From: Candidatus Latescibacterota bacterium
Lineage (GTDB): Bacteria > Latescibacterota > UBA2968 > UBA8231
DNA: 64,000 nt
Direction of reading: 5' to 3'
NCBI GenBank assembly: GCA_965248355.1
Contig: OZ252098.1
Location: 1,390,098-1,454,097 of the forward strand
Shown here: one piece after another, positions 1-64,000 of the stretch
How the letters are laid out: each line of letters begins with the position of its first letter
How positions within the stretch are numbered: the first letter of the stretch is position 1
Translations under genes and position numbers: made by a program
Notes under the pieces: model-generated
What the model was told of the DNA's origin: nothing
Database searches by the model: none
Seen by the model: only the letters and a program-made list of their open reading frames with translations

Positions 1-69
1 GCCTGGTCAGGGGCCGGCGATCCCCTCCACCAGGGACTCCGGGCGGCCCTGTTCCTCCTGGCCCTGCTC

Positions 70-867
70 GTGCTGGCGGTGATCCTGCTAAAGGCGCGGC
101 GCCTCATGCCCCTGGAACGGGCCACGGGCGCCGCCGGGGCAGAGACCGGAGCGGCTCCGGCCCTGCCCCTGCGGATCAATCCCGCCGGGGCCTTGCCCGT
201 GGTGGTAGCCCAGGTGTGGCTCGATCCGTCCCTGGTTGCCGCCATCGCCACCTGCCTTCTCGTGGCGCTGGCCGCCCACCTGTACGCGGTCGAGGTCTTC
301 CATCCGCGCGATGCCGTCGAGCGCCTGGGACGGCTCGGGTTCCGCCTCGCCGCAGCCGCCTCCCCGGAGGACGCCGTCCGCCGTCTGCGCGACACTCAGC
401 ACCGTGTCATGGTGCCCGGCACTCTCGGACTCTGCGTGCTGGCGCTGGCGCCATGGATCGCCGCCAGCGGACTGGACCTGCGCCCGGACTGGAGCCTCAT
501 GTGCGGTCTCGACGCGCTGGTCCTCGCCGCCGTGGGCCTGCACCTGCGGCAGCAGGTCCGGAGCAGGAGATCCCTCGCCGGCCGCGAGGTTGCGCCGGTG
601 ATGGCCGCCGAGACCCGGTTCGAGCTAGACCTCGCCGCCGACGTCCTGCGCCGCGCCGGCATCGACAGCCGGATCCGCGACGACCGGGTGATCGCCGCCA
701 CCGGCACCCTCGCCCTCTGGGAGGCGAGCCGGCCGCGGTGGCCGAGCCTGACGGTGTACCCGCATCTCGGCGGCGGTCAGGCCCAGCTGCTGCTGGACGC
801 GGCCGAGGTAGAGGCCGCCGAGGGAGTGCTGCGGGAGGGCGGCCTGGCCGGGTCAGGCGCCGGCTGA
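70..867 (+). CDS. Hypothetical protein, possibly membrane-associated. It may be the C-terminal part of a gene that begins upstream of the window.
   Basis: 265-aa ORF with high GC3 codon bias and hydrophobic segments (LLVALAAHLY, LGLCVLALAPWIAAS). No recognisable catalytic motif. Confidence 0.3.
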   Translation: MLAVILLKARRLMPLERATGAAGAETGAAPALPLRINPAGALPVVVAQVWLDPSLVAAIATCLLVALAAHLYAVEVFHPRDAVERLGRLGFRLAAAASPEDAVRRLRDTQHRVMVPGTLGLCVLALAPWIAASGLDLRPDWSLMCGLDALVLAAVGLHLRQQVRSRRSLAGREVAPVMAAETRFELDLAADVLRRAGIDSRIRDDRVIAATGTLALWEASRPRWPSLTVYPHLGGGQAQLLLDAAEVEAAEGVLREGGLAGSGAG

Positions 868-899
868 GGCGGCCGCACTCGCGGGGAGTGGGCCTCTCG

Positions 900-1286
900 T
901 CACCAGTGCCGATTCACACCGTACCGGTCGAAAGCCCTGTCGATCGACACGATCACCAGATCGCGCGACAGGGCCTGGGCGATGAGCATCCGGTCGAAGG
1001 GGTCGCGATGTGGTCCGGGCAGGCGTCCGGCTCGTTCGGCATCGGCAACGCTGATGGTCAGTTCCTCGAAACCCTGGCTGGCGACGGCGCCGGCGATATC
1101 GAGCGCCACGGCTCCGCTTGCCTCCAGTCTTCCGAGTCGGAACTTGGTGGCGATCTCCCAGGCAGACGCGGCGCTGACAAGGATTTCGTTCGATTCGTCC
1201 GCGATCGTGCGGCGCGCGGGGACCGACAACCGCTCGCTGTCGGCGAGCCACCACAGCAACGCATGGGTGTCCAGCAGCGCCCGCAC
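900..1286 (-). CDS. vapC: Type II toxin VapC (PIN-domain ribonuclease)
   Basis: N-terminal 'LLDTHALLWWL' PIN signature and conserved acidic residues. It sits 2 nt downstream of the antitoxin ORF. Confidence 0.8.
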   Translation of the reverse strand: MRALLDTHALLWWLADSERLSVPARRTIADESNEILVSAASAWEIATKFRLGRLEASGAVALDIAGAVASQGFEELTISVADAERAGRLPGPHRDPFDRMLIAQALSRDLVIVSIDRAFDRYGVNRHW

Positions 1287-1288
1287 TG

Positions 1289-1522
1289 CTACCCGGCTTC
1301 CCAGACCTTCAGTTCGTCCTCCGGCAGCGGGTCGAGAAAACTGTCGGGAACGACGATCTGGCCCTTGAGGACATCGGGCTGCCGCTTGCCTGGGTGCTTG
1401 CAGCGGACGAGCCGTGCGACGGGCTCGCCCCGGCGGGCGATCACGACCTCCTCGCCGGTCTCGACTTGCGCCAGCAGCCGCGAGAGTTGGGTCTTGGCTT
1501 GATGGACATTGACGACAACCAT
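1289..1522 (-). CDS. Phd/YefM-family antitoxin
   Basis: Internal start at 'MVVVNVHQAKTQLSRLLAQVETGEEVVIARRGEPVARLV', a Phd/YefM motif. The ORF track begins further upstream at 1627, but 1522 gives a canonical 78-aa antitoxin immediately upstream of vapC. Confidence 0.7.
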   Translation of the reverse strand: MVVVNVHQAKTQLSRLLAQVETGEEVVIARRGEPVARLVRCKHPGKRQPDVLKGQIVVPDSFLDPLPEDELKVWEAG

Positions 1523-1543
1523 GGCTCTCCGCCTTCTTGAAGT

Positions 1544-1571
1544 GATCTTAGCTAAATAGATAGCTAAGATC
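1544..1571. promoter_or_regulatory. Perfect 11-bp inverted repeat (GATCTTAGCTA-aataga-TAGCTAAGATC), putative VapB/VapC autoregulatory operator
   Basis: The inverted repeat is seen directly in the sequence about 22 bp upstream of the antitoxin start. This is the expected location for a TA operator. Confidence 0.5.
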
Positions 1572-1716
1572 GGGGAAGTCAAGGCAAGACCGCGTACCGA
1601 GCAGCAATCCCCATGCTCCGCCATCACCCGGACGGCATCGCCGGGAACGGGGATTGGCCCGCTCTGCCCGATGGCCTATGATGGACGACGCCCCACCCCT
1701 CGATCCTCCACCACGG

Positions 1717-2751
1717 ATGCTGATGTCCAGAGTGAGACTCGCCCTCGTGGGCTGCGGGGGCATGTCCCGGGCGCACCTGCGCCGGTTCCACGTGCTCTCC
1801 GACCGCCTGGAGCTGGCCGCCGCCGTCGACGTCGATGCCGGCAAGGCCGCCGCCGTGGCCGAGCTGATGCCCGGGGTGCGCGCGGCCTCCGACTACCGCG
1901 AGGTCCTCGACGACGTCGATGCCGTCCTCCTCGTGCTCCCCCACCACGAGCACCACCCGGTGGGGCTCGCGTGCCTGCAGGCCGGCAAGCACGTCCTGCT
2001 GGAGAAGCCCATGGCCATCACCGAGGCCGCCTGCCTGGAGCTGATCGACGCCGGCCGCGCCGCCGGGCGGGTGCTGATGATCGCCTACTGCATGCGCTTT
2101 CACCCCCTCGTGTCGGGCATGAAGCAGCTCATCGACGACGGCGCCGCGGGCGACATCTTCCAGGTCTCGATCTGGACCGAGCAGCTCACCCGCTACCACG
2201 AGGGGCACTGGGCCCTGAAGGCGGCCACCCTCGGCGGCGGCCAGTTCTTCAGCCACGGCTGCCACTACGTCGACATCCTGCTGTGGTACCTGGGGCGGCC
2301 GGTGCGCGGCGTGCATCTGGGCACCAACCGCGGCACCCCCTGGATGGAGCGTGAGGGCACCAGCAACGCCGTCTTCGAGTTCGAGGGCGGCCGCCTGGGC
2401 TACCACTTCGGCACCTGGGGCGCCCGCGGCACGCGCTTGGGCTACGCCTTCCACGCCCACGGCACCGAAGGCATGATCGAGGCCGACATCCGGGGCGGCG
2501 AGCTGCGACTGCTCAGAGACGGGCAGACGGAGGTCGTGGGCCGCCACGAGACGGGCAAGCACACGGAGAACGAGATGGCCCATTTCCTCGACTGCATCGA
2601 GAGCGGCCGGGAGCCGCTCACCGGGGGGCCGGCGAGCCTGCAGAGCCTGCGGGCGATCTGGCGCATGTACGAGGCCGAGGCCGCCGGCGGCATGGCCGAC
2701 CTGAGGGGCCTGGGCCTGGACCAGGTCGACGAGCGCGGGAGGCTGAGGTGA
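1717..2751 (+). CDS. Gfo/Idh/MocA-family NAD(P)-dependent oxidoreductase
   Basis: N-terminal Rossmann motif 'VRLALVGCGGMSRAHL' and the 'EKP' motif. The ORF opens at TTG 1654; ATG 1717 is the chosen start. Confidence 0.75.
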   Translation: MLMSRVRLALVGCGGMSRAHLRRFHVLSDRLELAAAVDVDAGKAAAVAELMPGVRAASDYREVLDDVDAVLLVLPHHEHHPVGLACLQAGKHVLLEKPMAITEAACLELIDAGRAAGRVLMIAYCMRFHPLVSGMKQLIDDGAAGDIFQVSIWTEQLTRYHEGHWALKAATLGGGQFFSHGCHYVDILLWYLGRPVRGVHLGTNRGTPWMEREGTSNAVFEFEGGRLGYHFGTWGARGTRLGYAFHAHGTEGMIEADIRGGELRLLRDGQTEVVGRHETGKHTENEMAHFLDCIESGREPLTGGPASLQSLRAIWRMYEAEAAGGMADLRGLGLDQVDERGRLR

Positions 2752-4022
2752 GAGTCGGGGTCTCCCGCCTCGACATCACCCCCCGGGAGCCGGTGTGGCT
2801 CACCGGGTACGCGAACCGCGATCACCGCTCGGAGGGCTCCTACGCGCCGCTCTTCGCCGGCGCCCTCTACCTGGAGGGGGACGGGGACCGCGCCCTGGTG
2901 CTGACCGCCGACGTCATCGGCTTCTCGCCGCCCTGCGACGCCGAGGCCCGGCAGGCGGTCTGCGACGCCACCGGCCTGCTGCCGCGGCAGGTGGTGCTCA
3001 CCGCCACCCACACCCACTGCGGGCCCTTCTTCTCGCCCTGGAACATGCCCGGCGAGGTCGAGGCCGGGTACGCGGACTGGCTGATCGAGCGCCTCCAGGA
3101 GGCCGCGGTCACCGCCATCGGCGCCGCCGTCGAGGGGCGGGTCGAGTTCTCCCGGGGGCGCTCGGCCTTCGGCGTGAACCGGCGCCTTCCCGATGGCCGC
3201 GGCGGCGTCAGCTTCGCGCCGAATCCCGAGGGACCGATCGACCGCGACCTGGACACCCTGTGGTTCCGCAACGCCGGGGGCGAGCTGCTCGCATCGCTCA
3301 CCGTGTACGGGTGCCACCCCACCAGCATCGGCGGCTACCTCGTGGGCCCGGACTATCCCGGCTTCCTCTGCCGCCACCTGGGGGCCCGCACCGAGGCCCC
3401 AGCCCTCTTCGCAACGGGATGCGCCGGCGACGTGCGGCCCTGGTTCGGCCGCGGCGACCACGACGGCTTCGCGCGTCCCACGCTGAAGGAGCTGGAGGCG
3501 GCCGGGGCGGGCATGGCGGCGGAGGTCCTGGAGACACTCGCCGCGGCCGAGGCTGTCGCCGCCGACGGCCTGCGCATCGATCACATGTACCACCGGCTTC
3601 CCTACGCAGGGCTCCCCTCGATCGGGCGCCTCCAGGAGGCGGCGGACAGCCGCGACGACCACTGGCGCCGATGGGGCGAGATGATGCTGCCGCGCGCGAG
3701 GGCCGGCGGGCTCGCCGACGCCTGCGTCCACGAGATCCAGATGCTGCAGCTGAACCCGGACTTCCGGGTCGTCTTCCTCGGCGGCGAGGTGCTCTCCGAG
3801 ATCGGCCTGCACATCAAGAAGGCCCTCGCCCCCGCCACGACAATGACGGTGGCCTACGCCAACGGCCTGATCGCCTACGTGCCCGGCGCCGCCGCCGTCC
3901 CCCTCGGGGGCTACGAGGTGGACGGATCGTTCCACTACTTCATGAGGCCCGCCCCCTTCACCGCCGACTGCGAGAGGCTCCTCGTCGAGGGGACCGCCTC
4001 CCTGGCCGCCAGCCTGGGTTGA
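2748..4022 (+). CDS. Neutral/alkaline ceramidase-like hydrolase family protein
   Basis: 'GVSRLDITP...GYANR' N-terminal pattern and 'THTHCGP' resemble the neutral ceramidase family. Its start overlaps the upstream stop by 4 bp. Confidence 0.45.
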   Translation: MRVGVSRLDITPREPVWLTGYANRDHRSEGSYAPLFAGALYLEGDGDRALVLTADVIGFSPPCDAEARQAVCDATGLLPRQVVLTATHTHCGPFFSPWNMPGEVEAGYADWLIERLQEAAVTAIGAAVEGRVEFSRGRSAFGVNRRLPDGRGGVSFAPNPEGPIDRDLDTLWFRNAGGELLASLTVYGCHPTSIGGYLVGPDYPGFLCRHLGARTEAPALFATGCAGDVRPWFGRGDHDGFARPTLKELEAAGAGMAAEVLETLAAAEAVAADGLRIDHMYHRLPYAGLPSIGRLQEAADSRDDHWRRWGEMMLPRARAGGLADACVHEIQMLQLNPDFRVVFLGGEVLSEIGLHIKKALAPATTMTVAYANGLIAYVPGAAAVPLGGYEVDGSFHYFMRPAPFTADCERLLVEGTASLAASLG

Positions 4023-4025
4023 GAG

Positions 4026-4934
4026 ATGCCATACGATCCGGAGAACCGCACCTTCGACTGCGACCCCACCCTGAACGACTCCCAGGTCCTCGAGTTCTGC
4101 CGCGAGGGCTACCTGATGCTCCCCGGCGCCGTCCCCGACGAGATCAACGAGCGCGCCTGCCGCTACCTGAACGGGGAGATCCCCGTCGATCCGTCGTGGA
4201 TGCCGGAGGGCCTGACCATCGAGGAGCTCGAGCGCATGCGCGGCACCCACGAGCCGAGCGGGATCCTGCTCGAGGACTGGTTCGTCGAGCACGTGCTGCT
4301 GAACCCCGCCCTGGCCGGGGCCATGCGCTCCCTCCTCGGCGCCCACGTCGGCCTGCCGGTCCTCGTCAGCAACCACAGGGTCGAGTGTCCCGGCGAGGCT
4401 CAACGCTGGCACCACGACGCCGACCGGGTCTTCGGCCCCGAGCTGGAGTTCGCCGAGGTCTTCTACTTCCCCCAGGACACGCCGCCCGAGCTGGGGCCCA
4501 CCGAGATCGCCCCGCGCACCCACATCTCCCGCAGCGACGGCGACTTCACCGGCGAGGGCGTCCTCGCCGGGGGGCCCGCCGGCACCCTGGGCATCCACCA
4601 CCAGAGCATCCTGCACCGCCGCGGCGCCTCCACAGCCACGGGGCTGCGCCACATGCTCAAGTACAACTACTGGCGCACCTCGCCCCCCTGCCGCGACTGG
4701 ATCGACGACCCGGAGTTCGACCCGCGCACCGCCACGTACGGCGGCCACGCCCACTGCCAGTACGTGGCCCACATGTTCTGGTGGCTCCAAGGCAAGGGGG
4801 ACGAGTACCGCATCATCGGGGGCCAGGGCTGGCCCTTCCGCACCCCGAACCAGATCGGCCCGTCCTACGGGTACGGACGGCCCGAGGGATACCAGCCCGA
4901 CTGGCGCCGGAACCCGGACGGGTACTCGCGCTGA
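4026..4934 (+). CDS. Phytanoyl-CoA dioxygenase (PhyH)-family Fe(II)/2-oxoglutarate oxygenase
   Basis: 'HHDAD...H' 2-His-1-carboxylate arrangement and overall PhyH-like layout. Confidence 0.65.
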   Translation: MPYDPENRTFDCDPTLNDSQVLEFCREGYLMLPGAVPDEINERACRYLNGEIPVDPSWMPEGLTIEELERMRGTHEPSGILLEDWFVEHVLLNPALAGAMRSLLGAHVGLPVLVSNHRVECPGEAQRWHHDADRVFGPELEFAEVFYFPQDTPPELGPTEIAPRTHISRSDGDFTGEGVLAGGPAGTLGIHHQSILHRRGASTATGLRHMLKYNYWRTSPPCRDWIDDPEFDPRTATYGGHAHCQYVAHMFWWLQGKGDEYRIIGGQGWPFRTPNQIGPSYGYGRPEGYQPDWRRNPDGYSR

Positions 4935-5019
4935 GGCCAGGGTAGCCGGGGGCCCTTTGCGGGCAGCCGAGTCCCCGTGGGTCTCGTCAGCCCGGGGTGC
5001 CCGACCTCCTACCGAATCA

Positions 5020-5240
5020 GGCCGAGCTTTCCGACCCGGACCTGCTTGCCGGCGACGAGGCGGTAGAGGTACAGCCCCGAAGCGAGGGGCGGCCGGCTTC
5101 GTCGGTGCCGGACCAGACGCGGGTGTGAAGCCGGGCGTCAGGATCTCGCCGCGACCAGTTCGGTGACCCGCTGACCCGCGGTGTTGTGAATGGCCAGAGT
5201 CACCGGCGCGGCCTCCGGCAACTGGAAGCGCAAGGTGGTT
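5020..5240 (-). pseudogene. Degraded C-terminal remnant of a T9SS/FlgD-Ig-like C-terminal sorting-domain protein
   Basis: Minus-strand translation gives '...VTLAIHNTAGQRVTELV...' and 'SGLYLYRLVAGKQVRVGKLGLIR*' across two frames, with an internal stop. It resembles the intact CTD at 62794–63402. The remnant abuts the IS256 left end. Confidence 0.4.
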
Positions 5241-5409
5241 TCGGAGTTTCTTCGCTACCCTCGAAACCGACTTGCCGGACCGTCATGAGCTACTATCGAA
5301 AGGTGTGGAAAAAGAGAAAAGGCGACCCTACCCTTCCTAATTAGCAGCACACCACGAACGGCCCGGGTGACGCCGGGCCTGGAAGGAGAGAGTCGCCGTG
5401 AAGGAATCT

Positions 5410-6774
5410 GGCTCATCCGGGATTACTGTGGGTAGCCCCAACATGTTGTGGTCGCGGGTAGAGGTCGAGTCCGCCGCAATGGAAGTAGATGGCGGTCTGG
5501 AAGTTCGTGCGGTTGCGATAGCCTCGGGCCAGGCGCTTGACCTTCTCCACCTGGGCGTTCACCGCCTCGTTGAGGGCGTTGGTGATCCGGTGTCGCAGGT
5601 AGGTCAGGATGTTGTCCAGGCGCCGCTTCAGCGTGCGGGCCACGGCGATCACCGGCGGCAGACGGCTATGGGTGGCCCAGAAGTACCAGCGTCGGAAGAA
5701 GCGACGGGCCCACCCTTCCCGGCGGTAGGTCCACAGCTGGCGCAGATTCTCCTTCAGGGCCCAAGCGCGGCTGACCTGCAGGTCCATGGACCGCAACTCC
5801 TCGAACCGGGGCAGCAGGGCCTCGGGGATCCGGTCGGGGTGGTAGAGCCACAGATACTTGGTCCCCGTGAGGCACCTCGTCGTGCTGGGCCCGCAGCTTC
5901 TTGTGTTCTTGGCGGCGCACCCGGTCGACGGCCTCATTCATCAGTCGCAGGACGTGGAACTTGTCGAACACGATCTTGTCCTGGGCGTCGGGCACCCAGG
6001 CTTTCACGGCCGCGATGTAGGGGTCGTGCATGTCCAGGCAGATGGCCTCGATCCGCTCCAACTCCTCTTCGTCGAAGGGGAGGAAATACGCCTCCAGACT
6101 CTCCCGGCCCCGACCGTCGGCCACGTGTTCCACGCTCTGGGTCTGCAGGTCGCAGACCAGGGTCATGTACCGGTGGCGCTTGGCGAAGGCCTTCTCGTCG
6201 ACGCCGAGATGGACCGGCACCTTCCACACCTTACGGCGCTGACCCCGGTCCACGGCGCGGCCCATGACCCCCCCACAGCGATCCCAACTGAGCCCGGTGA
6301 GGCGGCTCACCGCCTCGAGGCTGCACTCCTTGGCCAAGTCGATGACGTGGGCCTCCAGGGCCCGGGTCAGACCCGAGCCGGGCTCGGCCCACTCGGAGGC
6401 GATGGAGAGCACGCCGTGGACCCGGCACTGGACCCGGGGCAGGCGGGTATGGACGTAGGTCGGCAGATCGCAGGTGTCCAGATGGCGCCATTCCCGCTCG
6501 GGGGCATGGTCGTAAACGGGACACCAAGCGTCACAGCGCGGGCAGCGCATTTTGACCCCGCGCTCATGGTCCACGTAGACATCGACCCGCTCCTGGTCCT
6601 GGAACCGCACCTCGAGCACGATCCAGGGGCGCTCGATGCGAAGCAGACGGGCATAGAACTGCTTGAGGTCGTCCATGGGCGGCCCTCCCCGATGGCGGTG
6701 GCAAGGGACTGCGAGGCTCGATCCCTATGATACCACAACATCTTGGGGGTCCCCACTCTCAACCCGGATGAGCC
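5410..6774 (-). mobile_element. ISL3-family insertion sequence with 8-bp target-site duplication AGGAATCT
   Basis: 43-bp terminal inverted repeats: 5410–5452 'ggctcatccgggattactgtgggtagcccc...' matches the reverse complement of 6732–6774. The 8-bp direct repeat 'aggaatct' lies at 5402–5409 and 6775–6782. Insertion site is about 30 bp upstream of the IS256 transposase start. Confidence 0.8.
5413..6676 (-). pseudogene. ISL3-family transposase, frameshifted (two overlapping ORFs of 336 and 174 aa)
   Basis: The N-terminal ORF has a zinc-finger motif 'CPRCDAWCPVYD' and a DDE region. The C-terminal ORF carries '...YRNRTNFQTAIYFHCGGLDLYP'. The frame changes around 5860–5940. Confidence 0.75.
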
Positions 6775-6806
6775 AGGAATCTACGCTGGCGTTCCCCCCC
6801 GCGTCC

Positions 6807-7136
6807 ATGCCCAGTTGGGAGACCTTGGAAGGCTGGGCTCGCTCTCAGATCCAGGACCTGCTGCAGCGAGTGTTGGAGGAGGAGGTGACCGAAGTGCTGG
6901 GGCGCACGCGGTATGCGCGCCGATCGGCGGTGGACGGCCCTCCGGGCTCGCGCAACGGCTATGGCAAGCCGCGGCGGCTGTCCCTGATGTCGGGCACCAT
7001 CGAGGTAAGACGGCCGCGGGTCCGGGGGCTGGAAGAGCGCTTTGAGAGCCGCATCCTGCCGCTGTTCCAGCGACGCACCCGCGAGGTGACCCAGCTGTTG
7101 CCCGAGCTCTACCTGCACGGGCTGTCGCAGGGCGAC
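6807..7136 (+). pseudogene. IS256-family (Mutator-type) transposase, N-terminal fragment cut by the IS3 insertion
   Basis: 'NGYGKPRRLSLMSGTIEVRRPRVRGLEERFESRILPLFQRRTREVTQLLPELYLHGLSQGD' is a typical IS256 N-terminus. The reading frame is broken after GD at 7136. Confidence 0.7.
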
Positions 7137-7194
7137 TGGAGTTGCCCCCGTTTGGTGGACATCCCCGATATTTGGGCAAAAGGAGGATGTCCTC

Positions 7195-7509
7195 ATGCCA
7201 CAGTCTCACCGTCCGTATCCGCCTGAGTTCCGCCAGCAGATGGTCGAGCTGGTGAGAGCCGGGCGGACCCCCGAGCAGTTGAGCCAGGAGTTCGAGCCCT
7301 CGTCCCAGGCGATTCGCAACTGGGTGCGCCAGGCGGATCGCGACGAGGGGCGGGGAGCCGAGGGAGTCACCCGCGCCGAGCGGGACGAGTTGCGGCGCCT
7401 GCGCCGGGAGAACAAGCGCCTGCGCACGGAGCGGGAGATTCTGTCAAAAGCCGCCACCTGGTTCGCTCGGGAGGCCGATTCGAGGTCGTCGAGGTCTTCG
7501 GATTCGTGA
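7195..7509 (+). CDS. IS3-family transposase OrfA (HTH)
   Basis: 'ELVRAGRTPEQLSQEFEPSSQAIRNWVRQ' HTH motif and a leucine-zipper-like C-terminus. An RBS 'aaaggagg' precedes the ATG. Confidence 0.8.
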   Translation: MPQSHRPYPPEFRQQMVELVRAGRTPEQLSQEFEPSSQAIRNWVRQADRDEGRGAEGVTRAERDELRRLRRENKRLRTEREILSKAATWFAREADSRSSRSSDS

Positions 7510-9185
7510 GCGCTCACCAGGATCAGTATCCCATCGCCACCATGTGCCGCGTCCTGGGCGTCTCCCCCAGCGGGTACTATGCGTGGCGCCGCCGGCAGCC
7601 GTCGGCGCGCTCCTTGTCCGATGCGCAGTTGACGCCCTTGATCGACCAGGTCCACACGTGGTCGCGAGGCACCTACGGGGTGCCGCGCATGGTCCGGGAG
7701 TTGAGAGCTCGCGGACAGCCCGTCAACCCCAAGCGCGTGGCTCGCCTGATGCGGGAGGCCGGCTTGCAGGGCGTCAGCCGCCGCAAGTCGACGTGTACCA
7801 CGCGGCGCGACGCGGACGCTCCGGCGGCGCCCGACCTGGTCGACCGCGACTTCGCGGCGGCCGGTCCGGACGCGTTGTGGGTGGCGGACATCGAGCGCCA
7901 CGAGGCGCTGTGGCACCGTGCGGTGGTGAAAGGCCACCGCCTTCAGTCCGTCGCAGCGGGCTGACGTAGCTGAGGGCAGCCGGATCCCAGGGGACGCGGG
8001 AGAAGGCGACAAGCCGCCCTGACAAAGCCGGGACGGACCAGCACCGTCAGATGGGCCGGGTCCGGCGAGCGAGACAGGAAGGTGTACGCAAGGAACCAGT
8101 GTCAAACGCCCCTCAGGAGACCCACCAGCTCGAACCTGACGGATCCGGGCTGGGTTGCGGTGCGCACTGGCACCGGAGTGGTGCCGGAAACTCCCGCGTC
8201 GGTCGATGTCGCCGGCAGGGAGGCCACGGGGAAGGACTGCGGCGTAACCGTGGCGATACCGCAGGGGCATAGTTGGGCACCTCCCCTGTCGAACGGTGGA
8301 ACAGGGAACGTGGGAACCCTCCCAGCGGCCCCACCCCGGTCCGCTTCGGGCGGACCGGCGGGAAGGCTCGTCGCCAGCTGATGCCGAGGGGAGGGGGCGG
8401 AGGGGCCGTAGTAGTCCGAGGCCGGGAAAGCCGGTCACATGGCGAAGGACCCCAGCGTGTTCGCAGCCACGATACATCCCATGGAGGCCGCTGATGAACA
8501 TCGGCGCACCGTGGCCCGACCTCGAAGAGGCCGAGCCCCGGGTACGAGGAATGCAATCGAAGCTGCACCAGTGGGCGGTGGCCACTGAGCCGCCACCCAT
8601 CGGCATGAACACGGGGAGAGCCGGATGCGGCGAGAGTCGCACGTCCGGTTCGGAGGGCGGACCGCAGAAACCCACTCGTTGCGAAACGAACAGGGCGCTG
8701 CGGTCCGACCCTACACCTACGTGCCGACGTGGTCTGGATTCCTGTATCTGGCCGTGGTCCTGGACGCCTGGAGCCGGCGCGTGGTGGGGTGGGCCATGGC
8801 CGGTCATCTGCGGACGGAGTTGGTCGTGCAGGCCTTGGACATGGCCCTCGGGCAACGACGTCGTCCGGAGGGGGTGATTCATCACTCGGATCAGGGATGC
8901 CAGTATTCGTCGCTGGCCTTCGGGCGCCGTTGCCGGGAGGCCGGGGTGCGGCCGTCGAGGGGCTCGGTGGGCGACTGCTACGACAACGCCCTGTGTGAGA
9001 GCTTCTTCGCCACCCTCGAGTGTGAGCTGCTCGACCGTCGCTGCTTCCCGACGCATGAGGTCGCCCGCCGCGAGATTTTTGACTACATCGAGTCTTGGTA
9101 CAACCGGCATCGCCGTCACTCGGCCCTCAACTACGAATCGCCGATGAACTTCGAACGCGCCCATGTCCAGCCGCAGGTTGCCTGA
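7506..9185 (+). CDS. IS3-family transposase OrfB (integrase/DDE), split by an 822-bp intron-like insertion
   Basis: Exon 1 (7506–7892) ends '...DALWVADI' and exon 2 (8715–9185) starts 'TYVPTWSGFLYLAVVLDAWSRRVVGWAM...' (rve domain). Exon 1 is in the −1 frame relative to orfA. The insertion is a multiple of 3 (822 bp) but contains stops. Removing it gives a canonical 286-aa OrfB. Confidence 0.7.
7893..8714 (+). mobile_element. ORF-less (intron-encoded-protein-deleted) group II intron inserted in IS3 orfB
   Basis: Canonical domain V at 8618–8651 (GAGCCGGAUGCGGCGAGAGUCGCACGUCCGGUUC: AGC triad, GNRA loop). A domain-VI-like helix (ggaccgcag/ctgcggtcc) has a bulged A 7 nt from the 3' end '...CCCUAC'. 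The boundaries exactly restore the OrfB frame. A vestigial ORF from 8494 encodes the RT/maturase N-terminal motif 'RVRGMQSKLHQWA' and then runs into domain V. The 5' end is GAGCG rather than the consensus GUGYG. Confidence 0.7.
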
Positions 9186-9403
9186 TGCGGGATCTGTTCG
9201 CCATGAAGCGGATCTTCCCGGGCCCTCCCGGGACCAGCCGGTGCTCTCCCGACCACCCGGTCTCTCGCACCGGGCCGGGGCGCCACACCGGTACCCCGAG
9301 CTCCACCCGGGCTCCGGGGCCGGGGTACTCCCACTCTACAACTTCCACATTCGGCAAAACCTGCCGAAAGCACTTAACTGTCCACCGTACGGGGGTAGCT
9401 CCA

Positions 9404-10254
9404 GACTTCGAGTTGGCCTTGCGGGGTCTGCTGGGGGGCGCCCCTGTCGGCCTCGTCCATCGCCCGTCTGCGGGCCACGTGGGAAGAGCAGTTCGAGACC
9501 TGGCAGCAGCGGCGGCTGGACGACCGGGAGTTGGTCTACGCTTGGGCCGACGGTATCTACGTGAAGGCCGGCCTGGAGAAGGACAAGGCGGCGTTGCTGG
9601 TCGTCATCGGAGCCCTGAGCGACGGCCGCAAGGAGATCCTGGCGATCCGTGCTGCGCGATCTTCGGGACCGCGGGCTGCCGGCGCCGCGGTTGGTGCTGG
9701 CCGATGGCGGCCTGCCGATCTGGAGCGCCGTCGACCAGGTCTGGCCCGAGGCCGCGCAGCAGCGCTGCTGGAATCACAAGATCCTCAACGTGCTCAACGA
9801 CCTGCCCAAGCGCGTGCAAGGCGCCGCCCGGGCGCTGCTGACGCAGATCCCCACGGCCAAGACCCGTCTGCAAGCCCAGAGACGACGCGACCGCTTCGTG
9901 GCCCGCTACGGCGAGGCCTATCCGGCCGCGTCGGCCACCCTCGAGCGCGACTGGGAGCGCATGGTCACGTTTTGCGACTTCCCGGAGGCGCACTGGAGGC
10001 ACCTGCGCACCACCAATCCGGTGGAGAGCCCCTTTGCCTCGGTCCGTTTGCGGACCAACGCGGGCAAACGCTACAAGCGGGTACAGGGAGCCACCGCCCT
10101 CATCTGACGCGTGCTGAGGGTGGCCGAGACACGATTCCGCAAGCTCAACGCGCCGGAGCTCCTGCCGGCGGTCTACGCCGGACGGAGATGCCAGGACGGC
10201 CAACCCGTCCAAGGGTTGTCCTCCACCGAGGAAGGAATCAAGAGGGCCGCCTGA
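9404..10254 (+). pseudogene. IS256-family transposase, C-terminal portion (frameshifts and an in-frame stop)
   Basis: Three frames carry, in turn, 'DFELALRGLLG', 'LVYAWADGIYVKAGLEKDKAALLVVIGALSDGRKEILAI', and 'CWNHKILNVLNDLPK...FPEAHWRHLRTTNPVES'. A TGA lies at 10105–10107 where a W is expected. The conserved tail 'RVLRVAETRFRKLNAPELL...' continues to 10254. Confidence 0.7.
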
Positions 10255-10627
10255 TCTCGTTTACACACCTTTTGACAGGACCTCCCGTCAGCGATTTGCC
10301 TGACGCCGCTGCAGGCCTTCAAGAAGGGGGTCCCAACCAAGCCCCGAGCCAAGGAGGCTGCCATGCAGAAAATCGCCGCCTAACCCTCATCCCCGAGCAG
10401 GGGCGAGTGTCAGGTCATTACCGTCACTGTAAACCCCGAGCCCAGGTCATTACCATCACTGCACACCAGTTCGTTAACCCTCTGGCGCTCGCGCAGGGCC
10501 TCCAGAGCCACCTTGGCTCCTTGACCTGTGCCGAATGCGTCTTCTTCCTCGCCATCCAGGCCCCTCCGGACAGTGGTTCGGTGCACGCAAAGTCTCGCTT
10601 AACCACCTGTCCAGGACTTGGGGTGCA

Positions 10628-11809
10628 TCACTGCCGCCGAGTTCTACCTGCGTTCTCACACAAAGACCGCAGTTCCTTAACTCGATCCAGCATGTCCAGA
10701 TCCCTGTAGGCATTCATCGCACCGTGCCATTGGGAAATGGCCTCTGGCACTCTGCCTATCCGGACGAGAAAGTAACCAAGGCTTGAACGCGAGTGTGCCA
10801 CTCCCTCCTGATTCCCCTCTAGTTGGAAAGCCTGCACTGCGGCACGCCACAGCTTCTCCGCCTCTCTCACATCCCCGCTTTCAGTACTTAATGATGCTGC
10901 GCGCGCATACACCACTGCCGGTGCCCTCTCCCCCGCAGCCTCGTAAGAGTGTAATGCTTCAATCACCAGTCGGTCCGCTCTACGGGCCTCCCCTGATCTA
11001 TCACATATCCAGGCTAACCTCACGGCCGCCACTGCAACGTGCAATGGGCGCTGCAGAAGTCGCAAGACCCTGAGTGCTTCCTCGAACCTGCCCCGAGCCG
11101 ACTCCCACTCCCCCCGTTCTGCGTGAATGTTGCCAATCTGCAAAGCCGTTAGGCCTTGAACGACCGACGGCTCCGCGTCTCTCAGCAGAGAGATCGCTCT
11201 GAGTAGAGCGCGCTCTGCCTCAGTCTCTCGCGATGACTCTAGGAAAAGCATGGCCAAGTCATGATATCCTCCACCCCTTGCCTCCTTACTCTCCTGTAGG
11301 CGGATCGCTGCCCTTAGCCGCTTCTCTGCCTCCAGCAGGCGACCCTGCCGTCGATATACATTGCCCAAGTTCTGTTCATCTACGGCCTGTGCGGCTCGAT
11401 CTCCAACCCCTCGGTGCCATTCGAGTGCGTATCCATGAAAAAGCTCCGCATCGTCCAAGTTCCCCTCAGAGCTTGCCAGCCATCCTAGGAAGCTGTAGTT
11501 GGCGGCAAGCCGGCCCTTGTCCTCTAGGTTCTTGTTGATCTCATAGGACTCCCAGACAAACTTCTCCGCCTGGATGCGGTTTCCTCGAGCCTCCTCTAGG
11601 TAGGCAAGCTCCAGGCACGCATCCGCAAAAATCCGCATCTCCTTCCCTTCAGAGGCAATCTCTCGGACTCTGCTCGCAAGCTCAGAACACCTTGCTAGGC
11701 CCCCCGCTTGCCTCTCTTGCTCCGCCTCCTTCAACCACTCCCTCAATTGCTGGACAGAACCAGATACGCGCTCCCTCTCAAGCCTTCGTGATTTGATGGA
11801 TCGACTCAC
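10628..11809 (-). CDS. TPR-repeat protein
   Basis: Repeated 34-aa units with W/LG/Y...A...A...P patterns through most of a 393-aa ORF. Local GC is about 56%. Confidence 0.55.
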   Translation of the reverse strand: MSRSIKSRRLERERVSGSVQQLREWLKEAEQERQAGGLARCSELASRVREIASEGKEMRIFADACLELAYLEEARGNRIQAEKFVWESYEINKNLEDKGRLAANYSFLGWLASSEGNLDDAELFHGYALEWHRGVGDRAAQAVDEQNLGNVYRRQGRLLEAEKRLRAAIRLQESKEARGGGYHDLAMLFLESSRETEAERALLRAISLLRDAEPSVVQGLTALQIGNIHAERGEWESARGRFEEALRVLRLLQRPLHVAVAAVRLAWICDRSGEARRADRLVIEALHSYEAAGERAPAVVYARAASLSTESGDVREAEKLWRAAVQAFQLEGNQEGVAHSRSSLGYFLVRIGRVPEAISQWHGAMNAYRDLDMLDRVKELRSLCENAGRTRRQ

Positions 11810-12337
11810 TGTCTATTGCCCATAGCCCAAACTGACTGCGAAGATTGGACATTCCGCTACGTCGAGGATACCTGGCGTTCTTGAAGAAAAAGAGAAGAGA
11901 GGATGGCCTCTTCCTTTGGGACGAAGAGTTGCACGGGGACGGAATGAACACGGGCTACCCACCAGCAACCCCACCCTGAGGACGCTCACCGCTTGCCGGC
12001 ATTCGCACTGACCCGTCTGAGCCGGACTTCGGCGCCGTCGATGGCGGAACGATTCTCAAGCAAGCGGCCGGTCCATGCGAACCCGCCGTCGGGGAGAGCT
12101 CCTGCGGTGCGGACCATGAATCCGGGTGGGAGTGCTACAAGCGAGTCCAGAGGGCGACGAGCTCTCATGTGCCGGGTCCTGAGAGTGGAGCAACGATTCC
12201 GGAAGCCCAACGCCCGCGAAACTCTTGGCTGCAGATCTGCGCCGGTCGGAGATACCAAAGGCGGCCAACCGTTCCAGCAGGGGGCCTCAACCAAGGAACG
12301 AAGTCGAGGGTCGCCCGATCTCCTTCTTGGCCACACC

Positions 12338-13855
12338 TCAGAACGGCGTCCAATCTGGGTCCCTGTCTTCCCCAGGATGGTCGACAATATGCTCTTCGGC
12401 ACCCCCCCCTATCGAGATCACGTAGATATCAGAAGCCCCTCCGTCTGCCGAGGAATAACCTGCGAAAGCTACCCGTGTGCCATCCGGTGCCCATGTGGGC
12501 GACCTTCTCAAGGACCTATCGACAGTGAGTTGTCTGGCCCCTCCGCCATCGGCCGCCATTACCCACACATGGCTCTCGGCGGGCCTGAGCTGCTCGATAA
12601 AAGCGATTTGTGTGCCGTCAGGCGACCAGGAAGGATCCCAGACAGGCCAGTCGTTGGTGGAGAGGCGCCGGACATCACCGCTTGGTAGCTGAATGCGAAA
12701 GATGGCCGAGAGGGTGTCCCGCAAGCTGACATAGGCGATGGACCGGCCGTCCGGTGACCACCTCGGATTGAAGGCACTCACCGGATCAATGGTTAGCTGC
12801 TCGGCGTCGGTGCCGTCGGCCTTCATCACAAAGATATCCGTGTTGTAGAAGCCACTTCCTTTCCGTTGCTCGCGCTCACCGTGACGATCCGATGCGAAGG
12901 CGATTAGCCGACCGTCAGGCGACCAGCAGGGATGCCCGTCCCACGCCTCGTGCTGGGTGAGGTTTATCGGCTGGCTGCCATCGGCGCGCATCAGGTAGAT
13001 CTCGGCGTTCCCATCCCTAAACGAAGTAAATGTCACTCTCAACCCGTCAGGCGACCGAGATGGATGAACTCCGTTCCCCGCCCCCGCTCCGTTTGGAGCA
13101 GGCTTCGTGCTATCCGGTTGCGAGCCATCCGATAGGGCGGTCATACTCAGAGCGGCGGACAGATCGGTGACCTCTCCTGTCTCCAGATCGAGAGAGTATA
13201 GTTCGAGATCGCCTCCAGGGATCGACCCGCTCCGCCGGCTTGAAGAGAACAGCAACTGCGTCTCCCTCAAAGGCGCGACATCGTCATTGGTGAAGCCTGA
13301 CCACTCCGGGGGTGCCTCGAAGTCCACGGTGACGCCCCGTTCACGCAACCCGGCCAGAAAGACCGCCGTTTCCCTGCTCAGCGGATTGCCAGCCAAACCC
13401 AGGCTCTGGAGGCTGTCCAGTCCCGCCACCGCCGACACATCCCGCACCCCATTGTCCGCTAGCAGCAGCACCTGCAACCGCTTGAGCGACGCCAGCGCCG
13501 AAATGTCCTCGATCCGGTTGCTCTCCAGATCGAGAAAGCGAAGCTGCTGCAGTCCAGCCAGGGGAGAGATGTCGATGATCTCGTTGTGGGAGAGGTCCAG
13601 GGCCTCGAGCCGCGTAAGCTGTTCGATCCCGCCCAACTCGGCGATGCCCCGGTCCTCGGCACTCAGGGCGGTCATCTCCGCGCCCGCTTCAGACTCATGG
13701 ACCGCCGCCTGCAGCGCCGAGTCCCGGAAGGCTAAGGCAACTCGGCCGGTTCCACCCGGGTCGGGTCCGCCTGGTCCACGACGGCTTGACTCGCAGCACG
13801 TAAGGGCGATCAATACAAGAAACCCCGTTGCCTTGATGCCCCATGTCGGCGCCAT
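12338..13855 (-). CDS. Secreted leucine-rich-repeat plus PD40/TolB-like beta-propeller protein
   Basis: Signal-peptide-like start 'MAPTWGIKATGFLVLIALTC'. LRR units 'LDLSHNEIIDISPLAGLQQLRFLDLESNRIEDISALASL...'. The C-terminal half has repeated 'SP/WSPDG..IAF' PD40 motifs. Confidence 0.6.
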   Translation of the reverse strand: MAPTWGIKATGFLVLIALTCCESSRRGPGGPDPGGTGRVALAFRDSALQAAVHESEAGAEMTALSAEDRGIAELGGIEQLTRLEALDLSHNEIIDISPLAGLQQLRFLDLESNRIEDISALASLKRLQVLLLADNGVRDVSAVAGLDSLQSLGLAGNPLSRETAVFLAGLRERGVTVDFEAPPEWSGFTNDDVAPLRETQLLFSSSRRSGSIPGGDLELYSLDLETGEVTDLSAALSMTALSDGSQPDSTKPAPNGAGAGNGVHPSRSPDGLRVTFTSFRDGNAEIYLMRADGSQPINLTQHEAWDGHPCWSPDGRLIAFASDRHGEREQRKGSGFYNTDIFVMKADGTDAEQLTIDPVSAFNPRWSPDGRSIAYVSLRDTLSAIFRIQLPSGDVRRLSTNDWPVWDPSWSPDGTQIAFIEQLRPAESHVWVMAADGGGARQLTVDRSLRRSPTWAPDGTRVAFAGYSSADGGASDIYVISIGGGAEEHIVDHPGEDRDPDWTPF

Positions 13856-14027
13856 GTTTGGGGCAATTCCAGACTTGCCCCTACAGGCGTCTTCTTCTCT
13901 CCCCCCGTGCGTCCCTTTCCGAAACCGTCTTGAACCCGTACAAATTGGATACAAGCCGATCATGCGGGGACCTCATGCCGATGGCTGGAACCCGCACTCG
14001 AGGGTACCCCTCCCACCTCGCTCTTCC

Positions 14028-15680
14028 TTAGAAGCTTCCACACTCCGGTTCCTCTATGTCCAATACGAAGCCTAGCTGAGTTGCTAGGCCTCGTCGCACT
14101 TCCCCAAGCCCTGCTCTAATCTCGGACGCTCTCACTCTCCGGGCAATTCGGCCATCTAGCCTAGCTATCAGGCTAATCGAATCTTCCGTCGCGCTCCCCT
14201 CCTCCCCCAACGAATGAAGAACCTCCCGCAGCAATGCAGTTCCCTCTAGGACCCGAAGCCGTGGATTTCTCTTTGCCCTAGCAAGCAATTCCTCTCTGCG
14301 CTGGACCGTCTCTTCTCTTCCTGCTCCAACGGGTACTAGGCTCCTGTATAGAGAATCAACCGAGACTCCCCTAGCCTCCGCTGCCGCTCCTACTGCGTAT
14401 GCTTCCGCAAACTGACTAGTCGCCCTAACTATCTCCCGGTACACCATGTGATCGTGTTCACACACTTCCTCCATAGGTAGATCTGATGTTGAAACAGTCC
14501 CCTTCGCAGATACCGCAAGGGTATCAAGGCGCCGACTCGTGGCCAGCAGCCCTGGTCCATCGCCTTCCACCGCACGTGCCATGCTAGCCCTCAAGACCCC
14601 GACCGTAATCTCACCGCGCACTCTCCTACCATTGACAAAAACGGTGGGCGTAGCACGAACGTCACATGCATGCCCAATTGCCATGTGGACACTTAGAGCA
14701 TCGCTCAATTCTCCCTTGTCTCGCACCTCTTCATAGCCCTGCGAAGCTATCCCTGACTCCTCTATCACATCCCAAACGACGCCTTGATCAAGCATCCCTC
14801 GATGGCCCATCAGACGGTCATGGAATTGCCAAAACACTCCCCGTTCCTCTGCAAAAATGGCCGCCTCATGCGCCGGAAAGGCGTTCTCATGAAAGGGTAG
14901 GGGAAAATGGATCAGTTCAAGCCTGACCATTCCCGGATCCTCACTAGCTAACACTTGCACCACGGAGTCAGCCCTAGCGCAGAACGGGCACTCGTAGTCG
15001 TAGAACACGGTCAATCTAATGGGCGCTCCGACGTCGCCAAACCCTGGGGCCACCTCCACCGGGCTTCCGAGGGCCTCACACCTAGGGCCCAGGGGTCGCC
15101 TTATCAGATACCGCACACCAAAGCTCTCGCGAAGCTTGCGCAGAAGAGAAGCTCTCTCACTCCGCAAGTACTTTGCCGTCAGGGCCTCACGCACCAAGAC
15201 TAGGAACCCCCGACTGGGATCATCCCAAACTCCCAGCCGGCTCAACAGCCGTCCCCGCTCCCTAGCGCTTGACGTATCAAACCTTCCTGAGGACCTCAGA
15301 TCCTCAATAATCCCCCACAGCCGCTTTTCCACCTCGACATGAATTGCACTTCCCAGATTGTTGGCGGCCAGCTCATCGGAGAACAGAACGGAATCCACTA
15401 GCTCCACTTGGCGATCGAAGATCGAGTCCTTCGTGGAAATCACCCGAGCATCCTGCACCATCTCTTCATAAATTTCCAGGTCACCTACTCGGCCCACAAA
15501 CCGAGACTCAGCGAAGCTCCGCACTCCCGACCCCGAGCCTGCCAAGAGCAAAACGACCAGCCACACCAACGGCAGCCGGCCCACTCGACCTCCTGGAGTG
15601 AGAAACGCCCGGAAATACCTACCCGCCTCTCCGCAGCAATGCCGATGCCCATGGTTCACCTTCCCCCTGGCTTCTTCCAT
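14028..15680 (-). CDS. DsbA-like thiol:disulfide oxidoreductase (thioredoxin-fold) protein with an N-terminal TM segment
   Basis: Thioredoxin 'YDYECPFCA' (CPFC) active site. An N-terminal TM 'LPLVWLVVLLLAGSG' follows the chosen start 'MEEARGK'. Confidence 0.55.
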   Translation of the reverse strand: MEEARGKVNHGHRHCCGEAGRYFRAFLTPGGRVGRLPLVWLVVLLLAGSGSGVRSFAESRFVGRVGDLEIYEEMVQDARVISTKDSIFDRQVELVDSVLFSDELAANNLGSAIHVEVEKRLWGIIEDLRSSGRFDTSSARERGRLLSRLGVWDDPSRGFLVLVREALTAKYLRSERASLLRKLRESFGVRYLIRRPLGPRCEALGSPVEVAPGFGDVGAPIRLTVFYDYECPFCARADSVVQVLASEDPGMVRLELIHFPLPFHENAFPAHEAAIFAEERGVFWQFHDRLMGHRGMLDQGVVWDVIEESGIASQGYEEVRDKGELSDALSVHMAIGHACDVRATPTVFVNGRRVRGEITVGVLRASMARAVEGDGPGLLATSRRLDTLAVSAKGTVSTSDLPMEEVCEHDHMVYREIVRATSQFAEAYAVGAAAEARGVSVDSLYRSLVPVGAGREETVQRREELLARAKRNPRLRVLEGTALLREVLHSLGEEGSATEDSISLIARLDGRIARRVRASEIRAGLGEVRRGLATQLGFVLDIEEPECGSF

Positions 15681-15688
15681 CTTGCTTT

Positions 15689-16474
15689 TCACTCCGTGAA
15701 ACGAATACCCAAGAAGGTTGCTGGGGCGAACAGCAAGGGCCCGGTGTCGGCCCATGTACTCCAATCTGAGAATTCTGGCCAAAATGAGTGCGCCGCGAAA
15801 TTTCCTCTCCAGATCTCACCTCTCGGTGCACCCGCCACGAAGAGGTCGCTAAACGGAATAGCCATCTCAACTACCCAGCTCTCCCTCATCCTCCCTACCC
15901 CAGTCAAGAGACCCTTCGCGTCCCACCGCACTCCATCCAAGAATGCCATCTCCACTAGAGTCTCGTCAGAAGGCGTTCCATCCCTTCGAATCTGCTCCAC
16001 CGCCTGCTCTGACGGCCACCACCTATCGTATACCAGATTGTCTGCATTCACACAGATCTGGAAGAAAGGACCACTTCCACTAGCTTCTGGCTCCAGGAAG
16101 ACTTCCACATCATCACTAGATAGCGCAATTTGCTCATCATCGCGCGCAATCCCTGCTCGTTTCACTTGCCCCTCAACACGATAGGGTGTCTGAAAAGACA
16201 CATAGAAATACGTAGAGTCAAACTGAACACACACATTCGTCCGAGCCATGGGCACGATGGCGCGGCCTGAGGTCGTCACCTTCAGATCAATACAACTTGC
16301 CCCTCCCCATTCCCCCGCACCTAGATCACCATCCACTCTTACCCCCTCAACGGCCACAGGCACTACCAAGTGCGGAGTGACTGTCCCGTCCATTGGCTTG
16401 CTCTCACCACTGACCATCCCGACTGAGCAGATGATCCCCCCGACAAGGGCCAATAGTACCGCATCCTTCCCCAT
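15689..16474 (-). CDS. Hypothetical secreted protein (possibly CBM9/DOMON-like)
   Basis: Start chosen at 'MGKDAVLLALVGGIICSVGMVSG' (signal-peptide-like). The long ORF extension upstream would overlap the neighbouring gene. Confidence 0.35.
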   Translation of the reverse strand: MGKDAVLLALVGGIICSVGMVSGESKPMDGTVTPHLVVPVAVEGVRVDGDLGAGEWGGASCIDLKVTTSGRAIVPMARTNVCVQFDSTYFYVSFQTPYRVEGQVKRAGIARDDEQIALSSDDVEVFLEPEASGSGPFFQICVNADNLVYDRWWPSEQAVEQIRRDGTPSDETLVEMAFLDGVRWDAKGLLTGVGRMRESWVVEMAIPFSDLFVAGAPRGEIWRGNFAAHSFWPEFSDWSTWADTGPLLFAPATFLGIRFTE

Positions 16475-16628
16475 CGCCAGTTTCCTCCCCTCTCTCCTTA
16501 CCGCCAGTTCCAACCCAGACGCCGAGGAGGCTCCCCCGGAAAGCAAGAAGAGGCGCGCGCGCTTTCCGACGGAGCCTCCCTTTTGGGCGTGCTCTGGCAA
16601 GTCTTGTCCTGGAACCTCCCAGATCCCC

Positions 16629-16934
16629 CTAAGGCACCAACACGCACTCCCAGTGGCAGAACATATCCACCATCGTATTTGGGCAATAGTAGGCATCTCC
16701 ATTGCTACAGGAGTCCAGCACTGGTTTCCAACTGTATTGGGAATTGCAGTTGTCGTCACACTGCTGCTGCGCCGTGCCGTATATGTCCGCAGGCACGTCG
16801 CAGTTGTAGGTGCTGCAACTCAACGCCGCGCCGCACCGATACGTCAAGGGCGTCTCACCACAGGTCGGGTTGTTTCCAGCAACAGGTACGGCCACGCCGA
16901 CATACGCGGCTGCCAACCCCAACCCAGCCATCAT
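16629..16934 (-). CDS. Small cysteine-rich secreted protein (12 Cys in about 80 mature residues)
   Basis: Signal-peptide-like 'MMAGLGLAAAYVGVAVPVAG' followed by a Cys-dense mature region (CGETPLTYRCGAALSCSTYNCD...CDDNCNS...CSNGDAYYC...FCHWEC). Confidence 0.4.
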   Translation of the reverse strand: MMAGLGLAAAYVGVAVPVAGNNPTCGETPLTYRCGAALSCSTYNCDVPADIYGTAQQQCDDNCNSQYSWKPVLDSCSNGDAYYCPNTMVDMFCHWECVLVP

Positions 16935-17113
16935 TCGGGAGACAACCCCCCGATTCTCCCTTGGGTCACCAGAAACGATTGCCATGTGCGTACTTCCCTC
17001 CCTCTTCTAAAGGGTTATGTGGAAAATGCCTCTCCAAAAAAGCGCGCGCCTCATAACCAGAATTCCCTCACTCACAGTCCAAGTGGTTGGCCTAGCCTTC
17101 TCAAGGCCAATCC

Positions 17114-18220
17114 CTAATCGTTCACTCCGTTCACTCTTGGATGATTCCTAAACACCACGGCCGCATCTTCCAAGAGTGCAGCCGAAGGCTGCACGTAGAT
17201 CTCGTGCAGATCCACTAGGGAAGGAATCCTCAATTCCTCTGGAGTCAACTCGTCTCCGAGAATGGCGGAGACCCACAGTGGAATCAGTAGGAACCGTTCA
17301 TCTCGGTGAATCTTCGCCATGTATTCTATTGCGCGATGCCACCTCGCCATCTGACTTCCGGCTCCTCCACTGCGTCTGCCTTCCTGATCATGATACAAAT
17401 GGTAGGTCCTAGCTTCTGATACATGGACGACGCCTACATCCGCCTGCATCAACCTGTACCCCAGCTCCCATCCCTCACTGAATTCAATCTGCTCATCAAA
17501 TCCCCCTACCTCCAGAAACGCACTTCTTGGCACCGTCACATTATGAGGAAAAAAAGCCACCCAGGCAAGTCCGCTGTCTGGCCAAGCCAGGAGAAGTTCC
17601 TCAATTTGCTTCTGTAGTACATCCTGCCCTGGAAAAGGATAGGCACCTTGCACGGACCTAGATCGTATCTTCTCGAAGTAACCTGTCACCATCTCAGGCG
17701 AGACCCGGACATCCAAAGATCCATCCCTCAAGTGTCGCTTCACAACGCTGGAGATGACGACATCCGCCTTCAATTCCCCACTCGTAGGGTCATCGACAAA
17801 CTCCAAGGTCGGTATACACCACAGACCTCCGGTCAACGCACAATGCCGGCGCATGTCGACAGTCCCCAAATAGACTTCCAACCATCCTGGGTCCGGAAGC
17901 GCGTCCCCATCCAAGAACATCACACACTCGCCTCGCGCCACAGACGCACCCACATTCCGAGCCTTACACCTCCCCTCTCTCTTGGAAAGACGCACTTGGC
18001 GTATCACTAGACCTTGGGACTTCCAATACTGCACCCTGACGTGGCTATTGTCATCGCATCCATCTAGGACCACTACAATCTCATACAGTTGCCTGCTGAC
18101 CGTCTGCGCACTAAGGCCAGCAAGAACCAAATGCAGTCGATTCTCCTGATTATGTGTAGCAATTACCACACTGGCCAGAGGACTCAATCGAGAATCTCCG
18201 CCTCCAGGTGGGTCCACCAA
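17114..18220 (-). CDS. Family-2 glycosyltransferase (GT-A)
   Basis: 'SVVIATHNQENRLHLVLAGLSAQT' and 'FLDGD' (DxD). The start was moved to a TTG or GTG near 18215–18220 to avoid a 112-bp overlap with the upstream gene, and is uncertain. Confidence 0.55.
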   Translation of the reverse strand: MVDPPGGGDSRLSPLASVVIATHNQENRLHLVLAGLSAQTVSRQLYEIVVVLDGCDDNSHVRVQYWKSQGLVIRQVRLSKREGRCKARNVGASVARGECVMFLDGDALPDPGWLEVYLGTVDMRRHCALTGGLWCIPTLEFVDDPTSGELKADVVISSVVKRHLRDGSLDVRVSPEMVTGYFEKIRSRSVQGAYPFPGQDVLQKQIEELLLAWPDSGLAWVAFFPHNVTVPRSAFLEVGGFDEQIEFSEGWELGYRLMQADVGVVHVSEARTYHLYHDQEGRRSGGAGSQMARWHRAIEYMAKIHRDERFLLIPLWVSAILGDELTPEELRIPSLVDLHEIYVQPSAALLEDAAVVFRNHPRVNGVND

Positions 18221-20664
18221 GCCGAATCTTGGCTCTTCTTTGCGTCCGGCCTTGTCCACAGAACGTGGGGTATCTGTTTCACCGCGTTTGAGCAAACCAC
18301 TCGATGGAGGTCCAGACTGCCAAAATAGTACTCTTCGAAGGGGGCCTCCTCTTGTTCAGCTTCAGTCCTCAATCGTCTACTCTTGCAGTTTCTCCCGTTC
18401 ATCCCACCCAGTCCGATAACCATGCTGTGGAACTCCACAGAGAGCCATCTCCCTTCGACGAACACCTCCGCCCAAGTGTGAGCGAACGGTGTCTCCCTCC
18501 AGCCGCCACACACGAATCTGTGTCCCAGTGGATATCCAAGTAATGCTCCGCTGACCTCTCGAGCAGGGATGCCTGCCAAGCGACAGAGGGAAATGAAGGC
18601 TCGAGCAGCGGTTATGCAATGCATCCCGGAACCCCCATCCAGTGCCTGATAGGTGCTACACTCCAAGCACTGGCAGGTTTCCTCTGTCTTCTCGAAGCGC
18701 TTCCCCTGCCTTATGAAGTCGTACAATGCCCGCGCCTTCTCAATGTCGCTCCCCGACCCAGCAACCCCCACTAGCACCTCTCTGATCCGCCGATCGTCCG
18801 CAATGGAAGGTGGCACCGACATGAACTCCCCACTGTACGGCGCTGCCAAGAGACCCACTTCCATTTCCCCGCTCCGAAGTGCGTTCACTCTCAAATCGCA
18901 GCAGTAGCCCACCTCCGCTGAACCACCCGGCTCCAAGTCTACCCCAAATCCATAGAAGAGACCGCAGGCCGAGAGTAGATGATTCCGCATCGCCTCTGGT
19001 TCCACCGACCGCAGTTTGATGTCCCGTTGTCGTCTATGCTGAATCGGGAATGGCACGAAGAGCAGAACTCTCCCGGAGGAAGTGCCAGCCTGCACCGATA
19101 CCCTATATTTGAGTCTCAGCACACAGCTGTCTTGTCTAGTCTGGACAGATCCCCGTTCTACAAAGAGGAAGCGTTGTCGCCTTGCCATTTGCGCGCGATA
19201 CTCCGCCTCGAAGAACGTCGAACTGTTTCGGTGCAACCAGTTCCACGATCGCAACAGGTCGTACGGGGTGGCAGACTCTTGACTAGAGGGCATACCCGCT
19301 CTCCTGGCCTCTGCAAGTAGTCTATGAACCTCACCCTTGCTTCCGAGCAACGGGTGCCCAATTCTCAGATATTTGACAAAGGTTGTCTCAGAGACTCGAT
19401 GTAAGCCGCCAGAGACCCCACTACGGGGATCCTCCTTAGGGTCGACCATTTCCTCAATCACTTGGGATACTCGGTCTACATTGTCCCACTCCCTGACGTG
19501 TCTCGAGAAGGCTCTGCATCGCTCCTCGTACTCCTGATTTTCGATTACGCGATCAACTGTCTTTCTAATTTCCTCTGCATTGGTCCACTGATTCCACTCC
19601 AGCTTAATTCCGAGACCAAGGCTACCTACTCGGTTTAGGTGGTACTCTTGATCAAGATGATCCGCCGCCCCGACAACCGGCACCCCACTCCGAAGAGCAT
19701 GGTATACGGTACCGGCGCCCCCTACCGTGATGACTGCAGATGCCTCTGCCGTAATCCAAGAAGCCGGTAGAAAATCCACTATCCGCACATTTCTAGATGG
19801 TGTAGTGGGAGCAGCCTCCCGGCTCCTGGGGCCTAACACGGTGCAGATAACACGATAGCGCTCCGAGAGCACGGAAAGGGTGTCTATCAGAAACCCCTCA
19901 AGAGCATGTCCCGTGCTGCCGCAATTGAGATAGATTAGGGGCAGGGTTGAGTCCCATCCATTTGAATCCAGGGTGACCACCTGGCGTGGCCGAGCAGGAA
20001 GGTCCAGCAGAGGTCCCACATAGTAGGCTCCCTTCCATTGGCCGGTAGGGTGGAACTGAGGCACATCCGCCACTAGAAGGCAGCTGCGCTTTCTCTTCGC
20101 CGGAGACGAACGGCATCTCCTCAAGTACTCCTCAAACGGCCCCGGCTCTGTCTCGAACCAGGTGGGAAGTTGAATCCTGTGACCGTAACTTGGGCTATTG
20201 TACGCGGCCTCGACCATGGCTAGATGGAGTCCCATGAGGCCAGCCGAGATTTGAAGGGTGGGCCGCATGTCACCAATTACGACATCGGGTCTGGTGTCCT
20301 CAATAACATCTCGTTCTGACTCAACGCAGGCATCGATGGACTCCATGTCGTAGAAGTCATACCTTGCAGATTTTATGGATCTGTCCATGGCTTCCTGAGA
20401 AAGGCTCTTCACATGCCGTACGGGGAAACCATGGTCCTTCACCATTGCAGAATTCACTCCGACACCGGCAAACTCAACATGGTGGGTTCGCCTGCGCAAG
20501 AATCGCCCGATCTTTATTGGGCGCAACGTATGCGCCAAGGAGTCACCATGAAAGAACACCAGGACTTTGAGTCGCCGCGAAGGAACACCGGAAGAAGTGA
20601 ATCTCGGGATGAGCCTTTCCAGGCTCTTCTTGGCTCTCTGGGCCAACTGGGCTGATTGGATCAC
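18184..20664 (-). CDS. Fusion protein: GT1 (MGT/UDP-glycosyltransferase-like) N-terminal half plus a transglutaminase-like cysteine-protease domain C-terminal half
   Basis: GT1 C-terminal domain 'VDFLPASWITAEASAVITVGGAGTVYHALRSGVPVVGAADHLDQEYHLNRV'. C-terminal transglutaminase core 'CQCLECSTYQALDGGSGMHCITAARAFISLCRLAGIPAREVSG...HTWAEVFVEGRWLSVE' (Cys-His-Asp). Local GC is about 52%. Confidence 0.55.
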   Translation of the reverse strand: MIQSAQLAQRAKKSLERLIPRFTSSGVPSRRLKVLVFFHGDSLAHTLRPIKIGRFLRRRTHHVEFAGVGVNSAMVKDHGFPVRHVKSLSQEAMDRSIKSARYDFYDMESIDACVESERDVIEDTRPDVVIGDMRPTLQISAGLMGLHLAMVEAAYNSPSYGHRIQLPTWFETEPGPFEEYLRRCRSSPAKRKRSCLLVADVPQFHPTGQWKGAYYVGPLLDLPARPRQVVTLDSNGWDSTLPLIYLNCGSTGHALEGFLIDTLSVLSERYRVICTVLGPRSREAAPTTPSRNVRIVDFLPASWITAEASAVITVGGAGTVYHALRSGVPVVGAADHLDQEYHLNRVGSLGLGIKLEWNQWTNAEEIRKTVDRVIENQEYEERCRAFSRHVREWDNVDRVSQVIEEMVDPKEDPRSGVSGGLHRVSETTFVKYLRIGHPLLGSKGEVHRLLAEARRAGMPSSQESATPYDLLRSWNWLHRNSSTFFEAEYRAQMARRQRFLFVERGSVQTRQDSCVLRLKYRVSVQAGTSSGRVLLFVPFPIQHRRQRDIKLRSVEPEAMRNHLLSACGLFYGFGVDLEPGGSAEVGYCCDLRVNALRSGEMEVGLLAAPYSGEFMSVPPSIADDRRIREVLVGVAGSGSDIEKARALYDFIRQGKRFEKTEETCQCLECSTYQALDGGSGMHCITAARAFISLCRLAGIPAREVSGALLGYPLGHRFVCGGWRETPFAHTWAEVFVEGRWLSVEFHSMVIGLGGMNGRNCKSRRLRTEAEQEEAPFEEYYFGSLDLHRVVCSNAVKQIPHVLWTRPDAKKSQDSAWWTHLEAEILD

Positions 20665-20689
20665 TTTAGAAGTCCCTATTCCAGGCTCA

Positions 20690-20800
20690 TTCCGGGAATA
20701 CTCCTCGAGGCTCTCCCGGCCCCGGCCGTTGGCGACGGTTCCACGCCCGATGGACCGACTCCACGGTACCAGAGCATCTTGGGGCGCCCAGAGCCAAGAG
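20690..20800 (-). pseudogene. ISL3-family transposase fragment
   Basis: The nucleotide sequence 'ctctcccggccccggccgttggcgacg' and the translation '...GRGRESLEEY' parallel the ISL3 copy at 6090–6120 ('DGRGRESLEAYF'). Confidence 0.4.
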
Positions 20801-21389
20801 CGGGGTGACGTCTACGTGTACCATGAGCGCCGGAATCTCCCCCAACCGGGGAATGGCGCCATTCTGAACACGCGCGGCCGCCCCCCAAGTGCGTAATCCG
20901 CGGCCATCTTGGAGGTGCTAGGCCGAGCCCCGATGTGGGCGTCAGTGCGATGGGATCGATCAGATTTCCCACCCTGTGCGATTGAATGTCATGGCTCGCC
21001 ATCTGGCCTAGGCAGCCCTGGAAAGGGGACGCTGGCTTGAGAAATAGTAGCTATGGTGTGGCCTCTGACATTAAAGAGGCTCCGAGGGGAGGTCCTGTGC
21101 AATCGAGAAACCGAAATTAGGCGGTCCTTCTCAATCTCTACCGGTTGGCCGTCCTGGAACCTCCTTATATAAACCTCGGGCTAAGAGGTCCGTCAAGGGA
21201 CCACCCAGATTCGCGCACCCCGGATTTGGTCGGGGTCGGTGGTACCGGATCGGTTCTCCCCCTCCTGAGATGAGGTGCACCGAGAACGGGGACCTGCACC
21301 GCAAACCCCGGAGCGGCCCCCGGTCCAGCCAGTGACGCTTGGCGAACGAGGGAATGGGTGTGAGGGATGGTCTTGGCCTCCTTCCGCTC

Positions 21390-21540
21390 CACGTGTCATT
21401 CGGCCAGTTGCTGCTCCATGTCCCGGAGGCCGAAGCTACGGCCATTGATCTGCAGGACATCGCAGTAGTGCAGCAGTCGATCCCAGATGGCCGTGGCCAG
21501 ACCCGTCGGCAGCATCTCCGGCCATTGGCGGATGCTCTTC
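21390..21540 (-). pseudogene. IstB-like (IS21 helper ATPase) C-terminal fragment
   Basis: Minus-strand 'MLPTGLATAIWDRLLHYCDVLQINGRSFGLRDMEQQLAE*' matches the IstB C-terminal pattern 'AILDRLLHH..V..I.G.SYRL'. Confidence 0.35.
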
Positions 21541-21570
21541 TTGGAGGTGATCGATCAGGGTGCTGGCGCG

Positions 21571-22749
21571 CTGCTAGTGTCATGTCGTAGAAATTACTGT
21601 ACATCTTCATGAGGATGCTGTAGGTTTCTCTTATTCTCTTTCCGAAAGGAGAAACCTATGGCGAGGGGACGACCGTTACCGGCGATAGAGTTGAGTCCGT
21701 CGGACCGGGACCAATTGGAATCGATGGCCAGATCACGGAGTCTCCCCCACGGGTTGGTGCGCCGAGCCGAGATGGTTCTGCTGGCCGCCGACGGCTGGCC
21801 CAATCAGGCGGTCGCCGCCGCGGTAGGGGTGACGCGGGCGACTGTGGGCAAGTGGCGGCGACGCTTTCTCGAGGGCGGGCTGCCGGGCTTGCATGATGAG
21901 CTGCGTCCGGGGGCGCCGCGATCGATCACGGATGAGCAGGTCGCCGAGGTGGTCTACAAGACCCTGAAGACCAAGCCCAAGGACGAAACCCAGTGGTCGG
22001 TGCGCTCCATGGGCCAGGAAACCGGCCTGTCCAAGGATGCGGTACATCGCATTTGGCGCACCTATGGTCTGCAACCCCACCGACACAAGCACTTCAAGCT
22101 GTCCACCGATCCCTTCTTCGTGGACAAAGTACGGGATATCGCCGGGTTGTACCTGAATCCCCCGGAGCACGCCATGGTTCTGTGCGTGGACGAGAAGAGC
22201 CAGATCCAGGCCTTGGAACGAACTCAGCCGATGCTGCCCTTGGGCTTGGGATACGTGGAAGGGGTTACGCACGACTACAAGCGGCACGGCACCACCACCC
22301 TGTTTGCCGCCTTGGACGTGGCCACCGGCGAAGTGATGACCCAGTGCAAATCCCGGCATCGTCACCAGGAATTCCTCCAGTTCCTACGCCACATCGAGAC
22401 CAACGTGCCCGAGGATCTCGATATCCATCTCGTCGTCGACAACTACGCCACCCATAAGCATGCCAAGATCAAGCGATGGCTGGCCAACCGTCCCCGGTTT
22501 CACGTTCACTACACCCCCACGTATGCTTCGTGGCTCAACCAAGTGGAGATCTGGTTCGGGATCATCACGCGCCAGGCCATTCGGCGCGGGTCGTTTCGGA
22601 AGGTCCCGGAGCTGGTCGAGCGGATCGAACGGTACACCGACAAGTGGAACGCCAAGGCCCGGCCCTTCGTCTGGACGGCGACGGCCGATTCCATCCTCGC
22701 CAAGGTCAAACGACTTTGTGAGCGAATCTCTGCGACATGACACTAGCAG
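21571..22749 (+). mobile_element. IS630/Tc1-mariner-family insertion sequence, intact
   Basis: Terminal inverted repeats 'ctgctagtgtcatgtcgtagaaatt' at 21571 match the reverse complement of 'gaatctctgcgacatgacactagcag' at 22724–22749. A single 360-aa transposase ORF lies inside. Confidence 0.7.
21658..22740 (+). CDS. IS630-family transposase (DDE_3)
   Basis: Winged-helix N-terminus, '[12 protein letters not shown]' and '[17 protein letters not shown]' DDE-region motifs. RBS 'aaaggag' upstream. Confidence 0.85.
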
Positions 22750-22846
22750 TCCGTTGGAAAAAGGCGAGGGATGAGGGAGGTACCAACTCCCCTCGTACGG
22801 GTCCTTTACTAGATTAGGCAGGCCACGTACCCAAGGAGCCGGATCG

Positions 22847-24284
22847 ATGTCGCTGAGCCGACGACCCGAGAGCCAGCAACAGGAGATGTGGGTGCCGACC
22901 CACACGCTGCCGGAGGCGCCGGGGTGTCCGTTCTACACGCAACTGATTCAGTTGCTGCTGGCGGCGCATGGGTTTGACCGCTTTGTCGAGTCTCGGTGCG
23001 CCCCGTATTACGCCGAGACGCTGGGCCGGCCGAGCATCGCGCCGGGGGTCTATTTCCGCATGCTCTTGATCGGCTACTTCGAGGGCCTGGGCTCGGAGCG
23101 GGGCATCGCCTGGCGGGTGGCCGACTCGGTGTCGCTGCGCCGTTTTCTGGGCTACGCCCTGAGCGAGGCCACGCCGGATCACTCGAGCCTGACGCGCATT
23201 CGTCAGCGTCTGCCGTCGGAGATCTACCAGGAGGTGTTCAACTGGGTGCTGACCGTGCTGGCCAAGGAGGGGCTTTTGAAGGGCAAGACCCTGGCGGTGG
23301 ACGCCACGACCCTGGAGGCCAACGCCGCCCTGCGCAGCGTCGTGCGGCGGGACACCGGGCAAGGCTACCGCGAGTACCTGGAGGACTTGGCCCGGGCCGA
23401 AGGAATCGAGACGCCGACGCGCCAGGACCTGGCCCGGCTCGACAAGAAACGGCCGCGCAAAGGCTCCAACCAGGACTGGAAGCATCCCCGAGGATCCGGA
23501 GGCCCGCATCACCAAGATGAAGGACGGGCGGACCCACCTGGCGCATAAAGCCGAACACGCGGTCGATCTGGACACCCAGGCCTTGGTGGCGGTCCAGGTG
23601 ACCGGCGCCGACGAGGGAGACACCTCGTCCCTGTCTTGGACGCTGATCCAGAGCGATCTGAATCTGCAGGCCGTGTCGCAGGATCCGAAAGCCAAGAACC
23701 ATCTGCATGGCCAACCGATGTCGGAAGTGGTGACGGACAAAGGGGTATCACAGCAACGACACGACCAAGAGGCTGAAGGGCGCTCAGATTCGCGGCTACC
23801 TGTCCGAGCCCGACCGGGGGCGCCGTCGGTGGAAGGACCGGGCCGCCCAGGCGGCCGTGTATGCCAATCGACGCCGGATTCGAGGGCCCCGGGGCCGCGC
23901 CCTGCAACGGCGTCGAGCCGAATGCGCGGAACGCAGTTTCGCTCACACCTACGAACGCGGGGGGCTGCGACGGACGCACCTGCGGGGCCACGCCAACATC
24001 TACAAGCGGCTGAGCCTTCATGGCAGCGCCTTCAATCTGGGCTTGGCCATGCGGAAGCTCACCGGCTGCGGGACCCCGAGGGGTCTGCGGGCACTGGGGG
24101 CCGTTTTTTCGGTCTTCAAGGCGGGTTTGCAGGTCGCTCGGGCCCTCTCGCGTCGCGCCGGCGGCCTCTTCCTCACCTGGGTCCGGGATCGATTCCTCAT
24201 CCGTTGCCGCCGCCTTCACCCAGAGCGACCGGACGTGATCCAAAACGTGGCTTTCTCAACGGGCTGCTAGACCTCATGTATTGA
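22847..24284 (+). pseudogene. IS5/IS1182-family transposase, frameshifted (at least 3 frames)
   Basis: Frame 1 has the DUF772-like N-terminus '...YFRMLLIGYFEGLGSERGIAWRVADSVSLRRFLG'. Frame 2 has 'KDGRTHLAHKAEHAVDLDTQALVAVQVTGADEGD'. Frame 3 has '...AVYANRRRIRGPRGRALQRRRAECAERSFAHTYERGGLRRTHLRGHANIYKRLSLHGSAFNLGLAMRKL'. Confidence 0.65.
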
Positions 24285-25152
24285 CCGGTACATAAAGGTC
24301 TAGCGATGATTGATGACCTTGAACAGTAGGTGGGCCTTTGCGACCGGTCCAGGGCCCGGCAATCACGTCGGCGCTGTCGACGCTCCAGCACCAGAACTTC
24401 TCCGCGTACCCCACCACCAGGCGCGTGCCCTCGTCGTGGTCGACGTAGGGCGGGCGCGCCGGGCTGTACATGGTGTCGGTGAGGTCGCGGACCAGGGCCG
24501 TCTCCACGCCCCACTTGGTCATCTGCTTGATGCCGAAGCTGCGGTGGAGGACGCACATGTTGGTGTGCACGCCGAGGATCAGCATGCGGGTCACGCCGCG
24601 GGCCTGCAGGCAGGCGTAGACCAGGCGGCCGTCGTCGGAGATCAGGTCCCGCTCCGGATCGATGTCGATGCCGGGGTGCTGGCTCTTCCAGGCCTTGTAG
24701 GAGTCGTTCTCGGCCACGGTGGTGCCGTTGTCGGCGGCGTCCACCGGCAGGGGCGGGTCGTACTCGGCCGCCTCCCCGCCCGGGGCGAAGAGCTGCCCCA
24801 CGAGGGAATCGGGATCCTGGGCCGCCGCCGGCAACTCCTCCGCGGGATCTGCCGGCTCCGCCTCCAGGGCACGGAGGCGGGCCGGGTGCTCCGCGTAGAA
24901 CTCCATCGTGCCCGAGGGCGCGTGGACGATCTGCACCCCGGCGGCGCGAGCCACCGTCACCGTCTGATTCATGCGCGGCACCAGCGGCTCCATGCGCTCG
25001 CGGGCGCCGCGGCACCAGTGGCTGTCCCAGACGTCGCACAGCAGCAGGGCCGTGGCCGCCGTTGGCCACGCGGCCTCCTCCGTTACCGTGCGCCACACGC
25101 GGTGGCCGCCCTCGTCGAGGGTCAGCCGCTGGCGGCGCAGGTGGAGGTTCAT
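24274..25152 (-). CDS. Isochorismatase-family cysteine hydrolase
   Basis: 'LLLCDVWDSHWC' and 'LILGVHTNMCVL' motifs. Confidence 0.55.
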   Translation of the reverse strand: MNLHLRRQRLTLDEGGHRVWRTVTEEAAWPTAATALLLCDVWDSHWCRGARERMEPLVPRMNQTVTVARAAGVQIVHAPSGTMEFYAEHPARLRALEAEPADPAEELPAAAQDPDSLVGQLFAPGGEAAEYDPPLPVDAADNGTTVAENDSYKAWKSQHPGIDIDPERDLISDDGRLVYACLQARGVTRMLILGVHTNMCVLHRSFGIKQMTKWGVETALVRDLTDTMYSPARPPYVDHDEGTRLVVGYAEKFWCWSVDSADVIAGPWTGRKGPPTVQGHQSSLDLYVPVNT

Positions 25153-25153
25153 C

Positions 25154-26314
25154 TTAGAAGGAGTCCTTCACGTCCATGGTCCGGGACGGCCCCTCCTTGA
25201 CCCTGGAGGTGGCCACGCGCTTCTGCAGCTCGTCGTAGTAGAGGTCGGCGTCGACGGGGATATCGACCCAGCTGTCGGTCCAGGTGGACAGGAGCATGGC
25301 GTTGAACAGCTCGACGCTGTGGATGCCGTCGAGGCCGGGGGCCAGCAGCTCGGTCTCGCCGCCGTCGCGGATCGACTGTACCCAGTTGGCCGTGATCGTC
25401 CGGTGCTCGCCGTCGCCGCCAGCGGGCGGCACCTGGCAGGTCCACACGTCGGGGCTGCCGAAGCCGCCGGGGTACTCCTTGAGAAAGCGGCTCACCGACT
25501 GCTCGGTGCGGTGGAAGACGATGCCGCCGTCCTCAGCGACGATCTTGCCGCGGTCGCCGGTGATCTCGAGGCGGTTGGTCCCCGGGGCGTCGCCGGTGCC
25601 GGTGACGAAGACGCCCGTGGCGCCGTTGGGGTACTCGACGAAGGCGGTGACGTCGTCCTCCACCTCGATGTCGTGGTGCTTGCCGAAGTAGCAGAAGCCC
25701 CGCAGGCGCGAGGGCATGCCGCAGACCCACTGCCACAGGTCGAGGTTGTGGGGGCACTGGTTGGCGAGCACGCCCCCGCCCTCGCCGGCCCAGGTCGCCC
25801 GCCAGCCGCCGGAGTCGTAGTAGCTCTGGGCGCGGAACCAGTTGGTGATGATGTAGTTCGTGCGCTGGATCTCCCCTAACTCGCCGGAGGAGACCAGCTC
25901 CTTCAGCTTCCGCGTCTGGCCGCGGGCCCGCTGGTTGAGCATCAGGGCGAAGACCGTCCCCGCCTTCTCGGCGGCGGCGTTCATCTGTTTCACCTGGCGC
26001 GTGTACACGCCCGCGGGCTTCTCCGACATGACGTGCAGGCCGGCCTCGAAGGCGGCCACGGCGATGGGCGGGTGCAGGTAGTGGGGGGTGGCGATGAGCA
26101 CGGCGTCGATCTCGCCCGATCCGATCATCCCCTCCGGGGTGTCGAAGCGCTTCACGCCGTCGCCCAGGCTGCTCTCGGCCCACGCGAGCCTCTCGGGGCT
26201 GGCGTCGGCCACCGCGGCGAGCCGGCCCGCCGGGATCTGCCCCTTCGAGAGGTACTCGCAGTGATTGCCCCCCATGCCGCCGATGCCGGCGACGCCGATC
26301 CGTACCTCGTCCAT
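25154..26314 (-). CDS. Gfo/Idh/MocA-family oxidoreductase
   Basis: 'VRIGVAGIGGMGGNHCEYL' Rossmann motif and an 'EKP' motif. Confidence 0.75.
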   Translation of the reverse strand: MDEVRIGVAGIGGMGGNHCEYLSKGQIPAGRLAAVADASPERLAWAESSLGDGVKRFDTPEGMIGSGEIDAVLIATPHYLHPPIAVAAFEAGLHVMSEKPAGVYTRQVKQMNAAAEKAGTVFALMLNQRARGQTRKLKELVSSGELGEIQRTNYIITNWFRAQSYYDSGGWRATWAGEGGGVLANQCPHNLDLWQWVCGMPSRLRGFCYFGKHHDIEVEDDVTAFVEYPNGATGVFVTGTGDAPGTNRLEITGDRGKIVAEDGGIVFHRTEQSVSRFLKEYPGGFGSPDVWTCQVPPAGGDGEHRTITANWVQSIRDGGETELLAPGLDGIHSVELFNAMLLSTWTDSWVDIPVDADLYYDELQKRVATSRVKEGPSRTMDVKDSF

Positions 26315-26346
26315 CCTGTCTCTCCTGTTTTCTTCCGGTGGTCAGG

Positions 26347-27237
26347 TCAGCCGGCGGCGGAGCCGAGGCGCCCCGGCGCGCCGACGGGTTGGCCGGAACG
26401 GCAGACGACCGGGAAATGGGGTCCCGCCCCGGCCATGGGAGCCCCGTCCGGCAGCTCGACGAACTGCTTCATCACGTGGTTGCCGCTGGCGTCGTAGCGG
26501 GCCTCGCCGGTCATGTAGTGGATGGCGATCGCCCGCCGCGGACGCCCCGAGGTGTTGGGGGGCGAGCCGTGCCAGGTCAGGGAGTGGTGGAAGGAGATCT
26601 CCCCCCGCCTCACCGGCCAGGGCCGCGGCTTCACCTGCGTCACGTCGGTGCCGTCGGGCGGCTCGAAGGCCTCGATGGCCGAGAAGTCGGCCAGGCTCTC
26701 CAGGTGGCGCTGGGTGCGCAGGAACTCGATCTGGTTCCCCCACCGGTGGCTGCCGGGAACCATCCACATGCAGCCGTTCTCCTCGTCGGCGTCGTCCATG
26801 GGGATCCACGCCGAGACCGGGGTCATGGGCTTGATGATCGGCCACAGGGGCGCGTCCTGGTGCCAGTTGGTGGGCCCCCCCGCCGCCGCCGGCTTGTACT
26901 GGATCTGGTCGTGCCACACCTGCAAGTCCCGCTGCCCCGTGAGCTGACTGACCGCCTTGACGATGAAGGGATGGTAGATCAGGCGCTCGAAGGCCGGCGA
27001 GGCCTCCCAGATGTTGACGATCTGCCACACCGGCGACGGGCTGACCCCTCCGCCCCGGGACTTCATGTCGTGGAACAGCACCGGCCGCGGCTGCCCGTCG
27101 GCGAAGCCGTCGGGGCCGATCTCCAGGATCGCCTCCAGGCCCTCGGTGATCTCGTCGACCTCGCTCTGCCGCAGGACGGGTCCGCTGTTGAGGAACCCGT
27201 CCTGGTGGAACCGTTCGATCTGTTCGGGAGTGAGCAT
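26347..27237 (-). CDS. Phytanoyl-CoA dioxygenase (PhyH)-family oxygenase (second copy, not a duplicate of 4026–4934)
   Basis: Start 'MLTPEQIERFHQDGFL' at ATG 27237, plus 'WHQDAPLW' and 'H' motifs. The 993-aa track ORF is an upstream-extended artefact. Confidence 0.7.
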   Translation of the reverse strand: MLTPEQIERFHQDGFLNSGPVLRQSEVDEITEGLEAILEIGPDGFADGQPRPVLFHDMKSRGGGVSPSPVWQIVNIWEASPAFERLIYHPFIVKAVSQLTGQRDLQVWHDQIQYKPAAAGGPTNWHQDAPLWPIIKPMTPVSAWIPMDDADEENGCMWMVPGSHRWGNQIEFLRTQRHLESLADFSAIEAFEPPDGTDVTQVKPRPWPVRRGEISFHHSLTWHGSPPNTSGRPRRAIAIHYMTGEARYDASGNHVMKQFVELPDGAPMAGAGPHFPVVCRSGQPVGAPGRLGSAAG

Positions 27238-27432
27238 CGGGCAAGTGTACGCCGGCGGGATGAGATCTTCAATCGCCCAGCGGGCACCCTTGTATCCCCC
27301 GTGGCGCGGCCCTTCGTTCTTCCGCGCGCGGGGACCGGCGCCGCGGGGGATCGCACCCCGGACGGACGCCCCACCCTCTCCCCCATTCCAGATGGAAGGC
27401 CTCCCGTGACCGAATCGGACTGGCTCCGCTAC

Positions 27433-29352
27433 ATGTTGCCCCTGCCCCGGCAGGTGTCGATCCCGGGCTCCGTGAGTCGCTCTCGAAAGGCGGTCCGGGT
27501 GACCGCCGCCGGACCGGCCGACGAGGTCCTGGAGGAGGCCGTGGATCTCCTCACCGAGGCGGTGGGCCACCGCTGCGAGGGGGAGGCGCAGCTGACGATC
27601 ACCCTCGGCCGGATCGGTGATCTCGAGGCCGTGCCGGATGAGCGCCTGGCCGGTGCCCGCAACCCCGGGCAGGCGTACGTGATCACCGCTCCCTCGGAGG
27701 GCGAGATCGTCATCGCCGGGGGCTCGAGCGTCGGCGCCCTCTACGGCGCGGTCACCCTGGCTCAGTTGCTGGACGCATCGGCCGGCGCCGACCCCGTCGA
27801 GGCGCCCCTCGCCGAGATCGTCGACTGGCCGGAGATGGAGGAGCGCGGCGTCTGGAACTATCCCGACGCGCCCCGCTGGGTCCCGTGGATGGCCGGCCTC
27901 AAGCTCAACTACGGGAAGATGGCCGGCACCTCCCTCGGCCAGGTGGAGCGCGGCCGGCCGGTTGCGGCAGAGATCGACGCCGACCTCATGGTGCGCGCCC
28001 GGCGGCGGGGATTCGCCTACGTCCCCTTCATCTCGCACCTGAACTTCCTCCACGACAGCGGGATCTTCCGCGCCTGGCCGGAGCTGGCCGGCCAGGGGGA
28101 CGCCGCCCTGGCGGGGCGCTACTTCGCTCACAAGGAGGGCAACCAGCACCGGGCGCCCTGCGCCTCGCAGCCGGTCCTCGTCGACCTGCTGGCCGAGTGG
28201 ATGCTCTCCATCGCCGAGCAGGGGGCCGGCGAGATCAGCTGCTGGCTCAGCGAGCGCCCCTGCCAGTGCCAGTGCGAGCGCTGCACGCCCGTGGGCCAGT
28301 TCGTGCTGGAGACCCGCGCCTTCGTCGCCGCCTGGCAGCGCGCCCGCCAGCGCTTCCCGGGCCTGGTGATCCGCATCTTCTCCTCCACCACCACCCCGGA
28401 GCAGGACGACCGCGTCCTGGCCGAGCTGCCGGAGGAGGTGCGCTTCGAGCGCGCCTGCGCCACGGCCATGGAGCGCTGGCGCAACCTGCCGCGGGACCGC
28501 TTCGCCAACCCCTGCCTCGACGCGGCCGCCGCCGCCGGCCGCTGGATCGCCAGCTACGACGTGCCGCTGCAGGCCTACGGCAACGTCGACACGCCGGAGT
28601 TCAAGGTGCCCCAGTTCTCGGCCCAGCGGGTGCGGGACTTCGTGGCGCAGCTGGCGCGGCGGGGATACGCCGGCGCCTACGGCATGATGGCCTGGAGCAA
28701 CATGACCCGCGAGACCAGCGGGCTCTGCGTCTGCGCCCTGGCCGAGTACGCTTGGAACCCCGGCGGCCGCGGCGTCCGGGAGTTCGCCGAGGCCTGGGCC
28801 ACTCGCGAGGGCTTGTCGGACCCGGCCGCCGTCGGCGCCTGGGCGGAACTGATAGGCGAGGTCGAGTTCGACGTCTACGACTCCGACTTCCCCATGTGCT
28901 GGTCCTGGGGGCACGCGGCGGCCATGGTCGAGGAGGGGCAAGCGCCGCGCTTCGGCGACGGCATGTTCCGCCACTTCTCGGACGAGGAGGACTTCGAGCG
29001 AAAGCTGGAGACCTGCCGGAGGGCGGCCGAACTGGTGGAGGGGTTGGAGCGCGGGGACCTGGCGCTGGCCACGGAGGTGGTGGGCTCGTACGTGGCCCTG
29101 ATCCGCGCGGTCTGGAGGATCGCCCACGAAATGGCCCACGCCGACCGGACTTCGGAGGCCGGTCAGCGCGGGCTCATGAAGGGCGTGGAAGAGCTGGAGG
29201 AGGCCGGCGAGGCCAACGTCGAGGCCATCCGGGCCTGGCGCTCGCACTTGGGGCCGGAGCCGTGGAACCAGCGGGTCCACGACGCCATGGCCGGCACCCG
29301 CGACACGGTGCGGCGCATCGCCGGCCACGTCCGCGACCGCTACATCTACTGA
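27433..29352 (+). CDS. Glycoside hydrolase family 20-like (beta-N-acetylhexosaminidase N-domain-like) protein with no signal peptide
   Basis: 'MLPLPRQVSIPGSV...' and 'AEIVDWPEMEERGVWNY' resemble the GH20 domain-1/TIM-barrel entry. An unusual 'CWLSERPCQCQCERCTP' Cys cluster is present. The first 365 aa of the track ORF lie antisense to the PhyH gene and are rejected. Confidence 0.4.
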   Translation: MLPLPRQVSIPGSVSRSRKAVRVTAAGPADEVLEEAVDLLTEAVGHRCEGEAQLTITLGRIGDLEAVPDERLAGARNPGQAYVITAPSEGEIVIAGGSSVGALYGAVTLAQLLDASAGADPVEAPLAEIVDWPEMEERGVWNYPDAPRWVPWMAGLKLNYGKMAGTSLGQVERGRPVAAEIDADLMVRARRRGFAYVPFISHLNFLHDSGIFRAWPELAGQGDAALAGRYFAHKEGNQHRAPCASQPVLVDLLAEWMLSIAEQGAGEISCWLSERPCQCQCERCTPVGQFVLETRAFVAAWQRARQRFPGLVIRIFSSTTTPEQDDRVLAELPEEVRFERACATAMERWRNLPRDRFANPCLDAAAAAGRWIASYDVPLQAYGNVDTPEFKVPQFSAQRVRDFVAQLARRGYAGAYGMMAWSNMTRETSGLCVCALAEYAWNPGGRGVREFAEAWATREGLSDPAAVGAWAELIGEVEFDVYDSDFPMCWSWGHAAAMVEEGQAPRFGDGMFRHFSDEEDFERKLETCRRAAELVEGLERGDLALATEVVGSYVALIRAVWRIAHEMAHADRTSEAGQRGLMKGVEELEEAGEANVEAIRAWRSHLGPEPWNQRVHDAMAGTRDTVRRIAGHVRDRYIY

Positions 29353-29377
29353 AAGCGGCGGCGGACGCCGGCCGGGA

Positions 29378-29815
29378 TCAGCCGGCCACGGCGGCGTGTA
29401 TCTCCGTCCAGTCGTCGAGGTTGTTGAGGTTCACCGCGTCCTTGATCGAGCCGTCGTCGGCGACCCCGGCGGCCGACAGGATGGCGCCGCGGGTGTCGTC
29501 GTCGTGGTCGTAGCCTCGGATGGCGGCGTTGGAGGCCTCGATCTCCCCCTGGGGGATGCTGCCGCCCCGCTGCTGAACGACCCAGGCCTCGAACTGGGCA
29601 TAGGTGGGCAGGTTGGACTTGATGTAGCCCACGGCCGCGTCGCGGTCGACCGACAGCCCGTCGAGGACCATCTGGTCGAAGCCCTGTCCGCACTCGTCGT
29701 ACCCGTCCTCGAGCTGTCCCTTGGCGCTCAGCAGTACCTTCGACCACAGCCTCGGCAGGTGGATGGCCCCGAGGGGACCGGCCAGGTCCGAGCTGATCAG
29801 CGGAATCGTGCCCAT
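29378..29815 (-). CDS. Hypothetical protein
   Basis: Start chosen at 'MGTIPLISSDLAGPLG'. No recognisable motif. Confidence 0.3.
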   Translation of the reverse strand: MGTIPLISSDLAGPLGAIHLPRLWSKVLLSAKGQLEDGYDECGQGFDQMVLDGLSVDRDAAVGYIKSNLPTYAQFEAWVVQQRGGSIPQGEIEASNAAIRGYDHDDDTRGAILSAAGVADDGSIKDAVNLNNLDDWTEIHAAVAG

Positions 29816-29952
29816 AATGGTTCCTCCGGTGTGAGTGGGGCGGAGAAATAGGGCGGCCCGGTCGCGGGCGTCAAGCATCGGGCTTGCCGGGCACGCGGCA
29901 GCCTGCTATGGTGCACGCAACCCGATATCGACCCGACACCAGGAGCGCGGAC

Positions 29953-30933
29953 ATGCACGCCGGCACCCAGCAGTTCAACACCAGCGATCACGATCTCGAG
30001 TTCCTCGCCCGCCACGGGGTGACCGCCAAGAGCGAGAACCACATCACCTTCCACCGGGAGTTCGGGTGGGACGTGAAGGAGCTGATCGAGAAGAAGGAGA
30101 AGTGCGCCCGCTTCGGCGTCGACCTGGAGATGGTGGCCATCCCCGTCCACTCCCTCGGCGTCGACGGCTGCAGCACTCCCAACTACATGCGCGGCCGGTA
30201 CGACGAGGGCGACCAGGAGATCGAGCTGGTCTGCAACATGATCCGCCAGGCCGCCGAAGCCGGCATCCCGGCGGTGAAGTACTTCCTGTGCGAGATGGAG
30301 AACCAGCGCACCGAGTCGACGCCCCCGGGACGGGGCAACTCACAATACAGCACCTGGAACCTGGAGAAGGCCGACGACTCGCCGCGCTACGACGAGCCGG
30401 TCACGGCCGAGCAGAACTGGGAGCGCATCACCCATTACCTGGAACGCGTCGTGCCGGTGGCCGAGGAGTGCAAGGTGCGCATGGCCTGCCACCCCTGCGA
30501 CCCGTGGCTGCCGCCGGGCTTCAAGGGCGTCGACCGCGTCCTCGGGGGCCCCGAGGGCTTCCGGCGCTTCATCACCATCTGCGAGAGCGACTACCACGGC
30601 GTCAACCTCTGCCTGGGCTGCATGGCCGAGGCCTCCACCGACCCGCGCAACGAGGTGCCGGAGATCATCCGCTACTTCGGGTCGCGCGACAAGATCTTCC
30701 TCTGCCACTTCCGCAACATCGTCGGCGGCCGCAACAAGTTCCAGGAGGTGTGGCCGGACGAGGGCGTCATGAGCATGCACCGCAACATCGGCGCCCTGAA
30801 TGAGGTGGGCTATCCGCACATGGTCGTGCCCGACCACGCCCCCGGCCACCCCGACTCCGACGGCTACCAGGCCTGGGCCTACGAGTTCGGCTACATCCAG
30901 GCCATGATCCAGTCGGTGACCGACGAGGACTGA
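29953..30933 (+). CDS. uxuA: Mannonate dehydratase
   Basis: 'VRMACHPCDPWLPPG...', '...LCHFRNIVGGRNKFQEVWPDEG...', 'MVVPDHAP' align with the UxuA motifs 'VRMAVHPDDPP', 'THLRS', 'MRPDHG'. Confidence 0.65.
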   Translation: MHAGTQQFNTSDHDLEFLARHGVTAKSENHITFHREFGWDVKELIEKKEKCARFGVDLEMVAIPVHSLGVDGCSTPNYMRGRYDEGDQEIELVCNMIRQAAEAGIPAVKYFLCEMENQRTESTPPGRGNSQYSTWNLEKADDSPRYDEPVTAEQNWERITHYLERVVPVAEECKVRMACHPCDPWLPPGFKGVDRVLGGPEGFRRFITICESDYHGVNLCLGCMAEASTDPRNEVPEIIRYFGSRDKIFLCHFRNIVGGRNKFQEVWPDEGVMSMHRNIGALNEVGYPHMVVPDHAPGHPDSDGYQAWAYEFGYIQAMIQSVTDED

Positions 30934-30955
30934 GCGCCCCGAGAGGCGCGGCTCT

Positions 30956-33493
30956 CTACAGAGCCGAGGCGCGCCTCGTCAGCTCGGCCCGGGCCTCGGC
31001 GAAGAGGGCGATCAGCCGCGCCCGCACCTCCTCGTCCCTGAACACGCCGATGCGCTCGGCCCAGGCGACGCCGCCCTCCATGTGGGTGAGCAGGTACTCC
31101 CCGTCGCCCTCCTCGAAGGCGCCCCTCCGGCCGACGTCGACGTAGACCGGCGACGAGTGGGCCATCACCGGCCCGGCGTCGGTGGCGTACGGCCCCCAGC
31201 AGCGGGCGGCGATCCAGCAGGGCTTGCCGCACTCGATCTCCGTCTTCAGGGTGATCGAGCGATCGCCCTCCCCCGCCGTCTCCCGCTCCCGGGGGACGCC
31301 GTTGACCACCAGCTCCACCGCGGTCAGGGGCCAGACGCTCCAGGCCCGGGCCTCCACCTCCACGGTGCCGCCGTTGCCGGGCAGGTCGAGCTGGCCGCCC
31401 ATGGGCACGCCGTCGACGCGCAGGTCGATCATGGCGCCGGTGCTGGCGAAGGTCTGACCCGAGCGCACCGCCCGGCACCAGTTGTCGAAGGTGAACTCCC
31501 GGCCCTCGGCGAGGCGGGCATAGGTCCGCGAGCCGCCGAGGATGCGGCCGTTGGACATCTTGTCCGTGCCCCCGACGATGGGCAGCTTCTGGCCCACGTT
31601 CAGCCACCGGTAGTAGCCGCGCTCGCCCTGCCCGATCCGCTCGCCCTCCCAGATCCAGCACATCTCCGCGGCGTCGGCCTGGCCGAGGACGATGTTGGCG
31701 GCGTTCTCGAAGTCGGGGACCGGCATGTGGGGCATGATGACGAGGCCGCCCTGGGCGCGGCACTGCTCCGCCCAGTCCGCCATCAGCGCCTGGATCTCGC
31801 CGCCGACCCAGTCCTCCTGGGGGCCTCCCGTGCACATGGGCGCCACCAGTTCCCGCAGGCCGAGCAGGCTGATGTGGCCGAGCACGTGCTGGCGGTTCTC
31901 CTGGCTCACGTAGACGAGGTGGTTCTCCGTCGACGTGGGCGCCACGCCGCCGGTGAACTCCTCCCAGCTGGTGAACAGCCGCCCCCACTGGCTGGCCAGC
32001 AGGTGCACCACGTTCAGGTCCTCCCCCTCGGCCTCCAGCACGCTCGACTGGGAGGAGAGAAAGTGGACGTGGGTGTCCCCGGACCAGTAGCCCTCGGCCT
32101 TCATGTCGAAGGCGCGCTGCACGGCCAGGGTCAGGTGCCGCTGCCCGGGCTTGATCTCCAGCTGCCGGCGCGCCGGCTCGTACTCGAAGCCGCGGGCCAC
32201 CTCGACGAAGCTGGCCCCCACGGGCAGCTCGATCTGGCAGGTCCCGTCGATGTAGGCGTACGGGGTGCCTCCCGTCTTGCAGTCGCCGCCCATGTCCTCG
32301 AACCAGGCGATGTTGACGTCGGCCTGGTGGCCGTGGGGGGCGAGGTAGACCCCCTCCTTCGAGCGGAAGTGGACGCGGCAGCCCACCGGGTCCCCCGTGT
32401 CGGCGTCGACGACGCGCACGTGCACCCACTGCCGGCCCTCGCCGTCCACCACCTGGACGCGCACGGGTCCGGACTCGGCCTCGCCCCGCTCCAGGACCTC
32501 GCCCCAGCGGAAGCCGGCGGCCGCCTCCCCCGAGGTCACCTCCAGGTTGGCCAGCGGCGAGCCGTGGACCTCGACCTGGCCTCCCGGGCCGACCTGCTGT
32601 CCGCCGCGGCCCCAGCCGGTCTCGTCGGTGGTCAGGAAGTCCGGGCCGGGAAGGAACAGGTCGTCCTGGCGCGCGATCACCCCCCGGTCCACGCCGACCT
32701 CCGGGGCTTCCTCGCCGCCCTCCACCGTCACCGCCACGGTGCGCCGCGCCTCCCAGTGGAAGGGGTCCTCCTGCTCCTGGCACAGGGTGACGGCGCCGAG
32801 GACCAGGGGCGTGGGCGTCGCCGCCTCCAGGACCACCTCGGCGATCTCCGCCTCCGGGCTGGGCACGGCCAGGTCGAAGAGCCACCAGCCCGTCAGGTCG
32901 CCGCCCATGGCGCCCGTCCCGCCGGCGGGACGGCCGTCGGCCCGGTCGTAGCGCGAGTACACGCCCACCTGGGAGCCGCCGTACCCGAGGGCCGGCTCGT
33001 GGAGGCCCACGGAGTCGAAGTGCCGGCCGTTGCGGCACAGGAAGGGATGGTGGCCCCAGGGGGCGTTGATGTCGTGGATCTCCCAGCGCCGGCGCAGGGG
33101 CTGCGCGGACTCGGAGCCATCGGCGAAGCGGACGACGTAGCGGCCGAGGGCCTCGCCCGCCCCCTCGAGGGTGGCCCACTCCCCGTCCACGGGAGCGCAG
33201 GCGTGGGCGAAGAGCAGGCGGCGGGCCCGGGCGCCCACGGGGATGACCACCCGCGACTCGGCGGCCTCCCCGGCCGCGGCGACCACGAAGCGCCGCTCGG
33301 CGTCGGCTTTCGCCAGCTGGAAGGGGACGCCGAGGAAGAGGCACTCGCCGGCCGGCAGACCATCCAGAGGCGTGGCGTGCGGATCGTCGCCGGAGTGGGG
33401 CCACAGCCAGCGCCCGCCGAGATCGATGTTCCCCGTGCCGGCGTTGCAGAGGCTCGTCAGGTCCAGAGGTTGGAAGGAATCGTTCATTGTCAT
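30956..33493 (-). CDS. Two-domain protein: N-terminal domain of unknown function (about 430 aa) plus C-terminal PHP-domain metal-dependent phosphoesterase/hydrolase (CehA/McbA-like)
   Basis: 'YWSGDTHVHFLSSQ' PHP motif and downstream His/Asp ligand pattern. RBS 'aaagga' before the chosen start. Confidence 0.5.
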   Translation of the reverse strand: MTMNDSFQPLDLTSLCNAGTGNIDLGGRWLWPHSGDDPHATPLDGLPAGECLFLGVPFQLAKADAERRFVVAAAGEAAESRVVIPVGARARRLLFAHACAPVDGEWATLEGAGEALGRYVVRFADGSESAQPLRRRWEIHDINAPWGHHPFLCRNGRHFDSVGLHEPALGYGGSQVGVYSRYDRADGRPAGGTGAMGGDLTGWWLFDLAVPSPEAEIAEVVLEAATPTPLVLGAVTLCQEQEDPFHWEARRTVAVTVEGGEEAPEVGVDRGVIARQDDLFLPGPDFLTTDETGWGRGGQQVGPGGQVEVHGSPLANLEVTSGEAAAGFRWGEVLERGEAESGPVRVQVVDGEGRQWVHVRVVDADTGDPVGCRVHFRSKEGVYLAPHGHQADVNIAWFEDMGGDCKTGGTPYAYIDGTCQIELPVGASFVEVARGFEYEPARRQLEIKPGQRHLTLAVQRAFDMKAEGYWSGDTHVHFLSSQSSVLEAEGEDLNVVHLLASQWGRLFTSWEEFTGGVAPTSTENHLVYVSQENRQHVLGHISLLGLRELVAPMCTGGPQEDWVGGEIQALMADWAEQCRAQGGLVIMPHMPVPDFENAANIVLGQADAAEMCWIWEGERIGQGERGYYRWLNVGQKLPIVGGTDKMSNGRILGGSRTYARLAEGREFTFDNWCRAVRSGQTFASTGAMIDLRVDGVPMGGQLDLPGNGGTVEVEARAWSVWPLTAVELVVNGVPRERETAGEGDRSITLKTEIECGKPCWIAARCWGPYATDAGPVMAHSSPVYVDVGRRGAFEEGDGEYLLTHMEGGVAWAERIGVFRDEEVRARLIALFAEARAELTRRASAL

Positions 33494-33512
33494 CCTTTCG
33501 GTTCGTGCCAGG

Positions 33513-34481
33513 TCATCCGGCTCCGAGCACTCGGGCATAGTGGTCCAGGGACAGGTTGCCGCCGCTGAGCACCCCCACCACCCGCCGTCCCGCCAGCCGC
33601 GGGCCCAGACGCGCCGCCGCCGCCAGGGGCGCCGCGGCCGCTCCCTCGGCCAGGAGCCGGGCGTCGCGGGCGTACCAGCGGATCGCCTCCTCGATCTCCT
33701 CGTCGGTCACGAGGACGAGGTCGTCGAGGTGGCGCCACAGGATCTCCATGGTCATCTCGAAGGGCACGCGCGTGGCCAGGCCCTCGTGGACGGTCCGCAT
33801 CTCCGCCTCCACGTCGAGGCGGCGCTCCGACCAGGCCCGCCAGACCGCGGGGGCCGCGGCGGACTGCACGCCGATGACCTCGATCTCCGGGTTGCGGGCC
33901 TTGGCCGCCAGGCAGGTCCCCGCGGCCGCGCTGCCGCCGCCAACGGGCACGAGGATCACCTCCGTCCCGGGCGCGGCCTCGAGGATCTCCACGGCCATGG
34001 TGCCCGCCCCCGCGATCAGCTCGGGCTCGTTGGCCGAGTGCACGTAGCGTCGCCCCTCCCGCCGGGCCACCTCCTCCACCTCGACCCGCGCCTCGTCGAA
34101 GTCGCGGCCGTGGCGGCGCACCTCGGCGCCGAGGCGCTCCATGGCCTCCAGCTTGGCCGGGTTGGCGCCCTCGGCCGGGGCGTAGATCACCACCGAGGCG
34201 CCGAATCTTCCGCCGGCCCAGGCCATGGCCTGGCCGTGGTTGCCGGTGCTGGCGCTGATCAGGCCGCCGGCGAGCTCGGCCTCCGACAGACGCCCTACAA
34301 GGTTGACGGCGCCGCGGACCTTGAAGGCGCCCACGGGCTGGAAGCTCTCGCACTTGACGGCGTAGTCGCAGCCGAGCCGCTTCGACAGGGCCTCGCTGCC
34401 GATCAGGGGCGTGGGCGCCAGGTGCTCCTTCAGGAAGGACCTGGCCGCGTCCACGTCGGCCGCCGTGGGAAGCCGGGTCAT
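33513..34481 (-). CDS. PLP-dependent threonine/serine dehydratase-family enzyme (fold type II)
   Basis: Lys motif 'SFQPVGAFKVRGA' and 'STGNHGQA'. About 320 aa, typical of catabolic dehydratases and racemases. Confidence 0.7.
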   Translation of the reverse strand: MTRLPTAADVDAARSFLKEHLAPTPLIGSEALSKRLGCDYAVKCESFQPVGAFKVRGAVNLVGRLSEAELAGGLISASTGNHGQAMAWAGGRFGASVVIYAPAEGANPAKLEAMERLGAEVRRHGRDFDEARVEVEEVARREGRRYVHSANEPELIAGAGTMAVEILEAAPGTEVILVPVGGGSAAAGTCLAAKARNPEIEVIGVQSAAAPAVWRAWSERRLDVEAEMRTVHEGLATRVPFEMTMEILWRHLDDLVLVTDEEIEEAIRWYARDARLLAEGAAAAPLAAAARLGPRLAGRRVVGVLSGGNLSLDHYARVLGAG

Positions 34482-35257
34482 GGCCGGTGCTCCCGGACCG
34501 CGGCCAGGGCTTCGGCCAGGTGGCGGCGGTAGAGGTCCAGGTCGAGGCCGACGGCGAGGATGCGGTAGCCCTTGTCGAGCAGCTCGCGAGCCTCCTCCGC
34601 GGTGGCGGCGAGGCGGCCCAGGGCCTTGCCCTCGGCCTCGCAGGCGCGGCGCACTTCCTCCTCGGCGGCCAGGTAGTCGGGGTGGTCGAAGAGGCCCGGG
34701 CGGCCGCTGAAGTTGGCCAGGTCGAACTGGCCGATCCAGAGGACGTCGATCCCCTTCACGGCGGCGATCTCCGGGGCGTTCCGGACCCCCCAGGGGCTCT
34801 CGATCTGGGCGATCACGAGGGTGCGCTCGTCGGCCTGGCGCATCTTCTCTTCCAGCGCCTCGTCGGCGCGGTAGTCGTCGTGGGCGACGCCGAAGGCGGC
34901 TCCCCGGCGTCCGGCCATGGGGTAGCGGCAGAACCCGGCCAGGCGCCGGGCCTGGTCGGCGTCGTCGACCATGGGCGCCATGACGCCGAGGGCGCCGGCG
35001 TCGAGGACCCGCGCCGCGAAGTGGTACTCGGCGGCCGGGATGCGCACGAAGGGCACCGCGCCGGTCCCGCCGCAGGTGGCCACGAGGCCGCGGATCGTCT
35101 CCATCGACCAGGCCGTGTGCTCCATGTCGAAGAGCACGAACTCGGCGCCGGCGTTGTCGGCGAGGCGGGCCACGCCGGTGGTCCCGAACTCCATCACCAT
35201 GGTGCCGAAGGACCGGCCGCCCTCCAGCAGGCGGCGCTTGACGGGGTTCTCTCTCAC
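34478..35257 (-). CDS. HpcH/HpaI-family class II (pyruvate/2-oxoacid) aldolase
   Basis: 'DMEHTAW...VRIP...YPMAGRRG' pattern parallel to HpaI/GarL. GTG start at 35257 preceded by GGAGG. A 4-bp overlap couples it to the upstream gene. Confidence 0.7.
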   Translation of the reverse strand: MRENPVKRRLLEGGRSFGTMVMEFGTTGVARLADNAGAEFVLFDMEHTAWSMETIRGLVATCGGTGAVPFVRIPAAEYHFAARVLDAGALGVMAPMVDDADQARRLAGFCRYPMAGRRGAAFGVAHDDYRADEALEEKMRQADERTLVIAQIESPWGVRNAPEIAAVKGIDVLWIGQFDLANFSGRPGLFDHPDYLAAEEEVRRACEAEGKALGRLAATAEEARELLDKGYRILAVGLDLDLYRRHLAEALAAVREHRP

Positions 35258-36300
35258 TCGCCCCTCCGGCGGCGGGCGCAGGCCGCCAGCTTCGCGCGGA
35301 ACGGTTCCGCCTCCAGCACCTCGCCGTTGACCACGTGGCCGGGGGCGCGTCCCTCGGAGACGGCGAGGATGCCGGCGAAGGCGCTCTCCCCCATCATGCG
35401 GAAGCTCTCGTCCGTCCAGGCCAGGGAGTGGGGCGCCAGGATCACGTTGTCGAGCAGGAGCAGGGGATCGCGAGGATCGACGGGTTCCTCCTCGAAGACG
35501 TCGAGGGCGGCGCCGGCGATGGCGCCCTGCCCCAGGGCCGCGGTCAGCGCCGCCTGATCGACGATGGGCCCGCGGGCGACGTTGATCAAGTGGGCCGTCG
35601 GCTTCATCCGGTCCAGCTCCGCGGCGCCGATGAGGTGGCGGGTCTCCGGGGTCAGGGCACAGCAGATGAGGACGAAGTCGGCCTCCCTGAGCAAGTCCGC
35701 CAACGACACCAGCCGCGCCCCCAGCCCGGCGGCGGCCTGCTCGTCGGCGAAGGGATCGGCGGCCAGCAGGGTCATCTCGAAGGGCGCGCACAGCCGGCAG
35801 ACCTCGCGGCCGATGTTGCCCAGCCCCACCACGCCGAGGGTGCGCCCCCGCAGGCCGAGGCCCATGTGGTCGACCCTCTCCGGCCAGCGCCCTTCGCGGG
35901 TGAGCCGGTCCTTGGCCGGCAGCCGGTGGGCCAGGGCCAGGAGGAAGGCCATGGCGGCGCTGGCCACGGGACGCCGTACGCCGTCGGGGGTGATGGTCAG
36001 GGCCACCCCGGCGCGCGTGCAGGCGTCCACGTCCACCGAGTCGTAACCGACCCCGATGCGGGCCACCACCGCCAGCCGGCCGGCGTCCGCCAGGGTTGCC
36101 GCCGAGATCCTCGGGGCCAGGACGAGCAGGGCGTCGCAGTCGGCGACGGCCTCGGCCGGCACCTCGTCGGCGCCCTCCTCGAGGCAGTGCCACTCGACGC
36201 CCTCGGTCCGGTCCAGCGGGGAGAGGTCGATATCGGGAAAGGCCTGGCGGCCGTCGGGCCGCAGGAAGTCCATGGTGAGACCGACGCGAAACATCCTCAT
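35254..36300 (-). CDS. D-isomer-specific 2-hydroxyacid dehydrogenase (NAD-binding)
   Basis: 'GVVGLGNIGREV' NAD-binding motif and 'HLINVARG'. Confidence 0.75.
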   Translation of the reverse strand: MRMFRVGLTMDFLRPDGRQAFPDIDLSPLDRTEGVEWHCLEEGADEVPAEAVADCDALLVLAPRISAATLADAGRLAVVARIGVGYDSVDVDACTRAGVALTITPDGVRRPVASAAMAFLLALAHRLPAKDRLTREGRWPERVDHMGLGLRGRTLGVVGLGNIGREVCRLCAPFEMTLLAADPFADEQAAAGLGARLVSLADLLREADFVLICCALTPETRHLIGAAELDRMKPTAHLINVARGPIVDQAALTAALGQGAIAGAALDVFEEEPVDPRDPLLLLDNVILAPHSLAWTDESFRMMGESAFAGILAVSEGRAPGHVVNGEVLEAEPFRAKLAACARRRRGE

Positions 36301-37037
36301 CCTCCTCCGGAACGGATTCGGGCCTCGGCCTCGCCCAGGGCCGCGGCGTTGTCCCAGGCGGCGATCAGATCGGCCCGGGCCCGCTCGGTTTCCCCGCCGA
36401 GGCGCCCTGCTTCGGCGACGAGGGCCGGCAGGGCGCGGACGACGTTGTCCACGATGGTCACCGTGGCGGCGCGGGCCGTGCGCGACAGCGGGTTCAGGTC
36501 GACGGTCAGGACCTGGCGGCCCATGCGGCGCAGGGCCTCGCAGCGGTCGCCGTCCTCGAGGGGGACGAAGATCACGTCCGCCTCGAGCAGTCCCTCGGGG
36601 TGCACGTGGCGGCGGTTCGAGTCGAGCCCCTCGAGGGCGGTCCCGGCCTCGGGCAGCAGGACACGCTCGGCGCCGTGGGCCTCCAGGTGGGCGGCGATGG
36701 CGCGCTCCCGCTCGCGGGAGCCGTGGAAGATGTTGACCTCGAGGGGAGCCCCGGTGAGCCGGGAGAGCCGCACCAGCTCCCCGGGGACCAGGGCGGCGGC
36801 GTTGCCGTTCACCGAGAGCACCGGTTGGCCGGCGGCCAGCAGCCAGGCCGCCGCCGCTTCGCAGGCGCGCCGGGCCCAGGGTCCGCTGCGCTCGCCCAAG
36901 AGGTAGTCGCAGGCCTCGCCGCGGCCGTGGGCGATCAGCCCGTGAGGCGAGGTGATGCCCGCCTCGACGCCGGCCACGATCAGGTCCCGCGTGAGCAGGG
37001 AGGCGCGGCGCGGATGGCTCTCGGGGACGTCGGTCAC
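36297..37037 (-). CDS. Conserved hypothetical protein; possibly an archaeal-type 4-phosphopantoate–beta-alanine ligase (PPS, COG1701/DUF137)-like ATP-dependent ligase (tentative)
   Basis: At 246 aa it matches PPS proteins in size and sits next to a short GHMP kinase, which is the archaeal PoK/PPS arrangement. The assignment rests on length and context, not on a verified motif. Motifs present: 'HGRGEA', 'SVNGNAAALVP'. Confidence 0.3.
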   Translation of the reverse strand: MTDVPESHPRRASLLTRDLIVAGVEAGITSPHGLIAHGRGEACDYLLGERSGPWARRACEAAAAWLLAAGQPVLSVNGNAAALVPGELVRLSRLTGAPLEVNIFHGSRERERAIAAHLEAHGAERVLLPEAGTALEGLDSNRRHVHPEGLLEADVIFVPLEDGDRCEALRRMGRQVLTVDLNPLSRTARAATVTIVDNVVRALPALVAEAGRLGGETERARADLIAAWDNAAALGEAEARIRSGGG

Positions 37038-37879
37038 GGCTCGATGAGCCCGACGCGGCGGGTCGACAGGGCGGTCTCGGTGGAGCCCGGGAAGGGGACG
37101 TCGCTGAAGACGGCGTTGCCGAGCATGATCATGGAGGCTTGGCCGCCGCGCCGGGTCACCTCGTCGACGGCGGCGCGCACCCCTTCGTGGGCCATGAGGC
37201 CGCTGCCGGACGCGAAGGCCCGGGACTCGCGGATGACGCTGCCCAGGTCCAGGGACGGCGCCTCGCGGAGACCCCCCAAGGCGGCCAGGGCCGAGTCGGC
37301 GGCGGCGTTGATCCGCCGGCGGCGCTCCGGGTCGGAGAGGATGTCCCGCGTGCGGATGGGGCCGAAGTGCCGGTAGTGGATGGAGGCCCCGGGGGCCAGG
37401 GGCATGCGCTGGGCCGCGAGGGGGTCTCCGGCGACGAGCTTCACCAGGCAGCCGCCGTGGTACTGGGCGCAGACATCCCCCAGGCCGGTGAGGTTCTCCA
37501 CCTCGGCCACGTGGGCGGCGGTGGCCAGGGCGCGCTCGGACAGCCCCAGGTCGAGCAGGGCGTTGGCCGCGTAGGCCGCGGCCAGCGAAGAAGCTCCGCT
37601 GAGGCCGAAGCCGCTGCTCAGGGGCAGGGGCGTCTCGACGTCGACGGCCAGCCGCTGCCCGGGCGCGACCCGCTCCAGCACGGCCGCCACCGTGGGGAAC
37701 TCGATCTCCTCGCCGTTGAAGGTGATGCCGCCGCCCCCGCGGCGGACCGAGACGGTGGCCCCCTCGCGCACGGTGAAGCCGAGGCCGAGGGAGTGCATCC
37801 GCGCCGGGTCCTCGTGGGGGATCACCTTGAAGACGCCGGAGATGTTTCCCGGCGCGAAGGCGGCCGCCGCCTCAGCCAT
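37034..37879 (-). CDS. GHMP-family small-molecule kinase (pantoate-kinase-like in size and N-terminus)
   Basis: GHMP ATP-binding loop 'PLSSGFGLSGASSLAAA'. N-terminal 'APGNISGVFKV'. 281 aa. Confidence 0.65.
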   Translation of the reverse strand: MAEAAAAFAPGNISGVFKVIPHEDPARMHSLGLGFTVREGATVSVRRGGGGITFNGEEIEFPTVAAVLERVAPGQRLAVDVETPLPLSSGFGLSGASSLAAAYAANALLDLGLSERALATAAHVAEVENLTGLGDVCAQYHGGCLVKLVAGDPLAAQRMPLAPGASIHYRHFGPIRTRDILSDPERRRRINAAADSALAALGGLREAPSLDLGSVIRESRAFASGSGLMAHEGVRAAVDEVTRRGGQASMIMLGNAVFSDVPFPGSTETALSTRRVGLIEP

Positions 37880-38561
37880 GGACGGCCTCCGGCGCCAGCC
37901 GCTGCGCCTGCAGCCAGCCCGGCAACCGGGCGACTCCGTCGAGCAGGGCCAGGGGCGCGTAGGGGGCGAAGGCCGGAGCCCCGGTGGTGCCGCTGAGGAC
38001 GGCCACGAAGCGGATCGCCCCCCGCCGCGCCGCCTCGGCGTCGGGAAGGCTGTCCCCCACGTAGAGGGACTCGGCGGCGTCGACCTGGAGACGGTCCAGG
38101 GCCAGGTGCAGGCAGCCGGGATCCGGCTTGTGCTCGGAGACGTCCTCGGCCCCGATCACGGCCCCCACGAGGTGACGCAACCCCTCCCGGTCGAGGATCC
38201 CCTCGATGCGGTAACGGTACTTGGTGGAGGCGATGGCGCAGGCCAGGCCCCGGGAGCGCAGTTCCTCCAGCACGCCGGGGACGGCGTCGTAGACCACGGT
38301 GCCCGCGGCCATGACCTGGTCGGCGCGCTCGAGGAAGAGCCTTCCGAACTCGACGCTGCGCCCCCGCTCCGCCTCGCCGTTGAGTGCGGCCAGGATGTTG
38401 GGTACGGAAAGGCCGATGGTGCGCCGGATCTCCTCCTCCCCGGACAGGTCGAGGCCCATGCGCCGCTGGGCATAACGCACGCAGTCGATGACGCCCACGG
38501 AGGAGTCCGCCAGGGTGTAGTCGAAGTCGAAGAGGACCGCCTTGAGCGGCGTCAGGCCCAT
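37872..38561 (-). CDS. HAD-superfamily phosphatase (phosphoglycolate-phosphatase-like)
   Basis: Motif I 'LFDFDYTL', 'KPDP' and 'GDSLPD'. Confidence 0.7.
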   Translation of the reverse strand: MGLTPLKAVLFDFDYTLADSSVGVIDCVRYAQRRMGLDLSGEEEIRRTIGLSVPNILAALNGEAERGRSVEFGRLFLERADQVMAAGTVVYDAVPGVLEELRSRGLACAIASTKYRYRIEGILDREGLRHLVGAVIGAEDVSEHKPDPGCLHLALDRLQVDAAESLYVGDSLPDAEAARRGAIRFVAVLSGTTGAPAFAPYAPLALLDGVARLPGWLQAQRLAPEAVHG

Positions 38562-38566
38562 GCCGG

Positions 38567-39379
38567 TCACGCTTCGGCCGGCGAGGCCGTGGCCCCCGCC
38601 TGGGCGCCGGCGTTCACCCCCAGCCCGCGGCGGTAGGCCTCCAGGGGCAGCAGATCCTCGGGGCCCACGTTGCCGATGTTGGCCTGGGGGCCGAAGCGGT
38701 CGATCAGGTCCCGGCGCATGCTGTGCACGTGATGCTCGCTCACCCCGGCGATCCACGGGCCGGGCAGCTCGAACATCACCTTCTCCAGGCCAACGGAGTC
38801 GACGATCCCGTCGATGTCGGCCGCCGTCCCCGCGTCGCCGCGGATCAGCTCCGCCGCCTCCACCAGAAGCAGGCTGGCTCCCGCCTCCATGCACGCCCTG
38901 GCGTCGTCGGCCAGGGGTACGGCGTTGGCCAAGCCTTCCTTCTTGCCCACCTCCCCGAGGACCTTCAGCCCGAACTCCTCTACCGCCCGGACGATGACCC
39001 GCTCCTTCCACCGCAGCGTCACCGGGGCCAGGTTGTCCGAGACCTCCACCCAGCGGTAGCCGGCCTCGACACAGGCCGGGAGGTAGCGTTCCAGGAGGCC
39101 GTGGACCTCGGCGTACTCCAGGAACTGCCCCCCGGGGAAGGGCTCCACGTGCCACGACAGGTAGCGGTCGATCTTCTCCGTCAGCAGCTTCGCCGGGTGC
39201 AGCCGCGAGAGCCCCACGGCGATCTTGGCGAAGTCGAAGCAGTCGGCCCCGACCGCGATCAGGTCCCGCTGCCGGTGCGGCCCGAGGCCCCAGTCGATGA
39301 CCATTGTCAGCCCCGAGGCGCGCGGCTTGGCGGTGCGCTCCGGGGCCAGATGTCCGTCGAGTCCGTCGAAGGGATGCAC
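38567..39379 (-). CDS. comA: (2R)-phospho-3-sulfolactate synthase (ComA family)
   Basis: 'KPRASGLTMVIDWG...DFAKIAVGLS...FPGGQFLEYA...WVEVSDN...VLGEVGKK...VMFELP' follows the ComA family pattern, including the diagnostic 'KPR..GLT.V.D.G' N-terminus and 'EVGKK'. Confidence 0.75.
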   Translation of the reverse strand: MHPFDGLDGHLAPERTAKPRASGLTMVIDWGLGPHRQRDLIAVGADCFDFAKIAVGLSRLHPAKLLTEKIDRYLSWHVEPFPGGQFLEYAEVHGLLERYLPACVEAGYRWVEVSDNLAPVTLRWKERVIVRAVEEFGLKVLGEVGKKEGLANAVPLADDARACMEAGASLLLVEAAELIRGDAGTAADIDGIVDSVGLEKVMFELPGPWIAGVSEHHVHSMRRDLIDRFGPQANIGNVGPEDLLPLEAYRRGLGVNAGAQAGATASPAEA

Positions 39380-39443
39380 TTCGCGGTCCTTCGTGGTGGG
39401 TTTGGAAGCGCGCTAACCTACGAAAAGGCCCCCTACTCCGTCA

Positions 39444-39481
39444 CGGCACTTGCCGCGTTCCCCCGAGGCCCGCGATGTTTC
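39444..39481. promoter_or_regulatory. 38-bp bipartite motif R1 (CGGCACTTGCCGC–N15–GCGATGTTTC). Putative operator/FCB-type promoter (TTG...TAnnTTTG-like) upstream of the helicase gene.
   Basis: A near-palindromic 13-mer plus a conserved 10-mer at fixed spacing. The same architecture recurs at 47087–47124. Confidence 0.4.
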
Positions 39482-39543
39482 TGACCGCCGCGGGCGACCG
39501 AGAGCCCGCCGGCCGGTTCCGGTCCGAGTAGGAATGACCATCC

Positions 39544-42500
39544 ATGGAAACAGGCTCTACTCTCCCATGTCTCTCGCTGGACCTCGAGGTCGGAAAGCAG
39601 GACCGTCGCATCCATGCGTTCGCCGCGATCCGATCGGATACCGACGACCGCCTCGTCTTCAACGGCGGTAACCTCGCCGCAGAACTGGCAAGACTGGACG
39701 ATCTCGCGCACGGTGCCGACTTCCTGCTGGGCCACAACCTGGTCCTCTTCGACCTGCCGCATCTGAAAGCCGCGAAACCCAACCTCCGGCTGTTGCGGTT
39801 GCCGGCGGTGGATACGCTGTGGCTCAATCCCCTCGCCTTTCCGCGTAACCCCTATCACGGTTTGGTCAAGCATTACCAGGACGGACAACTCAAGCGAGGG
39901 CGGCTGAACGATCCCGAACTCGATGCCCGGCTCGCGCTCGACGTCTTTCGTGACCAATGGCGCGCTCTCGGCTCCGCTTCACCGGATCTCTTGCTCGCGT
40001 GGCATTGGTTGACAACGGCGGGCGATATCGGGGACGGCTTCGACAGATTCTTCTCCTCGCTGCGTGAGTCTCCCCGGCCCTCGGACGCGGAAGCCCGCGC
40101 GGCGATAGAGGGACGGTTGGCGGACAGCGCCTGCCGGACCCACGGGCGCGAGGCCACGACAGATCCGGCCCTCTTTGGCTGGGCGCTGGCCTACGCCCTC
40201 GCCTGGCTTTCGGTGGCCGGTGGCAACTCTGTCATGCCGCCGTGGGTACGCCACCAATTCCCCGAGGCGGGACGACTGGTTAGCCGGCTGCGGGATACAG
40301 CTTGTGGAGACTCCGCCTGCGTGTGGTGCCGGGAGCGGCATGACGCCCGCAGGGAACTCTCCCGCTGGTTCGGCTTCAACGGCTTCCGTCCCGAACCTTC
40401 GAGCGCGGACGGAAGCCCGATGCAGCAGTCCATCGTTGAAGCGGCGATGGCCGGGGAGCACGTCCTCGGGATCCTTCCCACCGGCACCGGAAAGTCGCTC
40501 TGCTACCAGATCCCGGCTCTTTCGCGTTACGACAAGACCGGCGCCCTTACAGTGGTGATCTCACCCCTGGTCGCGCTCATGGCGGACCAGGTGGCGGGAC
40601 TGGAAGCACACGGCATCGGGTCGTGTGTCGCCATTAACGGCCTTCTGTCCATGCCCGAGCGGGCCGATGCGCTGGACCGGGTGCGGCTCGGAGACGCCGG
40701 ACTGGTGCTCGTCTCGCCCGAGCAGCTGCGCAGCCAGTCCTTCCGCCGCGTGCTGAACCAGCGCGAGATCGGCGCCTGGGTCATGGACGAAGCCCACTGC
40801 CTGTCGCGATGGGGGCACGACTTCCGACCCGACTACCGCTACGTGGGGCGCTTCATACGCGAGAAGGCGGGATCGGGGCCTGTCCCGCCGGTGTTGTGCC
40901 TCACCGCGACCGCGAAGCCCGATGTCGTCGAGGACATCGCCCGGTACTTCCGAGACTCCATCGGAGCGGAGCTCACAGTCTTCGACGGCGGAGCCCAGCG
41001 CACGAACCTCGAGTTCGTGGTGGTTCCGACCACCGGTGGCGAAAAGTTTTCTCACATCCACCAGATCCTGATGGCTGACCTGCCCCAGGACACGCCCGGC
41101 GGTGCCATCGTCTACTGTGCGACCCGGCGTCAGACCGAAGAGGTGGCGGAGTTTCTGCAGATGAAGGAGATCGCGGCGGACCACTTCCACGCGGGTCTGC
41201 CGCCCGAGACCAAGAAGAGCGTCCAGCTACGCTTCATCGCGGGCGAGCTCCGGGTGATCGCCGCCACCAATGCCTTCGGCATGGGCATCGACAAGCCGGA
41301 CGTGCGGCTGGTGATCCACGCCGACATCCCGGGCTCGCTCGAGAACTACCTGCAGGAGGCGGGGCGCGCCGGGCGGGACCGGGAGACCGCGCGCTGTGTG
41401 CTGTTGTACTCGACGGACGACGTCGAGCGCCAGTTCGGGATGTCCGCCCGGTCGCGCCTCACGCGCCGGGAAATCCACGGCATCCTGCGGGCGCTCCGGA
41501 ACCTCGACCGGAAGAAGCGTCTGAAGGGCGAGGTGGTTGCCACCGCGGGCGAGATCCTCCTGGAGGAGGACGAGAAGGTATTCGAGCGGGACTCAGCCAC
41601 CGACGATACCCGGGTGCGGACCGCCATCGCCTGGTTGGAGGAGGCGGTGCTGCTCACCCGTGAGGAGAACGAGGTGCGGGTGTTTCCCTCGTCCCTTCGG
41701 GTGAGTTCGGTGGAAGAAGCCCGAGCCAAGATCGAGAGCTCGCCCATTGCGGACGCCTACCGCCACCAGTTCCAGCTCATCGCTGAGAAGCTGATCGACG
41801 CCGACCCGGACGAAGGCATCTCCACCGATGAGCTGATGGGCGTGTCTGGCTTGAGCCCCGAAGGTGTACGCGCCGCCCTCTACGACCTGGAGCGCCTCGG
41901 CATCGCGAGGAACGAAACGGCGCTCACCGCCTTCGTCCATACCGGGGTGGAGAGAAGCTCGCTGAAGCGTCTTGACGAGGCGGAGAGTCTTGAGAAGGCA
42001 TTGATCGAGCACCTCCGTCTTGCTGCGCCGGACATGGGTAAGGGTGAGTCCTGGGCTCTGCATTTACGAGTCGCGTCGCAGGTTCTGCGAGATGCTGGGG
42101 TTGTCGATCCTCTTCCCGAGCGGCTATGGCGCATTCTTCGCAGCATTGCCGCTGACGGCCGCGGCGAGGGGGGCGGCTCTGGGAGCCTCGGGATCCGGAA
42201 GCGCGATGCGGAGACCGTGCAGGTAACACTGCAACGCGACTGGCAAGCCCTGGAGGAGACCGCATCGCGGCGCCGTGCGGGGTCGAGACGCCTGCTGGAA
42301 CACCTGCTCGCCGGCCTGTCGCCTGGGAGCCGGGGCACGGATCTCCTGGCCGAGACCACCCTGGGAGAGCTCATGGGCGCGCTAATGTCCGACTTGCTCC
42401 TCAAGAGCAGGCTCAAGAGTCCTGAGAAACTGCTGGACCGAGCTCTCCTGTGGCTGCACGAGCAGGAGGTCATCCGCCTCCACAAGGGTCTCGCGGTCTT

Positions 42501-44748
42501 TCGCCCCGCCATGACCATCCGGCTCACGGACGAGAAGCCGGGGCGGGGATTCGCCACGGCCGACTTCGAGCCGCTCAGACTGCACTACGAGGGGCAGGTT
42601 CGGCAAATCCACGTCATGGTGGAATTCGCGCGGCGGGGTCTGGAGGCCATGGCGGAGGCGCTTCGTCTGGCCATGGAATACTTCGGCATGAACGAGGAGG
42701 AATTCCTGCACCGCTGGCTTCCGGAACGGAGTCGAGAGATCGCCCGCGAGACCACCCCGGAATCGTGGCGGACCATCGTCGAGAGCCTCAAGAACCCCGT
42801 CCAACAGCGGATCGTTGCGGATGATCGAGAGCAGACGAACGTGCTGGTTCTCGCCGGTCCTGGTTCAGGAAAAACGCGGGTGCTGGTGCATCGCATCGCC
42901 TACCTGGTGCGGGCCAGACGCGAGAATCCCCGCGGCATCCTGGCCCTTGCCTACAACCGGCACGCGGCGGTGGAAATTCGGCGGCGCATCTTGGGATTGA
43001 TCGGTGATGAAGCCCGGGGGGTGACCGTGCTCACGTGCCATGCGCTGGCCATGCGACTGGTGGGAGCCAGCTTCCAAGAGCGAGAACGGCGGCGGCTCGA
43101 CGACGATGCATTCCGGGAGGTGTTGCGCCAGGCAGTAGCACTGCTGCGCGGCGAGGGGCTGGAACCGGAGGAAGCGGACGAACAGCGAGAACGACTTCTT
43201 GCGGGCTTCCGCTGGATCCTTGTGGACGAATACCAGGACATCGCTGCGGATCAGTACGAGTTGATATCGGCCCTGGCCGGACGGACTCAGAGAGATGAGG
43301 ATCGCAAGCTCACCCTCTTTGCAGTAGGGGACGACGACCAGAACATCTACGCCTTCAATGGCGCGTCGGTCGAGTTCATCCGCCGCTTCGAAGCGGACTA
43401 CGGTCCGAAGCCCACCTACTTGACCGACAACTACCGCTCCACCGGCCACATCATCGCTGCGGCCAATGCATTGATCGAGCCGGCGCGCGAACGGATGAAG
43501 ACCGGATATCCCATCTGCATAGATCGGCCTCGTGCGAAGAACCCACCGGGCGGCGACTGGCGGGAACTGGACTCGGTCGCTCAAGGCCGTGTGCAGGTTC
43601 TACCAGCGCTACACGATCCGATCATACAAGCGCAGGTTGCGATCACGGAGTTGCAACGCCTCGCTACCCTAGCTCCCGACTGGGACTGGTCCAGGTGCGG
43701 GGTCGTCGCGCGGGAATGGAAGTACCTCGATCCGGTACGTGCATTCTGCGAAGTAAATGGTCTTCCGGTCCAGATGGGAAACGAAGACATCCCGAGCTTC
43801 TGGCTCCTGCGAGACACCCGGACGATGGTCGAATGGCTGCGTGGACGGGATACCTCCTTGGTGAACAGCCCCGACCTCCGTGATTGGGTGAATGCACGTC
43901 CTTCAGGACCCTGGGTCGAGCTTCTTCAGGAGGCTCTGGATGAACATGAGCTTGAAACCGGAGCAGGTGCGGAAGTGAGGGTGGACCCCTTCATCGAGTG
44001 GCTGGCCGAGTGGGGCCGGGAACTTCGTCGCCGCCAGCGCGGGCTCCTGCTGTTGACCGCACATCGCGCCAAGGGATTGGAGTTCGACCACGCGGCCGTG
44101 CTTGACGGAGGCTGGAACAAGATCGACGTCGACAAGGGGGAGGACGAGGACGCGCCAAGACGGCTCTACTACGTGGCCATGACCCGCGCCCGGAAGACCC
44201 TTGCTCTGATTCGATTTCCCGGGCCGCATCGGCTGCTTGATGAATTGCAGGGCAATCCCTCGGTGCTGCAACGAGACGCCGGGTGGCCTGACTTCGCGAG
44301 GGAACCTGAGGCCCCGGCGTATTCGGGGCGATCACGCCCGCACCACGCCCCTGGCGGCTTGCTGCCGGAAACCCTGGAACTCGCGCGTCAATATCGACGG
44401 CCGGGCCTGCGCAGGGTCGATCTGGGATTCGCGGGGCGTCTTCGGCCCAACCATCCGGTGCATCGTGCGATCTCCGCCCTGTCGTCCGGCGATAAGCTGG
44501 AGACACGCGTGACCGAGGCGGGACGTTGGGAATTGCTCGACCTCTCAGGAAGGGTGGTGGGGCGCCTTGCCCGTGACTTCAAACCCCCACCGGGAACGCA
44601 GTGCAGGTCCGCAACAGTTCTGGCCATCATGTCCTGGAGCCGTGACCTGTCGGACTCAAAATACCACGACAGCATACCGTGCGATTCCTGGGAGGTCGTG
44701 GTGCCGGAGTTGGTGTTCGAACCAGTGGCGAGCAACCCGGAAGGTTGA
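39544..44748 (+). CDS. Giant tri-domain nuclease-helicase: DnaQ/DEDDh 3'-5' exonuclease + RecQ-family SF2 helicase + UvrD/PcrA-family SF1 helicase (1734 aa)
   Basis: N-terminal exonuclease 'LDLEVGKQ...FLLGHNLVLFDLPHL'. RecQ motifs 'LGILPTGTGKSLCYQIPAL', 'DEAHCLSRWGHDFRPDY', 'ATNAFGMGIDKPDVRLVIH'. UvrD motifs 'VLAGPGSGKT', 'ILVDEYQD', 'YRST', 'TAHRAKGLEFD', 'YVAMTRAR'. Confidence 0.8.
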   Translation: METGSTLPCLSLDLEVGKQDRRIHAFAAIRSDTDDRLVFNGGNLAAELARLDDLAHGADFLLGHNLVLFDLPHLKAAKPNLRLLRLPAVDTLWLNPLAFPRNPYHGLVKHYQDGQLKRGRLNDPELDARLALDVFRDQWRALGSASPDLLLAWHWLTTAGDIGDGFDRFFSSLRESPRPSDAEARAAIEGRLADSACRTHGREATTDPALFGWALAYALAWLSVAGGNSVMPPWVRHQFPEAGRLVSRLRDTACGDSACVWCRERHDARRELSRWFGFNGFRPEPSSADGSPMQQSIVEAAMAGEHVLGILPTGTGKSLCYQIPALSRYDKTGALTVVISPLVALMADQVAGLEAHGIGSCVAINGLLSMPERADALDRVRLGDAGLVLVSPEQLRSQSFRRVLNQREIGAWVMDEAHCLSRWGHDFRPDYRYVGRFIREKAGSGPVPPVLCLTATAKPDVVEDIARYFRDSIGAELTVFDGGAQRTNLEFVVVPTTGGEKFSHIHQILMADLPQDTPGGAIVYCATRRQTEEVAEFLQMKEIAADHFHAGLPPETKKSVQLRFIAGELRVIAATNAFGMGIDKPDVRLVIHADIPGSLENYLQEAGRAGRDRETARCVLLYSTDDVERQFGMSARSRLTRREIHGILRALRNLDRKKRLKGEVVATAGEILLEEDEKVFERDSATDDTRVRTAIAWLEEAVLLTREENEVRVFPSSLRVSSVEEARAKIESSPIADAYRHQFQLIAEKLIDADPDEGISTDELMGVSGLSPEGVRAALYDLERLGIARNETALTAFVHTGVERSSLKRLDEAESLEKALIEHLRLAAPDMGKGESWALHLRVASQVLRDAGVVDPLPERLWRILRSIAADGRGEGGGSGSLGIRKRDAETVQVTLQRDWQALEETASRRRAGSRRLLEHLLAGLSPGSRGTDLLAETTLGELMGALMSDLLLKSRLKSPEKLLDRALLWLHEQEVIRLHKGLAVFRPAMTIRLTDEKPGRGFATADFEPLRLHYEGQVRQIHVMVEFARRGLEAMAEALRLAMEYFGMNEEEFLHRWLPERSREIARETTPESWRTIVESLKNPVQQRIVADDREQTNVLVLAGPGSGKTRVLVHRIAYLVRARRENPRGILALAYNRHAAVEIRRRILGLIGDEARGVTVLTCHALAMRLVGASFQERERRRLDDDAFREVLRQAVALLRGEGLEPEEADEQRERLLAGFRWILVDEYQDIAADQYELISALAGRTQRDEDRKLTLFAVGDDDQNIYAFNGASVEFIRRFEADYGPKPTYLTDNYRSTGHIIAAANALIEPARERMKTGYPICIDRPRAKNPPGGDWRELDSVAQGRVQVLPALHDPIIQAQVAITELQRLATLAPDWDWSRCGVVAREWKYLDPVRAFCEVNGLPVQMGNEDIPSFWLLRDTRTMVEWLRGRDTSLVNSPDLRDWVNARPSGPWVELLQEALDEHELETGAGAEVRVDPFIEWLAEWGRELRRRQRGLLLLTAHRAKGLEFDHAAVLDGGWNKIDVDKGEDEDAPRRLYYVAMTRARKTLALIRFPGPHRLLDELQGNPSVLQRDAGWPDFAREPEAPAYSGRSRPHHAPGGLLPETLELARQYRRPGLRRVDLGFAGRLRPNHPVHRAISALSSGDKLETRVTEAGRWELLDLSGRVVGRLARDFKPPPGTQCRSATVLAIMSWSRDLSDSKYHDSIPCDSWEVVVPELVFEPVASNPEG

Positions 44749-44899
44749 GCAACGTCTTGCGGAACAGCTGCGGTGCCCCGGTGCCTGCGCTCGGATTCGC
44801 TCAAGCGGCGGCTGCCTCGGGGCGATTTTCCATCCGCCGCCCGCAAAGCTACCTTCCCGGCAGGCGTCTCGACCCGGCGCCGATCCCGAGGAGGCCGCC

Positions 44900-45808
44900 A
44901 TGACCATCACAGCCGACGTTCAGACCCTTCCGCAGCGCATCCTCGGCAAGACCGGCGAGCGCGTCCCCGTCCTCGGCCTCGGCTCGGCCTGCGGAGGACT
45001 GGGCCTGGGCGACGCCGAGGCGATCGAGCTCTACGAGAAGGCCATCGACCGCGGCGTCACCTACATCGACACCGCCCCGGGCTACGAGCGCGCCCAGCGG
45101 CAGCTCGGACACGTGGTGCCCCGCCGCCGCGACGAGCTCTTCCTGGTCACCAAGTCGCCCACCGCCGACGGCGCCGAGGCCGTGCGCCTGCTGGAGCAGA
45201 ACCTGCGCGATCTCGGCACCGACGCCGTGGACCTGTGCTACGTCCACTCCCTGGGCAACTACGACGTCGACCAGGTCCTGGCCCCCGACGGCGCCCTCGC
45301 CGGTTTGCGAGAAGCCCAGAGGCGGGGGCTGACCCGCTACGTCGGCTTCACCGCACATCACAAGACCGGAAGCTCGGAGCGCGTCCTCCGGGAGGCGGAG
45401 GTCGACGTCATCATGGTGGCCCTCAACTTCGTCGACCACCACACCTACGGCTTCGACCGCACCGTGCTGCCCCTGGCCGCCGAACGCAACGTCGGCGTGG
45501 CCGCCATGAAGGTCTACGGCGGCGCCGAGGCGATGGAGTACCAAACGCGGGAGGACGAGGACCAGCGCCCCTCCGCCCTGGAGGCCAGCGCCCCCGCCTT
45601 CGATCACGAACGCGCCCTGCGCTGGGCCCTCGGCCTGCCGGGCGTCAACGTCGCCGTGGTCGGCATGTACTCCGAGGAGGAGCTGGACCGCAACATCGAG
45701 TGGGCCCGCCGCTGGCAGCCGCTGACAGCGGAGGAGGAGGCGCAACTGCTGGAGGAAGGCCGGCGTATCGCCCGCTCCTGGGGCGACCACTACGGGGATA
45801 CCACATGA
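44900..45808 (+). CDS. Aldo/keto reductase-family oxidoreductase
   Basis: 'RILGKTGERVPVLGLGS...' with strong SD 'GAGGAGG' upstream. AKR-like 'IDTAPGY', 'HHKTG'. Confidence 0.7.
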   Translation: MTITADVQTLPQRILGKTGERVPVLGLGSACGGLGLGDAEAIELYEKAIDRGVTYIDTAPGYERAQRQLGHVVPRRRDELFLVTKSPTADGAEAVRLLEQNLRDLGTDAVDLCYVHSLGNYDVDQVLAPDGALAGLREAQRRGLTRYVGFTAHHKTGSSERVLREAEVDVIMVALNFVDHHTYGFDRTVLPLAAERNVGVAAMKVYGGAEAMEYQTREDEDQRPSALEASAPAFDHERALRWALGLPGVNVAVVGMYSEEELDRNIEWARRWQPLTAEEEAQLLEEGRRIARSWGDHYGDTT

Positions 45809-46755
45809 CAACGCCCAAGGGCCAAACAGAACACGCACTGATCGGCGAAGTCGAAAAGCTGATCGATGAAGGAGCGCGGCTCTACGAGAAGGAAACGGAG
45901 GAGTTTCCCCGCCTCCACTTCGACCGGCATCTCTACCAGCCCCTGTTGGTTGAGAAGAGCGACAAGGTAAAGACGGCGCCCCCGGCGTTGAACCAGAGCG
46001 AACAGCGGTTCGTGAAGGATCTGAAAGCCCACTGGAAAGCCGAACGCGACCGATCCCTCGCCGGGATGGAACTGTTCCTCCTGCGGAATCTGAGCCGTGG
46101 GGTCGGCGTTGGCTTCTTTGAGACAAGAGGCTTCTATCCTGACTTCATCCTCTGGATCAAGAAGGGGGAGCAACAGCACATCGTCTTTGTGGAGCCGCAC
46201 GGAATGATCCACGCAGAAGCATACCAGCACGACGACAGGGCCCGGCTTCACGAAAGGCTGGCGGAGTTGACAAGGGAACTCGGCAATGAGAATGTGACCT
46301 TGGACTCCTACATCATTTCCGCAACTCGTTACGACGACCTTCGCAAGAGGTACGACGACGGTTCATGGGACATGGAGAGATTTGCAGGGGCGCATATTCT
46401 GTTTGCGGAAGACTGCTACATCAAGAGGATCTTTCAGGGAGTTTGCCAGGCAAGGCTGCACTTCCCTGAAGACAGAATCGCCGAATTCTGCCGGCGCCAT
46501 CACATCCGGCGCATGGCCCTGTTCGGCTCGGTTCTCCGCGACGACTTCACCTCCGAAAGCGACGTCGATGTGCTGGTGGAGTTCGCGCCCGGCCAAACGC
46601 CGGGACTGGCCTTCATCACCATTCAGGACGAGTTGTCGGAGATATTCGGCCAGCGAGTGGATCTGCACACCTTCAGCGGAATCGAGGGAAGCCGGAACCG
46701 GTTGCTTCGGGAGGAGATTCTCAAGTCTGCGGAGATTCGGTATGAGCAGGCGTGA
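45805..46755 (+). CDS. Fusion of an uncharacterised N-terminal domain (about 200 aa) with a C-terminal MntA-type minimal nucleotidyltransferase (antitoxin-like)
   Basis: C-terminal 'RRMALFGSVLRDDFTSESDVDVLVEF' MNT signature (GS...D.D). The N-terminal part has no recognised motif. ATGA overlap with the AKR stop. Confidence 0.6.
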   Translation: MTTPKGQTEHALIGEVEKLIDEGARLYEKETEEFPRLHFDRHLYQPLLVEKSDKVKTAPPALNQSEQRFVKDLKAHWKAERDRSLAGMELFLLRNLSRGVGVGFFETRGFYPDFILWIKKGEQQHIVFVEPHGMIHAEAYQHDDRARLHERLAELTRELGNENVTLDSYIISATRYDDLRKRYDDGSWDMERFAGAHILFAEDCYIKRIFQGVCQARLHFPEDRIAEFCRRHHIRRMALFGSVLRDDFTSESDVDVLVEFAPGQTPGLAFITIQDELSEIFGQRVDLHTFSGIEGSRNRLLREEILKSAEIRYEQA

Positions 46756-47086
46756 TGACCGGGTAAGCCTGGTCGATATGCTCATCTACGCCAGGGAAGC
46801 CGTCGCCTTGTCCGGGCAGAAAAGTCTGAAGGACCTGGAAAAGGATCGGGTTGTTCAGCTCGCCCTGCAGAAACTGGTGGAGATTGTCGGCGAAGCGGCC
46901 AATCGCGTTTCCCAGGAGACACAGCAAGGTCATCTGGAAATCCCTTGGCCCCAAATCATCGGAATGCGCAACCGCCTGGTTCACGGCTACGATGAGGTCA
47001 ATCTCGAGATCCTGTGGAAGATTGTTGAGACTGACTTCCCTCCACTCATCCAGCAACTGGAAGAGATCGTTGGAGACGAGCCATAG
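46742..47086 (+). CDS. hepT: HepT-like HEPN (DUF86) toxin
   Basis: 'RNRLVHGYDEVNLEILWKIV' R-x4-6-H HEPN motif. Overlaps the MNT gene by 14 bp. Confidence 0.7.
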   Translation: MSRRDDRVSLVDMLIYAREAVALSGQKSLKDLEKDRVVQLALQKLVEIVGEAANRVSQETQQGHLEIPWPQIIGMRNRLVHGYDEVNLEILWKIVETDFPPLIQQLEEIVGDEP

Positions 47087-47124
47087 CGGCACTTGCCGCC
47101 CCGGACCGGGGGCGGCGATGTTTC
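47087..47124. promoter_or_regulatory. 38-bp bipartite motif R2 (copy of R1 architecture) immediately after hepT
   Basis: 'cggcacttgccgc' + 15 nt + 'gcgatgtttc', identical in spacing to R1. Confidence 0.4.
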
Positions 47125-47139
47125 GGGCGAGGGCGATCC

Positions 47140-47594
47140 TACCACCACAAGACCGGAAGCCGGAACGCGTCCTCCGGGAGGCGCAGGTCGACGTCATCAT
47201 CGTAACCCTCAACTTCGACGACCACCACACCTACGGCTTCGACCGCACCGTGCTGCCCCTGGCGGCGGAGCGCAACGTCGGCGTGGCGGCCATGAAGGTC
47301 TACGGCGGCGCCGAGGCGATGGAGTACCGCACCGGTGAGGACGAGGACGGGCGCCCCTCCGCCCTGGAGGCAAACGCGCGGGACTTCGACCACGAGAGAG
47401 CCTTCCGCTGGGCCCTCGGCCTGCTTGGCGTCGGGGTCGCCGTGATCGGCATGTACTCGGAGAAGGAGCTGGACCACAACATCGAGTGGGCCCGCCGCTG
47501 GCAGCCGCTCACGGCGGAGGAGGAGGCGCAATTGCTGGAGGAGGGCCGGCGCATCGCCCGCTCCTGGGGCGACCACTACGGGGACCTGCTGTGA
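47140..47594 (+). pseudogene. Orphan, roughly 90%-identical duplicate of the 3' 455 bp of the AKR gene (45353–45808)
   Basis: Nucleotide and protein alignment: 'RVLREAQVDVIIVTLNFDDHHTYGFDRTVLPLAAERNVGVAAMKVYGGAEAMEY...' vs copy 1 '...REAEVDVIMVALNFVDHHTYGFDRTVLPLAAERNVGVAAMKVYGGAEAMEY...'. No 5' half. Confidence 0.7.
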
Positions 47595-47836
47595 CCCTCT
47601 CCGCTTTGCGGCGGGAGCCGCCCGAGGGCCGCGCCGACTTCGTCAGGGAGATCGCCGACGACGTGAGCCGGCGCATCCGCGAGGGCCTCGTGGCCGAGGC
47701 CGAGGCCCGGGAGTTGGCCGCGGGTCTGCGCTTTCAGGCGGGACTGCTGCTGCCGGGCCGCCTGGAGGCGTTCGACCGCATCTACGGCTCCCGCTTCGAG
47801 CGCCTGATCCGCCAGTTCCTGCGCGGGGAGAGCTGA
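47591..47836 (+). CDS. Hypothetical small protein (GTG start overlapping the AKR-fragment stop)
   Basis: 81-aa ORF with coding-like codon bias. No motif. Confidence 0.3.
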   Translation: MTLSALRREPPEGRADFVREIADDVSRRIREGLVAEAEARELAAGLRFQAGLLLPGRLEAFDRIYGSRFERLIRQFLRGES

Positions 47837-47964
47837 AGGCGACGGCGGTGGTCCCTATGCGTTCGGGTATCGTCGACACCAGCCGGCCCGTCTTGCGAGG
47901 TAGGAGGACAGCGCCGAGCGTTGATGAAGTTGGCTCATCGATCGGATGAGGGAAGCTCGGGTTT

Positions 47965-48756
47965 CTACGGTAACAGAACTGGCTTCAGATCAAACCTGTT
48001 CCCATCGGTGCTCATTTGATAGAGTGGTATATCGGGCATTTCCTTGAGAAGAGCAAGAACCGTCTCGATGTCTGAACGGGAAGCACGTATACCGAAGGTG
48101 ATGGACCGTACGCGTGCATCCGTACTCTTTTCACGGACGAGTTCTCCGGGCTCTTTTGAAAAGAAAACTAGCCGCCACTCAAGCTCGTACCTCCAGCACG
48201 GAGCTTTCGTGTACAGAATCTTATTCATGAAGCCCACAGGGTCTTCAAAGAAACTGAGATCCTCGGTTATTGGACGCCTGTTACTGTATTCGACCCTCCT
48301 GCATGCACTTCCTCCCAGGTCGTTGTTGGGCGTGCGTTCGTATTCGATACAGATACCCCTGTGGTTGTCGGCGTAGTGAGACCACATAAGCACTTCGAAC
48401 GGCGTAGCACTGAGCGAAGCAACACCACAAGTCCGTATTGCTTCCTGCATCCACGAGAGGGCTTCAATCATCTTCTGTCTCTCGTCATGCACATTGTCAA
48501 CGGTGTAGTTCTCCGGTTCGCCCTTGGATCGTGCGCATTCGTTCAAGTGGGCGGCAATGTCCGCGTCCGAAAATGAAGGCTTGAAGACAGAAAGTGTATC
48601 AAAGGGATCATTGAATGAGCGGGGCTTGGCGAGCCAGAGAATCCCTTTGACCAAGCTCGATATGGAATGTTTGTCAATGGGGCAGTACCTAAACAGTGAA
48701 GTAGGGTTGTCCGAAGAGATTTCCTCTCTTGAAATCAAGACTGCATTCCTCCTCAA
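47965..48756 (-). CDS. DUF2971-family protein (low-GC)
   Basis: 'LMWSHYADNHRGICIEY' DUF2971 signature. GC is about 50% against a 70% background. Confidence 0.5.
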   Translation of the reverse strand: MRRNAVLISREEISSDNPTSLFRYCPIDKHSISSLVKGILWLAKPRSFNDPFDTLSVFKPSFSDADIAAHLNECARSKGEPENYTVDNVHDERQKMIEALSWMQEAIRTCGVASLSATPFEVLMWSHYADNHRGICIEYERTPNNDLGGSACRRVEYSNRRPITEDLSFFEDPVGFMNKILYTKAPCWRYELEWRLVFFSKEPGELVREKSTDARVRSITFGIRASRSDIETVLALLKEMPDIPLYQMSTDGNRFDLKPVLLP

Positions 48757-48831
48757 AGAAAGTGCCTGGCAAGGAGAGGCTTGGATTTCCTCTTCGCAGT
48801 CCTGACGGTTCCGCCGCCCCGGCGGTAACCC

Positions 48832-51504
48832 TCAGAACGCCGTCGCCGAGACCGCCTTGGCGATCATCAGCGTGGCGGCGCAGAACATGCCCACCAGGGA
48901 CATGCCCACCCCGAAGCCGACGGCCAGGACCATGGCGTACTGGCGCCACTGCTGGCGGCCGTAGCGCGGCCAGAAGTAGTGCTTGGCGATGAGGGCGCCG
49001 ATGACCTCGGTGAACATGGCGAAGAAGGTCGCCGCGCCCGCCGAGGCCACGCCCCGGATGAAGCCCCAGACGAAGAACATGGGCATGCCGAGGAACCCGA
49101 GGATCGAGTAGAGGCCCAGGCCGAAGACCAGGCCCACGACCATGATGGGCCACTTCACGCCCTTCGTGGGGTGGCCCAGGTCCTCGTCGATCTCGCCGTC
49201 GCCGTCGTCGTCCTTCTGGTTGAGGACCTCCTCGTCGGCCAGGCCGTCGAAGTCCTCGTCGCGGCCGTCGCCCGTCGACTTCGGGTCCTTCCAGAAGATC
49301 TGGAAGAACATGGGGGTCTCCAGCGAGCCCTGGAAGAAGTCGCCCCGGAAGCCGGGATGCGTGTCCAGCTCGAAGAGACAGACCACCTCGCGGTCGTGCC
49401 AGGCCTCCGGCAGGCGCACGCGCAGCATGGTCTCGGCCTGGGCCACCACGCCGCCGTCGGCGGGAGACAGCCGCAGGGGCCGCGGCAGGTCCGGGTTGGT
49501 CCTGCTGTCCGGGGGCGGCTCGAGCAGGACCGGCTGCTGCCGGTCGGCGCCGGCGCCGGGGAAGTCGGTGTAGAAGTACCCCGTCGCCGACCAGGGCCCG
49601 TAGCGCCGCAGCCCGGGATTCTGGATCTGCACCTCGTCGGAGACCCGGACGCGCCAGTAGTAGAGGGAACGGTCCTTCAGGTTGGCCGGGCTCCAGGCCA
49701 CCTCTCCCGGGGGCAGGACGCGGCCCTCCACCTCTTCCCCCGCCTCGTAGGTGAGGCTGTACTGGGTCGCCGAGAACCGCACCGCCTCCTGGAAGGCGCG
49801 GGCGGGCCAGAAGGTCTGCACGTAGGGGTAGGCGTCGGAGGGGATGGGAGCCAGCTTCCACAGGAAGCTCCAGTACATCAGGCTGGCGCCGAGGACGATG
49901 GGCACCATGACCAGCTCCGCCTTCAGCAGGCTGGTGAAGCGCATCCCCGTCAGCTCGATGATGCGGAAGGTCTCGGCGTTGCCGCCGAAGTCGGCCCCCG
50001 CCAGGGGCACGAACCAGATCTCGACGCCGCGGTACCCGGTGAGAAAGACGATCGCCTCGTGCAGGTGCGGGATCTGCACGTTCTGCCCGATCAAGCCGTC
50101 CAACCGCGCCGAGACGAAGGACATGATGGGGGCGTAGACGAAGGCGAGGACCAGCATCACCACCAGGATGCCGGTGGTGACCAGCGACGGGAACAGGGTC
50201 TTGGCCAGGAGGAGGGGATAGGCGGCGGCGAGGAAGAACAGGCTGAGGCAGATCCACACCGGGAAGTCGCCCCGGTTGAGATGCTTCACGCAATAGCCGC
50301 GGATGCGGGACGGCTCATGGCACTCCGGGTGCCGGCAGACGTCGGGGTCGTGGCCTTGGGCCTCCGCCTCGGACCGGTCCTCCCGGTGCTCCCGGGTGCC
50401 GCGCACCACCTGCACCAGGGAGATGATGGTGGTGGCGAAGATGACGCCCAGCCCGAAGGGCTGCCAGAAGTCGACGCCGGCGGTGATCTGCGTCTGCACG
50501 GCGCCCATGCCCGGCACCCAGTGGGGCATGAACCCGTAGTGGTGCAGCAGCGGCGACAGGACGATGAAGGAGACGACCGCGGCGAAGGAGCCCATGACGC
50601 TGTAGAACGGCAGCAGCAGGCCGGCGAAGATCGGCGACAGGCTGAAGCTGATGGCGATCGGCGTGGCCCCGAGGTAGCGCCCCAGGGTCGGGGTGAGGTC
50701 GGCGAAGGGGATGGGCAGGATCGTGACCTTGGTGCCGGCGAAGACCTCGGTGAGGGACGGGATCCCCACGTAGACGAAACCGAAGACGAGGCCGATCGCC
50801 CCCCCCATGGTGAAGCAGGGCCACTTCCAGGTCTGCTTCTCCGAGCCGCTCTCCTCGGCCAGGGCCATGGCCCCGAGGGCGGCCTGGGGCGCCGTGGGGA
50901 AGGGCAGGCGCTCGCGGTCGGAGACCAGCCGGAAGAGGACGTACCCGGAGGTGAACCAGGTGATGCGGCCGACGATGATGCCCAGCACCAGCAGGGCGAT
51001 GGGCAGGGCCCAGTCCATGTGGAGGAAGGTGCGCTGCAGGATCGCCTCGGAGTCGGGCGGCGGCGAGAACCACCCGTACCCGAGCCACTTCAGGCCCACC
51101 AGCTTCTCCGTGAGGCCGAACTGGGCGGCCTCCTGGGAGCCGACGAAGTACTGCCGCCAGATCAGCTGCAGGAAGGTGCCGGTCTCGGCGCGCACGATCA
51201 GCTGCGAGGCGACGTAGGTGAGCAGGAAGATCTCCTGCCGCCTCAGGGTCGTGAAGGAGCGCTTGGCGATCTCCAGGAAGAGGATCACCGTCACCCACTG
51301 GGCCGCGTCGCCGATGCCGATGCCGGTCACCAGCGACAGGTACATCTGGCCCGGGGTCATGATGAAGGCGATGAACAGCACCCCCACCAGGGTCTTGATG
51401 GTGTACCCGTGCTCGAAGCGTTCCGGCGCCTGCAAGAGATCCCGGTATTCGTTGATCTCCTGGTACTGGCGCTCTCGCTTCGTCTGTCGGGATTTTTCCG
51501 CCAT
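48832..51504 (-). CDS. 890-aa polytopic membrane protein (at least 12 TM). Possibly an OPT-superfamily transporter with an inserted cytoplasmic Cys4 zinc-ribbon and a large extracytoplasmic domain.
   Basis: N-terminal 'YTIKTLVGVLFIAFIMTPGQMYLSLVTG' resembles the OPT-family entry motif. 'CRHPECHEPSRIRGYCVKH' is zinc-ribbon-like. Many hydrophobic helices. Confidence 0.45.
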   Translation of the reverse strand: MAEKSRQTKRERQYQEINEYRDLLQAPERFEHGYTIKTLVGVLFIAFIMTPGQMYLSLVTGIGIGDAAQWVTVILFLEIAKRSFTTLRRQEIFLLTYVASQLIVRAETGTFLQLIWRQYFVGSQEAAQFGLTEKLVGLKWLGYGWFSPPPDSEAILQRTFLHMDWALPIALLVLGIIVGRITWFTSGYVLFRLVSDRERLPFPTAPQAALGAMALAEESGSEKQTWKWPCFTMGGAIGLVFGFVYVGIPSLTEVFAGTKVTILPIPFADLTPTLGRYLGATPIAISFSLSPIFAGLLLPFYSVMGSFAAVVSFIVLSPLLHHYGFMPHWVPGMGAVQTQITAGVDFWQPFGLGVIFATTIISLVQVVRGTREHREDRSEAEAQGHDPDVCRHPECHEPSRIRGYCVKHLNRGDFPVWICLSLFFLAAAYPLLLAKTLFPSLVTTGILVVMLVLAFVYAPIMSFVSARLDGLIGQNVQIPHLHEAIVFLTGYRGVEIWFVPLAGADFGGNAETFRIIELTGMRFTSLLKAELVMVPIVLGASLMYWSFLWKLAPIPSDAYPYVQTFWPARAFQEAVRFSATQYSLTYEAGEEVEGRVLPPGEVAWSPANLKDRSLYYWRVRVSDEVQIQNPGLRRYGPWSATGYFYTDFPGAGADRQQPVLLEPPPDSRTNPDLPRPLRLSPADGGVVAQAETMLRVRLPEAWHDREVVCLFELDTHPGFRGDFFQGSLETPMFFQIFWKDPKSTGDGRDEDFDGLADEEVLNQKDDDGDGEIDEDLGHPTKGVKWPIMVVGLVFGLGLYSILGFLGMPMFFVWGFIRGVASAGAATFFAMFTEVIGALIAKHYFWPRYGRQQWRQYAMVLAVGFGVGMSLVGMFCAATLMIAKAVSATAF

Positions 51505-51672
51505 CAGGCCACCTGTCGCAGGGCGAGATCAGCCAACAAGAGTTTCGCGCCAGCGAAACTCGCAACAAAGCCGCGCAGCGGCTTTGCGATCTCCTGGTAC
51601 TGGCGCTCGCGCTTCGTCTGTCGGGGTTTTTCCGCCATCAGGCCGCCTGTCGCAGGGCGGGATCAACCCACA
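51461..51672. repeat. Tandem direct duplication (about 85 bp ×2, 45-bp spacer) of the 5' end and leader of the 890-aa gene, with hairpins in the spacer
   Basis: 51461–51545 and 51590–51672 are roughly 90% identical. Copy B encodes a decoy 'MAEKPRQTKRERQYQEI...' start. The spacer holds a 9-bp-stem hairpin (gagtttcgc/gcgaaactc) and an 8-bp-stem hairpin. Confidence 0.6.
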
Positions 51673-51693
51673 CGCGCAGCGGCTTTGCGCGTT

Positions 51694-54600
51694 TCACGAG
51701 ATCTCCTCCACCGGGTCCAGCTCCAGCTCGCCCGCCGGCAGGGACACCTCCCGGCAGTGGACGGCGTGCTCCTCCTGGATATCCGTCTTCAGCGTCTGCC
51801 ACACCAGGAACCGCTTCCGCATCTCCAGCATGAAGCCGAGGTTGAGGCGCTGCCAGAAGGCCACGGGCCCGCTCACGCGCTCGATGTAGAGCTGGATCTC
51901 GCAGATCGACGGATTGCCCGTGGGCGCGATGGTGAACTGCAGGTACTGGCTCACCCCCATGTCGAAGGGCGCCAGCCACAGCAGCAGCTGCACGGCGCGC
52001 TCCCCCTCCTCGACGACGATGCGCGTGCGCTCGGTGTACATGTGCCCCACCGATTCGTGGCCGTACGAGCAGAAGAAGGAGTGGAGGTACCCGCACAGGG
52101 AATCCACGGCCTTCACGTTGACGGTGAAGGGGAAGGGAAAGCGCCAGACGTCGTCCTCGGGATCGGGCAGCTGCCAGCGGCGCACCACGTCGGGGACGGC
52201 CAGCTGCGCCGCCGTCCGGGCGGGGTAGACGCTGGACAACAGGACCACGGCGATCACCAGCAGGGCCGAGCCGATGGCCGCCGTGGAGGAGTAGTTGAGG
52301 GAGACCCCGCCGAGCAGGCCCAGGGAGAGCAGCACCTTGCCTCCCACCTGGCCGAGGACGTAGCCGATGACCACGCCGAGGACGCCGTAGACGCAGGACT
52401 CGGCGACGAAGAGGAAGGCGATGTGGACCGGCGCCAGCCCCACCGAGGAGTAGACGCCGATCTCGCGGAAGCGCTCGTAGACCGCCCCCATCATGGTGTT
52501 GAGGACGATCAGGGCGGCGATCAGGATGGGGATGACGAGGGCGCCGAGGCCCTCCACGCTGGTCAGGCCGATGCTGCTGTAGGCGTAGGTCCTCGGCTCG
52601 CCCTCCTCGTCGGGCATGCCCACGAAGAGGCGGAAGTTGGCCCGCGTGAGGTACTCCTCGATCAGCTGACGGCTCGGCACCTCGTCGTCGAAGGAGATGG
52701 CCACCGACATGAGCTCCGCCCCCAGGCTCTCCAGCCGGGCGTAGGGCATGACGGCCAGCCGGGCGGCGGACAAGTGCTCGTAGCCGACGTCGATGTCGGC
52801 GTCCATGAAGAAGTCGTTCATCATGAACATCTGGTCGAGGCCGGGCATGTTGAACTGCTCGAACTGCTCCTTGGCCGGCGTCAGGGGCTCGTTGTTCAGG
52901 TCCCGCACCTCCTCGAAGAGGAGAGGATCGTAGATCCCCACGACCTGCCACCCCTGGCCGAAGACGCGCACCAGGGGCCCCTCCCCGCGCTCCACCTCCT
53001 CCTCCGAGATGCCGAGCTGCTCCGCCAACGGCGCCGCCAGGATGGTGCTGCTCTCGCCGGGATCGACGAACCAGCGGCCGGCGGTCAGGGCGCGGTCGAT
53101 GCCCGTCACCTCGGGCTCGGCCGGCGTCAGGCCGAGCACGCCGAGAGCGTCCGCCTCCCGCCCCCGGAAGCGCATGGGGATGTAGCCCTCTTCCTCGAAA
53201 CCCATGGTCATCCAGGTGCGCGCCACCACGGTGCCGGCCTCGCCGAAGTGGGAGTGGAGGTAGTCGTAGACCGGCGGCTCCCAGGACCACCAGTGGATGT
53301 CGTGCATGAGGACGCCGCGGTAGAGGGGCTCCCAGTCCTTCTCGAAGCCGACGAAGCGGATGGCCGGCTTGAAGGAGGTGAAGGAGAGGACGGTGAAGGT
53401 CAGCATGGTGATCGTCGTCAGGGTCAGGCCGGTGCGCAGCACCCGGCGGCGCATGTTGGAGATGCCGAGCATGAAGGCCACGTAGGCGGTGCCGGAGCGG
53501 CTGAGGTCGCCGCTGGCGGTGCCCGCCGAGCGCTGGCGCAGCTCGGCCATGTAGGCGTTGAAGCGGGAGACGACGAGGGTGATGACGAAGATGGCCATGG
53601 CCATCACCATGAGCGCCAGCAGCACGATCACCGGGTGGGCCAGCTCGAAGGCCGGGTGCACCTGGGACAGGATCACCCAGATGACGAGCATGATGGCGGT
53701 GAACCAGGCGATCTGGCGGCGGATGTCGGGGGCCGCGAAGAGCAGGCGCTCGGCGAAGAACGCCGCCGGCACCAGGAGGGCGACGAAGAACACGAGGCCG
53801 GTGATGATGTCGTTCTGGGTGCTGCGCACGTCCGGGTAGGCCCGGTACTCCAGGCCGATCGCCTCGCGCACGTACTTGGCGTAGCGCCCCCAGTCGAGCC
53901 CGGCCATGGCCTCCTCGGCCTTCTCCACGGCCACCAGCGCGCGCTGGTGCAGAGCGTCGAGGCGCGGGTTCTCGATGGCGAACTCGCGCATGCGCTCCAT
54001 GCGCACCTCGTCGAGGCGCCACATGTCCCGCGTCGACTGCAGGGTGGCGTACGGGATCATGCGCCGCCGCGACAGGTCGAAGCCGGCCCCCTGGGCGCTC
54101 AGCTCGTCCACGGCGCCGGTGTTGTTGAGCAGCACCATCGACTTGTCCACCAGGCGCAGCGGCTCCTCCGGCGGTCCGTAGAGGACCATCATGCGCTCGA
54201 GGAAATCGCCCATGACGTAGCCGTACTGGCGGGGCACGGCGCCGCGGTCGTCCAGCACCTTCATCCCCCTGTGGGAGTTGCCGAAGGTGAAGTGGAACCC
54301 GGCGTGGATGCGGTCGTGGATCTCGATGCTCTCGGTCTCGAAGAGGATCGTCGTCCACACCGTCTCCGCCTTGGTCAGGCCCTGCCGCCAGGCGCCGATC
54401 TTCTGGGCCCGATCGCCGAGGTCCGTGGCGTAGGTGATCTCCCCCGTCTCTTCATCGAGGAGGAAGGCGTGCACCTCCATCCTCCCCCGGGACAGGCCGT
54501 TGACGGCGTAGTTGCCCTCGTCGTCGGCCAGGGCGATCCAGGGGCGCCACATGTCGGGGTAGTAGTCGTGGAGGAGGACCACGGCGCCGTGGGGCACCGG

Positions 54601-56511
54601 GTCCTCGGGCGTGGCCGAGCGCCTCGGCAGCAGCCGCAGCCGGCCGTCGATGGCGACCCGGCCGTCGGGCAGGTTCTTGTCGTGGGCGGGACCGAGCTTC
54701 TCCCACTCGGACCCGAAGAGGCCGGGGTCGGCCAGGGCCCGGGTGAGGACGTGGTTGATCATCTCGCTCTGGCGGGCCACGTTGCCGAAGTCGACCCGGT
54801 CGGGGCGGTCCAGGGGGCTGTCGAGGGCCGACCGCCGGTCGGTGGTGGTCACCAGGTTGAGGGCCACCAGACCCACGTCGCGGGCGATCTCGCCGTCCTC
54901 GCGGTAGACGTCCTCGTCGAGGTAGCTGTCCCACGACAGGCCCTTGATGGGGCTGACGAGGTTGACGAGGCCCCGGGGCTCGCGTCCGAGATCCGCGGCC
55001 GCGCCGGCGGCATGGCGCGAGAAGCTGCGCCCGAGGGCGACGAAGAACCGGCGGTGGGCGGACGCACGGGCGCTGTGCACCAGACCGACCTGGTCGGACT
55101 GGCTCGACAGGTCGAGGGCCAGGAAGAGATTGATGTCGAGGCTGTCCGGCTCCAGGCGGATGCCGAGGGAGTCCGGCTTGATGCGCCGGCGCTTCAACTG
55201 GGCCCTGAGCCGCGGCAGGTCGACGGACTCGAGGACCGGTCCGCCGGCCGTGTCGCGCAGCCGCACCCCCAGGGTGTCGAGGGGGATGGCGAGGGCGTCG
55301 GTCTGCCGGACCAGCTTGTCGACCTTCAGGGAATCGGCGACGAAGCGCTTCGGCATGCGGCCGCGGAAGGGGGCCAGCCGGCGCGCGTGCTTGTTGAGCC
55401 ACTGGAACAGCCCCCTGTCGCCCTGGAAGTGGGAGCCCGTGGCCACCAGCACCACCGAGCGCGCCGGCGGGTGGTCGCGCAGGTGGCGCGCCAGCTCGAG
55501 GAGGGCGGCGATGCCGCAGGCGCTCTCGGCGGCCGGCGCCTCCGAGGGAACCACCGAAAGCCCGTCGTAGTAGGCGTGGACGGCGACCAGCTCCTCGGCA
55601 AGGCCGGGCGTGGTGCCGGGCACGCGGCCCCATATCGCCCAGGTCGTGTGCCTCTCGAAGTCCATGCGCGCCCGCAGATGCACGGCGATCTCGCCGTCGC
55701 CGAGGCGCTGCCGCAGACGCAGGGCCGCCTGCCGCCCGAGCCAGAACCTCGGCACGTCGACGGGGGTCCAGCTCCACTTGGTGCGCGACTCGAAGTTCGT
55801 CGTCTCCTCGGGCTCGACGAAGATGATCGCCTGGGCGCCGAGAGCGGCCGCGTTCTTCCAGTTCGTCCAGGTGTTGAACTCCATGAGGACGACGGCGCCC
55901 TCCATGGCATGGCCGTTGAAGTCGGCGTGCTCCCCGGCGCCGCCGTAGAACAGGTGCCCGCGCCGGCCCTCGGGCCCGAGGGTGTTGGTGCGCACCAGGT
56001 TCGGCCACAACGACTGCAGCGGGATCCTCTCCACCACGCCGCCGCCCTCGTCGAGCAGCTCCAGGGAGGCGCCGTGGTCCATGGGCACGACGATCTCGTA
56101 GGGCTCGCGCTGCACCTCGCGGACCCCCGCGGCGCGCAGCTCCCGCTCCACGAAGTAGGCGGCGAAGCGGTCGCCCGGGTAGCCGGCGATCCGCGACCCG
56201 TGGGAGGAGAGCTGGCGGATGGTGTGGGCGATCCGGCCGAAGGCGTCGCCCTCCGCGGGGGCCGCGGCCTTGGCCGGGGCCGTCTCCGCGGCGGAAACCA
56301 GGGCCGGCGCTGCGAGGGCGGCCAAGGCCAGCGCCGACAGGAGCGCCAAGGCAGCGCGCCGGCCGCTCCGGGGGCGCGGCCCGGGAGGGACCGGTGGCGC
56401 GAGGGCCGCCAGGCCGGTGAGAACCCGGCCACTCCAGAGGCGCGGCCGAGGAAGGGGCGGCGGCGCGGCGTCCCAAGCCGCGGCGCGGTGGAGGCGCATC
56501 CCGGCCTTCAT
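51694..56511 (-). CDS. About 1605-aa membrane protein: signal/anchor + PA/M28-peptidase-like domain + large extracytoplasmic region + C-terminal FtsX-like (MacB-type) permease module
   Basis: Start at ATG 56511 (ATGA overlap with the upstream gene). 'ESACGIAALLELARHL...VVLVATGSHFQGDRGLFQW' is M28-like. 'RRRVLRTGLTLTTITMLTFTVLSF' is FtsX TM1. C-terminal 'ERFREIGVYSSVGLAPVHIAFLFVAESCVYGVLGVVIGYVLG' is FtsX TM2–4. The 1908-aa track ORF carries a 303-aa N-terminal antisense extension. Confidence 0.55.
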   Translation of the reverse strand: MKAGMRLHRAAAWDAAPPPLPRPRLWSGRVLTGLAALAPPVPPGPRPRSGRRAALALLSALALAALAAPALVSAAETAPAKAAAPAEGDAFGRIAHTIRQLSSHGSRIAGYPGDRFAAYFVERELRAAGVREVQREPYEIVVPMDHGASLELLDEGGGVVERIPLQSLWPNLVRTNTLGPEGRRGHLFYGGAGEHADFNGHAMEGAVVLMEFNTWTNWKNAAALGAQAIIFVEPEETTNFESRTKWSWTPVDVPRFWLGRQAALRLRQRLGDGEIAVHLRARMDFERHTTWAIWGRVPGTTPGLAEELVAVHAYYDGLSVVPSEAPAAESACGIAALLELARHLRDHPPARSVVLVATGSHFQGDRGLFQWLNKHARRLAPFRGRMPKRFVADSLKVDKLVRQTDALAIPLDTLGVRLRDTAGGPVLESVDLPRLRAQLKRRRIKPDSLGIRLEPDSLDINLFLALDLSSQSDQVGLVHSARASAHRRFFVALGRSFSRHAAGAAADLGREPRGLVNLVSPIKGLSWDSYLDEDVYREDGEIARDVGLVALNLVTTTDRRSALDSPLDRPDRVDFGNVARQSEMINHVLTRALADPGLFGSEWEKLGPAHDKNLPDGRVAIDGRLRLLPRRSATPEDPVPHGAVVLLHDYYPDMWRPWIALADDEGNYAVNGLSRGRMEVHAFLLDEETGEITYATDLGDRAQKIGAWRQGLTKAETVWTTILFETESIEIHDRIHAGFHFTFGNSHRGMKVLDDRGAVPRQYGYVMGDFLERMMVLYGPPEEPLRLVDKSMVLLNNTGAVDELSAQGAGFDLSRRRMIPYATLQSTRDMWRLDEVRMERMREFAIENPRLDALHQRALVAVEKAEEAMAGLDWGRYAKYVREAIGLEYRAYPDVRSTQNDIITGLVFFVALLVPAAFFAERLLFAAPDIRRQIAWFTAIMLVIWVILSQVHPAFELAHPVIVLLALMVMAMAIFVITLVVSRFNAYMAELRQRSAGTASGDLSRSGTAYVAFMLGISNMRRRVLRTGLTLTTITMLTFTVLSFTSFKPAIRFVGFEKDWEPLYRGVLMHDIHWWSWEPPVYDYLHSHFGEAGTVVARTWMTMGFEEEGYIPMRFRGREADALGVLGLTPAEPEVTGIDRALTAGRWFVDPGESSTILAAPLAEQLGISEEEVERGEGPLVRVFGQGWQVVGIYDPLLFEEVRDLNNEPLTPAKEQFEQFNMPGLDQMFMMNDFFMDADIDVGYEHLSAARLAVMPYARLESLGAELMSVAISFDDEVPSRQLIEEYLTRANFRLFVGMPDEEGEPRTYAYSSIGLTSVEGLGALVIPILIAALIVLNTMMGAVYERFREIGVYSSVGLAPVHIAFLFVAESCVYGVLGVVIGYVLGQVGGKVLLSLGLLGGVSLNYSSTAAIGSALLVIAVVLLSSVYPARTAAQLAVPDVVRRWQLPDPEDDVWRFPFPFTVNVKAVDSLCGYLHSFFCSYGHESVGHMYTERTRIVVEEGERAVQLLLWLAPFDMGVSQYLQFTIAPTGNPSICEIQLYIERVSGPVAFWQRLNLGFMLEMRKRFLVWQTLKTDIQEEHAVHCREVSLPAGELELDPVEEIS

Positions 56512-57230
56512 GACGCGCCGGTCCGCCTTCGGAAGCAGGCGTCCCAGTCGGCGGTGGGCTCGAAGCCGAGGATGCGGCGCGCCTTCTCGAAGGTGTAGAT
56601 CCCGGGGCCGCGGAAGGAGAGGACGTTGAAGCTCTGGAAGTCGTCCGGGATCTCCTCCGCCTCCAGGGCCAGCCGGCAGATGTGGTGCAGGTCCTGCCAG
56701 ACCACGGTGAAGGCGGGCGCGTCCCGGGGCTCGGCCGCGGGCTCCGGCGCCGGGCCCAGACCGTTGAAGACGAAGTAGGCGGTCTGGATGCCGTGGGCCT
56801 GGGCGAAGACCCGGCAGATCTCGGCGCTCAGCCACTTGGAGAGGACGTAGCAGCCGGTGCCCGGCGCGGCGGGCGCGTCGTCGACGCCGAAGTCGTGATC
56901 GTAGGCCGAGCGCACGGCCTGGGGGCCGGAGTGGATGACCTTGCGGATGCCCAGCTCGGCGGCGGCCTTCATCACGTGCCAGGCGCCGGCGGTGTTGACG
57001 TCGAAGCTGTCCACGGGGTGCTCGCGCACGACCGTGAAGTTCATGATCGCGTCCATGCCCCGGGCCGCCTCCAGCACCTGCTCGTAGGAGCGCACGTCCA
57101 CCCTCTCCACAGGGCGGCCCTCCGGGTGGTCCTGCACGTCGGTGAGGCGCAGCTCGTAGTCCTTCTCCAGGCCCGGGGTGAGATAGGGCCCGACCAGACC
57201 GGAGGCGCCCAGGAAAAGGATCTTCTTCAT
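56508..57230 (-). CDS. NAD(P)-binding epimerase/dehydratase-like (atypical short SDR) protein
   Basis: 'MKKILFLGASGLVGPYL' Rossmann motif. About 240 aa. Confidence 0.55.
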   Translation of the reverse strand: MKKILFLGASGLVGPYLTPGLEKDYELRLTDVQDHPEGRPVERVDVRSYEQVLEAARGMDAIMNFTVVREHPVDSFDVNTAGAWHVMKAAAELGIRKVIHSGPQAVRSAYDHDFGVDDAPAAPGTGCYVLSKWLSAEICRVFAQAHGIQTAYFVFNGLGPAPEPAAEPRDAPAFTVVWQDLHHICRLALEAEEIPDDFQSFNVLSFRGPGIYTFEKARRILGFEPTADWDACFRRRTGAS

Positions 57231-57997
57231 GCGCCGGCTCCGGCCGCCCACTGGCGGTGGAAGTCGTGCCGGGGCTCGAAGCCCATCTCGCGAATACCGT
57301 CGAGGAGGAACTTCGGGTGCGGGGGCTGATGGCAGACGTGCCGCACCTGCCAGCGCCCCACCCAGTTGCGGGACCCCGCCCGGTCCCGGCCCAGGGCCAG
57401 CTCCACGGCGGCGGCCGCATCCCGCGGATCGAGCCAGGTCAGGTCCGGTTCGGTGCCCTCGGCGACTTCGTCCTCGCGGGCCAGGCGTCCCAGCCGCAGC
57501 ACGGTGACGGTGACGGCGTGGTCGCGGGCGAACTCCCGGGTGACCTGCTCGGCCAGGTGATACGCCAGGCGACTCATGGCCGTCCCCGGCCGCGGACGCT
57601 GTTGCTCGGAGACGTACACGTCGTCCGGGACCTCGTGGAACACCTCCAGGGAGCTGCAGTAGACGAGGCGCGACACACCCGACTCGACTGCGGCCTGCAG
57701 CAGGGCGCGGGTCCCGCGCGTGGCCCGGTCGAGGAGGGCGCGCTCGCACTCGTAGGAATCGGCGGGCGGAAGAGCGGGAGGCCCGGCCGGGCCGGTATGG
57801 ACGATGGCGTCGACCCCGGCCACCGCGAGGCAGGCGCCGTCGGCATCGTACAGGTCGGCGTCGACGACCTCGAGGCCGGAGGCGTCCGGTGCTTCGGCGC
57901 CCGGGGGGCGGGCGACCCGGAGCCGGTGATCCCCGGAGAGCCTGTCCAGGAGGACGCGGCCCATGCGGCTCGTACCCTCGGATACAAGAATCCGCAT
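57227..57997 (-). CDS. NAD(P)-binding domain protein (NmrA/epimerase-like)
   Basis: 'MRILVSEGTSRMGRVLLDRL' Rossmann-like N-terminus. ATGA coupling to the downstream gene. Confidence 0.5.
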   Translation of the reverse strand: MRILVSEGTSRMGRVLLDRLSGDHRLRVARPPGAEAPDASGLEVVDADLYDADGACLAVAGVDAIVHTGPAGPPALPPADSYECERALLDRATRGTRALLQAAVESGVSRLVYCSSLEVFHEVPDDVYVSEQQRPRPGTAMSRLAYHLAEQVTREFARDHAVTVTVLRLGRLAREDEVAEGTEPDLTWLDPRDAAAAVELALGRDRAGSRNWVGRWQVRHVCHQPPHPKFLLDGIREMGFEPRHDFHRQWAAGAGA

Positions 57998-58113
57998 GTC
58001 GGGGACAACTCCGGTGAGGATCCGCGCTCGGGCCCGCGCGCGAGTTGGGGAAGGGCTGCCGGCAGAGTGAGTTACGCCGGAAGCGGCAACCTACCGACGC
58101 CCCGGAGGGGCTG

Positions 58114-59319
58114 TCAAGCCAAGGGGCCCGGGCCCGCGGCGGGGTCCTGTCCGCAGAAGTTCAGGGCGGTGGCCGCGTAGACCCGCGCCACCCGCACCAG
58201 CTCGGCCACGGGGACCCGTTCGCCGGTGGTGTGGGCCCCGGTCGCCGCCGGACCATGGGTGATGGCGGGGATCCCGGCTTGCGCGCAGAAGCGGTTGCCG
58301 TCATCGAGGAAGGGCTTGTCCGCCCAGGGCAGGGCGGCGCCGTCCATGGCCTCCACCGCGCCTTGGAAAGCCCTCACGAGGGGGTCCTCCGGGCGCAGCT
58401 CGAAGGCCTCCCCCACGATCTGGAACTCCACCCGGGCCTCGGCGCCGAAGCGGGAGGCCACGGACCCGGCCAGGGCCGCCAGCTCCTCGCGGACCGTCTC
58501 GCCCCGGCCTTGGGAGACCCATCGGCGCGTGCCCTGGAGCCGGCAGGCCACCGGGGCCTGGTTGAAGATCTCCCCCGACCCGAGCTTGCCCACGAAGACG
58601 GAGTCCCGGCCGCTCACCTCGTGGCGGGTCTGGCTCAGGCGCGCGTCCAGATCTCTAAGCTCCCCCACCAGGGCGGCCCCGGCGGCGACCACGTCCGGGG
58701 TCTCCGGGGGCCGCAGGACCTCGTGCACGGCCTCCCCCGGCCGGGTCAGGCGGATGTCGAAGACGCCCATGCCGCGGCCCGCTCCCGGCAGCCGGTCGGC
58801 CAGGTACTCGGGCAGGAGCACGCCGTCGCCCACGTATCCCTCCCGGATGAGGGCCGCCAGCTGACGGCCGTCCCCCCAGGGAGCCTCGTGGTGGTCGTGG
58901 GCGGTGAGCAGGATCCCGCCGGCCCGCGGCAGGCCGGAGTCGCGCAGGGCGCGCAGGGCCTCCACGGCGGCGGCGATTCCGCCCTTCATGTCCGCCGACC
59001 CCGAGCCCGTGAGCACGCCGCCGCGGACGGCCGGCGGCTCGAAGGGCAGGTGCACGATGTCCAGGTGGCCGTTGAACTGCAGCCAGCGCCCCGGGGCGCC
59101 GCTGTCGAGACGGGCGACGACCGCCGGCGACTCCGGCCAGTCGGCGGCCGGACGCTCCACCTCGAAGCCGTCCGCCCGCAACCGCCGGTCCAGCCGCTCC
59201 GCCGCTTCCCCGGCGGATCTCGTGGGGCTGGCCGCGGCGACCAGGTCCACCGCGGTCTCCAGCAGGCGAGTCTCGTCGACGGCCTCGGCCACGGCGCGGT
59301 GATCAGCAGCGCCGGTCAT
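58114..59319 (-). CDS. M20-family metallopeptidase/deacylase (ArgE/DapE/ACY1-like)
   Basis: 'GSGSADMKGGIAA' motif. Strong SD 'GGAGGAGGAG' before ATG 59319. Confidence 0.7.
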   Translation of the reverse strand: MTGAADHRAVAEAVDETRLLETAVDLVAAASPTRSAGEAAERLDRRLRADGFEVERPAADWPESPAVVARLDSGAPGRWLQFNGHLDIVHLPFEPPAVRGGVLTGSGSADMKGGIAAAVEALRALRDSGLPRAGGILLTAHDHHEAPWGDGRQLAALIREGYVGDGVLLPEYLADRLPGAGRGMGVFDIRLTRPGEAVHEVLRPPETPDVVAAGAALVGELRDLDARLSQTRHEVSGRDSVFVGKLGSGEIFNQAPVACRLQGTRRWVSQGRGETVREELAALAGSVASRFGAEARVEFQIVGEAFELRPEDPLVRAFQGAVEAMDGAALPWADKPFLDDGNRFCAQAGIPAITHGPAATGAHTTGERVPVAELVRVARVYAATALNFCGQDPAAGPGPLA

Positions 59320-59387
59320 GCTGTTCTCCTCCTCCACGGCCTCTCCCCTTTCACTGTCACGGGAACTTTGGTAGTCTAAGCCGCACC

Positions 59388-60977
59388 ATGCGCCCGACAC
59401 CACCACCCTACGGCATCATCTACAACTGGGACGGGGCCCCTCACGGGTACGACGAGGTCCCCCAGTCTATGGAGTCCTTCCTGGAGCGCGTCTACGCGCC
59501 GGTGGAACAGACCCAGGTGGGCGCCCTGTTCTGGTGCGTCGGCGAGCACGGGGCGCGCTGGCCCTCGACCGTCCTGGAGCAGCTCGGCGACATCCACTCG
59601 CGGCGCTACGAAGGGGCCGGCCCCCTGGCGCACACCGAGAACATCCGCCTCATGGTCGAGCGCGGGGAGGACCCGCAGGCGGCGCTCATCGAACGCGGCC
59701 GCAGCCTGGGGCTGCAGGTCTACGCCTCGATGCGCATGAACGACAACCACTTCAACGGCGCCCAGGTCTCCGACCTGCCCACCCTGCACCACACGGAGAT
59801 GACCGACCTGCGGCGCCAGCACCCCGAGTGGCTCCTGGGCTCCCGCACCTCCGAGTGGTTCGCCCTCTCCTGGGACATGTCGGTCCCCGAGGTGCGCCGC
59901 CACCGGCTCGAGCACATCCGCGAGGTCTGCGAGCGCTACGACTGGGACGGCGTCGAGCTGGACTGGCAGCGCCACGCCTTCCACCTGCCCGCCGACGACG
60001 CCTTCCGCCTGCGCTACGTCCTCACCGACCTGCAGCGGGCCGTGCGCCGCTGCGCCGACGAGATCGGCCGGAAGCGCGGGAGGCCGCTGTTCGTGGCCGT
60101 GCGGGTCGCCGGCAACCTGCACATGTGCGAGCAGCTCGGCTACGACCTGCCCGCCTGGCTGGAGGAGGGTCTGGTGGACCTCGTCGCGGCCGGCGGCGGG
60201 GCGGCCACCGACCCCGACGTGGACGTGGCCGGTTTCACCGACCTCTGCAGGACCCATGGCGTGCCCATGTACCCCGGCTTCGACGGCGGCCTCCCCGACC
60301 CCTGGGTCGGCCCCGAGCCGGCCGATGACAAGGACCGGCTGCGCACCCGCGCCATCGCCGCCCGCCACTGGCACCAGGGCGCCGACGGGATCTACGCCTT
60401 CAACTGGCACGCCGGCCGGAACAACCGCCGCGAGCTGCTGAACCAGGTCGGCAGCCCGGAGAGCCTGGCCGCCACCGACAAGGTCCATGCCGCCACCCAC
60501 CGGTTCCTCCAGCACGAGGGGGATTGGCGCGGCGCCTACAGCAACGACCGCGTGCGGGGCACGGTCCCGGTGGCCCTCAAGGAGACGATCACCGAATCCG
60601 GCCCGCTGATCCTCCTCGACGTGGCCGACGACTTCGAGACCCACCCGCCCCGCGCCCTGGAGCTGCGCCTCCACCTGAGCGAGTGGGCCCGGGGCGACGA
60701 GGTCACCGTCCGCTGGGACGGCGCCGAGCTGCCGGCGCCCACCGTGACCTACGACACCACCGGCGATCCCCACGGGATCTCGGGGGTGCAGGCCGCCGCG
60801 TGGGTGCGATTCGCACTGGCCCCCGGCCAGGTGAAAGGTGGGCGGCATGGCGTCGAGGTCATCCTGCGGCGACGTCATCCGCAGATGGCCTGCGATCTCG
60901 TGTTGACCGACGTGGAGCTGGTGGTGGCCTACTCGGAAGGCCTGGCCGGCACCCTGCTGGAAGCCGCCGGCTCCTGA
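59388..60977 (+). CDS. Hypothetical TIM-barrel glycosidase-like protein (GHL10/DUF4015-like?)
   Basis: 'RMNDNHF', 'DGVELDWQRH' patterns. No signal peptide. Confidence 0.35.
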   Translation: MRPTPPPYGIIYNWDGAPHGYDEVPQSMESFLERVYAPVEQTQVGALFWCVGEHGARWPSTVLEQLGDIHSRRYEGAGPLAHTENIRLMVERGEDPQAALIERGRSLGLQVYASMRMNDNHFNGAQVSDLPTLHHTEMTDLRRQHPEWLLGSRTSEWFALSWDMSVPEVRRHRLEHIREVCERYDWDGVELDWQRHAFHLPADDAFRLRYVLTDLQRAVRRCADEIGRKRGRPLFVAVRVAGNLHMCEQLGYDLPAWLEEGLVDLVAAGGGAATDPDVDVAGFTDLCRTHGVPMYPGFDGGLPDPWVGPEPADDKDRLRTRAIAARHWHQGADGIYAFNWHAGRNNRRELLNQVGSPESLAATDKVHAATHRFLQHEGDWRGAYSNDRVRGTVPVALKETITESGPLILLDVADDFETHPPRALELRLHLSEWARGDEVTVRWDGAELPAPTVTYDTTGDPHGISGVQAAAWVRFALAPGQVKGGRHGVEVILRRRHPQMACDLVLTDVELVVAYSEGLAGTLLEAAGS

Positions 60978-61329
60978 CGGCCGCCCGACGCCTGGGCGCC
61001 TGAGACCCGTTGCAACCCCCTCTCCGTTGAAGATCACCGCCCTCGAGCTGACGCCGGTGCGCACCCACCGCGAGATGGGACGCCGCGCCCCCAGCGATCC
61101 CGAGCCGGCCGAGTCCCGCCACGTGGTCGTGCAGCTCCACACCAACGCGGGCGTGACCGGGCTCGGCGAGATGTCGGATGTGGGCTGGGAGTTGGACGCC
61201 GGATCCGCCGCCCGCCTGCAGGCCGCCCTGGAGCCGCTGCTGCTCGGCGCCGACGCCTGGCGCCGGGGCCCGCTGCTGGAAGAGCTATCGCGCCGTCCCT
61301 GGGGGAAGTGTACCCCGTCAACTGGACAG

Positions 61330-61810
61330 GAATTGGGCTTGTACAAGCGAGAGTCTCGAGGGGAGGGTCCAGTTCGGCGAGGAATTCTTCAAAGCTCATC
61401 GGGCCCAGATGTAAGTATTGAATGCGCCCTACGGGCATGGTAAAGGTGTGGGAGCCCGCGGCGACAACCGGCAACTCGGGGTGGTCCTCGAGGAAATAGC
61501 GCAGGGCGGGCAGGGCGTGGGGGGTCGCCTGGATTTCGTCGAGGAAGAGTATGCTGCCCGGTGCCAACAGCGGTTGATCCAGGAGCCCTTGGAGTTCCCG
61601 GCGGATGTGCCTCAGGTCCAAGGTCTGGAACACGGGGTCCAGGTCCGGGTGGCGCTCGAGGTTGATTTCGTTGAGGTGCAGGTGATTGGACTGGGCGAAT
61701 TGTCGCACCAGGGTGGATTTGCCCACTTGACGGGCCCCGCGGATGACCAGCGGCTTTCGCTGTGGAGCGGCCAGCCATTTGGCCAGAGCGCGTTCAGCCG
61801 ACCTGTACAT
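61330..61810 (-). pseudogene. N-terminal fragment of a COG1373-type AAA+ ATPase (AAA_14/DUF4143 family), embedded antisense in the enolase gene
   Basis: 'MYRSAERALAKWLAAPQRKPLVIRGARQVGKSTLVRQF...ILFLDEIQ...YLHLGPMSFEEFL' (Walker A 'GARQVGKST', Walker B 'FLDE'). Truncated after about 160 aa. Confidence 0.5.
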
Positions 61811-61820
61811 GATGAATAAG

Positions 61821-61865
61821 AATGCCCCCGTTTTCGTGCGTATAGCGTACGAAAACGGGGGCATT
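61821..61865. terminator. Perfect 17-bp-stem hairpin (aatgcccccgttttcgt...acgaaaacgggggcatt) followed by TTTT, candidate bidirectional rho-independent terminator
   Basis: The inverted repeat is read directly in the sequence. T-rich tracts lie on both sides. Confidence 0.45.
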
Positions 61866-62793
61866 TTGCAAGGAGGGCGCCGAGCTGCCGGCGCCCACCG
61901 TGACCTACTGCTGGAGGAGCTGTCGCGCCGTCCCTGGGAGCACCAGGTCCTCTGCGGCATCGACATGGCCGTGCACGACGCGGTGGCGCGTGAGCTCGGC
62001 GTGCCTCTAACCGCCCTCCTCGGGGGCGCCTTTCGCGACCGCGTCCCCTTCGCCTATCCCCTCGCCTGCTGCCGGGACGAGGCGACGTGGCGGCCAACCT
62101 CGACCGCATCGAGCGCCGCCTCGGCGAGGGGCATGGCGCCTTCCGCTACTACTTCGGCGTCGACCTGGATTGTGACGAGAGCCTCCTCGACCGGGCCCGC
62201 TCCCGCTGGGGCGACGGCCTGACGCTGACCGCCCTCGACGCCAGCGGCCGCTTCTCGCCCGCCGACGCCGTGGCGGCGCTGAAACGCCTGGCGCCCTTTG
62301 CTCCGGACGTCTTCGAGTCCCCGGTGCGCGGCCGGCACCGTGCGCCGGCGGAGGACTTCCTGGCGGTGAAGGCCGAGATCGACGTGCCGATCTCCGAGCA
62401 CACGGCCGACGAAGCCTCAGCCCTGCGGATGGCCCGGGCCGGCGCCGTGGACGTCTTCAACACCGGACTCGGGTACGCCGGCATCGAGCCCTGCCGCCGC
62501 ACCTTCGCCATGGCCCGCCAGTTCGGTCTGGGAACGCTGATGGGCAGCACCGTGGAGATGTCGATCGGCACCGCCGCGAGAGTCCACGTGGCGGCGGCCA
62601 CGGCGAACCTCGATCACGGCTGCTACATGGCGGGCCCCTTGGTGTACCACGAGGACCTAACCGTGGAGCCGGTCCGCTACGAAGAGGGGCAGGTGCTGGT
62701 GCCCGACGGCCCGGGGCTGGGCGTCGAGCTGGATCCCGAGAAGCTGCGGGCGCTGCAGATCTGAGCGGCGCTATTCGATGCGGCTCCAGCCTC

Positions 62794-63402
62794 TCATCGA
62801 AGCAGAGTCAGTTTCCTCATCTTGACGACATCGCCCGCGACGAGACGGGCCAGGTACACCCCGCTGGCAAGGGATTCGTGCCCTTCGGTGTCCCACACGG
62901 CCTCGTAGGCGCCGGGAGAGTGCATCCCGTTGGCCAGAGAGGCCATCGGCTGACCGAGGGCATTGTAGATGGTCAGCGTTACCTGACCGTCCCGGGAGAC
63001 CGTGTAAGGAATCCTCGTCTCGCCGTTGAAGGGGTTGGGATAGTTGCTGTGCAAGGCAGATACGGACGGTTCGGAGAGATGGTGCACAGCTGTCCTGGCA
63101 GGGAGGTAGAGGGCGATGCTTTCTGGACGTTCGTTGTTTCGCCCATAGAGGAAGTGTTCAAAATAAACGGAATGCGCATCTATTTCGTCCCTGTCCAACC
63201 GATGGAGACTCACCCAATCCGCCGCCTGCAATGGGCCCAGCGGACTCGATTGCCAAGTCATCCAGTATACCCGATCACGAGCCAGGGCGATGGGAGTGCG
63301 GTCCCATACAAGAAAGCCATGTGGGTCTCGGTAAAGGCTTTCCCTTTCACCGCCATCCGAATCAATCCTCCACAATCCCTTTTCGTCTGCCCAGTAGATC
63401 AA
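62794..63402 (-). CDS. T9SS/FlgD-Ig-like C-terminal sorting-domain protein with YWTD/NHL-like repeat, 5'-truncated by the IS5 insertion
   Basis: C-terminal '...PNPFNGETRIPYTVSRDGQVTLTIYNALGQPMASL...SGVYLARLVAGDVVKMRKLTLLR*'. The ORF abuts the IS5 end at about 63430. Confidence 0.55.
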   Translation of the reverse strand: MIYWADEKGLWRIDSDGGERESLYRDPHGFLVWDRTPIALARDRVYWMTWQSSPLGPLQAADWVSLHRLDRDEIDAHSVYFEHFLYGRNNERPESIALYLPARTAVHHLSEPSVSALHSNYPNPFNGETRIPYTVSRDGQVTLTIYNALGQPMASLANGMHSPGAYEAVWDTEGHESLASGVYLARLVAGDVVKMRKLTLLR

Positions 63403-63440
63403 CTCTTGTTGACCATCAACAGCAATGTCGTGAACCTATC

Positions 63441-63998
63441 TCAAAATTGAAATTGCTTAAGTAAAATCAGGATGGAGGCAAGTTGGACGAAGCCAAGAAA
63501 ATTCTCCGGATACAATTCCCAGCGAGTGATCACTCGACGCTGCCATTGAAGCCAAGCGAAGAATCTCTCCACCATCCAACGCCGCACATAGCGACGCAAT
63601 CGGCGTCCGTCCTGAGTCTTTTTCTTGGTTCGGTTCTGGCGATGGGGAGCGATCATCTCGACCCCTTCTTTCTTCAGCTCCTCATCTAACGGGTCGCTGT
63701 CGTAGGCTTTGTCTCCAATCAAGTTCTTGGGTTTGTCTTCGATCAGGTAGAAGTCAAACGTCAACTGAACCAGCGTCACTTCATGATGGTTCGCTGCATG
63801 CGTGCTCACCGACAAGGGAAGCCCATGGCGGTCCACGATCCCCATGACTCGTACGCCCTTGCCTCGCTTGGTGTGGCCGATATCGGCACCTCCACCCTTG
63901 GCCGCCGAGAACATGCCATCAATGAAAGCTTCCGATTCGTCCAAGTCCCCTTGCTCGTGAAGAGTCTGGGCCAGGTCCACGAGAACTTCGCGTAACAC
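63441..63998 (-). CDS. IS5-family (IS427/IS5 group) transposase, partial (N-terminus beyond the window edge)
   Basis: 'IGDKAYDSD...ERFFAWLQWQRRVITRWE' DDE_Tnp_1 C-terminal motifs. GC is about 50%. Confidence 0.75.
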   Translation of the reverse strand: MLREVLVDLAQTLHEQGDLDESEAFIDGMFSAAKGGGADIGHTKRGKGVRVMGIVDRHGLPLSVSTHAANHHEVTLVQLTFDFYLIEDKPKNLIGDKAYDSDPLDEELKKEGVEMIAPHRQNRTKKKTQDGRRLRRYVRRWMVERFFAWLQWQRRVITRWELYPENFLGFVQLASILILLKQFQF

Positions 63999-64000
63999 CC

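Follow-up and report, generated by a model that had tools for sequence, protein, structure and literature searches.

Two 38-bp bipartite repeats around a helicase-AKR-TA segment as probable paralogous upstream segments of an aldo-keto reductase gene

Hotspots between core genes at which defence islands integrate have been described in pan-genome studies of E. coli and other bacteria, and several known arrangements place repeated sequence around such variable genes. In islands carried by an integrase, the attL and attR direct repeats border a variable, defence-rich region beside a conserved core gene, together with an integrase, a tRNA gene or gene 3' end as target, an identical core and pairs of empty and occupied sites. 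Integron platforms receive varied cargo right after one promoter-like site, with short repeats between modules, and are recognised by IntI, attC cores, attC-like hairpins and cargo junctions at a fixed nucleotide. A segmental direct duplication flanking an acquired island leaves foreign genes of lower GC content between two direct copies of one host segment, made up of promoter, leader and gene, with one copy intact and the other decaying, and requires no recombinase; Campbell-type or homology-facilitated illegitimate recombination is the mechanism class to which such duplications are assigned, and it is a candidate here. Short repeated blocks can also be promoters: the sigma70 core promoter consists of two short conserved blocks 17 to 18 nt apart, with a free spacer and oriented towards the gene, and the FCB (Bacteroidetes-type) promoter carries TTTG at -33 and TAnnTTTG at -7. 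Here, we have examined two 38-bp repeats, R1 and R2, in a 64-kb window (the whole stretch of DNA that was analysed), together with six syntenic Gemmatimonadaceae-like loci. We consider it probable that R1 and R2 are paralogous upstream segments of an aldo-keto reductase (AKR) gene, left by duplication of an R-leader-AKR unit around a defence island, with R itself most likely being the AKR core promoter.

Sequence and conservation of the two repeats

The repeats are real, and both their coordinates and their sequences agree with the preliminary description. R1 (39444-39481, plus strand; CGGCACTTGCCGC-GTTCCCCCGAGGCCC-GCGATGTTTC), the copy of the AKR upstream element that lies nearer to comA, stops 62 nt short of the ATG of a helicase gene (39544); its 13-mer contains TTGCCG (39450-39455) and its 10-mer GATGTT (39474-39479), with 18 nt between the two hexamers. 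R2 (47087-47124, plus strand; CGGCACTTGCCGC-CCCGGACCGGGGGCG-GCGATGTTTC), the second copy, belongs to the backbone AKR gene, AKR_b, and its first base is the one next to the hepT stop codon (TAG, 47084-47086). The 13-mer is near-palindromic, as had been noted, 10 of its first 12 bases being self-complementary (CGGCA-CT-TGCCG), and the 15-nt spacers agree at 6 positions and differ at 9.

A chance resemblance in a GC-rich genome would account for the overall identity of 29/38, given that the best chance pairs in simulated windows reached 27-30/38, and for the BLAST E-value of 0.59, which likewise falls within the range of chance pairs. It does not account for the arrangement: an exact 13-mer with an exact, in-register 10-mer appeared in only 2 of 60 third-order Markov simulations of the window, the same two-block pattern is kept in 11 copies from six genomes, and AKR-derived sequence stands behind both repeats. 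The similarity of R1 and R2 is genuine, the conservation of the same blocks in six related genomes having removed the doubt, and coincidence, to which we give practically no weight, is refuted by that conservation.

The element is also rare in the sequences that were searched. At up to three mismatches, R1 and R2 are the only matches in the window (none in 100 shuffles), and neither the 13-mer nor the 10-mer is over-represented there by itself, so that two copies in 64 kb do not fit a dispersed REP- or MITE-like repeat or a generic promoter motif. The search covered the window, a handful of relatives and one exact-match scan of 185,579 species-representative genomes, which returned a single exact match, at the orthologous locus; a degenerate form of the pattern gave four unrelated matches in viral contigs. 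Rfam covariance models assigned no family to R1 or R2, the sole sub-threshold match lying elsewhere in the window (45898-45943, E = 0.1).

To the left of R1 lies the core flank of the variable region, the comA-like phosphosulfolactate synthase gene (38567..39379, minus strand), which is the first gene of a conserved minus-strand operon. Its identity follows from a 100%-identical 270-aa protein (P0121) that carries PF02679, and its synteny is shared with L083, L087, L088, L089, L091 and L092. Orthologues of R1 occupy the same place next to comA in L001, L088, L089/L090, L091 and L092; across the six syntenic loci the left flank is 90% identical. Within that flank, a putative minus-strand comA promoter (39415..39444), with GTGACG (39439-39444) as -35, an 18-nt spacer and TAGGTT (39415-39420) as -10, abuts the first base of R1, and both of its hexamers are invariant in the alignment of the six orthologous loci.

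AKR-derived sequence and the composite interval

Behind each repeat lies AKR-derived sequence, a paralogous AKR fragment after R2 and, between R1 and the helicase, a relic of the AKR start codon, neither of which figured in the preliminary description. The intact gene, AKR_a (44900..45808, plus strand; 302 aa, Pfam PF00248), has 89-92% nucleotide identity to the AKR genes of L001, L082, L088, L089 and L092. The relic after R1 (39482..39542, plus strand) comprises an AKR leader, a Shine-Dalgarno sequence (GAGTAGGA) and the first three AKR codons (ATGACCATC, 39534-39542), nine bases that are identical to 44900-44908 of AKR_a; it is homologous to the uninterrupted R1-leader-AKR sequence of L092 (local score 56 vs null 16.8 +/- 2.7), and the helicase ORF starts two bases past it. 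After R2, a leader (gggcgagggcgatcc) and mutated first codons (TACCACCAC; together 47125..47148, plus strand) align to ggaagaggaggcgatcATGACAACCAC of L001 and end at an internal deletion junction. The 3' fragment of AKR_b (47143..47594, plus strand) is a pseudogene retaining codons about 153-302; its 443 nt of homology begin 19 nt past R2 and are 89.8% identical to 45356-45798 (by tblastn, 88.7% identity over residues 161-301). We favour a duplication origin on the strength of what comes after each repeat: after R2, the leader, the mutated first codons and 443 nt that are 90% identical to AKR_a, and after R1, a leader with homology to that of the L092 AKR gene and the start relic.

Both copies are therefore colinear with AKR, and intact R-AKR units exist among the relatives: R1 of L088 is followed after 17 nt, and the R copies L001-R2 and L089-R after 16 nt, by the ATG of a full AKR gene with a GAGGAGG Shine-Dalgarno sequence. 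R2-type copies in L001 (two), L088 and L089 share the position between hepT and AKR. AKR_b has been destroyed by different deletions in the window, L001, L088, L092 and P0248, as expected of a redundant duplicate. Downstream of it, the 81-aa gene orfZ (47591..47836, plus strand) also follows AKR_b in L001, L088, L089 and L092, and since AKR of the distant relative L083 precedes an 82-aa gene, we regard AKR_b-orfZ as the backbone arrangement; in L087, different minus-strand genes follow AKR. The offsets of the duplication are explained by later insertions and deletions: R1 and R2 are 7643 nt apart and the AKR 3' regions 1786 nt, and the difference of 5857 nt is nearly made up by the helicase block (5357 nt), a deletion of about 456 nt in AKR_b and 36 nt of extra leader. 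Unlike in a typical segmental duplication, the unit has been reduced here to a 38-bp stub and a 443-nt gene fragment.

The preliminary description had proposed that R1 and R2 are att-like sites delimiting a mobile helicase-AKR-TA defence module, and direct repeats at both ends of a lower-GC, defence-rich segment, with R copies at module boundaries in L001 too, do agree with that proposal. The contents of the interval do not. Pfam found no recombinase, integrase or transposase among its ORFs, the window has no tRNA gene, no gene 3' end provides a target, and the annotation of L088 within 10 kb on either side lists no integrase or transposase. The repeats have no contiguous identical core, their 13 and 10 identical bases being split by the spacer, and R2 runs directly into an AKR leader and a remnant of AKR coding sequence. 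Neither is the R1-R2 interval an indel unit, and no pair of empty and occupied sites was found: L088, L092, L001 and L089 keep R1 and, except for L092, R2-type copies, with different contents between them and with cargo junctions at varying distances downstream of R1. The indel is the helicase alone, bounded by 39543 and 44899 rather than by R1 and R2, and no other segment is peculiar to the window. Separate events built up the interval (the helicase insertion at 39543-44899, a decayed Type III RM system and TA genes), and we regard an att origin of the repeats as highly improbable. Use of R as an attC cassette boundary of an integron was rejected as well: the cores RYYYAAC and GTTRRRY are present on neither strand, there is no IntI-like ORF, R1 forms no attC-like hairpin (z = +0.16), and the cargo junctions keep to no fixed nucleotide.

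The helicase (39544..44748, plus strand; 1734 aa) fuses a RecQ/DEAD module to a UvrD module according to Pfam, and PADLOC gives partial matches to the DpdF/PsyrT and GajB models. It is missing between R1 and AKR in L088 and L092, solitary homologues with 68-72% nucleotide identity occur on proteobacterial plasmids, and it behaves like a gene that spreads horizontally on its own. U2 (44821..44899, plus strand), the region immediately upstream of AKR_a, contains a sigma70-like TTTCCA-17-TACCTT and arrived together with the helicase block; it is shared with the region upstream of the L082 AKR gene (score 44 vs null 15.5 +/- 2.3), and its similarity to R is not significant (p about 0.4). The X-MntA ORF (45805..46755, plus strand; Pfam NTP_transf_2) joins some 200 aa from the C-terminus of a Type III restriction Res protein in frame to an MntA nucleotidyltransferase, with PADLOC matches to REase_III (positions 946-1124 of 1154) and PDC-S09; by comparison with the Res::MntA protein of L092, it derives by deletion from a Mod / Res::MntA island like that of L092. 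The hepT toxin gene (46745..47086, plus strand; PF01934) completes the interval.

The position of R2 directly after hepT raises the alternative that R is the 3' end of an MntA-HepT cassette, a terminator or insulator hairpin, with R1 as the scar of a former cassette. R2-type copies start directly after the hepT stop codon, and the R2 spacer folds into a GC hairpin of 10 bp (-29.2 kcal/mol, z = -2.0). This hairpin is confined to R2-type copies, lacks a U-tract or T-run and is not called by a terminator scan; R1-type copies have neither an upstream hepT in any of the six genomes nor a shared hairpin, hepT occurs without R in L092, and in four loci R and the AKR start form one contiguous stretch. 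We hold a cassette end to be very unlikely.

A promoter-like element

Duplication with neutral drift alone would leave the internal pattern of R unexplained: the spacers differ at 9 of 15 positions, against only about 10% between the adjacent AKR paralogues, and the R1 spacer is as divergent between orthologues as random sequence. Among the six R1 orthologues, conservation was 0.90 in the left flank, 0.89 in the 13-mer, 0.56 in the spacer, 0.71 in the 10-mer and 0.54 in the next 30 nt, with 0.50 expected at random, and two conserved islands at a fixed spacing are what -35 and -10 elements would show. The best functional reading that we infer from the sequence is a weak, sigma70-like promoter of AKR, TTGCCG-18-GATGTT, because the 13-mer and xA[T/C]GTT are conserved across the copies and the spacer is not. 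In agreement with it, R lies 16-17 nt upstream of the intact AKR ATG in L088, L001 and L089, and every copy upstream of an intact gene, that of L091 excepted, retains A2 and T6 of the putative -10; in L001-R3 and L088-R2, in which the -10 is deleted and the AKR gene dead, the G of TTG has been lost as well. Against it, R2 is perfectly preserved before a dead gene, and the ATG of the 10-mer has been lost in L091. Unlike a typical sigma70 core promoter, R matches the consensus (TTGACA/TATAAT) at just 3/6 and 3/6 positions, with TTG and A2/T6 kept, which is below the scan threshold, and a consensus promoter scan called no promoter at R1 or R2.

Of the suggestion that R combines a shared operator with an FCB-type promoter, the promoter part is thus partly borne out, by the position of R, its two-block conservation and its orientation towards the downstream genes; the FCB part is not. 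At the corresponding position the window reads GATGTTTC and the orthologues GATGTTTG, CATGTTTG, GATGTTAC, GATGTTCT and GACGTTTC; the first T of TAnnTTTG is never present, and its TTTG part varies between copies (TTTC, TTTG, TTAC, TTCT). Since the conserved 3' block ends at GTT, a sigma70-like xAnnnT hexamer fits better.

The conserved blocks could instead, or in addition, be a transcription-factor operator that co-regulates the divergent comA operon and AKR, a reading that we consider unlikely. The self-complementary 13-mer abuts the putative comA -35 and is extended in some genomes to GTCACGGC...GCCGTGAC, and the left flank and spacer of L001, L088 and L092 complement each other, giving a longer palindrome centred on the 13-mer (z = -3.7 in L001, z = -2.5 in L092). 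Yet R1 of the window lacks the extended palindrome (z = +0.16), R2-type copies retain the 13-mer without the left half (GTCA), no regulator gene is adjacent, and an operator leaves the conservation of the 10-mer at fixed spacing unexplained. The operator and promoter readings are compatible and not exclusive.

It is scarcely credible that translation of a short upstream ORF or leader peptide, coupled to that of AKR, begins at the ATG of the 10-mer. In L088 and L001-R2, ATGTTT does open an 8-codon ORF whose TGA overlaps the AKR ATG, and in P0253 and P0259 gene callers began AKR at the 10-mer ATG; still, L089-R has ACG, L091 has no ATG there, neither frame nor length is conserved (19 codons in R1 of the window, out of frame in L092), and no Shine-Dalgarno sequence precedes it.

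A proposed duplication around an inserted island

The sequence relationships, synteny and insertion and deletion boundaries given above are direct observations, to which an order of events and a recombination mechanism may be fitted as follows: (i) the ancestral backbone would have been comA on the minus strand followed by R-leader-AKR-orfZ, with R in the divergent comA-AKR intergenic region; (ii) a defence island of Type III Mod, Res::MntA and HepT would have lodged there, flanked by a direct duplication of R-leader-AKR, resulting in comA, R1-AKR_a, the island and R2-AKR_b-orfZ; (iii) later, in the lineage of the window, the solitary RecQ-UvrD helicase and its 3' flank (39543-44899) would have been inserted just past the third codon of AKR_a, likely by one-sided homologous plus illegitimate recombination; (iv) most of the Type III RM system would have been deleted, leaving X-MntA-HepT; and (v) AKR_b would have lost codons about 5-152. 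These last three events would have hidden the duplication, the only repeats recognisable now being the 38-bp R, the leader relic and the 443 nt of the AKR 3' region. The copies are about 10% diverged, so the duplication would be either old or made with DNA of a related strain; the a and b copies of AKR form no clean clades and hence do not fix its timing, its order or the choice between duplication in situ and import from a related strain.

Like the known defence-island hotspots, the interval between the comA operon and the gene for an 890-aa membrane protein carries different cargo in each relative, its defence-type genes including the RecQ-UvrD helicase, Type III RM, MntA-HepT, a PsyrT-like helicase, an AbiC-like gene, DUF2971/PDC-S31 and ankyrin. 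Directly after R1, the cargo varies among AKR, helicase, ankyrin, an MntA variant and VIT-VWA. Further variable cargo of the same hotspot is the DUF2971/PDC-S31 gene (47965..48756, minus strand), assigned by Pfam, PADLOC and composition and low in GC (0.51-0.57); in its place L001 has an AbiC-like gene and L088 an APH gene. Unlike these known hotspots, this one is found in Gemmatimonadaceae, has no mobile-element hallmarks and stands out by the repeated duplication of the neighbouring AKR gene with its putative promoter.

To conclude, R1 and R2 belong to ordinary genome history and are not the ends of a mobile element. If R is a weak promoter, whose palindromic 13-mer may also serve as an operator placed back-to-back with the putative comA promoter, the helicase would at present be driven by R1, and R2 would stand before the dead AKR_b and possibly orfZ.

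Sequence and distribution of the repeats

The two elements, R1 (39444-39481, on the comA side) and R2 (47087-47124, after hepT), are both CGGCACTTGCCGC-N15-GCGATGTTTC, exactly at the coordinates and with the pattern reported in the preliminary description; the helicase ATG lies 62 nt past the end of R1, and the first base of R2 directly follows the hepT stop codon. When the two-block pattern was sought in the window with up to three mismatches, R1 and R2 were the sole matches and shuffled sequences gave none, while neither the 13-mer alone nor the 10-mer alone was over-represented there. Their overall identity is 29/38, and top-scoring chance pairs from simulated windows reach 27-30/38; BLAST of the two 38-mers returned E = 0.59, and an exact 13-mer with an exact in-register 10-mer occurred twice in 60 third-order Markov simulations. 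Conservation of the element in other genomes establishes that the similarity is real.

Among 185,579 species-representative genomes scanned for the exact pattern, one matched, a Gemmatimonadaceae MAG (locus L001) that is syntenic with the window and about 90% identical to it. A degenerate pattern matched viral contigs four times, all unrelated chance hits, and a metagenome scan with the aldo-keto reductase (AKR) returned only relatives of at most 64% identity, mostly marine, none with R upstream. Context look-ups by exact protein, made with the AKR, ComA (245-aa version), helicase and HepT of the window and with P0121, gave no records; a ComA of 100% identity is encoded on a 5.5-Mb contig. A dispersed repeat was thus not detectable in the window, the representative genomes or the viral contigs, and the many copies at unrelated intergenic sites that the preliminary description had named as contrary evidence were not detected, the tally being two copies in the window and that single genomic match.

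The window holds further direct repeats. An 85-nt pair (93% identical; 51454-51538 and 51588-51672; 134-nt spacing) is a further case of a gene 5' end that has been duplicated: its first copy takes in the start codon and N-terminal codons of a minus-strand gene for an 890-aa membrane protein. A 37-nt pair (97%; 60716-60752 and 61872-61908) and a 62-nt pair (74%; 61242-61303 and 61877-61938), with copies about 0.6-1.2 kb apart, are probably part of repeated coding segments or sit between them.

AKR relics and related loci

The gene order in the window is a comA-like gene (38567-39379, minus), the RecQ+UvrD helicase (1734 aa, 39544-44748), an intact AKR gene, AKR_a (44900-45808), an ORF in which about 200 aa, here called X, are fused to MntA (45805-46755), HepT (46745-47086), an internally deleted AKR copy (AKR_b), the 81-aa orfZ, a DUF2971 gene (minus) and the 890-aa gene. 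The preliminary description had overlooked two AKR relics, one beside each repeat. A 443-nt stretch starting 19 nt past R2, and separated from it by gggcgagggcgatcc-TACCACCAC, shares 90% identity with the AKR_a 3' half (47143-47584 versus 45356-45798), and the gap between R1 and the helicase reads ...GAGTAGGA-ATGACCATC-C-ATG(helicase), where ATGACCATC and the opening nine bases of AKR_a are the same. The R1 left flank was considered as the missing 5' half of AKR and rejected, as it is comA. The ATG in the R2 10-mer is in frame with the 3' half of AKR_b, giving a 159-aa ORF (47117-47594) that could express a truncated reductase.

Searches with ComA and AKR homologues, followed by context look-ups, provided further loci (L082, L088, L089/L090, L091 and L092), with 88-92% identity in shared genes. 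Read in the orientation of the window, L088 consists of comA, R1, 17 nt and the ATG of AKR_a, MntA-HepT, a decayed R fused to AKR_b at codon ~245, and orfZ. In L092, comA and R1 are followed by a 55-nt leader, a Shine-Dalgarno sequence and AKR_a, then Type III Mod, a Type III Res::MntA fusion, HepT, a scrap, AKR_b from codon ~235 and orfZ. L001 has comA, R1', an ankyrin gene, MntA-HepT', a second R with 16 nt and the ATG of AKR, MntA-HepT, a decayed R fused to AKR_b at codon ~275, and orfZ; L089 has comA, R1, an MntA variant, MntA-HepT', and R with 16 nt and the ATG of AKR-orfZ. L091 has comA, R1 and a VIT-VWA gene, and L082 carries a PsyrT-like helicase (minus), U2 (the proximal upstream region of AKR_a; 44821-44899 in the window), AKR and an MntA variant. 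As a third, degenerate R, U2 is not similar above chance (p about 0.4); GGCGATTTTCC within it does look like the R copies that have decayed in L001 and L088.

In the more distant loci L083 (~73% AKR identity) and L087 (~71%), AKR adjoins the same comA operon, with an 82-aa gene after AKR in L083 and different genes in L087; since AKR keeps this place, and in L083 this neighbor, AKR_b-orfZ is the backbone copy. The interval from orfZ to the 890-aa gene (window 47700-48800; L001:3181-4029; L088:6607-7686) forms a second variable slot: there the window has its low-GC DUF2971/PDC-S31 gene, L001 an AbiC-like gene and L088 an APH phosphotransferase.

R as a candidate promoter

Among six R1 orthologues, mean pairwise identity is 0.90 in the left flank, 0.89 in the 13-mer, 0.56 in the spacer, 0.71 in the 10-mer and 0.54 in the next 30 nt, with a random expectation of 0.50. 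Two conserved islands are thus held at a fixed spacing of 15 nt (14 nt in L001) around a free spacer, and in the least rearranged loci R faces the gene, with a Shine-Dalgarno sequence and ATG within 16-17 nt. These features are a core-promoter signature, and R is probably a core promoter with TTGCCG (39450-39455), 18 nt and GATGTT (39474-39479), a predicted activity read from sequence conservation and position. TTG and A2/T6 are kept in every copy fronting an intact gene, L091 excepted; in two copies with a deleted -10 and a dead AKR, the G of TTG is gone as well, which counts as one event because the two share ancestry. On the opposite strand GTGACG-18-TAGGTT, abutting the 13-mer, is invariant in 6/6 loci and is likely the comA promoter, back-to-back with R. 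The R hexamers match the consensus weakly (6/12), a promoter consensus scan called nothing at R1 or R2, and the literature searched gave no usable Gemmatimonas promoter or transcription start site. The shared operator or promoter proposed in the preliminary description is therefore partly upheld by the conserved blocks and their position; its "FCB-type" label is not, because conservation of the 3' block stops at GTT and does not extend to the TTTG of the FCB -7 motif.

The palindromic 13-mer could also have an operator role. Three relatives, L001, L088 and L092, have a spacer complementary to the conserved left flank (CCGTCACGGC), and this extends the 13-mer to a palindrome with 10-12-bp arms (L001:7621-7674, z = -3.7; L092:9891-9945, z = -2.5; L088:9662-9716; all minus), absent from R1 of the window. 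The R1 spacer is as divergent between orthologues as random sequence although its flanks are 90% identical, and differs from the R2 spacer at 9/15 positions, R2-type spacers being 83% alike; possible causes are (i) quasi-palindrome template switching and (ii) relaxed constraint in a promoter spacer.

Other functions were considered and rejected: (i) a terminator, the hairpin occurring in R2-type copies only, with no U-tract, and a terminator consensus scan finding nothing at R1 or R2; (ii) a shared RNA structure, because R1 does not fold, Rfam likewise giving no RNA family at R1 or R2; and (iii) a uORF, the ATG not being conserved (ACG in L089, absent in L091).

Proposed duplication, insertion and decay beside the comA operon

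An R-leader-AKR unit with R at its 5' end is the best reading. As far as the AKR start, the leader after R1 in the window shows homology to the L092 leader, which is uninterrupted (local score 56, null 16.8 +/- 2.7), so the helicase and U2 (39543-44899) are an insertion just after AKR_a codon 3. U2 is common to the window and L082 (score 44, null 15.5), an indication that helicase-U2-AKR arrived together; this DNA would have joined by homologous recombination at its right end and by illegitimate recombination at its left. The offsets agree: the R1-R2 spacing (7643) less the AKR 3' spacing (1786) is 5857, close to 5357 (helicase block) plus ~456 (AKR_b deletion) plus 36 (longer R1 leader).

The helicase has RecQ/DEAD and UvrD modules behind an unassigned N-terminal region of ~260 aa, and its PADLOC matches are only partial (DpdF/PsyrT, GajB). 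Solitary homologues with 68-72% nucleotide identity, found on plasmids or chromids of Alpha- and Gammaproteobacteria (Cereibacter, Paracoccus, Thiothrix and Croceicoccus), are consistent with a self-contained, horizontally moving gene and imply its cross-phylum transfer as a stand-alone unit. PADLOC matches X to the C-terminal part of Type III restriction enzymes (REase_III 946-1124 of 1154), and X aligns with the end of the L092 fusion, an in-frame union of the Res subunit and MntA nucleotidyltransferase (L092:2403-5804, minus; 1133 aa) preceded by Mod and followed by HepT; X-MntA-HepT, retaining ~200 aa of Res, is accordingly a deletion remnant of an L092-like island. Within the coding region of X, Rfam gave a sub-threshold match to DUF3800-XI RNA (45898-45943, minus; 23 bits, gathering score 37.8, E = 0.1), probably by chance.

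AKR_b was lost through different deletions, at least five in number (remnants at window 47143-47594, L001:4444-4534, L088:7886-8085, L092:1758-2029 and in protein P0248), several at short repeats (e.g., GERV...SSERV in P0248). The extra copy, AKR_a, stayed intact while the backbone copy was inactivated, and such varied deletion is typical of a redundant duplicate. The a and b copies do not form separate clades in a phylogeny, so the duplication is about as old as the divergence of the genomes, or gene conversion or import has blurred it. A Type III RM/HepT island, old and flanked on both sides by the AKR duplication, would have occupied a hotspot beside the comA operon, with the solitary helicase inserted later and several deletions besides.

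The att-like sites of a mobile module envisaged in the preliminary description are rejected: there is no recombinase, tRNA (a tRNA scan found nothing at R), contiguous core or indel behavior, and cargo junctions vary. An integron attC was dismissed, with no core-site match, no hairpin in R1 and no IntI. R1 might instead be a promoter-proximal target of a trans-encoded or unknown recombinase, with the hypervariable 15-nt spacer as crossover region; incoming defence genes would then repeatedly come under one conserved promoter, in the manner of an integron lacking IntI and attC, and we consider such cassette capture very improbable. R1 and R2 are what duplication, insertion and decay ordinarily leave behind, and the helicase-AKR-TA block records at least three superimposed events in a Gemmatimonadaceae defence-gene hotspot by the comA operon.

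The main worth of these results is a corrected annotation, in which the block is not one mobile defence module with att sites. The fusion of a restriction-modification enzyme to a TA antitoxin may merit separate attention. R is a candidate native promoter, now probably driving an acquired helicase, and so offers a concrete, testable case of promoter capture by an incoming gene; it is also a first candidate promoter sequence for a phylum for which our literature search found no mapped promoters, and may be useful as a candidate Gemmatimonadaceae promoter.

Follow-up and report, generated by a model that had tools for sequence, protein, structure and literature searches.

The question raised by this locus is whether one reading frame really joins an exonuclease domain, a RecQ helicase and a UvrD helicase in a single polypeptide and, if so, what such a protein does. 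The gene lies within a stretch of 64,000 nucleotides of contig OZ252098.1 from a Candidatus Latescibacterota bacterium, termed the window here. Translation from the ATG at 39544 to the stop codon at 44746-44748 revealed zero internal stops, and a homologue search detected more than 120 full-length homologues as well as 99%-identical copies. The copy in a sister strain (locus L085) was of equal length and 99.44% identical, and an uninterrupted single tblastn match was obtained in 76 of the 81 loci that were fetched. The 1734-aa gene is genuine and intact and encodes one polypeptide in which a domain of exonuclease fold is joined to a RecQ motor and a UvrD motor, as had been proposed in a preliminary description of this DNA; every motif quoted in that description (DEAHCLSRWGHDFRPDY, AGPGSGKT, VDEYQD and TAHRAKGLEFD) was present in the translation. 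A scan around the gene for sigma-70-type promoters and intrinsic terminators yielded nothing useful. The protein consists of six modules, which are as follows, with the basis of each assignment in brackets.

39544..44748, + strand, the complete fusion gene, 1734 aa, stop included (ORF list, translation, full-length homologues)
39544..39978, + strand, DnaQ-fold 3'-5' exonuclease-like domain, aa 1-145 (PDB profile, AF2, Foldseek, column counts)
39979..40353, + strand, helical module with C197, C254, C259 and C262, aa 146-270 (AF2 secondary structure, Cys conservation)
40354..41433, + strand, RecQ-family SF2 motor core, aa 271-630 (Pfam, TIGR00614, PDB matches, invariant motifs)
41434..42783, + strand, linker of several winged-helix domains, aa 631-1080 (predicted structure)
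42784..44223, + strand, UvrD/PcrA/Rep-type SF1A motor, aa 1081-1560 (Pfam, PDB matches, invariant motifs)
44224..44745, + strand, variable C-terminal domain, aa 1561-1734 (no Pfam match, no PDB match)

A Pfam search with the N-terminal domain gave no match, RNase_T and the other exonuclease models remaining silent. A family profile searched against the PDB matched DnaQ-type exonucleases (E = 3e-5 and 5e-5), and an AlphaFold (AF2) model of the domain with a pLDDT of 91.7 was matched by Foldseek to the exonuclease domain of Staphylococcus aureus DinG, the T7 polymerase exonuclease, the Cas2-DnaQ domain, RNase T and Pol III epsilon, with a probability of 1.00 for DinG, the T7 exonuclease, Cas2-DnaQ and RNase T. 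Conservation was counted by column over 97 divergent family members, and the four DEDD carboxylates (D13, E15, D70 and D127) were retained in 91 to 96 of them. The predicted fold and these four acidic residues place the domain in the DnaQ-like (DEDD) 3'-5' exonuclease superfamily. In the helical module that follows, the four cysteines were conserved in 95 to 97 of the 97 members and presumably form a zinc site.

The RecQ motor was recognized by Pfam (DEAD, aa 292-464, 1.3e-29; Helicase_C, aa 501-612) and by the NCBIfam model TIGR00614 recQ_fam, with 306.4 bits against a cut-off of 219.8, which assigns it to the RecQ family. Motif 0 (FGFNGFRP...Q), GxGKS, DEAH, the aromatic loop HDFRPDY and motif VI were all present, and K317, D415 and E416 were invariant in the 97 members. 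The top PDB matches were the cores of 4tmu and 1oyw; the alignments ended with the second RecA lobe, before the zinc/WH region of those structures, and neither Pfam nor PDB alignment detected an RQC, an HRDC or a RecQ zinc domain (RecQ_Zn_bind). Scores for the canonical bacterial RecQ equivalogs (TIGR01389 and PRK11057) were well below the cut-offs, at 339 bits versus 640 and 262 versus 1015. The claim of a complete RecQ core therefore holds for the motor, with every motif in place, but not for the accessory domains. Similarly, DEAD, Helicase_C, UvrD-helicase and UvrD_C were recovered among the Pfam families expected from the preliminary description, whereas RNase_T and RQC were not.

The two motors are separated by approximately 450 aa that are predicted to fold as successive winged-helix domains, for which no family could be assigned. 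Profiles built from the sequence of the middle and C-terminal regions found no matches in the PDB. The best Foldseek match of the linker was to RPC62, a protein with four extended winged helices, but it was weak (probability 0.35, TM 0.12), was globally not significant and was accompanied by no sequence similarity, and it serves as an analogy only.

For the second motor, the claim of a complete UvrD/PcrA SF1 helicase was confirmed. Pfam UvrD-helicase scored 141 bits against a gathering threshold of 23 (7.5e-41) and UvrD_C scored 42.6 against 25.6, which places the motor in SF1A; AAA_19 and UvrD_C_2 (aa 1502-1556) were also matched, as were the PDB structures of UvrD, PcrA and Rep. All SF1 motifs were present (GPGSGKT, DEYQD, GDDDQ, YRS, HRAKGLEFD and YVAMTRAR), and the SF1 motif residues, like all of the ATPase motifs, were invariant across the 97 members. 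The NCBIfam orthologue cut-offs were missed by a wide margin (uvrD, 157 versus 1144; pcrA, 162 versus 911; rep, 132 versus 951). The C-terminal domain is poorly conserved in the wider family and carries a lineage-specific insertion at about aa 1580-1600.

The protein had been described as WRN-like. This resemblance extends to the layout, with a domain of 3'-5' exonuclease fold at the N terminus and a RecQ motor behind it in one polypeptide, and to the RecQ core, the only part that matches WRN (at approximately E = 1e-50). The WRN exonuclease is of the RNase D/DEDDy type, whereas that of the fusion is DnaQ/DinG/TREX-like with a residue other than His or Tyr in the catalytic position; WRN also has RQC and HRDC domains, which were undetected in the fusion, and has no SF1 helicase. 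The likeness to WRN is a convergent layout and not orthology. Among solved structures, the N-terminal domain is most closely related to the DnaQ-like N-terminal domain of Firmicute DinG from S. aureus and Bacillus subtilis (8zef/9ii8). DinG is likewise an exonuclease domain fused to an SF2 helicase, but its helicase has the XPD-like fold of the Fe-S-type 5'->3' family rather than that of RecQ, its exonuclease is a canonical DEDDh enzyme with the His, and it has no UvrD module or winged-helix array.

Relative to the stand-alone enzymes of Escherichia coli, the motor cores are bona fide members of the RecQ and UvrD (PcrA/Rep) families that fall below the equivalog cut-offs; the fusion lacks the zinc, WH and HRDC domains of E. 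coli RecQ and differs from both enzymes in that its two motors are covalently joined. No PDB chain spanning both motors was found. RecBCD, AddAB and AdnAB resemble the fusion as DNA-end-processing machines with two helicase-type motors and nuclease activity. Those complexes are built of several subunits, their motors all belong to SF1 (with opposite polarities in RecBCD) and their nucleases are of the PD-(D/E)xK type, whereas the fusion is a single chain that unites an SF2 motor, an SF1A motor expected to share its polarity and a DnaQ-fold domain. The defence proteins Nhi and Hna are stand-alone single-protein helicase-nucleases, and the fusion is similar to both in being a helicase plus a nuclease-type protein.

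PADLOC models for known defence proteins also matched the fusion (DpdF, 2.4e-113; PsyrT, 1.4e-90; GajB, 6.5e-49), but these matches covered only the generic motor cores. The NCBIfam score for DpdF was 197 bits versus 550, with no conserved neighbours in 82 loci; the PsyrT model matched only aa 292-664, with its PsyrA partner not conserved nearby; and the GajB models matched only the UvrD core, with GajA not conserved nearby. The fusion is, therefore, not a member of the Dpd, PsyrTA or Gabija system.

The surroundings of the gene in the window contain the following features.

39444..39481, + strand, 38-bp repeat, copy 1, between a ComA-like gene and the helicase gene; the only copy in L085
44900..45808, + strand, complete aldo-keto reductase, 302 aa, directly downstream (Pfam Aldo_ket_red, 4.2e-26)
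45811..46479, + strand, C-terminal remnant of a type III restriction enzyme (Res) (PADLOC REase_III, 3.7e-15)
46513..47086, + strand, MNT/HepT toxin-antitoxin pair (Pfam NTP_transf_2, 4e-12, and HepT-like, 1.9e-23; start codons)
47087..47124, + strand, 38-bp repeat, copy 2, directly after the HepT stop and abutting the truncated aldo-keto reductase; absent there in L085
47118..47594, + strand, truncated second aldo-keto reductase copy, 90.7% identical to 45356-45798 over 441 aligned nt
47965..48756, - strand, DUF2971 gene (Pfam DUF2971, 6.7e-8; PADLOC phage-defence candidate PDC-S31, 6.7e-53, full length)

The neighbours named in the preliminary description, a toxin-antitoxin cassette and a DUF2971 gene, were thus identified by Pfam. 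HepT occupies 46742-47086, and the MNT gene, which matches PADLOC PDC-S09, is possibly truncated at its 5' end. The restriction enzyme remnant covers profile positions 946-1124 of 1154 and lacks a start codon of its own. A reduced GC content was also borne out, GC3 being 0.77 in the fusion gene versus 0.94 to 0.96 in flanking core genes. The window strain and L085 are 99.4% identical elsewhere but differ in the patch around the gene: the segment at 45818-46469, within the restriction enzyme remnant, had no counterpart in L085, the second aldo-keto reductase copy was full length there and the DUF2971 stretch differed. The gene in the window thus appears to sit in a strain-variable patch of defence-type genes. 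The 38-bp repeats said to bracket it are real, with two copies in the window and none in 100 shuffles, but they do not mark a helicase-carrying mobile unit; repeats as the ends of such a unit or island were ruled out as a general feature because L085, with the same gene, has a single copy.

No partner was conserved across loci. When ORFs of at least 70 aa within 6 kb were clustered, the top shared neighbour family occurred in 6 of 82 loci, and Pfam analysis of 149 immediate neighbours gave a heterogeneous set without a conserved partner, most being housekeeping genes. Comparison of 400-nt flanks by tblastx, which covered small ORFs and RNAs, detected resemblance in only 9 to 10 of about 2,278 locus pairs. 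The PADLOC match rate of immediate neighbours was about the same as that of genes 5 to 8 kb away (the set at a distance of at least 4.5 kb), in a contrast drawn within the loci and not clear in either direction. LexA boxes of the gamma/beta, alpha and Cheo types were not enriched upstream of the gene in 71 loci relative to intragenic controls.

The architecture had been called highly unusual. This is so with respect to characterized proteins, none of which was found to have a RecQ motor covalently joined to a UvrD motor, but not in nature. The best 150 representatives at 50% identity all had E values of 1e-138 or lower, and 96 of these were 1560 to 1900 aa long; at least 96 full-length 50%-identity clusters share the architecture, with identities down to 34%, and it was found across more than 10 phyla. 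NCBI names the members only with the generic "RecQ family ATP-dependent DNA helicase," no family-specific model was found, and no paper on an exonuclease-RecQ-UvrD architecture was found. The architecture is thus widespread, a possibility that had been raised against the novelty of the gene, but its annotation is a generic name rather than that of an established repair factor.

As the window and L085 copies had only 29 differences, dN/dS for this pair was uninformative and was, therefore, taken from more-distant pairs. Values were 0.10 to 0.29, indicative of purifying selection and, hence, of a functional protein. Transfer between phyla was evident from a member of the Vicinamibacterales (Acidobacteriota; L008) and one of the Spirochaetia (L009), which were 94.1% identical at the DNA level over 5,102 nt; the similarity coincided with the ORF while the flanks were without any similarity, and other cross-phylum pairs exhibited the same pattern. 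Some clades were syntenic at the locus, for example Latescibacterota loci L001, L010 and L019, and in syntenic pairs the fusion gene was more diverged than its flanks. Several copies had in-frame stops or frameshifts, indicative of pseudogenes. The family is mobile, accessory, horizontally exchanged and old, and the fusion gene encodes a self-contained DNA-processing enzyme of this large uncharacterized family, with every motif of both motors intact.

We tentatively favour, at close to an even chance, a protein that works alone, with no partner, as an accessory guard, unwinding and degrading DNA that is foreign or aberrant and carries 3' ends or nicks; such lone action on foreign DNA would amount to a single-gene, defence-type function. 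From the properties of the RecQ and UvrD families, both motors would be expected to translocate 3'->5' on single-stranded DNA. Placed on one strand they could act as a tandem engine in which UvrD strips proteins and RecQ unwinds; placed at a nick, gap or branch with one motor on each antiparallel strand, they would pull away from each other and open the duplex to either side. The winged-helix array may hold the duplex or branch point, and the N-terminal domain may trim or grip the freed 3' end. A bolder version of this proposal, which we consider doubtful, is that the family is a new single-gene class of immunity or DNA surveillance in which SF2 and SF1 motors on opposite strands, together with a His-less DEDD nuclease, destroy invading DNA at nicks and 3' ends and in which the ORF and a short leader hop between phyla. 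The role in defence or DNA surveillance suggested in the preliminary description is in keeping with the defence-type neighbours in the window; across loci, no partner gene is conserved and PADLOC matches beside the gene are not clearly more frequent than 5 to 8 kb away. Against a role in defence, most neighbours are housekeeping genes and the partner genes of the DpdF, PsyrT and GajB systems are absent. The near gap-free architecture down to 34% identity and the purifying selection would also fit a cellular maintenance enzyme equally well. A defence-type role is plausible and is only slightly ahead of, or about as likely as, an accessory role in repair.

That repair role, which has an appreciable probability though one clearly short of even, is of an accessory DNA-repair or fork-processing enzyme that clears blocked forks, R-loops, D-loops and protein roadblocks in the host chromosome, as a one-polypeptide counterpart of RecQ, UvrD and a 3' exonuclease with the patchy spread of other optional repair genes. 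Purifying selection, the retention of architecture and catalytic motifs in distant relatives, the housekeeping neighbours and the synteny in some clades are consistent with such an enzyme, as is the absence of any specifically defence-like match to the protein; in addition, the DinG exonuclease, closest in structure to the N-terminal domain, has been implicated in replication stress (PMC12525004). A repair enzyme would accord less well with the absence of SOS box enrichment upstream in the 71 loci, a very recent transfer between phyla confined precisely to the ORF, a divergence that outpaces the flanks in syntenic genomes, the existence of pseudogenes and the placement of the window copy among defence-type genes in a strain-variable patch.

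Degradation, as opposed to unwinding, depends on whether the N-terminal domain cuts DNA. The domain had been labelled DEDDh, a type defined by a catalytic His four or five residues ahead of the last Asp (H-x4-D). This label was not upheld. The window protein has Asn122, which is set opposite the His of DinG in the alignment, and the 97 divergent members had N (77), S (8), P (7), Q (1) or G (1) at this column but H in none. As the catalytic His is missing, exonuclease activity is uncertain. The domain could instead be a noncatalytic sensor that recognizes 3' ends or binds metal and thereby loads or regulates both motors, making the protein a pure double helicase. The replacement of the general base, mostly by Asn, Ser or Pro, and the failure of the Pfam exonuclease models to recognize the domain are in line with such a sensor. 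We nevertheless regard a sensor as rather unlikely, given the clear fold match to active exonucleases and the retention of the DEDD carboxylates and of H64, H105 and K109 (in 95 to 96 of the 97 members), a conservation not easily accounted for unless the domain carries out metal-dependent chemistry.

A third explanation, besides the guard and repair functions considered above, is service to a plasmid or mobile element in replication, processing of transferred DNA or countering of host defences; it is improbable. The movement of the gene between phyla would suit such cargo, as would the 22 plasmids or chromids with a copy that spans no less than 80% of the protein, which include Thiothrix pTfr153 and replicons of Rhizobium, Cereibacter and Allochromatium. 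These carriers are mostly very large replicons or chromids, however, with most matches typed as nonmobilizable, and the majority of copies reside in multi-megabase chromosomal contigs. The architecture was detected in 0 of 50,697 phage records, and no linkage to relaxase, replication or integrase genes was found.

An assembly chimera or a hidden sequencing frameshift that merged separate exonuclease, recQ and uvrD genes is extremely improbable, as only the unusual gene length and a few split relatives (Nostoc pNPUN02 and Rhizobium TA1) point that way, while the identical uninterrupted layout recurs at independent loci and in finished plasmids, the L085 gene is unchanged in length and the split copies are interrupted by stops or frameshifts within otherwise colinear matches, indicating that they are decayed. 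The Nostoc copy is split into three CDS by two stop codons and that of Rhizobium is broken by a frameshift. The three adjacent Nostoc CDS were considered as a Rosetta stone for the fusion and rejected, being one decayed copy. PGAP labels the UvrD_C fragment of this copy as a "3'-5' exonuclease."

Helicase-nuclease fusions are central to repair, as in WRN, DinG and RecBCD, and also to many of the immune systems discovered in recent years. In this family, RecQ is consistently joined to UvrD, in no fewer than 96 full-length clusters at 50% identity from many phyla; the DEDD carboxylates and the ATPase sites of both motors are retained under purifying selection, and the gene passes from phylum to phylum without flanking DNA. 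The family provides a natural test of how two motors of the same polarity from different superfamilies cooperate on one substrate and of whether the usual general base is dispensable in a DEDD fold. If it is a defence gene, it would be a widespread single-gene system that has been catalogued so far only as a "RecQ family helicase"; if it is a repair enzyme, it would represent an unrecognized pathway in many environmental bacteria.

The helicase gene was read in the window translation as a single ORF of 1734 codons on the + strand, from an ATG at 39544 to a stop codon at 44746-44748, and all of the motifs quoted for it in the preliminary description were found in its translation. Pfam matches were obtained for DEAD (aa 292-464), Helicase_C (501-612), UvrD-helicase, AAA_19 and UvrD_C/UvrD_C_2 (1502-1556), and the NCBIfam RecQ-family model gave a score of 306 bits, above its cut-off of 219.8. 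The protein fell far under every cut-off of the NCBIfam equivalogs RecQ, UvrD, PcrA and Rep, and Pfam searches up to an E value of 10 detected nothing on aa 1-279, 633-1079 or 1553-1734. The modules recognized were as follows.

aa 1-145, DEDD-fold exonuclease-like domain
aa 146-270, helical module with four invariant cysteines (C197, C254, C259 and C262), presumably a zinc site
aa 271-630, RecQ motor with motif 0, GxGKS, DEAH, aromatic loop and motif VI
aa 1081-1560, UvrD module with a complete set of SF1 motifs, invariant in 97 family members

Alignments of the RecQ motor with RecQ, BLM and WRN from the PDB stopped where the zinc and winged-helix domains of those proteins start, and no PDB chain covered both motors. 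The proposed likeness to WRN holds as an analogy of layout, not as family membership.

A profile of the N-terminal domain, built from 32 divergent family members and searched against the PDB, matched two DnaQ-type exonucleases, a TREX1-homologue-like "exodeoxyribonuclease III" (E = 3e-5) and that of S. aureus DinG (E = 5e-5). The AlphaFold model of the domain (pLDDT 91.7) resembled DinG, the T7 DNA polymerase exonuclease, the Cas2-DnaQ domain, RNase T and epsilon. Among 97 family members of 34 to 71% identity, D13, E15, D70 and D127 were near-invariant, while the position aligned to the DEDDh catalytic His was occupied by Asn in 77, Ser in 8, Pro in 7 and His in none. As the four carboxylates were kept and the catalytic His was never present, the domain has a DEDD fold but is not a DEDDh enzyme. 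The triple fusion described previously was upheld for one ORF with RecQ and UvrD motors but not for the DEDDh label of its exonuclease. H64, H105 and K109, near-invariant in the same members, could be candidate stand-ins for the missing His. The linker (aa 631-1080) was modeled at a pLDDT of 85.6 as repeated helix-helix-helix-strand-strand units, for which Foldseek gave no significant global match (top, RPC62). The C-terminal 170 residues were poorly conserved and were assigned to no family in the PDB profile search.

Relatives covering the entire length included one protein at 99% identity and, at 73 to 85% identity, over 120 additional clusters (90%-identity level). The whole protein gave one uninterrupted tblastn match in 76 of 81 loci fetched from genome collections, and the sister-strain locus (L085) carried a gene equal in length that differed at 29 of 5,205 nt, indicating a single gene rather than a chimera. 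In-frame stops within an otherwise colinear match were detected in seven of the fetched loci. Split relatives derive from the single gene by decay: a Rhizobium TA1 copy had a frameshift near aa 800, and the copy on Nostoc punctiforme pNPUN02 (L082:5800-10818) had two stop codons and was annotated as three CDS. PGAP names its UvrD C-terminal fragment "3′-5′ exonuclease," which could mislead, and this copy adjoins an ISNCY transposase, a helicase-related gene and an N-6 DNA methylase gene.

In a complete pass of aa 1-1100 against 1.84 billion 50%-identity representatives, the best 150 matches all had E values of ≤1e-138, 96 of them were 1560 to 1900 aa long, and most spanned approximately residues 10 to 1100 in one stretch, with identity down to 34%; the family is larger than these 150. 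At least 80 genome loci were distributed over Latescibacterota, Acidobacteriota, Gemmatimonadota, Chloroflexota, Thermodesulfobacteriota, Binatia, Spirochaetia, Nitrospinota, Poribacteria, Actinomycetota (Acidimicrobiia), Cyanobacteria and Alpha-, Beta- and Gammaproteobacteria, many being sponge-associated MAGs, which may reflect sampling. Copies spanning at least 80% of the protein were present on 22 plasmids or chromids, where PGAP names them "RecQ family ATP-dependent DNA helicase"; none of the phage records searched showed the architecture. On Thiothrix fructosivorans pTfr153 (L083:17381-21070), where the encoded protein shares 65% identity with that of the window, a WYL-domain gene and a type I-D CRISPR-Cas cluster (Cas6, Cas7d) are situated ∼4 kb from the helicase gene, and a separate small "3′-5′ exonuclease" gene is 1.5 kb from it. 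No NCBIfam or PADLOC model was specific to the family, and a literature search found no description of the architecture. The component domains are already known, but the architecture is not among characterized proteins, and the family, which belongs among the helicase-nuclease fusions, is unstudied under a generic label.

The reduced GC reported for the gene was borne out (GC3 of 0.77 versus 0.94 to 0.96 in core genes on both sides). Upstream are core cofactor-biosynthesis genes (ComA-like, GHMP kinase and PPS_PS); downstream, the order was as follows, with the expected toxin-antitoxin cassette (MNT/HepT) and DUF2971 gene both present.

44900-45808, aldo-keto reductase gene, complete
45811-46479, type III restriction enzyme C-terminus remnant (PADLOC REase_III, 3.7e-15)
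MNT/HepT cassette
47118-47594, second reductase copy, truncated
DUF2971 gene (PADLOC candidate PDC-S31, 6.7e-53)

The remnant is a 223-codon open stretch without a start codon that aligns to the last 180 positions of the restriction enzyme model and seems to have truncated the MNT gene on its 5′ side. The reductase duplication about the cassette (45356-45798 and 47143-47584) was 90.7% identical. L085 lacked the remnant, had a full-length second reductase copy and carried another gene in place of DUF2971, indicating a strain-variable, defense-flavored patch. The 38-bp repeat said to bracket the gene is real in the window, but with one copy only in L085 it delimits no helicase-carrying unit. Between these strains, the ComA-like-side flank (37283-39543 versus L085:1-2242) was just 95.5% identical and the reductase gene 97.6%, compared with 99.4 to 99.6% for the helicase and distal genes, which suggests that a recombination tract adjoins the helicase gene. 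A 22-nt inverted repeat (42277-42298 and 44857-44878; arms 91% complementary), which may be due to chance, pairs an arm within the helicase gene with one in the intergenic stretch immediately 5′ of the reductase gene.

Elsewhere in the window, a second low-GC island (10000-23600; GC of 0.53 to 0.62 versus ∼0.72) encodes on the minus strand TPR and LRR-plus-PD40 beta-propeller proteins, a DsbA-like thioredoxin, glycosyltransferases and a glycosyltransferase-transglutaminase fusion, and closes with two transposase genes (DDE_3/IS630-like, 21658-22740; DUF772, 22847-23548). A 1908-aa ORF (51694-57420, minus strand) matched only Peptidase_M28 and a C-terminal FtsX-like permease, and the adjoining 890-aa ORF (48832-51504, minus strand) had no significant family match.

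Movement of the gene between genomes was evident from near-identical copies in unlike surroundings.

L008:7982-13083, copy on a 7.28-Mb Vicinamibacterales contig
L009:7979-13077, copy on a 7.03-Mb Spirochaetia chromosome
L018, L013 and L004, further such copies

L008 and L009 were 94.1% identical across 5,102 nt, with no similarity in the flanks; the match started ∼15 nt into the ORF of L009 and ∼65 nt into that of L008, which is longer, and ended ∼10 to 25 nt ahead of the stop codon. The same pattern was seen for L008/L018, L009/L018, L018/L013 and L004/L008, these five copies having 81 to 94% DNA identity in genomes of different phyla or orders; inter-phylum transfer is, therefore, recent. 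No repeats or mobility genes were seen at the boundaries of similarity, which fell within tens of bases of the ORF ends. A ∼70-nt leader with 'GCAACCTGA', absent upstream of the window's copy, was common to L004:55-165, L018:7890-8000 and L008:7890-7920, suggesting that the gene takes its own 5′ region along when it moves. Flanks of 400 nt were alike in just 9 to 10 of ∼2,278 locus pairs, close relatives in every case. In the syntenic pairs L007/L011 and L061/L075, the gene was 84 to 85% identical versus 88 to 94% for the flanks, an excess divergence that could be due to allele replacement or faster evolution.

There was no conserved neighbor gene, the most widespread neighbor family occurring in 6 of 82 loci. 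Pfam analysis of 149 immediate neighbors yielded a mixed set that included PIN (4), HNH (3 to 5), DUF4143/AAA_14 (3), reverse transcriptase (2) and MNT (2), the remainder being housekeeping. PADLOC matches (95 families for 149 immediate neighbors versus 47 families for 124 proteins at 5 to 8 kb) were not clearly commoner beside the gene in this solely within-locus comparison. The dN/dS ratio was 0.10 to 0.29 (12 pairs; dS of 0.15 to 0.55), and SOS boxes were not enriched upstream of the gene.

With high confidence, the fusion protein is a stand-alone enzyme that is functional and passes horizontally between genomes; it has two ATP-driven motors, both intact, together with a DEDD-fold domain and an array of DNA-binding winged helices. 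The properties of the two helicase families predict 3′→5′ movement of each motor on single-stranded DNA. As parts of one polypeptide, the motors might travel in tandem along a single strand or, starting at a nick, gap or branch, pull on opposite strands, and the 3′ end that is freed would be the target of the N-terminal domain. An accessory repair or fork-processing enzyme would be consistent with the purifying selection, the deeply conserved architecture and the mostly housekeeping neighbors. The mobility of the gene, its allele turnover, its pseudogenes and its local context slightly favor a role in defense-type DNA surveillance over accessory repair.

What the first reader, a model, noticed from the sequence alone, without database searches (positions are those of the whole stretch)
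45353..47594. TA cassette (novel-domain–MntA fusion + HepT) integrated by a Campbell-like event with a roughly 455-bp homeologous duplication of the AKR 3' end
The AKR gene's last roughly 455 bp (45353–45808) recur at about 90% identity at 47140–47594 with no 5' half. Between the copies lie a 316-aa protein, whose C-terminus is a minimal nucleotidyltransferase fused to an uncharacterised 200-aa N-terminal domain, HepT (HEPN), and repeat R2. Two diverged copies of one gene segment flanking cargo is the footprint of single-crossover integration of a circular element carrying a partial AKR homologue. The MntA-fusion partner domain is unrecognised and may be a sensor or accessory module.
Basis: seen in the sequence. 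Interest (0 to 1): 0.6.

Follow-up and report, generated by a model that had tools for sequence, protein, structure and literature searches.

The report
Toxin-antitoxin pair between duplicated reductase genes
An ordinary MntA/HepT toxin-antitoxin pair sits between a working aldo-keto reductase gene and a decaying second copy of it, and the "new domain" on the antitoxin is a captured tail of a restriction-enzyme gene, so the locus is a good case of genome tinkering, not a new system.

Summary
Window 45355-45798 recurs at 47141-47584 (89.8% identity), and a 316-aa ORF plus an intact HepT lie between the copies.

The interpretation mostly fails.

(1) The "uncharacterised N-domain" is the last ~200 residues of a type III-like restriction Res subunit (74% identical to Res C-termini, restriction-endonuclease fold). 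Relative to the Gemmatimonadaceae relative L010, it is an exact 612-bp (204-codon) in-frame extra piece at the 5' end of mntA. No protein among 1.84 billion representatives combines these two parts. L010 keeps only a 9-nt remnant, and the closest relatives lack it.

(2) AKR1 - mntA/hepT - AKR2 - orf81 occurs in five other independent assemblies. There AKR2 keeps its own ribosome-binding site and start codon (L008) or is truncated at other points (L011, L010), and L091 has a full-length gene of the AKR2 type. The window's fragment evolves neutrally (15 nonsynonymous to 9 synonymous private changes). The missing 5' half is therefore a later deletion, not the edge of a circular element. L010 carries two [TA-hairpin-AKR] units, which fits tandem segmental duplication.

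The pair keeps GSX10DXD and RX4HXY. Verdict: known type VII system at a variable hot spot. Interest low to moderate.

The parts
44900..45808 (+). AKR1: intact 302-aa aldo/keto reductase gene. Its 3' 444 bp (45355-45798) are repeat copy 1.
   Evidence: PF00248 E 4e-26. 97% aa identity to L092 and L008 AKR1. Private substitutions are almost all at third codon positions.
45805..46755 (+). Chimeric mntA ORF (316 aa). Its ATG overlaps the AKR1 stop (ATGA), and its 3' end overlaps hepT by 14 nt.
   Evidence: PF01909 at aa 224-299. GSX10DXD motif at aa 241-255.
45805..45816 (+). Native cassette start codons (MTTP), shared with relatives that lack the res piece.
   Evidence: The same ATGACAA[C/A]GCCCA follows AKR1 in L008, L092, L006, L011 and L010.
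45817..46437 (+). Captured 3' fragment of a type III-like restriction res gene (C-terminal restriction-endonuclease-fold domain, lacking roughly the last 7 codons and the stop). Bases 45826-46437 (612 bp, 204 codons) are an exact in-frame extra relative to L010.
46438..46755 (+). Remnant of the cassette leader (GGAGTTTGCCAGGCAAGG; own Shine-Dalgarno and start codon lost) followed by the MntA nucleotidyltransferase core.
   Evidence: 76% aa identity to L002 MntA. 92-96% nt identity to mntA of L008, L092 and L010. Leader comparison.
46742..47086 (+). hepT: intact 114-aa HEPN RNase toxin gene.
   Evidence: PF01934 E 3e-24. RX4HXY motif = RNRLVHGY. 76% identical and co-linear with the 114-aa L002 HepT.
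47088..47128 (+). G+C-rich hairpin (REP-like) element plus remnant of the AKR2 ribosome-binding site. This is the native upstream region of AKR2.
   Evidence: Pattern hit. Paralogue at 39441-39480 in the ComA-AKR1 intergenic region. The same element lies upstream of AKR1 or AKR2 in L008, L010, L011 and L092. MFE -27.8 kcal/mol, z -1.6.
47141..47594 (+). AKR2 pseudogene: 3' ~150 codons of a tandem AKR paralogue (repeat copy 2). The start codon and about 152 codons are deleted, and there is a 1-bp frameshift near the 5' edge.
   Evidence: 24 private substitutions spread 7/7/10 over codon positions, 15 nonsynonymous to 9 synonymous. Same junction and 97.4% identity in L092. Different truncations in L008, L011 and L010.
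47591..47836 (+). orf81: conserved small ORF whose GTG overlaps the AKR2 stop (GTGA). This is the native downstream partner of the AKR gene.
   Evidence: 85-90% aa identity and the same position in L008, L010, L011, L092 and L091. No Pfam or NCBIfam hit.

Best explanation
The locus is a variable chromosomal slot in a Gemmatimonadaceae lineage. A foreign, lower-G+C type VII toxin-antitoxin cassette (mntA-hepT) lies between a functional aldo/keto reductase gene (AKR1) and a decaying tandem paralogue (AKR2), which still carries the native downstream gene orf81.

Shown: AKR2 was once a complete gene with its own upstream hairpin, ribosome-binding site and start. Its 5' half was lost by lineage-specific deletions, and the window's deletion is shared with its closest relative L092.

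Inferred: the AKR-TA-AKR pattern most likely arose by tandem duplication or unequal crossing-over of a [mntA-hepT-hairpin-AKR] unit. L010 still holds two such units, and L091 holds one unit with a full-length AKR.

Shown: the 200-aa 'N-domain' is a 0.62-kb 3' fragment of a type III-like res gene, lodged in frame between the cassette's first four codons and the mntA leader. mntA's own Shine-Dalgarno sequence and start codon are gone.

Inferred: MntA can therefore only be made as a 316-aa chimera from the ATG that overlaps the AKR1 stop (translational coupling).

Inferred from family knowledge: HepT (RX4HXY) is an RNase toxin, and MntA (GSX10DXD) neutralises it by oligo-AMPylating the motif tyrosine. 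Because hepT is intact here, any frameshift or stop in the res passenger would unleash the toxin. That would explain why the captured fragment has stayed open. The res piece is most likely a passenger, not a functional sensor.
For: Res identity.

Exact 612-bp in-frame extra relative to L010, and the 9-nt res remnant AAGGGCCAA kept in L010.

No fusion homologue: every one of the best 120 hits among 5.8 billion proteins covers at most 68% of the query. The best 150 of 1.84 billion representatives include no Res-C plus MntA protein.

Relatives without the res piece: L008, L092, L006 and L011.

AKR2 once full length: L008/L009 keep the ribosome-binding site, ATG and 21 codons. L091 has a full-length gene ending GDLV followed by orf81. 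Four different truncation points. The hairpin upstream of AKR2 is paralogous to the native AKR1 upstream region.

Neutral decay of AKR2.

Two TA-AKR units in L010, 90.8% identical TA copies.

Intact motifs: with motif definitions from PMC7641770.

hepT independently broken in L008, L092, L010-upstream and L091 while mntA stays open in L008, L092 and L091.

TA cassette homologues sit inside mod-...-res operons. Clustering of HEPN/MNT genes with R-M operons is reported in PMC3710099.
Against: The order of events cannot be fixed. The closest relatives by flanking identity (L092, L008) lack the res piece, while the more distant L010 keeps its remnant. Inter-lineage recombination at the locus, or parallel losses, must be assumed.

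In the known R-M operons the order is mntA-hepT-res, so the window's res-3'-end then mntA order is a circular permutation with no observed donor.

The res fragment shows little decay. It deviates at 5 of 79 conserved columns, at the top of the range seen in its homologues (up to 6.2%). dN/dS against L002 is 0.17. Continued constraint on the domain itself is therefore not excluded.

Expression, toxicity and AMPylation are untested. The NCBIfam equivalog models for MntA and HepT score below their cut-offs.
Confidence: 0.72

Rival explanations
1. One reading: a circular element carrying mntA-hepT and a partial (3' 455-bp) AKR homologue integrated by a single crossover into the chromosomal AKR, leaving full AKR - cargo - partial AKR.
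For: The topology is compatible: a direct repeat of the AKR 3' end flanks lower-G+C cargo. The res-to-mntA order is a circular permutation of the operon order seen elsewhere, which hints that a circular or tandem intermediate existed at some stage.
Against: The 5' edge of the second copy is not an element boundary. L008/L009 keep the AKR2 ribosome-binding site, ATG and 21 codons with an internal deletion at a GAGCGCGTCC microhomology. L011 and L010 are truncated elsewhere. L091 has a full-length gene of the AKR2 type. The window keeps the AKR2 upstream spacer up to the lost ATG. AKR2 groups inside the clade, at 87-90% to all copies against ~70% to outgroups, and it decays neutrally. No recombinase or replication gene lies in the cargo. 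L010 has a second TA unit upstream of AKR1.
Confidence: 0.06
2. The Res-C plus MntA chimera is a functional new antitoxin. The restriction-endonuclease-fold domain binds DNA or an R-M partner and couples HepT release to phage attack or to loss of restriction. In that case the fusion would be a 'Rosetta stone' for a Res-MntA interaction in operons where the TA sits next to res.
For: The domain is complete enough to fold (pLDDT 82). It keeps nearly all family-invariant residues, including the PD...EPH motif. Homologous TA cassettes are embedded beside res in R-M operons. PMC3710099 proposes that R-M components control the HEPN toxins linked to them.
Against: There is a single occurrence, with no fusion among billions of proteins. 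L010 deleted the piece precisely and kept an intact TA. The closest relatives never had it or lost it. There is no Mod and no Res motor part anywhere in the 64-kb window. Two small deletions affect the domain, and one removes a nearly invariant Y-D pair near its C-terminus.
Confidence: 0.12
3. Independent insertions: the TA cassette targets the G+C-rich hairpin element, and the AKR copies were duplicated separately. The repeated [TA-hairpin-AKR] pattern would then reflect site preference and not duplication of the whole unit.
For: hepT always ends directly at the first base of the hairpin (TAG|CGGCAC). The hairpin also flanks other insertions: the helicase gene in the window and the ankyrin gene in L010. 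Two different TA alleles (58-64% aa identity) occupy the same slot in different genomes and lie in tandem in L091.
Against: No transposase or recombinase accompanies the cassette. The upstream and downstream units in L010 are homologous across TA, hairpin and AKR together.
Confidence: 0.1

Closest known systems
Type VII HepT/MntA (HEPN/MNT) toxin-antitoxin system, e.g. Shewanella oneidensis SO_3166/SO_3165 (PMC7641770)
   Same: Gene order mntA then hepT, with overlapping ORFs. PF01909 antitoxin with GSX10DXD. PF01934 toxin with RX4HXY. Sizes of the core parts (~100 and 114 aa).
   Different: The antitoxin has lost its own start. It is read as a 316-aa chimera with a 204-codon res-gene fragment and is translationally coupled to an upstream reductase gene. 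The NCBIfam equivalog scores are below cut-off, so this is a divergent subfamily.
HEPN/MNT cassettes embedded in type III-like restriction-modification operons (loci L001-L005 here; association described in PMC3710099)
   Same: MntA, HepT and the Res C-terminal piece are each 74-76% identical to the corresponding parts of these mod-mntA-hepT-res operons.
   Different: The window has no Mod and no Res motor domain. The res piece lies upstream of mntA, not downstream of hepT, and it is fused in frame.
Type III restriction enzyme Res subunit (PADLOC REase_III; proteins such as P0255, 1070 aa)
   Same: Residues 6-212 align with the last ~200 residues, which form the C-terminal PD-(D/E)xK-like endonuclease domain with the family's PD...EPH motif.
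   Different: Only about 19% of the protein is present. The SF2 helicase/ATPase part is missing, so it cannot act as a restriction enzyme.
Tandem segmental duplication followed by pseudogenisation of one copy
   Same: Direct repeats of a gene with its upstream region. One copy is under purifying selection and the other accumulates deletions and neutral substitutions. Copy number of the unit differs among relatives.
   Different: The duplicated unit includes an addictive TA cassette, and the slot shows allele replacement of that cassette.

Membership tests
[quoted passage not shown] | Toxin of the HepT/DUF86 family (PF01934) carrying RX4HXY | tested here: met
   PF01934 85 bits against a cut-off of 23.5. 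RNRLVHGY at aa 76-83. Motif definition from PMC7641770.
[quoted passage not shown] | Antitoxin of the minimal nucleotidyltransferase family (PF01909) carrying GSX10DXD | tested here: met
   PF01909 49 bits against a cut-off of 21. GSVLRDDFTSESDVD at aa 241-255 of the chimera.
[quoted passage not shown] | Adjacent, co-oriented two-gene module with the antitoxin first | tested here: met
   mntA stop at 46755, hepT ATG at 46742, 14-nt overlap.
[quoted passage not shown] | Scores above the NCBIfam equivalog cut-offs (NF047752 MntA, NF047751 HepT) | tested here: not met
   34 and 46 bits against cut-offs of 60. This is a member of the Pfam families but not of the narrow equivalog groups.
[quoted passage not shown] | HepT is toxic and is neutralised by MntA-dependent oligo-AMPylation | not testable with these tools
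   Needs expression and mass-spectrometry assays.
Type III restriction-modification system (Res subunit) | C-terminal endonuclease domain | tested here: met
Type III restriction-modification system (Res subunit) | N-terminal SF2 helicase/ATPase (ResIII) domain in the same protein | tested here: not met
   tblastn with the full-length Res P0255 and the L002 Res N-terminal part finds only aa 835-1040 in the window. Pfam finds no ResIII domain in the ORF.
Type III restriction-modification system (Res subunit) | Partner Mod methyltransferase gene nearby | tested here: not met
   No match to the L002 Mod anywhere in the 64-kb window.
Campbell-type (single-crossover) integrated circular element | Direct repeats of the homology segment flank the cargo | tested here: met
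Campbell-type (single-crossover) integrated circular element | The truncated copy's inner edge is the element boundary and is the same wherever the element is found | tested here: not met
   There are four different AKR2 5' ends. L008 keeps the start codon, the window keeps the AKR2 upstream spacer, and L091 has a full-length copy.
Campbell-type (single-crossover) integrated circular element | Element-borne replication, recombination or mobilisation functions, or an observed free circle | tested here: not met
   The cargo encodes only the chimeric MntA and HepT. A free circle cannot be tested without reads.
Tandem segmental duplication with decay of one copy | The duplicate includes the gene's native upstream region, and the unit number varies among relatives | tested here: met
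   The hairpin and ribosome-binding site upstream of AKR2 are paralogous to the AKR1 upstream region. L010 has two TA-AKR units and L091 has one.
Tandem segmental duplication with decay of one copy | One copy evolves neutrally | tested here: met
   Window AKR2 private substitutions are 7/7/10 by codon position, 15 nonsynonymous to 9 synonymous, with a frameshift. L011 AKR2 shows 12 nonsynonymous to 5 synonymous plus indels.

The most novel reading that the evidence does not exclude
The chimera is not a passenger but a working new antitoxin. A restriction-endonuclease-fold domain taken from Res tethers MntA to DNA or to an R-M complex, so that HepT is released when restriction fails. This would be the first natural fusion pointing to a physical Res-MntA link in the many R-M operons that carry HEPN/MNT cassettes. 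A milder version: the hairpin-flanked AKR slot is a dedicated exchange site for TA and defence cassettes.
Probability: 0.1. Interest if true: 0.6.

Novelty: new member of a known kind. Interest (0 to 1): 0.28.

Why it matters
The finding removes a false lead: there is no new domain and no new integration mechanism. What remains is a small, well-documented natural series from seven related assemblies. They show one TA slot in different states: toxin intact or independently broken four times, the antitoxin start remodelled in at least four ways, a neighbouring gene copy truncated at four points, and a foreign gene fragment captured in frame.

The series illustrates two points of general interest. 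First, an intact toxin can hold open a reading frame that would otherwise decay. Second, duplicated flanking genes and hairpin elements make a hot spot for turnover of defence cargo. The window also carries a 5.4-kb helicase insertion and a DUF2971 gene at the same hot spot.

If the chimera proved functional, it would give testable evidence for cross-talk between restriction enzymes and HEPN/MNT modules.

Tried and rejected
(1) Exact look-ups of the window's AKR, chimera and HepT in the assembly index found nothing. The source genome is not in that collection.

(2) phmmer of the N-domain against PDB sequences gave only chance hits. The fold had to be predicted instead.

(3) I looked for the missing R-M parts in the low-G+C stretch at 10-23 kb. 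It holds glycosyltransferases, LRR/TPR proteins and an IS630-type transposase, but no Mod or Res. tblastn over the whole window confirmed this.

(4) The metagenome scan for the res fragment returned one locus (L090) with a full-length 1078-aa Res and no neighbouring MntA, which says nothing about the donor arrangement.

(5) I first read the first four codons (MTTP) as native AKR-downstream DNA. I gave this up when L010's upstream TA copy, which has no AKR in front of it, showed a similar start (VTTTRDIQ...).

(6) I first took 'ARLHFPED' as proof of an R-M-type mntA 5' end brought in together with res. It also matches the native type in L010-upstream, so it does not discriminate.

(7) The only two-stretch hit that looked like a fusion (P0283) is a tandem MNT-MNT protein.

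(8) The promoter and terminator scan gave nothing above the shuffle expectation.

(9) dN/dS on the res fragment (0.17) is uninformative about decay at this divergence (dS 0.77).
Full report
**1. The observation**

The repeat is present as described.
- The repeat finder lists it as the longest direct repeat in 43-50 kb: 45375-45674 vs 47161-47460, 88% identity without gaps.
- A MAFFT alignment extends it to about 45355-45798 vs 47141-47584, with one 1-bp indel near the 5' edge. Identity is 89.8% over 420 comparable sites.
- Homology ends 8 nt before the two stop codons. The full gene ends GDTT* and the fragment ends GDLL*.

The genes on the + strand are as follows.
- AKR1, 44900-45808, 302 aa, PF00248.
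- A 316-aa ORF, 45805-46755. Its ATG overlaps the AKR1 stop as ATGA.
- hepT, 46742-47086, 114 aa, PF01934.
- The AKR fragment, 47141-47594.
- An 81-aa ORF, 47591-47836, whose GTG overlaps the fragment's stop.

The region between the copies has 55-60% G+C against ~70% for both AKR copies.

**2. The "novel" N-terminal domain is the tail of a restriction enzyme gene**

Several lines identify it.
- PADLOC matches residues 37-210 to positions 946-1124 of the 1154-position type III restriction enzyme model (E 1e-14).
- The best hits among 5.8 billion proteins cover only the first ~65% of the ORF, at 55-77% identity. Where they are named, they are called "restriction endonuclease subunit R".
- An exhaustive phmmer search of 1.84 billion representatives shows that residues ~6-212 align with the last ~200 residues of ~1020-1090-aa proteins, for example aa 844-1042 of the 1070-aa P0255.
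- No Mod gene and no Res helicase part exists anywhere in the 64-kb window.

No protein in either large search combines this domain with MntA. The single two-stretch hit, P0283, is a tandem MNT-MNT protein.

**3. Where the pieces come from**

In loci L001-L005 the closest Res homologues belong to operons of the form mod - (MNT/HEPN pairs) - mntA (103 aa) - hepT (114 aa) - res. The window's MntA core, HepT and Res piece are 76%, 76% and 74% identical to the L002 proteins. All three parts therefore derive from the same kind of operon.

Clustering of HEPN/MNT genes with R-M operons is already described in PMC3710099.

The order in the window (res 3' end, then mntA, then hepT) is a circular permutation of the operon order. 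I could not find a donor with that order, and this remains unexplained.

**4. Relatives show what happened at the locus**

The AKR protein cluster, exact-protein look-ups and a scan of species-representative genomes gave seven related loci. Those that carry a taxonomic label are called Gemmatimonadaceae, except L011, whose record is labelled Latescibacterota.

*L092 and L008/L009*
- L092 is the closest relative (neighbouring membrane-protein gene 98.3% nt identical) and L008/L009 follow (94% over 8.4 kb).
- Both have AKR1 - mntA - broken hepT - hairpin - AKR2 - orf81, with no res piece.
- Their MntA (98 and 107 aa) starts at the same ATG overlapping the AKR1 stop: MTTPIEVAEF... and MTTPIETFQALLRDRVAEF...

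*L010*
- It has the sequence ...ATGACAAAGCCCAAGGGCCAA|GGAGTTGGCCAGG....
- The window has exactly 612 bp (45826-46437, 204 codons) between these same two anchors.
- The nine bases AAGGGCCAA (KGQ) are identical to the res sequence of L002, 21 nt upstream of where the rest of the homology resumes.
- L010 therefore carries a remnant of the res piece. It is best read as a precise deletion derivative of a window-like chimera, and its TA pair is intact.

*L006 and L011*
- They carry a different TA allele (58-64% aa identity) in the same slot.
- There the ATG after AKR1 opens only a 16-codon ORF, and mntA has its own Shine-Dalgarno sequence and TTG start.
- The window's GGAGTTTGCCAGGCAAGG resembles that leader but lacks the Shine-Dalgarno 3' part, the start codon and the first codons.

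The chimeric ORF is thus the product of at least two rearrangements: capture of a res fragment, and loss of mntA's own start. It is unique to this lineage.

**5. The second AKR copy was once complete**

- *L008/L009:* AKR2 keeps the upstream hairpin, GAGGAGG, the ATG and 21 codons. It then jumps to codon ~160 at a GAGCGCGTCC microhomology (KTGERV / KTGSSERV).
- *Window and L092:* they share another deletion (GCGATC|CTACCACCACAAGACC) that removes the start and ~152 codons but keeps the same upstream spacer.
- *L011:* keeps about 112 codons.
- *L010:* keeps about 25 codons.
- *L091:* has a single full-length AKR with the AKR2-type end (GDLV) followed by orf81 and preceded by two mntA genes.
- *Hairpin:* the hairpin upstream of AKR2 (47088-47121) is paralogous to the one in the native ComA-AKR1 intergenic region (39441-39480) and to those upstream of AKR1 in the relatives.

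All AKR copies of the clade are 87-97% identical to one another and ~70% identical to the outgroups.

The substitution patterns differ between copies.

| Copy | Private substitutions | Codon positions 1/2/3 | Nonsynonymous : synonymous | Other |
|---|---|---|---|---|
| Window AKR2 | 24 | 7/7/10 | 15 : 9 | 1-bp frameshift |
| L011 AKR2 | 17 | 10/1/6 | 12 : 5 | indels |
| L008 AKR2 | 7 | 1/0/6 | 0 : 7 | internal in-frame deletion |
| AKR1 copies | 3-17 each | mostly third position | mostly synonymous | intact |

dN is about twice as high on comparisons that involve the window's AKR2. The 10% divergence is therefore age plus pseudogene drift, not import of a functional homeologue.

**6. Origin of the AKR-TA-AKR pattern**

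L010 contains ComA - hairpin - ankyrin gene - [mntA with frameshifts - hepT stub] - hairpin - AKR1 - [mntA - hepT] - hairpin stub - AKR2 stub - orf81. That is two [TA-hairpin-AKR] units, and their TA parts are 90.8% identical. L091 has one such unit with a full AKR.

This fits tandem duplication or unequal crossing-over of the unit. The AKR1|cassette joint lies at GGGGA|TACCAC(ATG), inside the last three AKR codons.

A single-crossover insertion of a circle carrying a complete unit would give the same product and cannot be excluded as the first event. No recombinase, att site or replication gene is present.

**7. How it most likely works**

*Shown by sequence.* MntA keeps GSX10DXD (GSVLRDDFTSESDVD) and HepT keeps RX4HXY (RNRLVHGY). 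These are the motifs shown experimentally to mediate tri-AMPylation of the toxin's tyrosine and thereby its neutralisation (PMC7641770).

*Inferred.*
- The three genes AKR1-mntA-hepT are co-transcribed and translationally coupled, through the ATGA overlap and the 14-nt overlap.
- The nearest alternative in-frame ATGs are M190, which has no Shine-Dalgarno sequence, and M237, which would remove the first helix. The 316-aa chimera is therefore the likely product.
- hepT is broken by different deletions in L008, L092, L010-upstream and L091, while mntA remains open in L008, L092 and L091. It is intact in the window, L010-TA2 and L011.
- With an intact toxin, any stop or frameshift in the res passenger would be lethal or costly. 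That is a sufficient reason for the fragment's open frame.
- The fragment's conservation is at the edge of the family range: 5 deviations in 79 conserved columns, and two small deletions, one of which removes a nearly invariant Y-D pair. A function of its own is neither needed nor excluded.

**8. Verdict**

The TA identification is right. The Campbell mechanism and the novel domain are not supported.

The locus is a known type VII TA module in a variable, duplication-prone slot, carrying a lineage-specific in-frame capture of a res gene fragment. Novelty: a new member of a known kind. Interest is low to moderate, mainly as a clean natural series of TA decay and gene-fragment capture.

Noticed in passing
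window 39494-44874 (gene 39544-44748, +): A 5.4-kb segment encoding a 1734-aa protein lies between the ComA-side hairpin and AKR1. The protein joins a RecQ/DEAD-type helicase (best PADLOC hits DpdF and PsyrT) to a UvrD-type helicase (GajB-like). L008, L092 and L011 have less than 100 bp at this position, so the segment is an insertion of a probable defence gene at the same hot spot.
   Followed up: partly
window 47965-48756 (-): A low-G+C (50%) gene for a DUF2971 protein (PADLOC candidate system PDC-S31, E 7e-53) occupies the gap between orf81 and the 890-aa membrane protein gene. L092 has a putAbiC gene there, L010 and L011 have other unrelated genes, and L008 has no gene there (about 50 bp to the next gene). 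This is a second variable defence slot.
   Followed up: partly
window 39441-39480 and 47088-47121; also L008 8400-8500, L010 5440-5490 and 6948-6990: A G+C-rich hairpin element (GGCACTTGCCG...GGCGATGT) recurs at the edges of every variable segment in this neighbourhood. It lies three times in tandem upstream of AKR1 in L008. It may be a REP-like element that marks recombination or insertion sites.
   Followed up: partly
L001-L005 (e.g. L002 5615-8750): In the related R-M operons the res gene is called as two overlapping ORFs, split at different points (798+249 aa in L002-L005, 612+433 aa in L001). The number of MNT/HEPN pairs between mod and res also varies from locus to locus. This suggests frameshifted or phase-variable res genes and mobile TA cassettes.
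   Followed up: no
L091 294-921: Two different mntA alleles (the L006 type and the window type, 58% identical) lie in tandem with no hepT, directly upstream of a single full-length AKR. These are orphan antitoxins left after toxin loss.
   Followed up: partly
window 21658-22740 (+) within the low-G+C stretch 10-23 kb: An IS630-family transposase (DDE_3 plus HTH domains) sits at the edge of a 13-kb lower-G+C block that encodes glycosyltransferases, a transglutaminase-domain protein, and LRR/PD40 and TPR proteins. This is probably a separate horizontally acquired island.
   Followed up: no
window 45817-45850 vs L002 8070-8150: Relative to L002, the captured res fragment lacks 21 nt (YVVSIRQ) lying between two GGCCAA/GGCAA repeats. 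This is a small slippage-type deletion inside the captured piece.
   Followed up: yes
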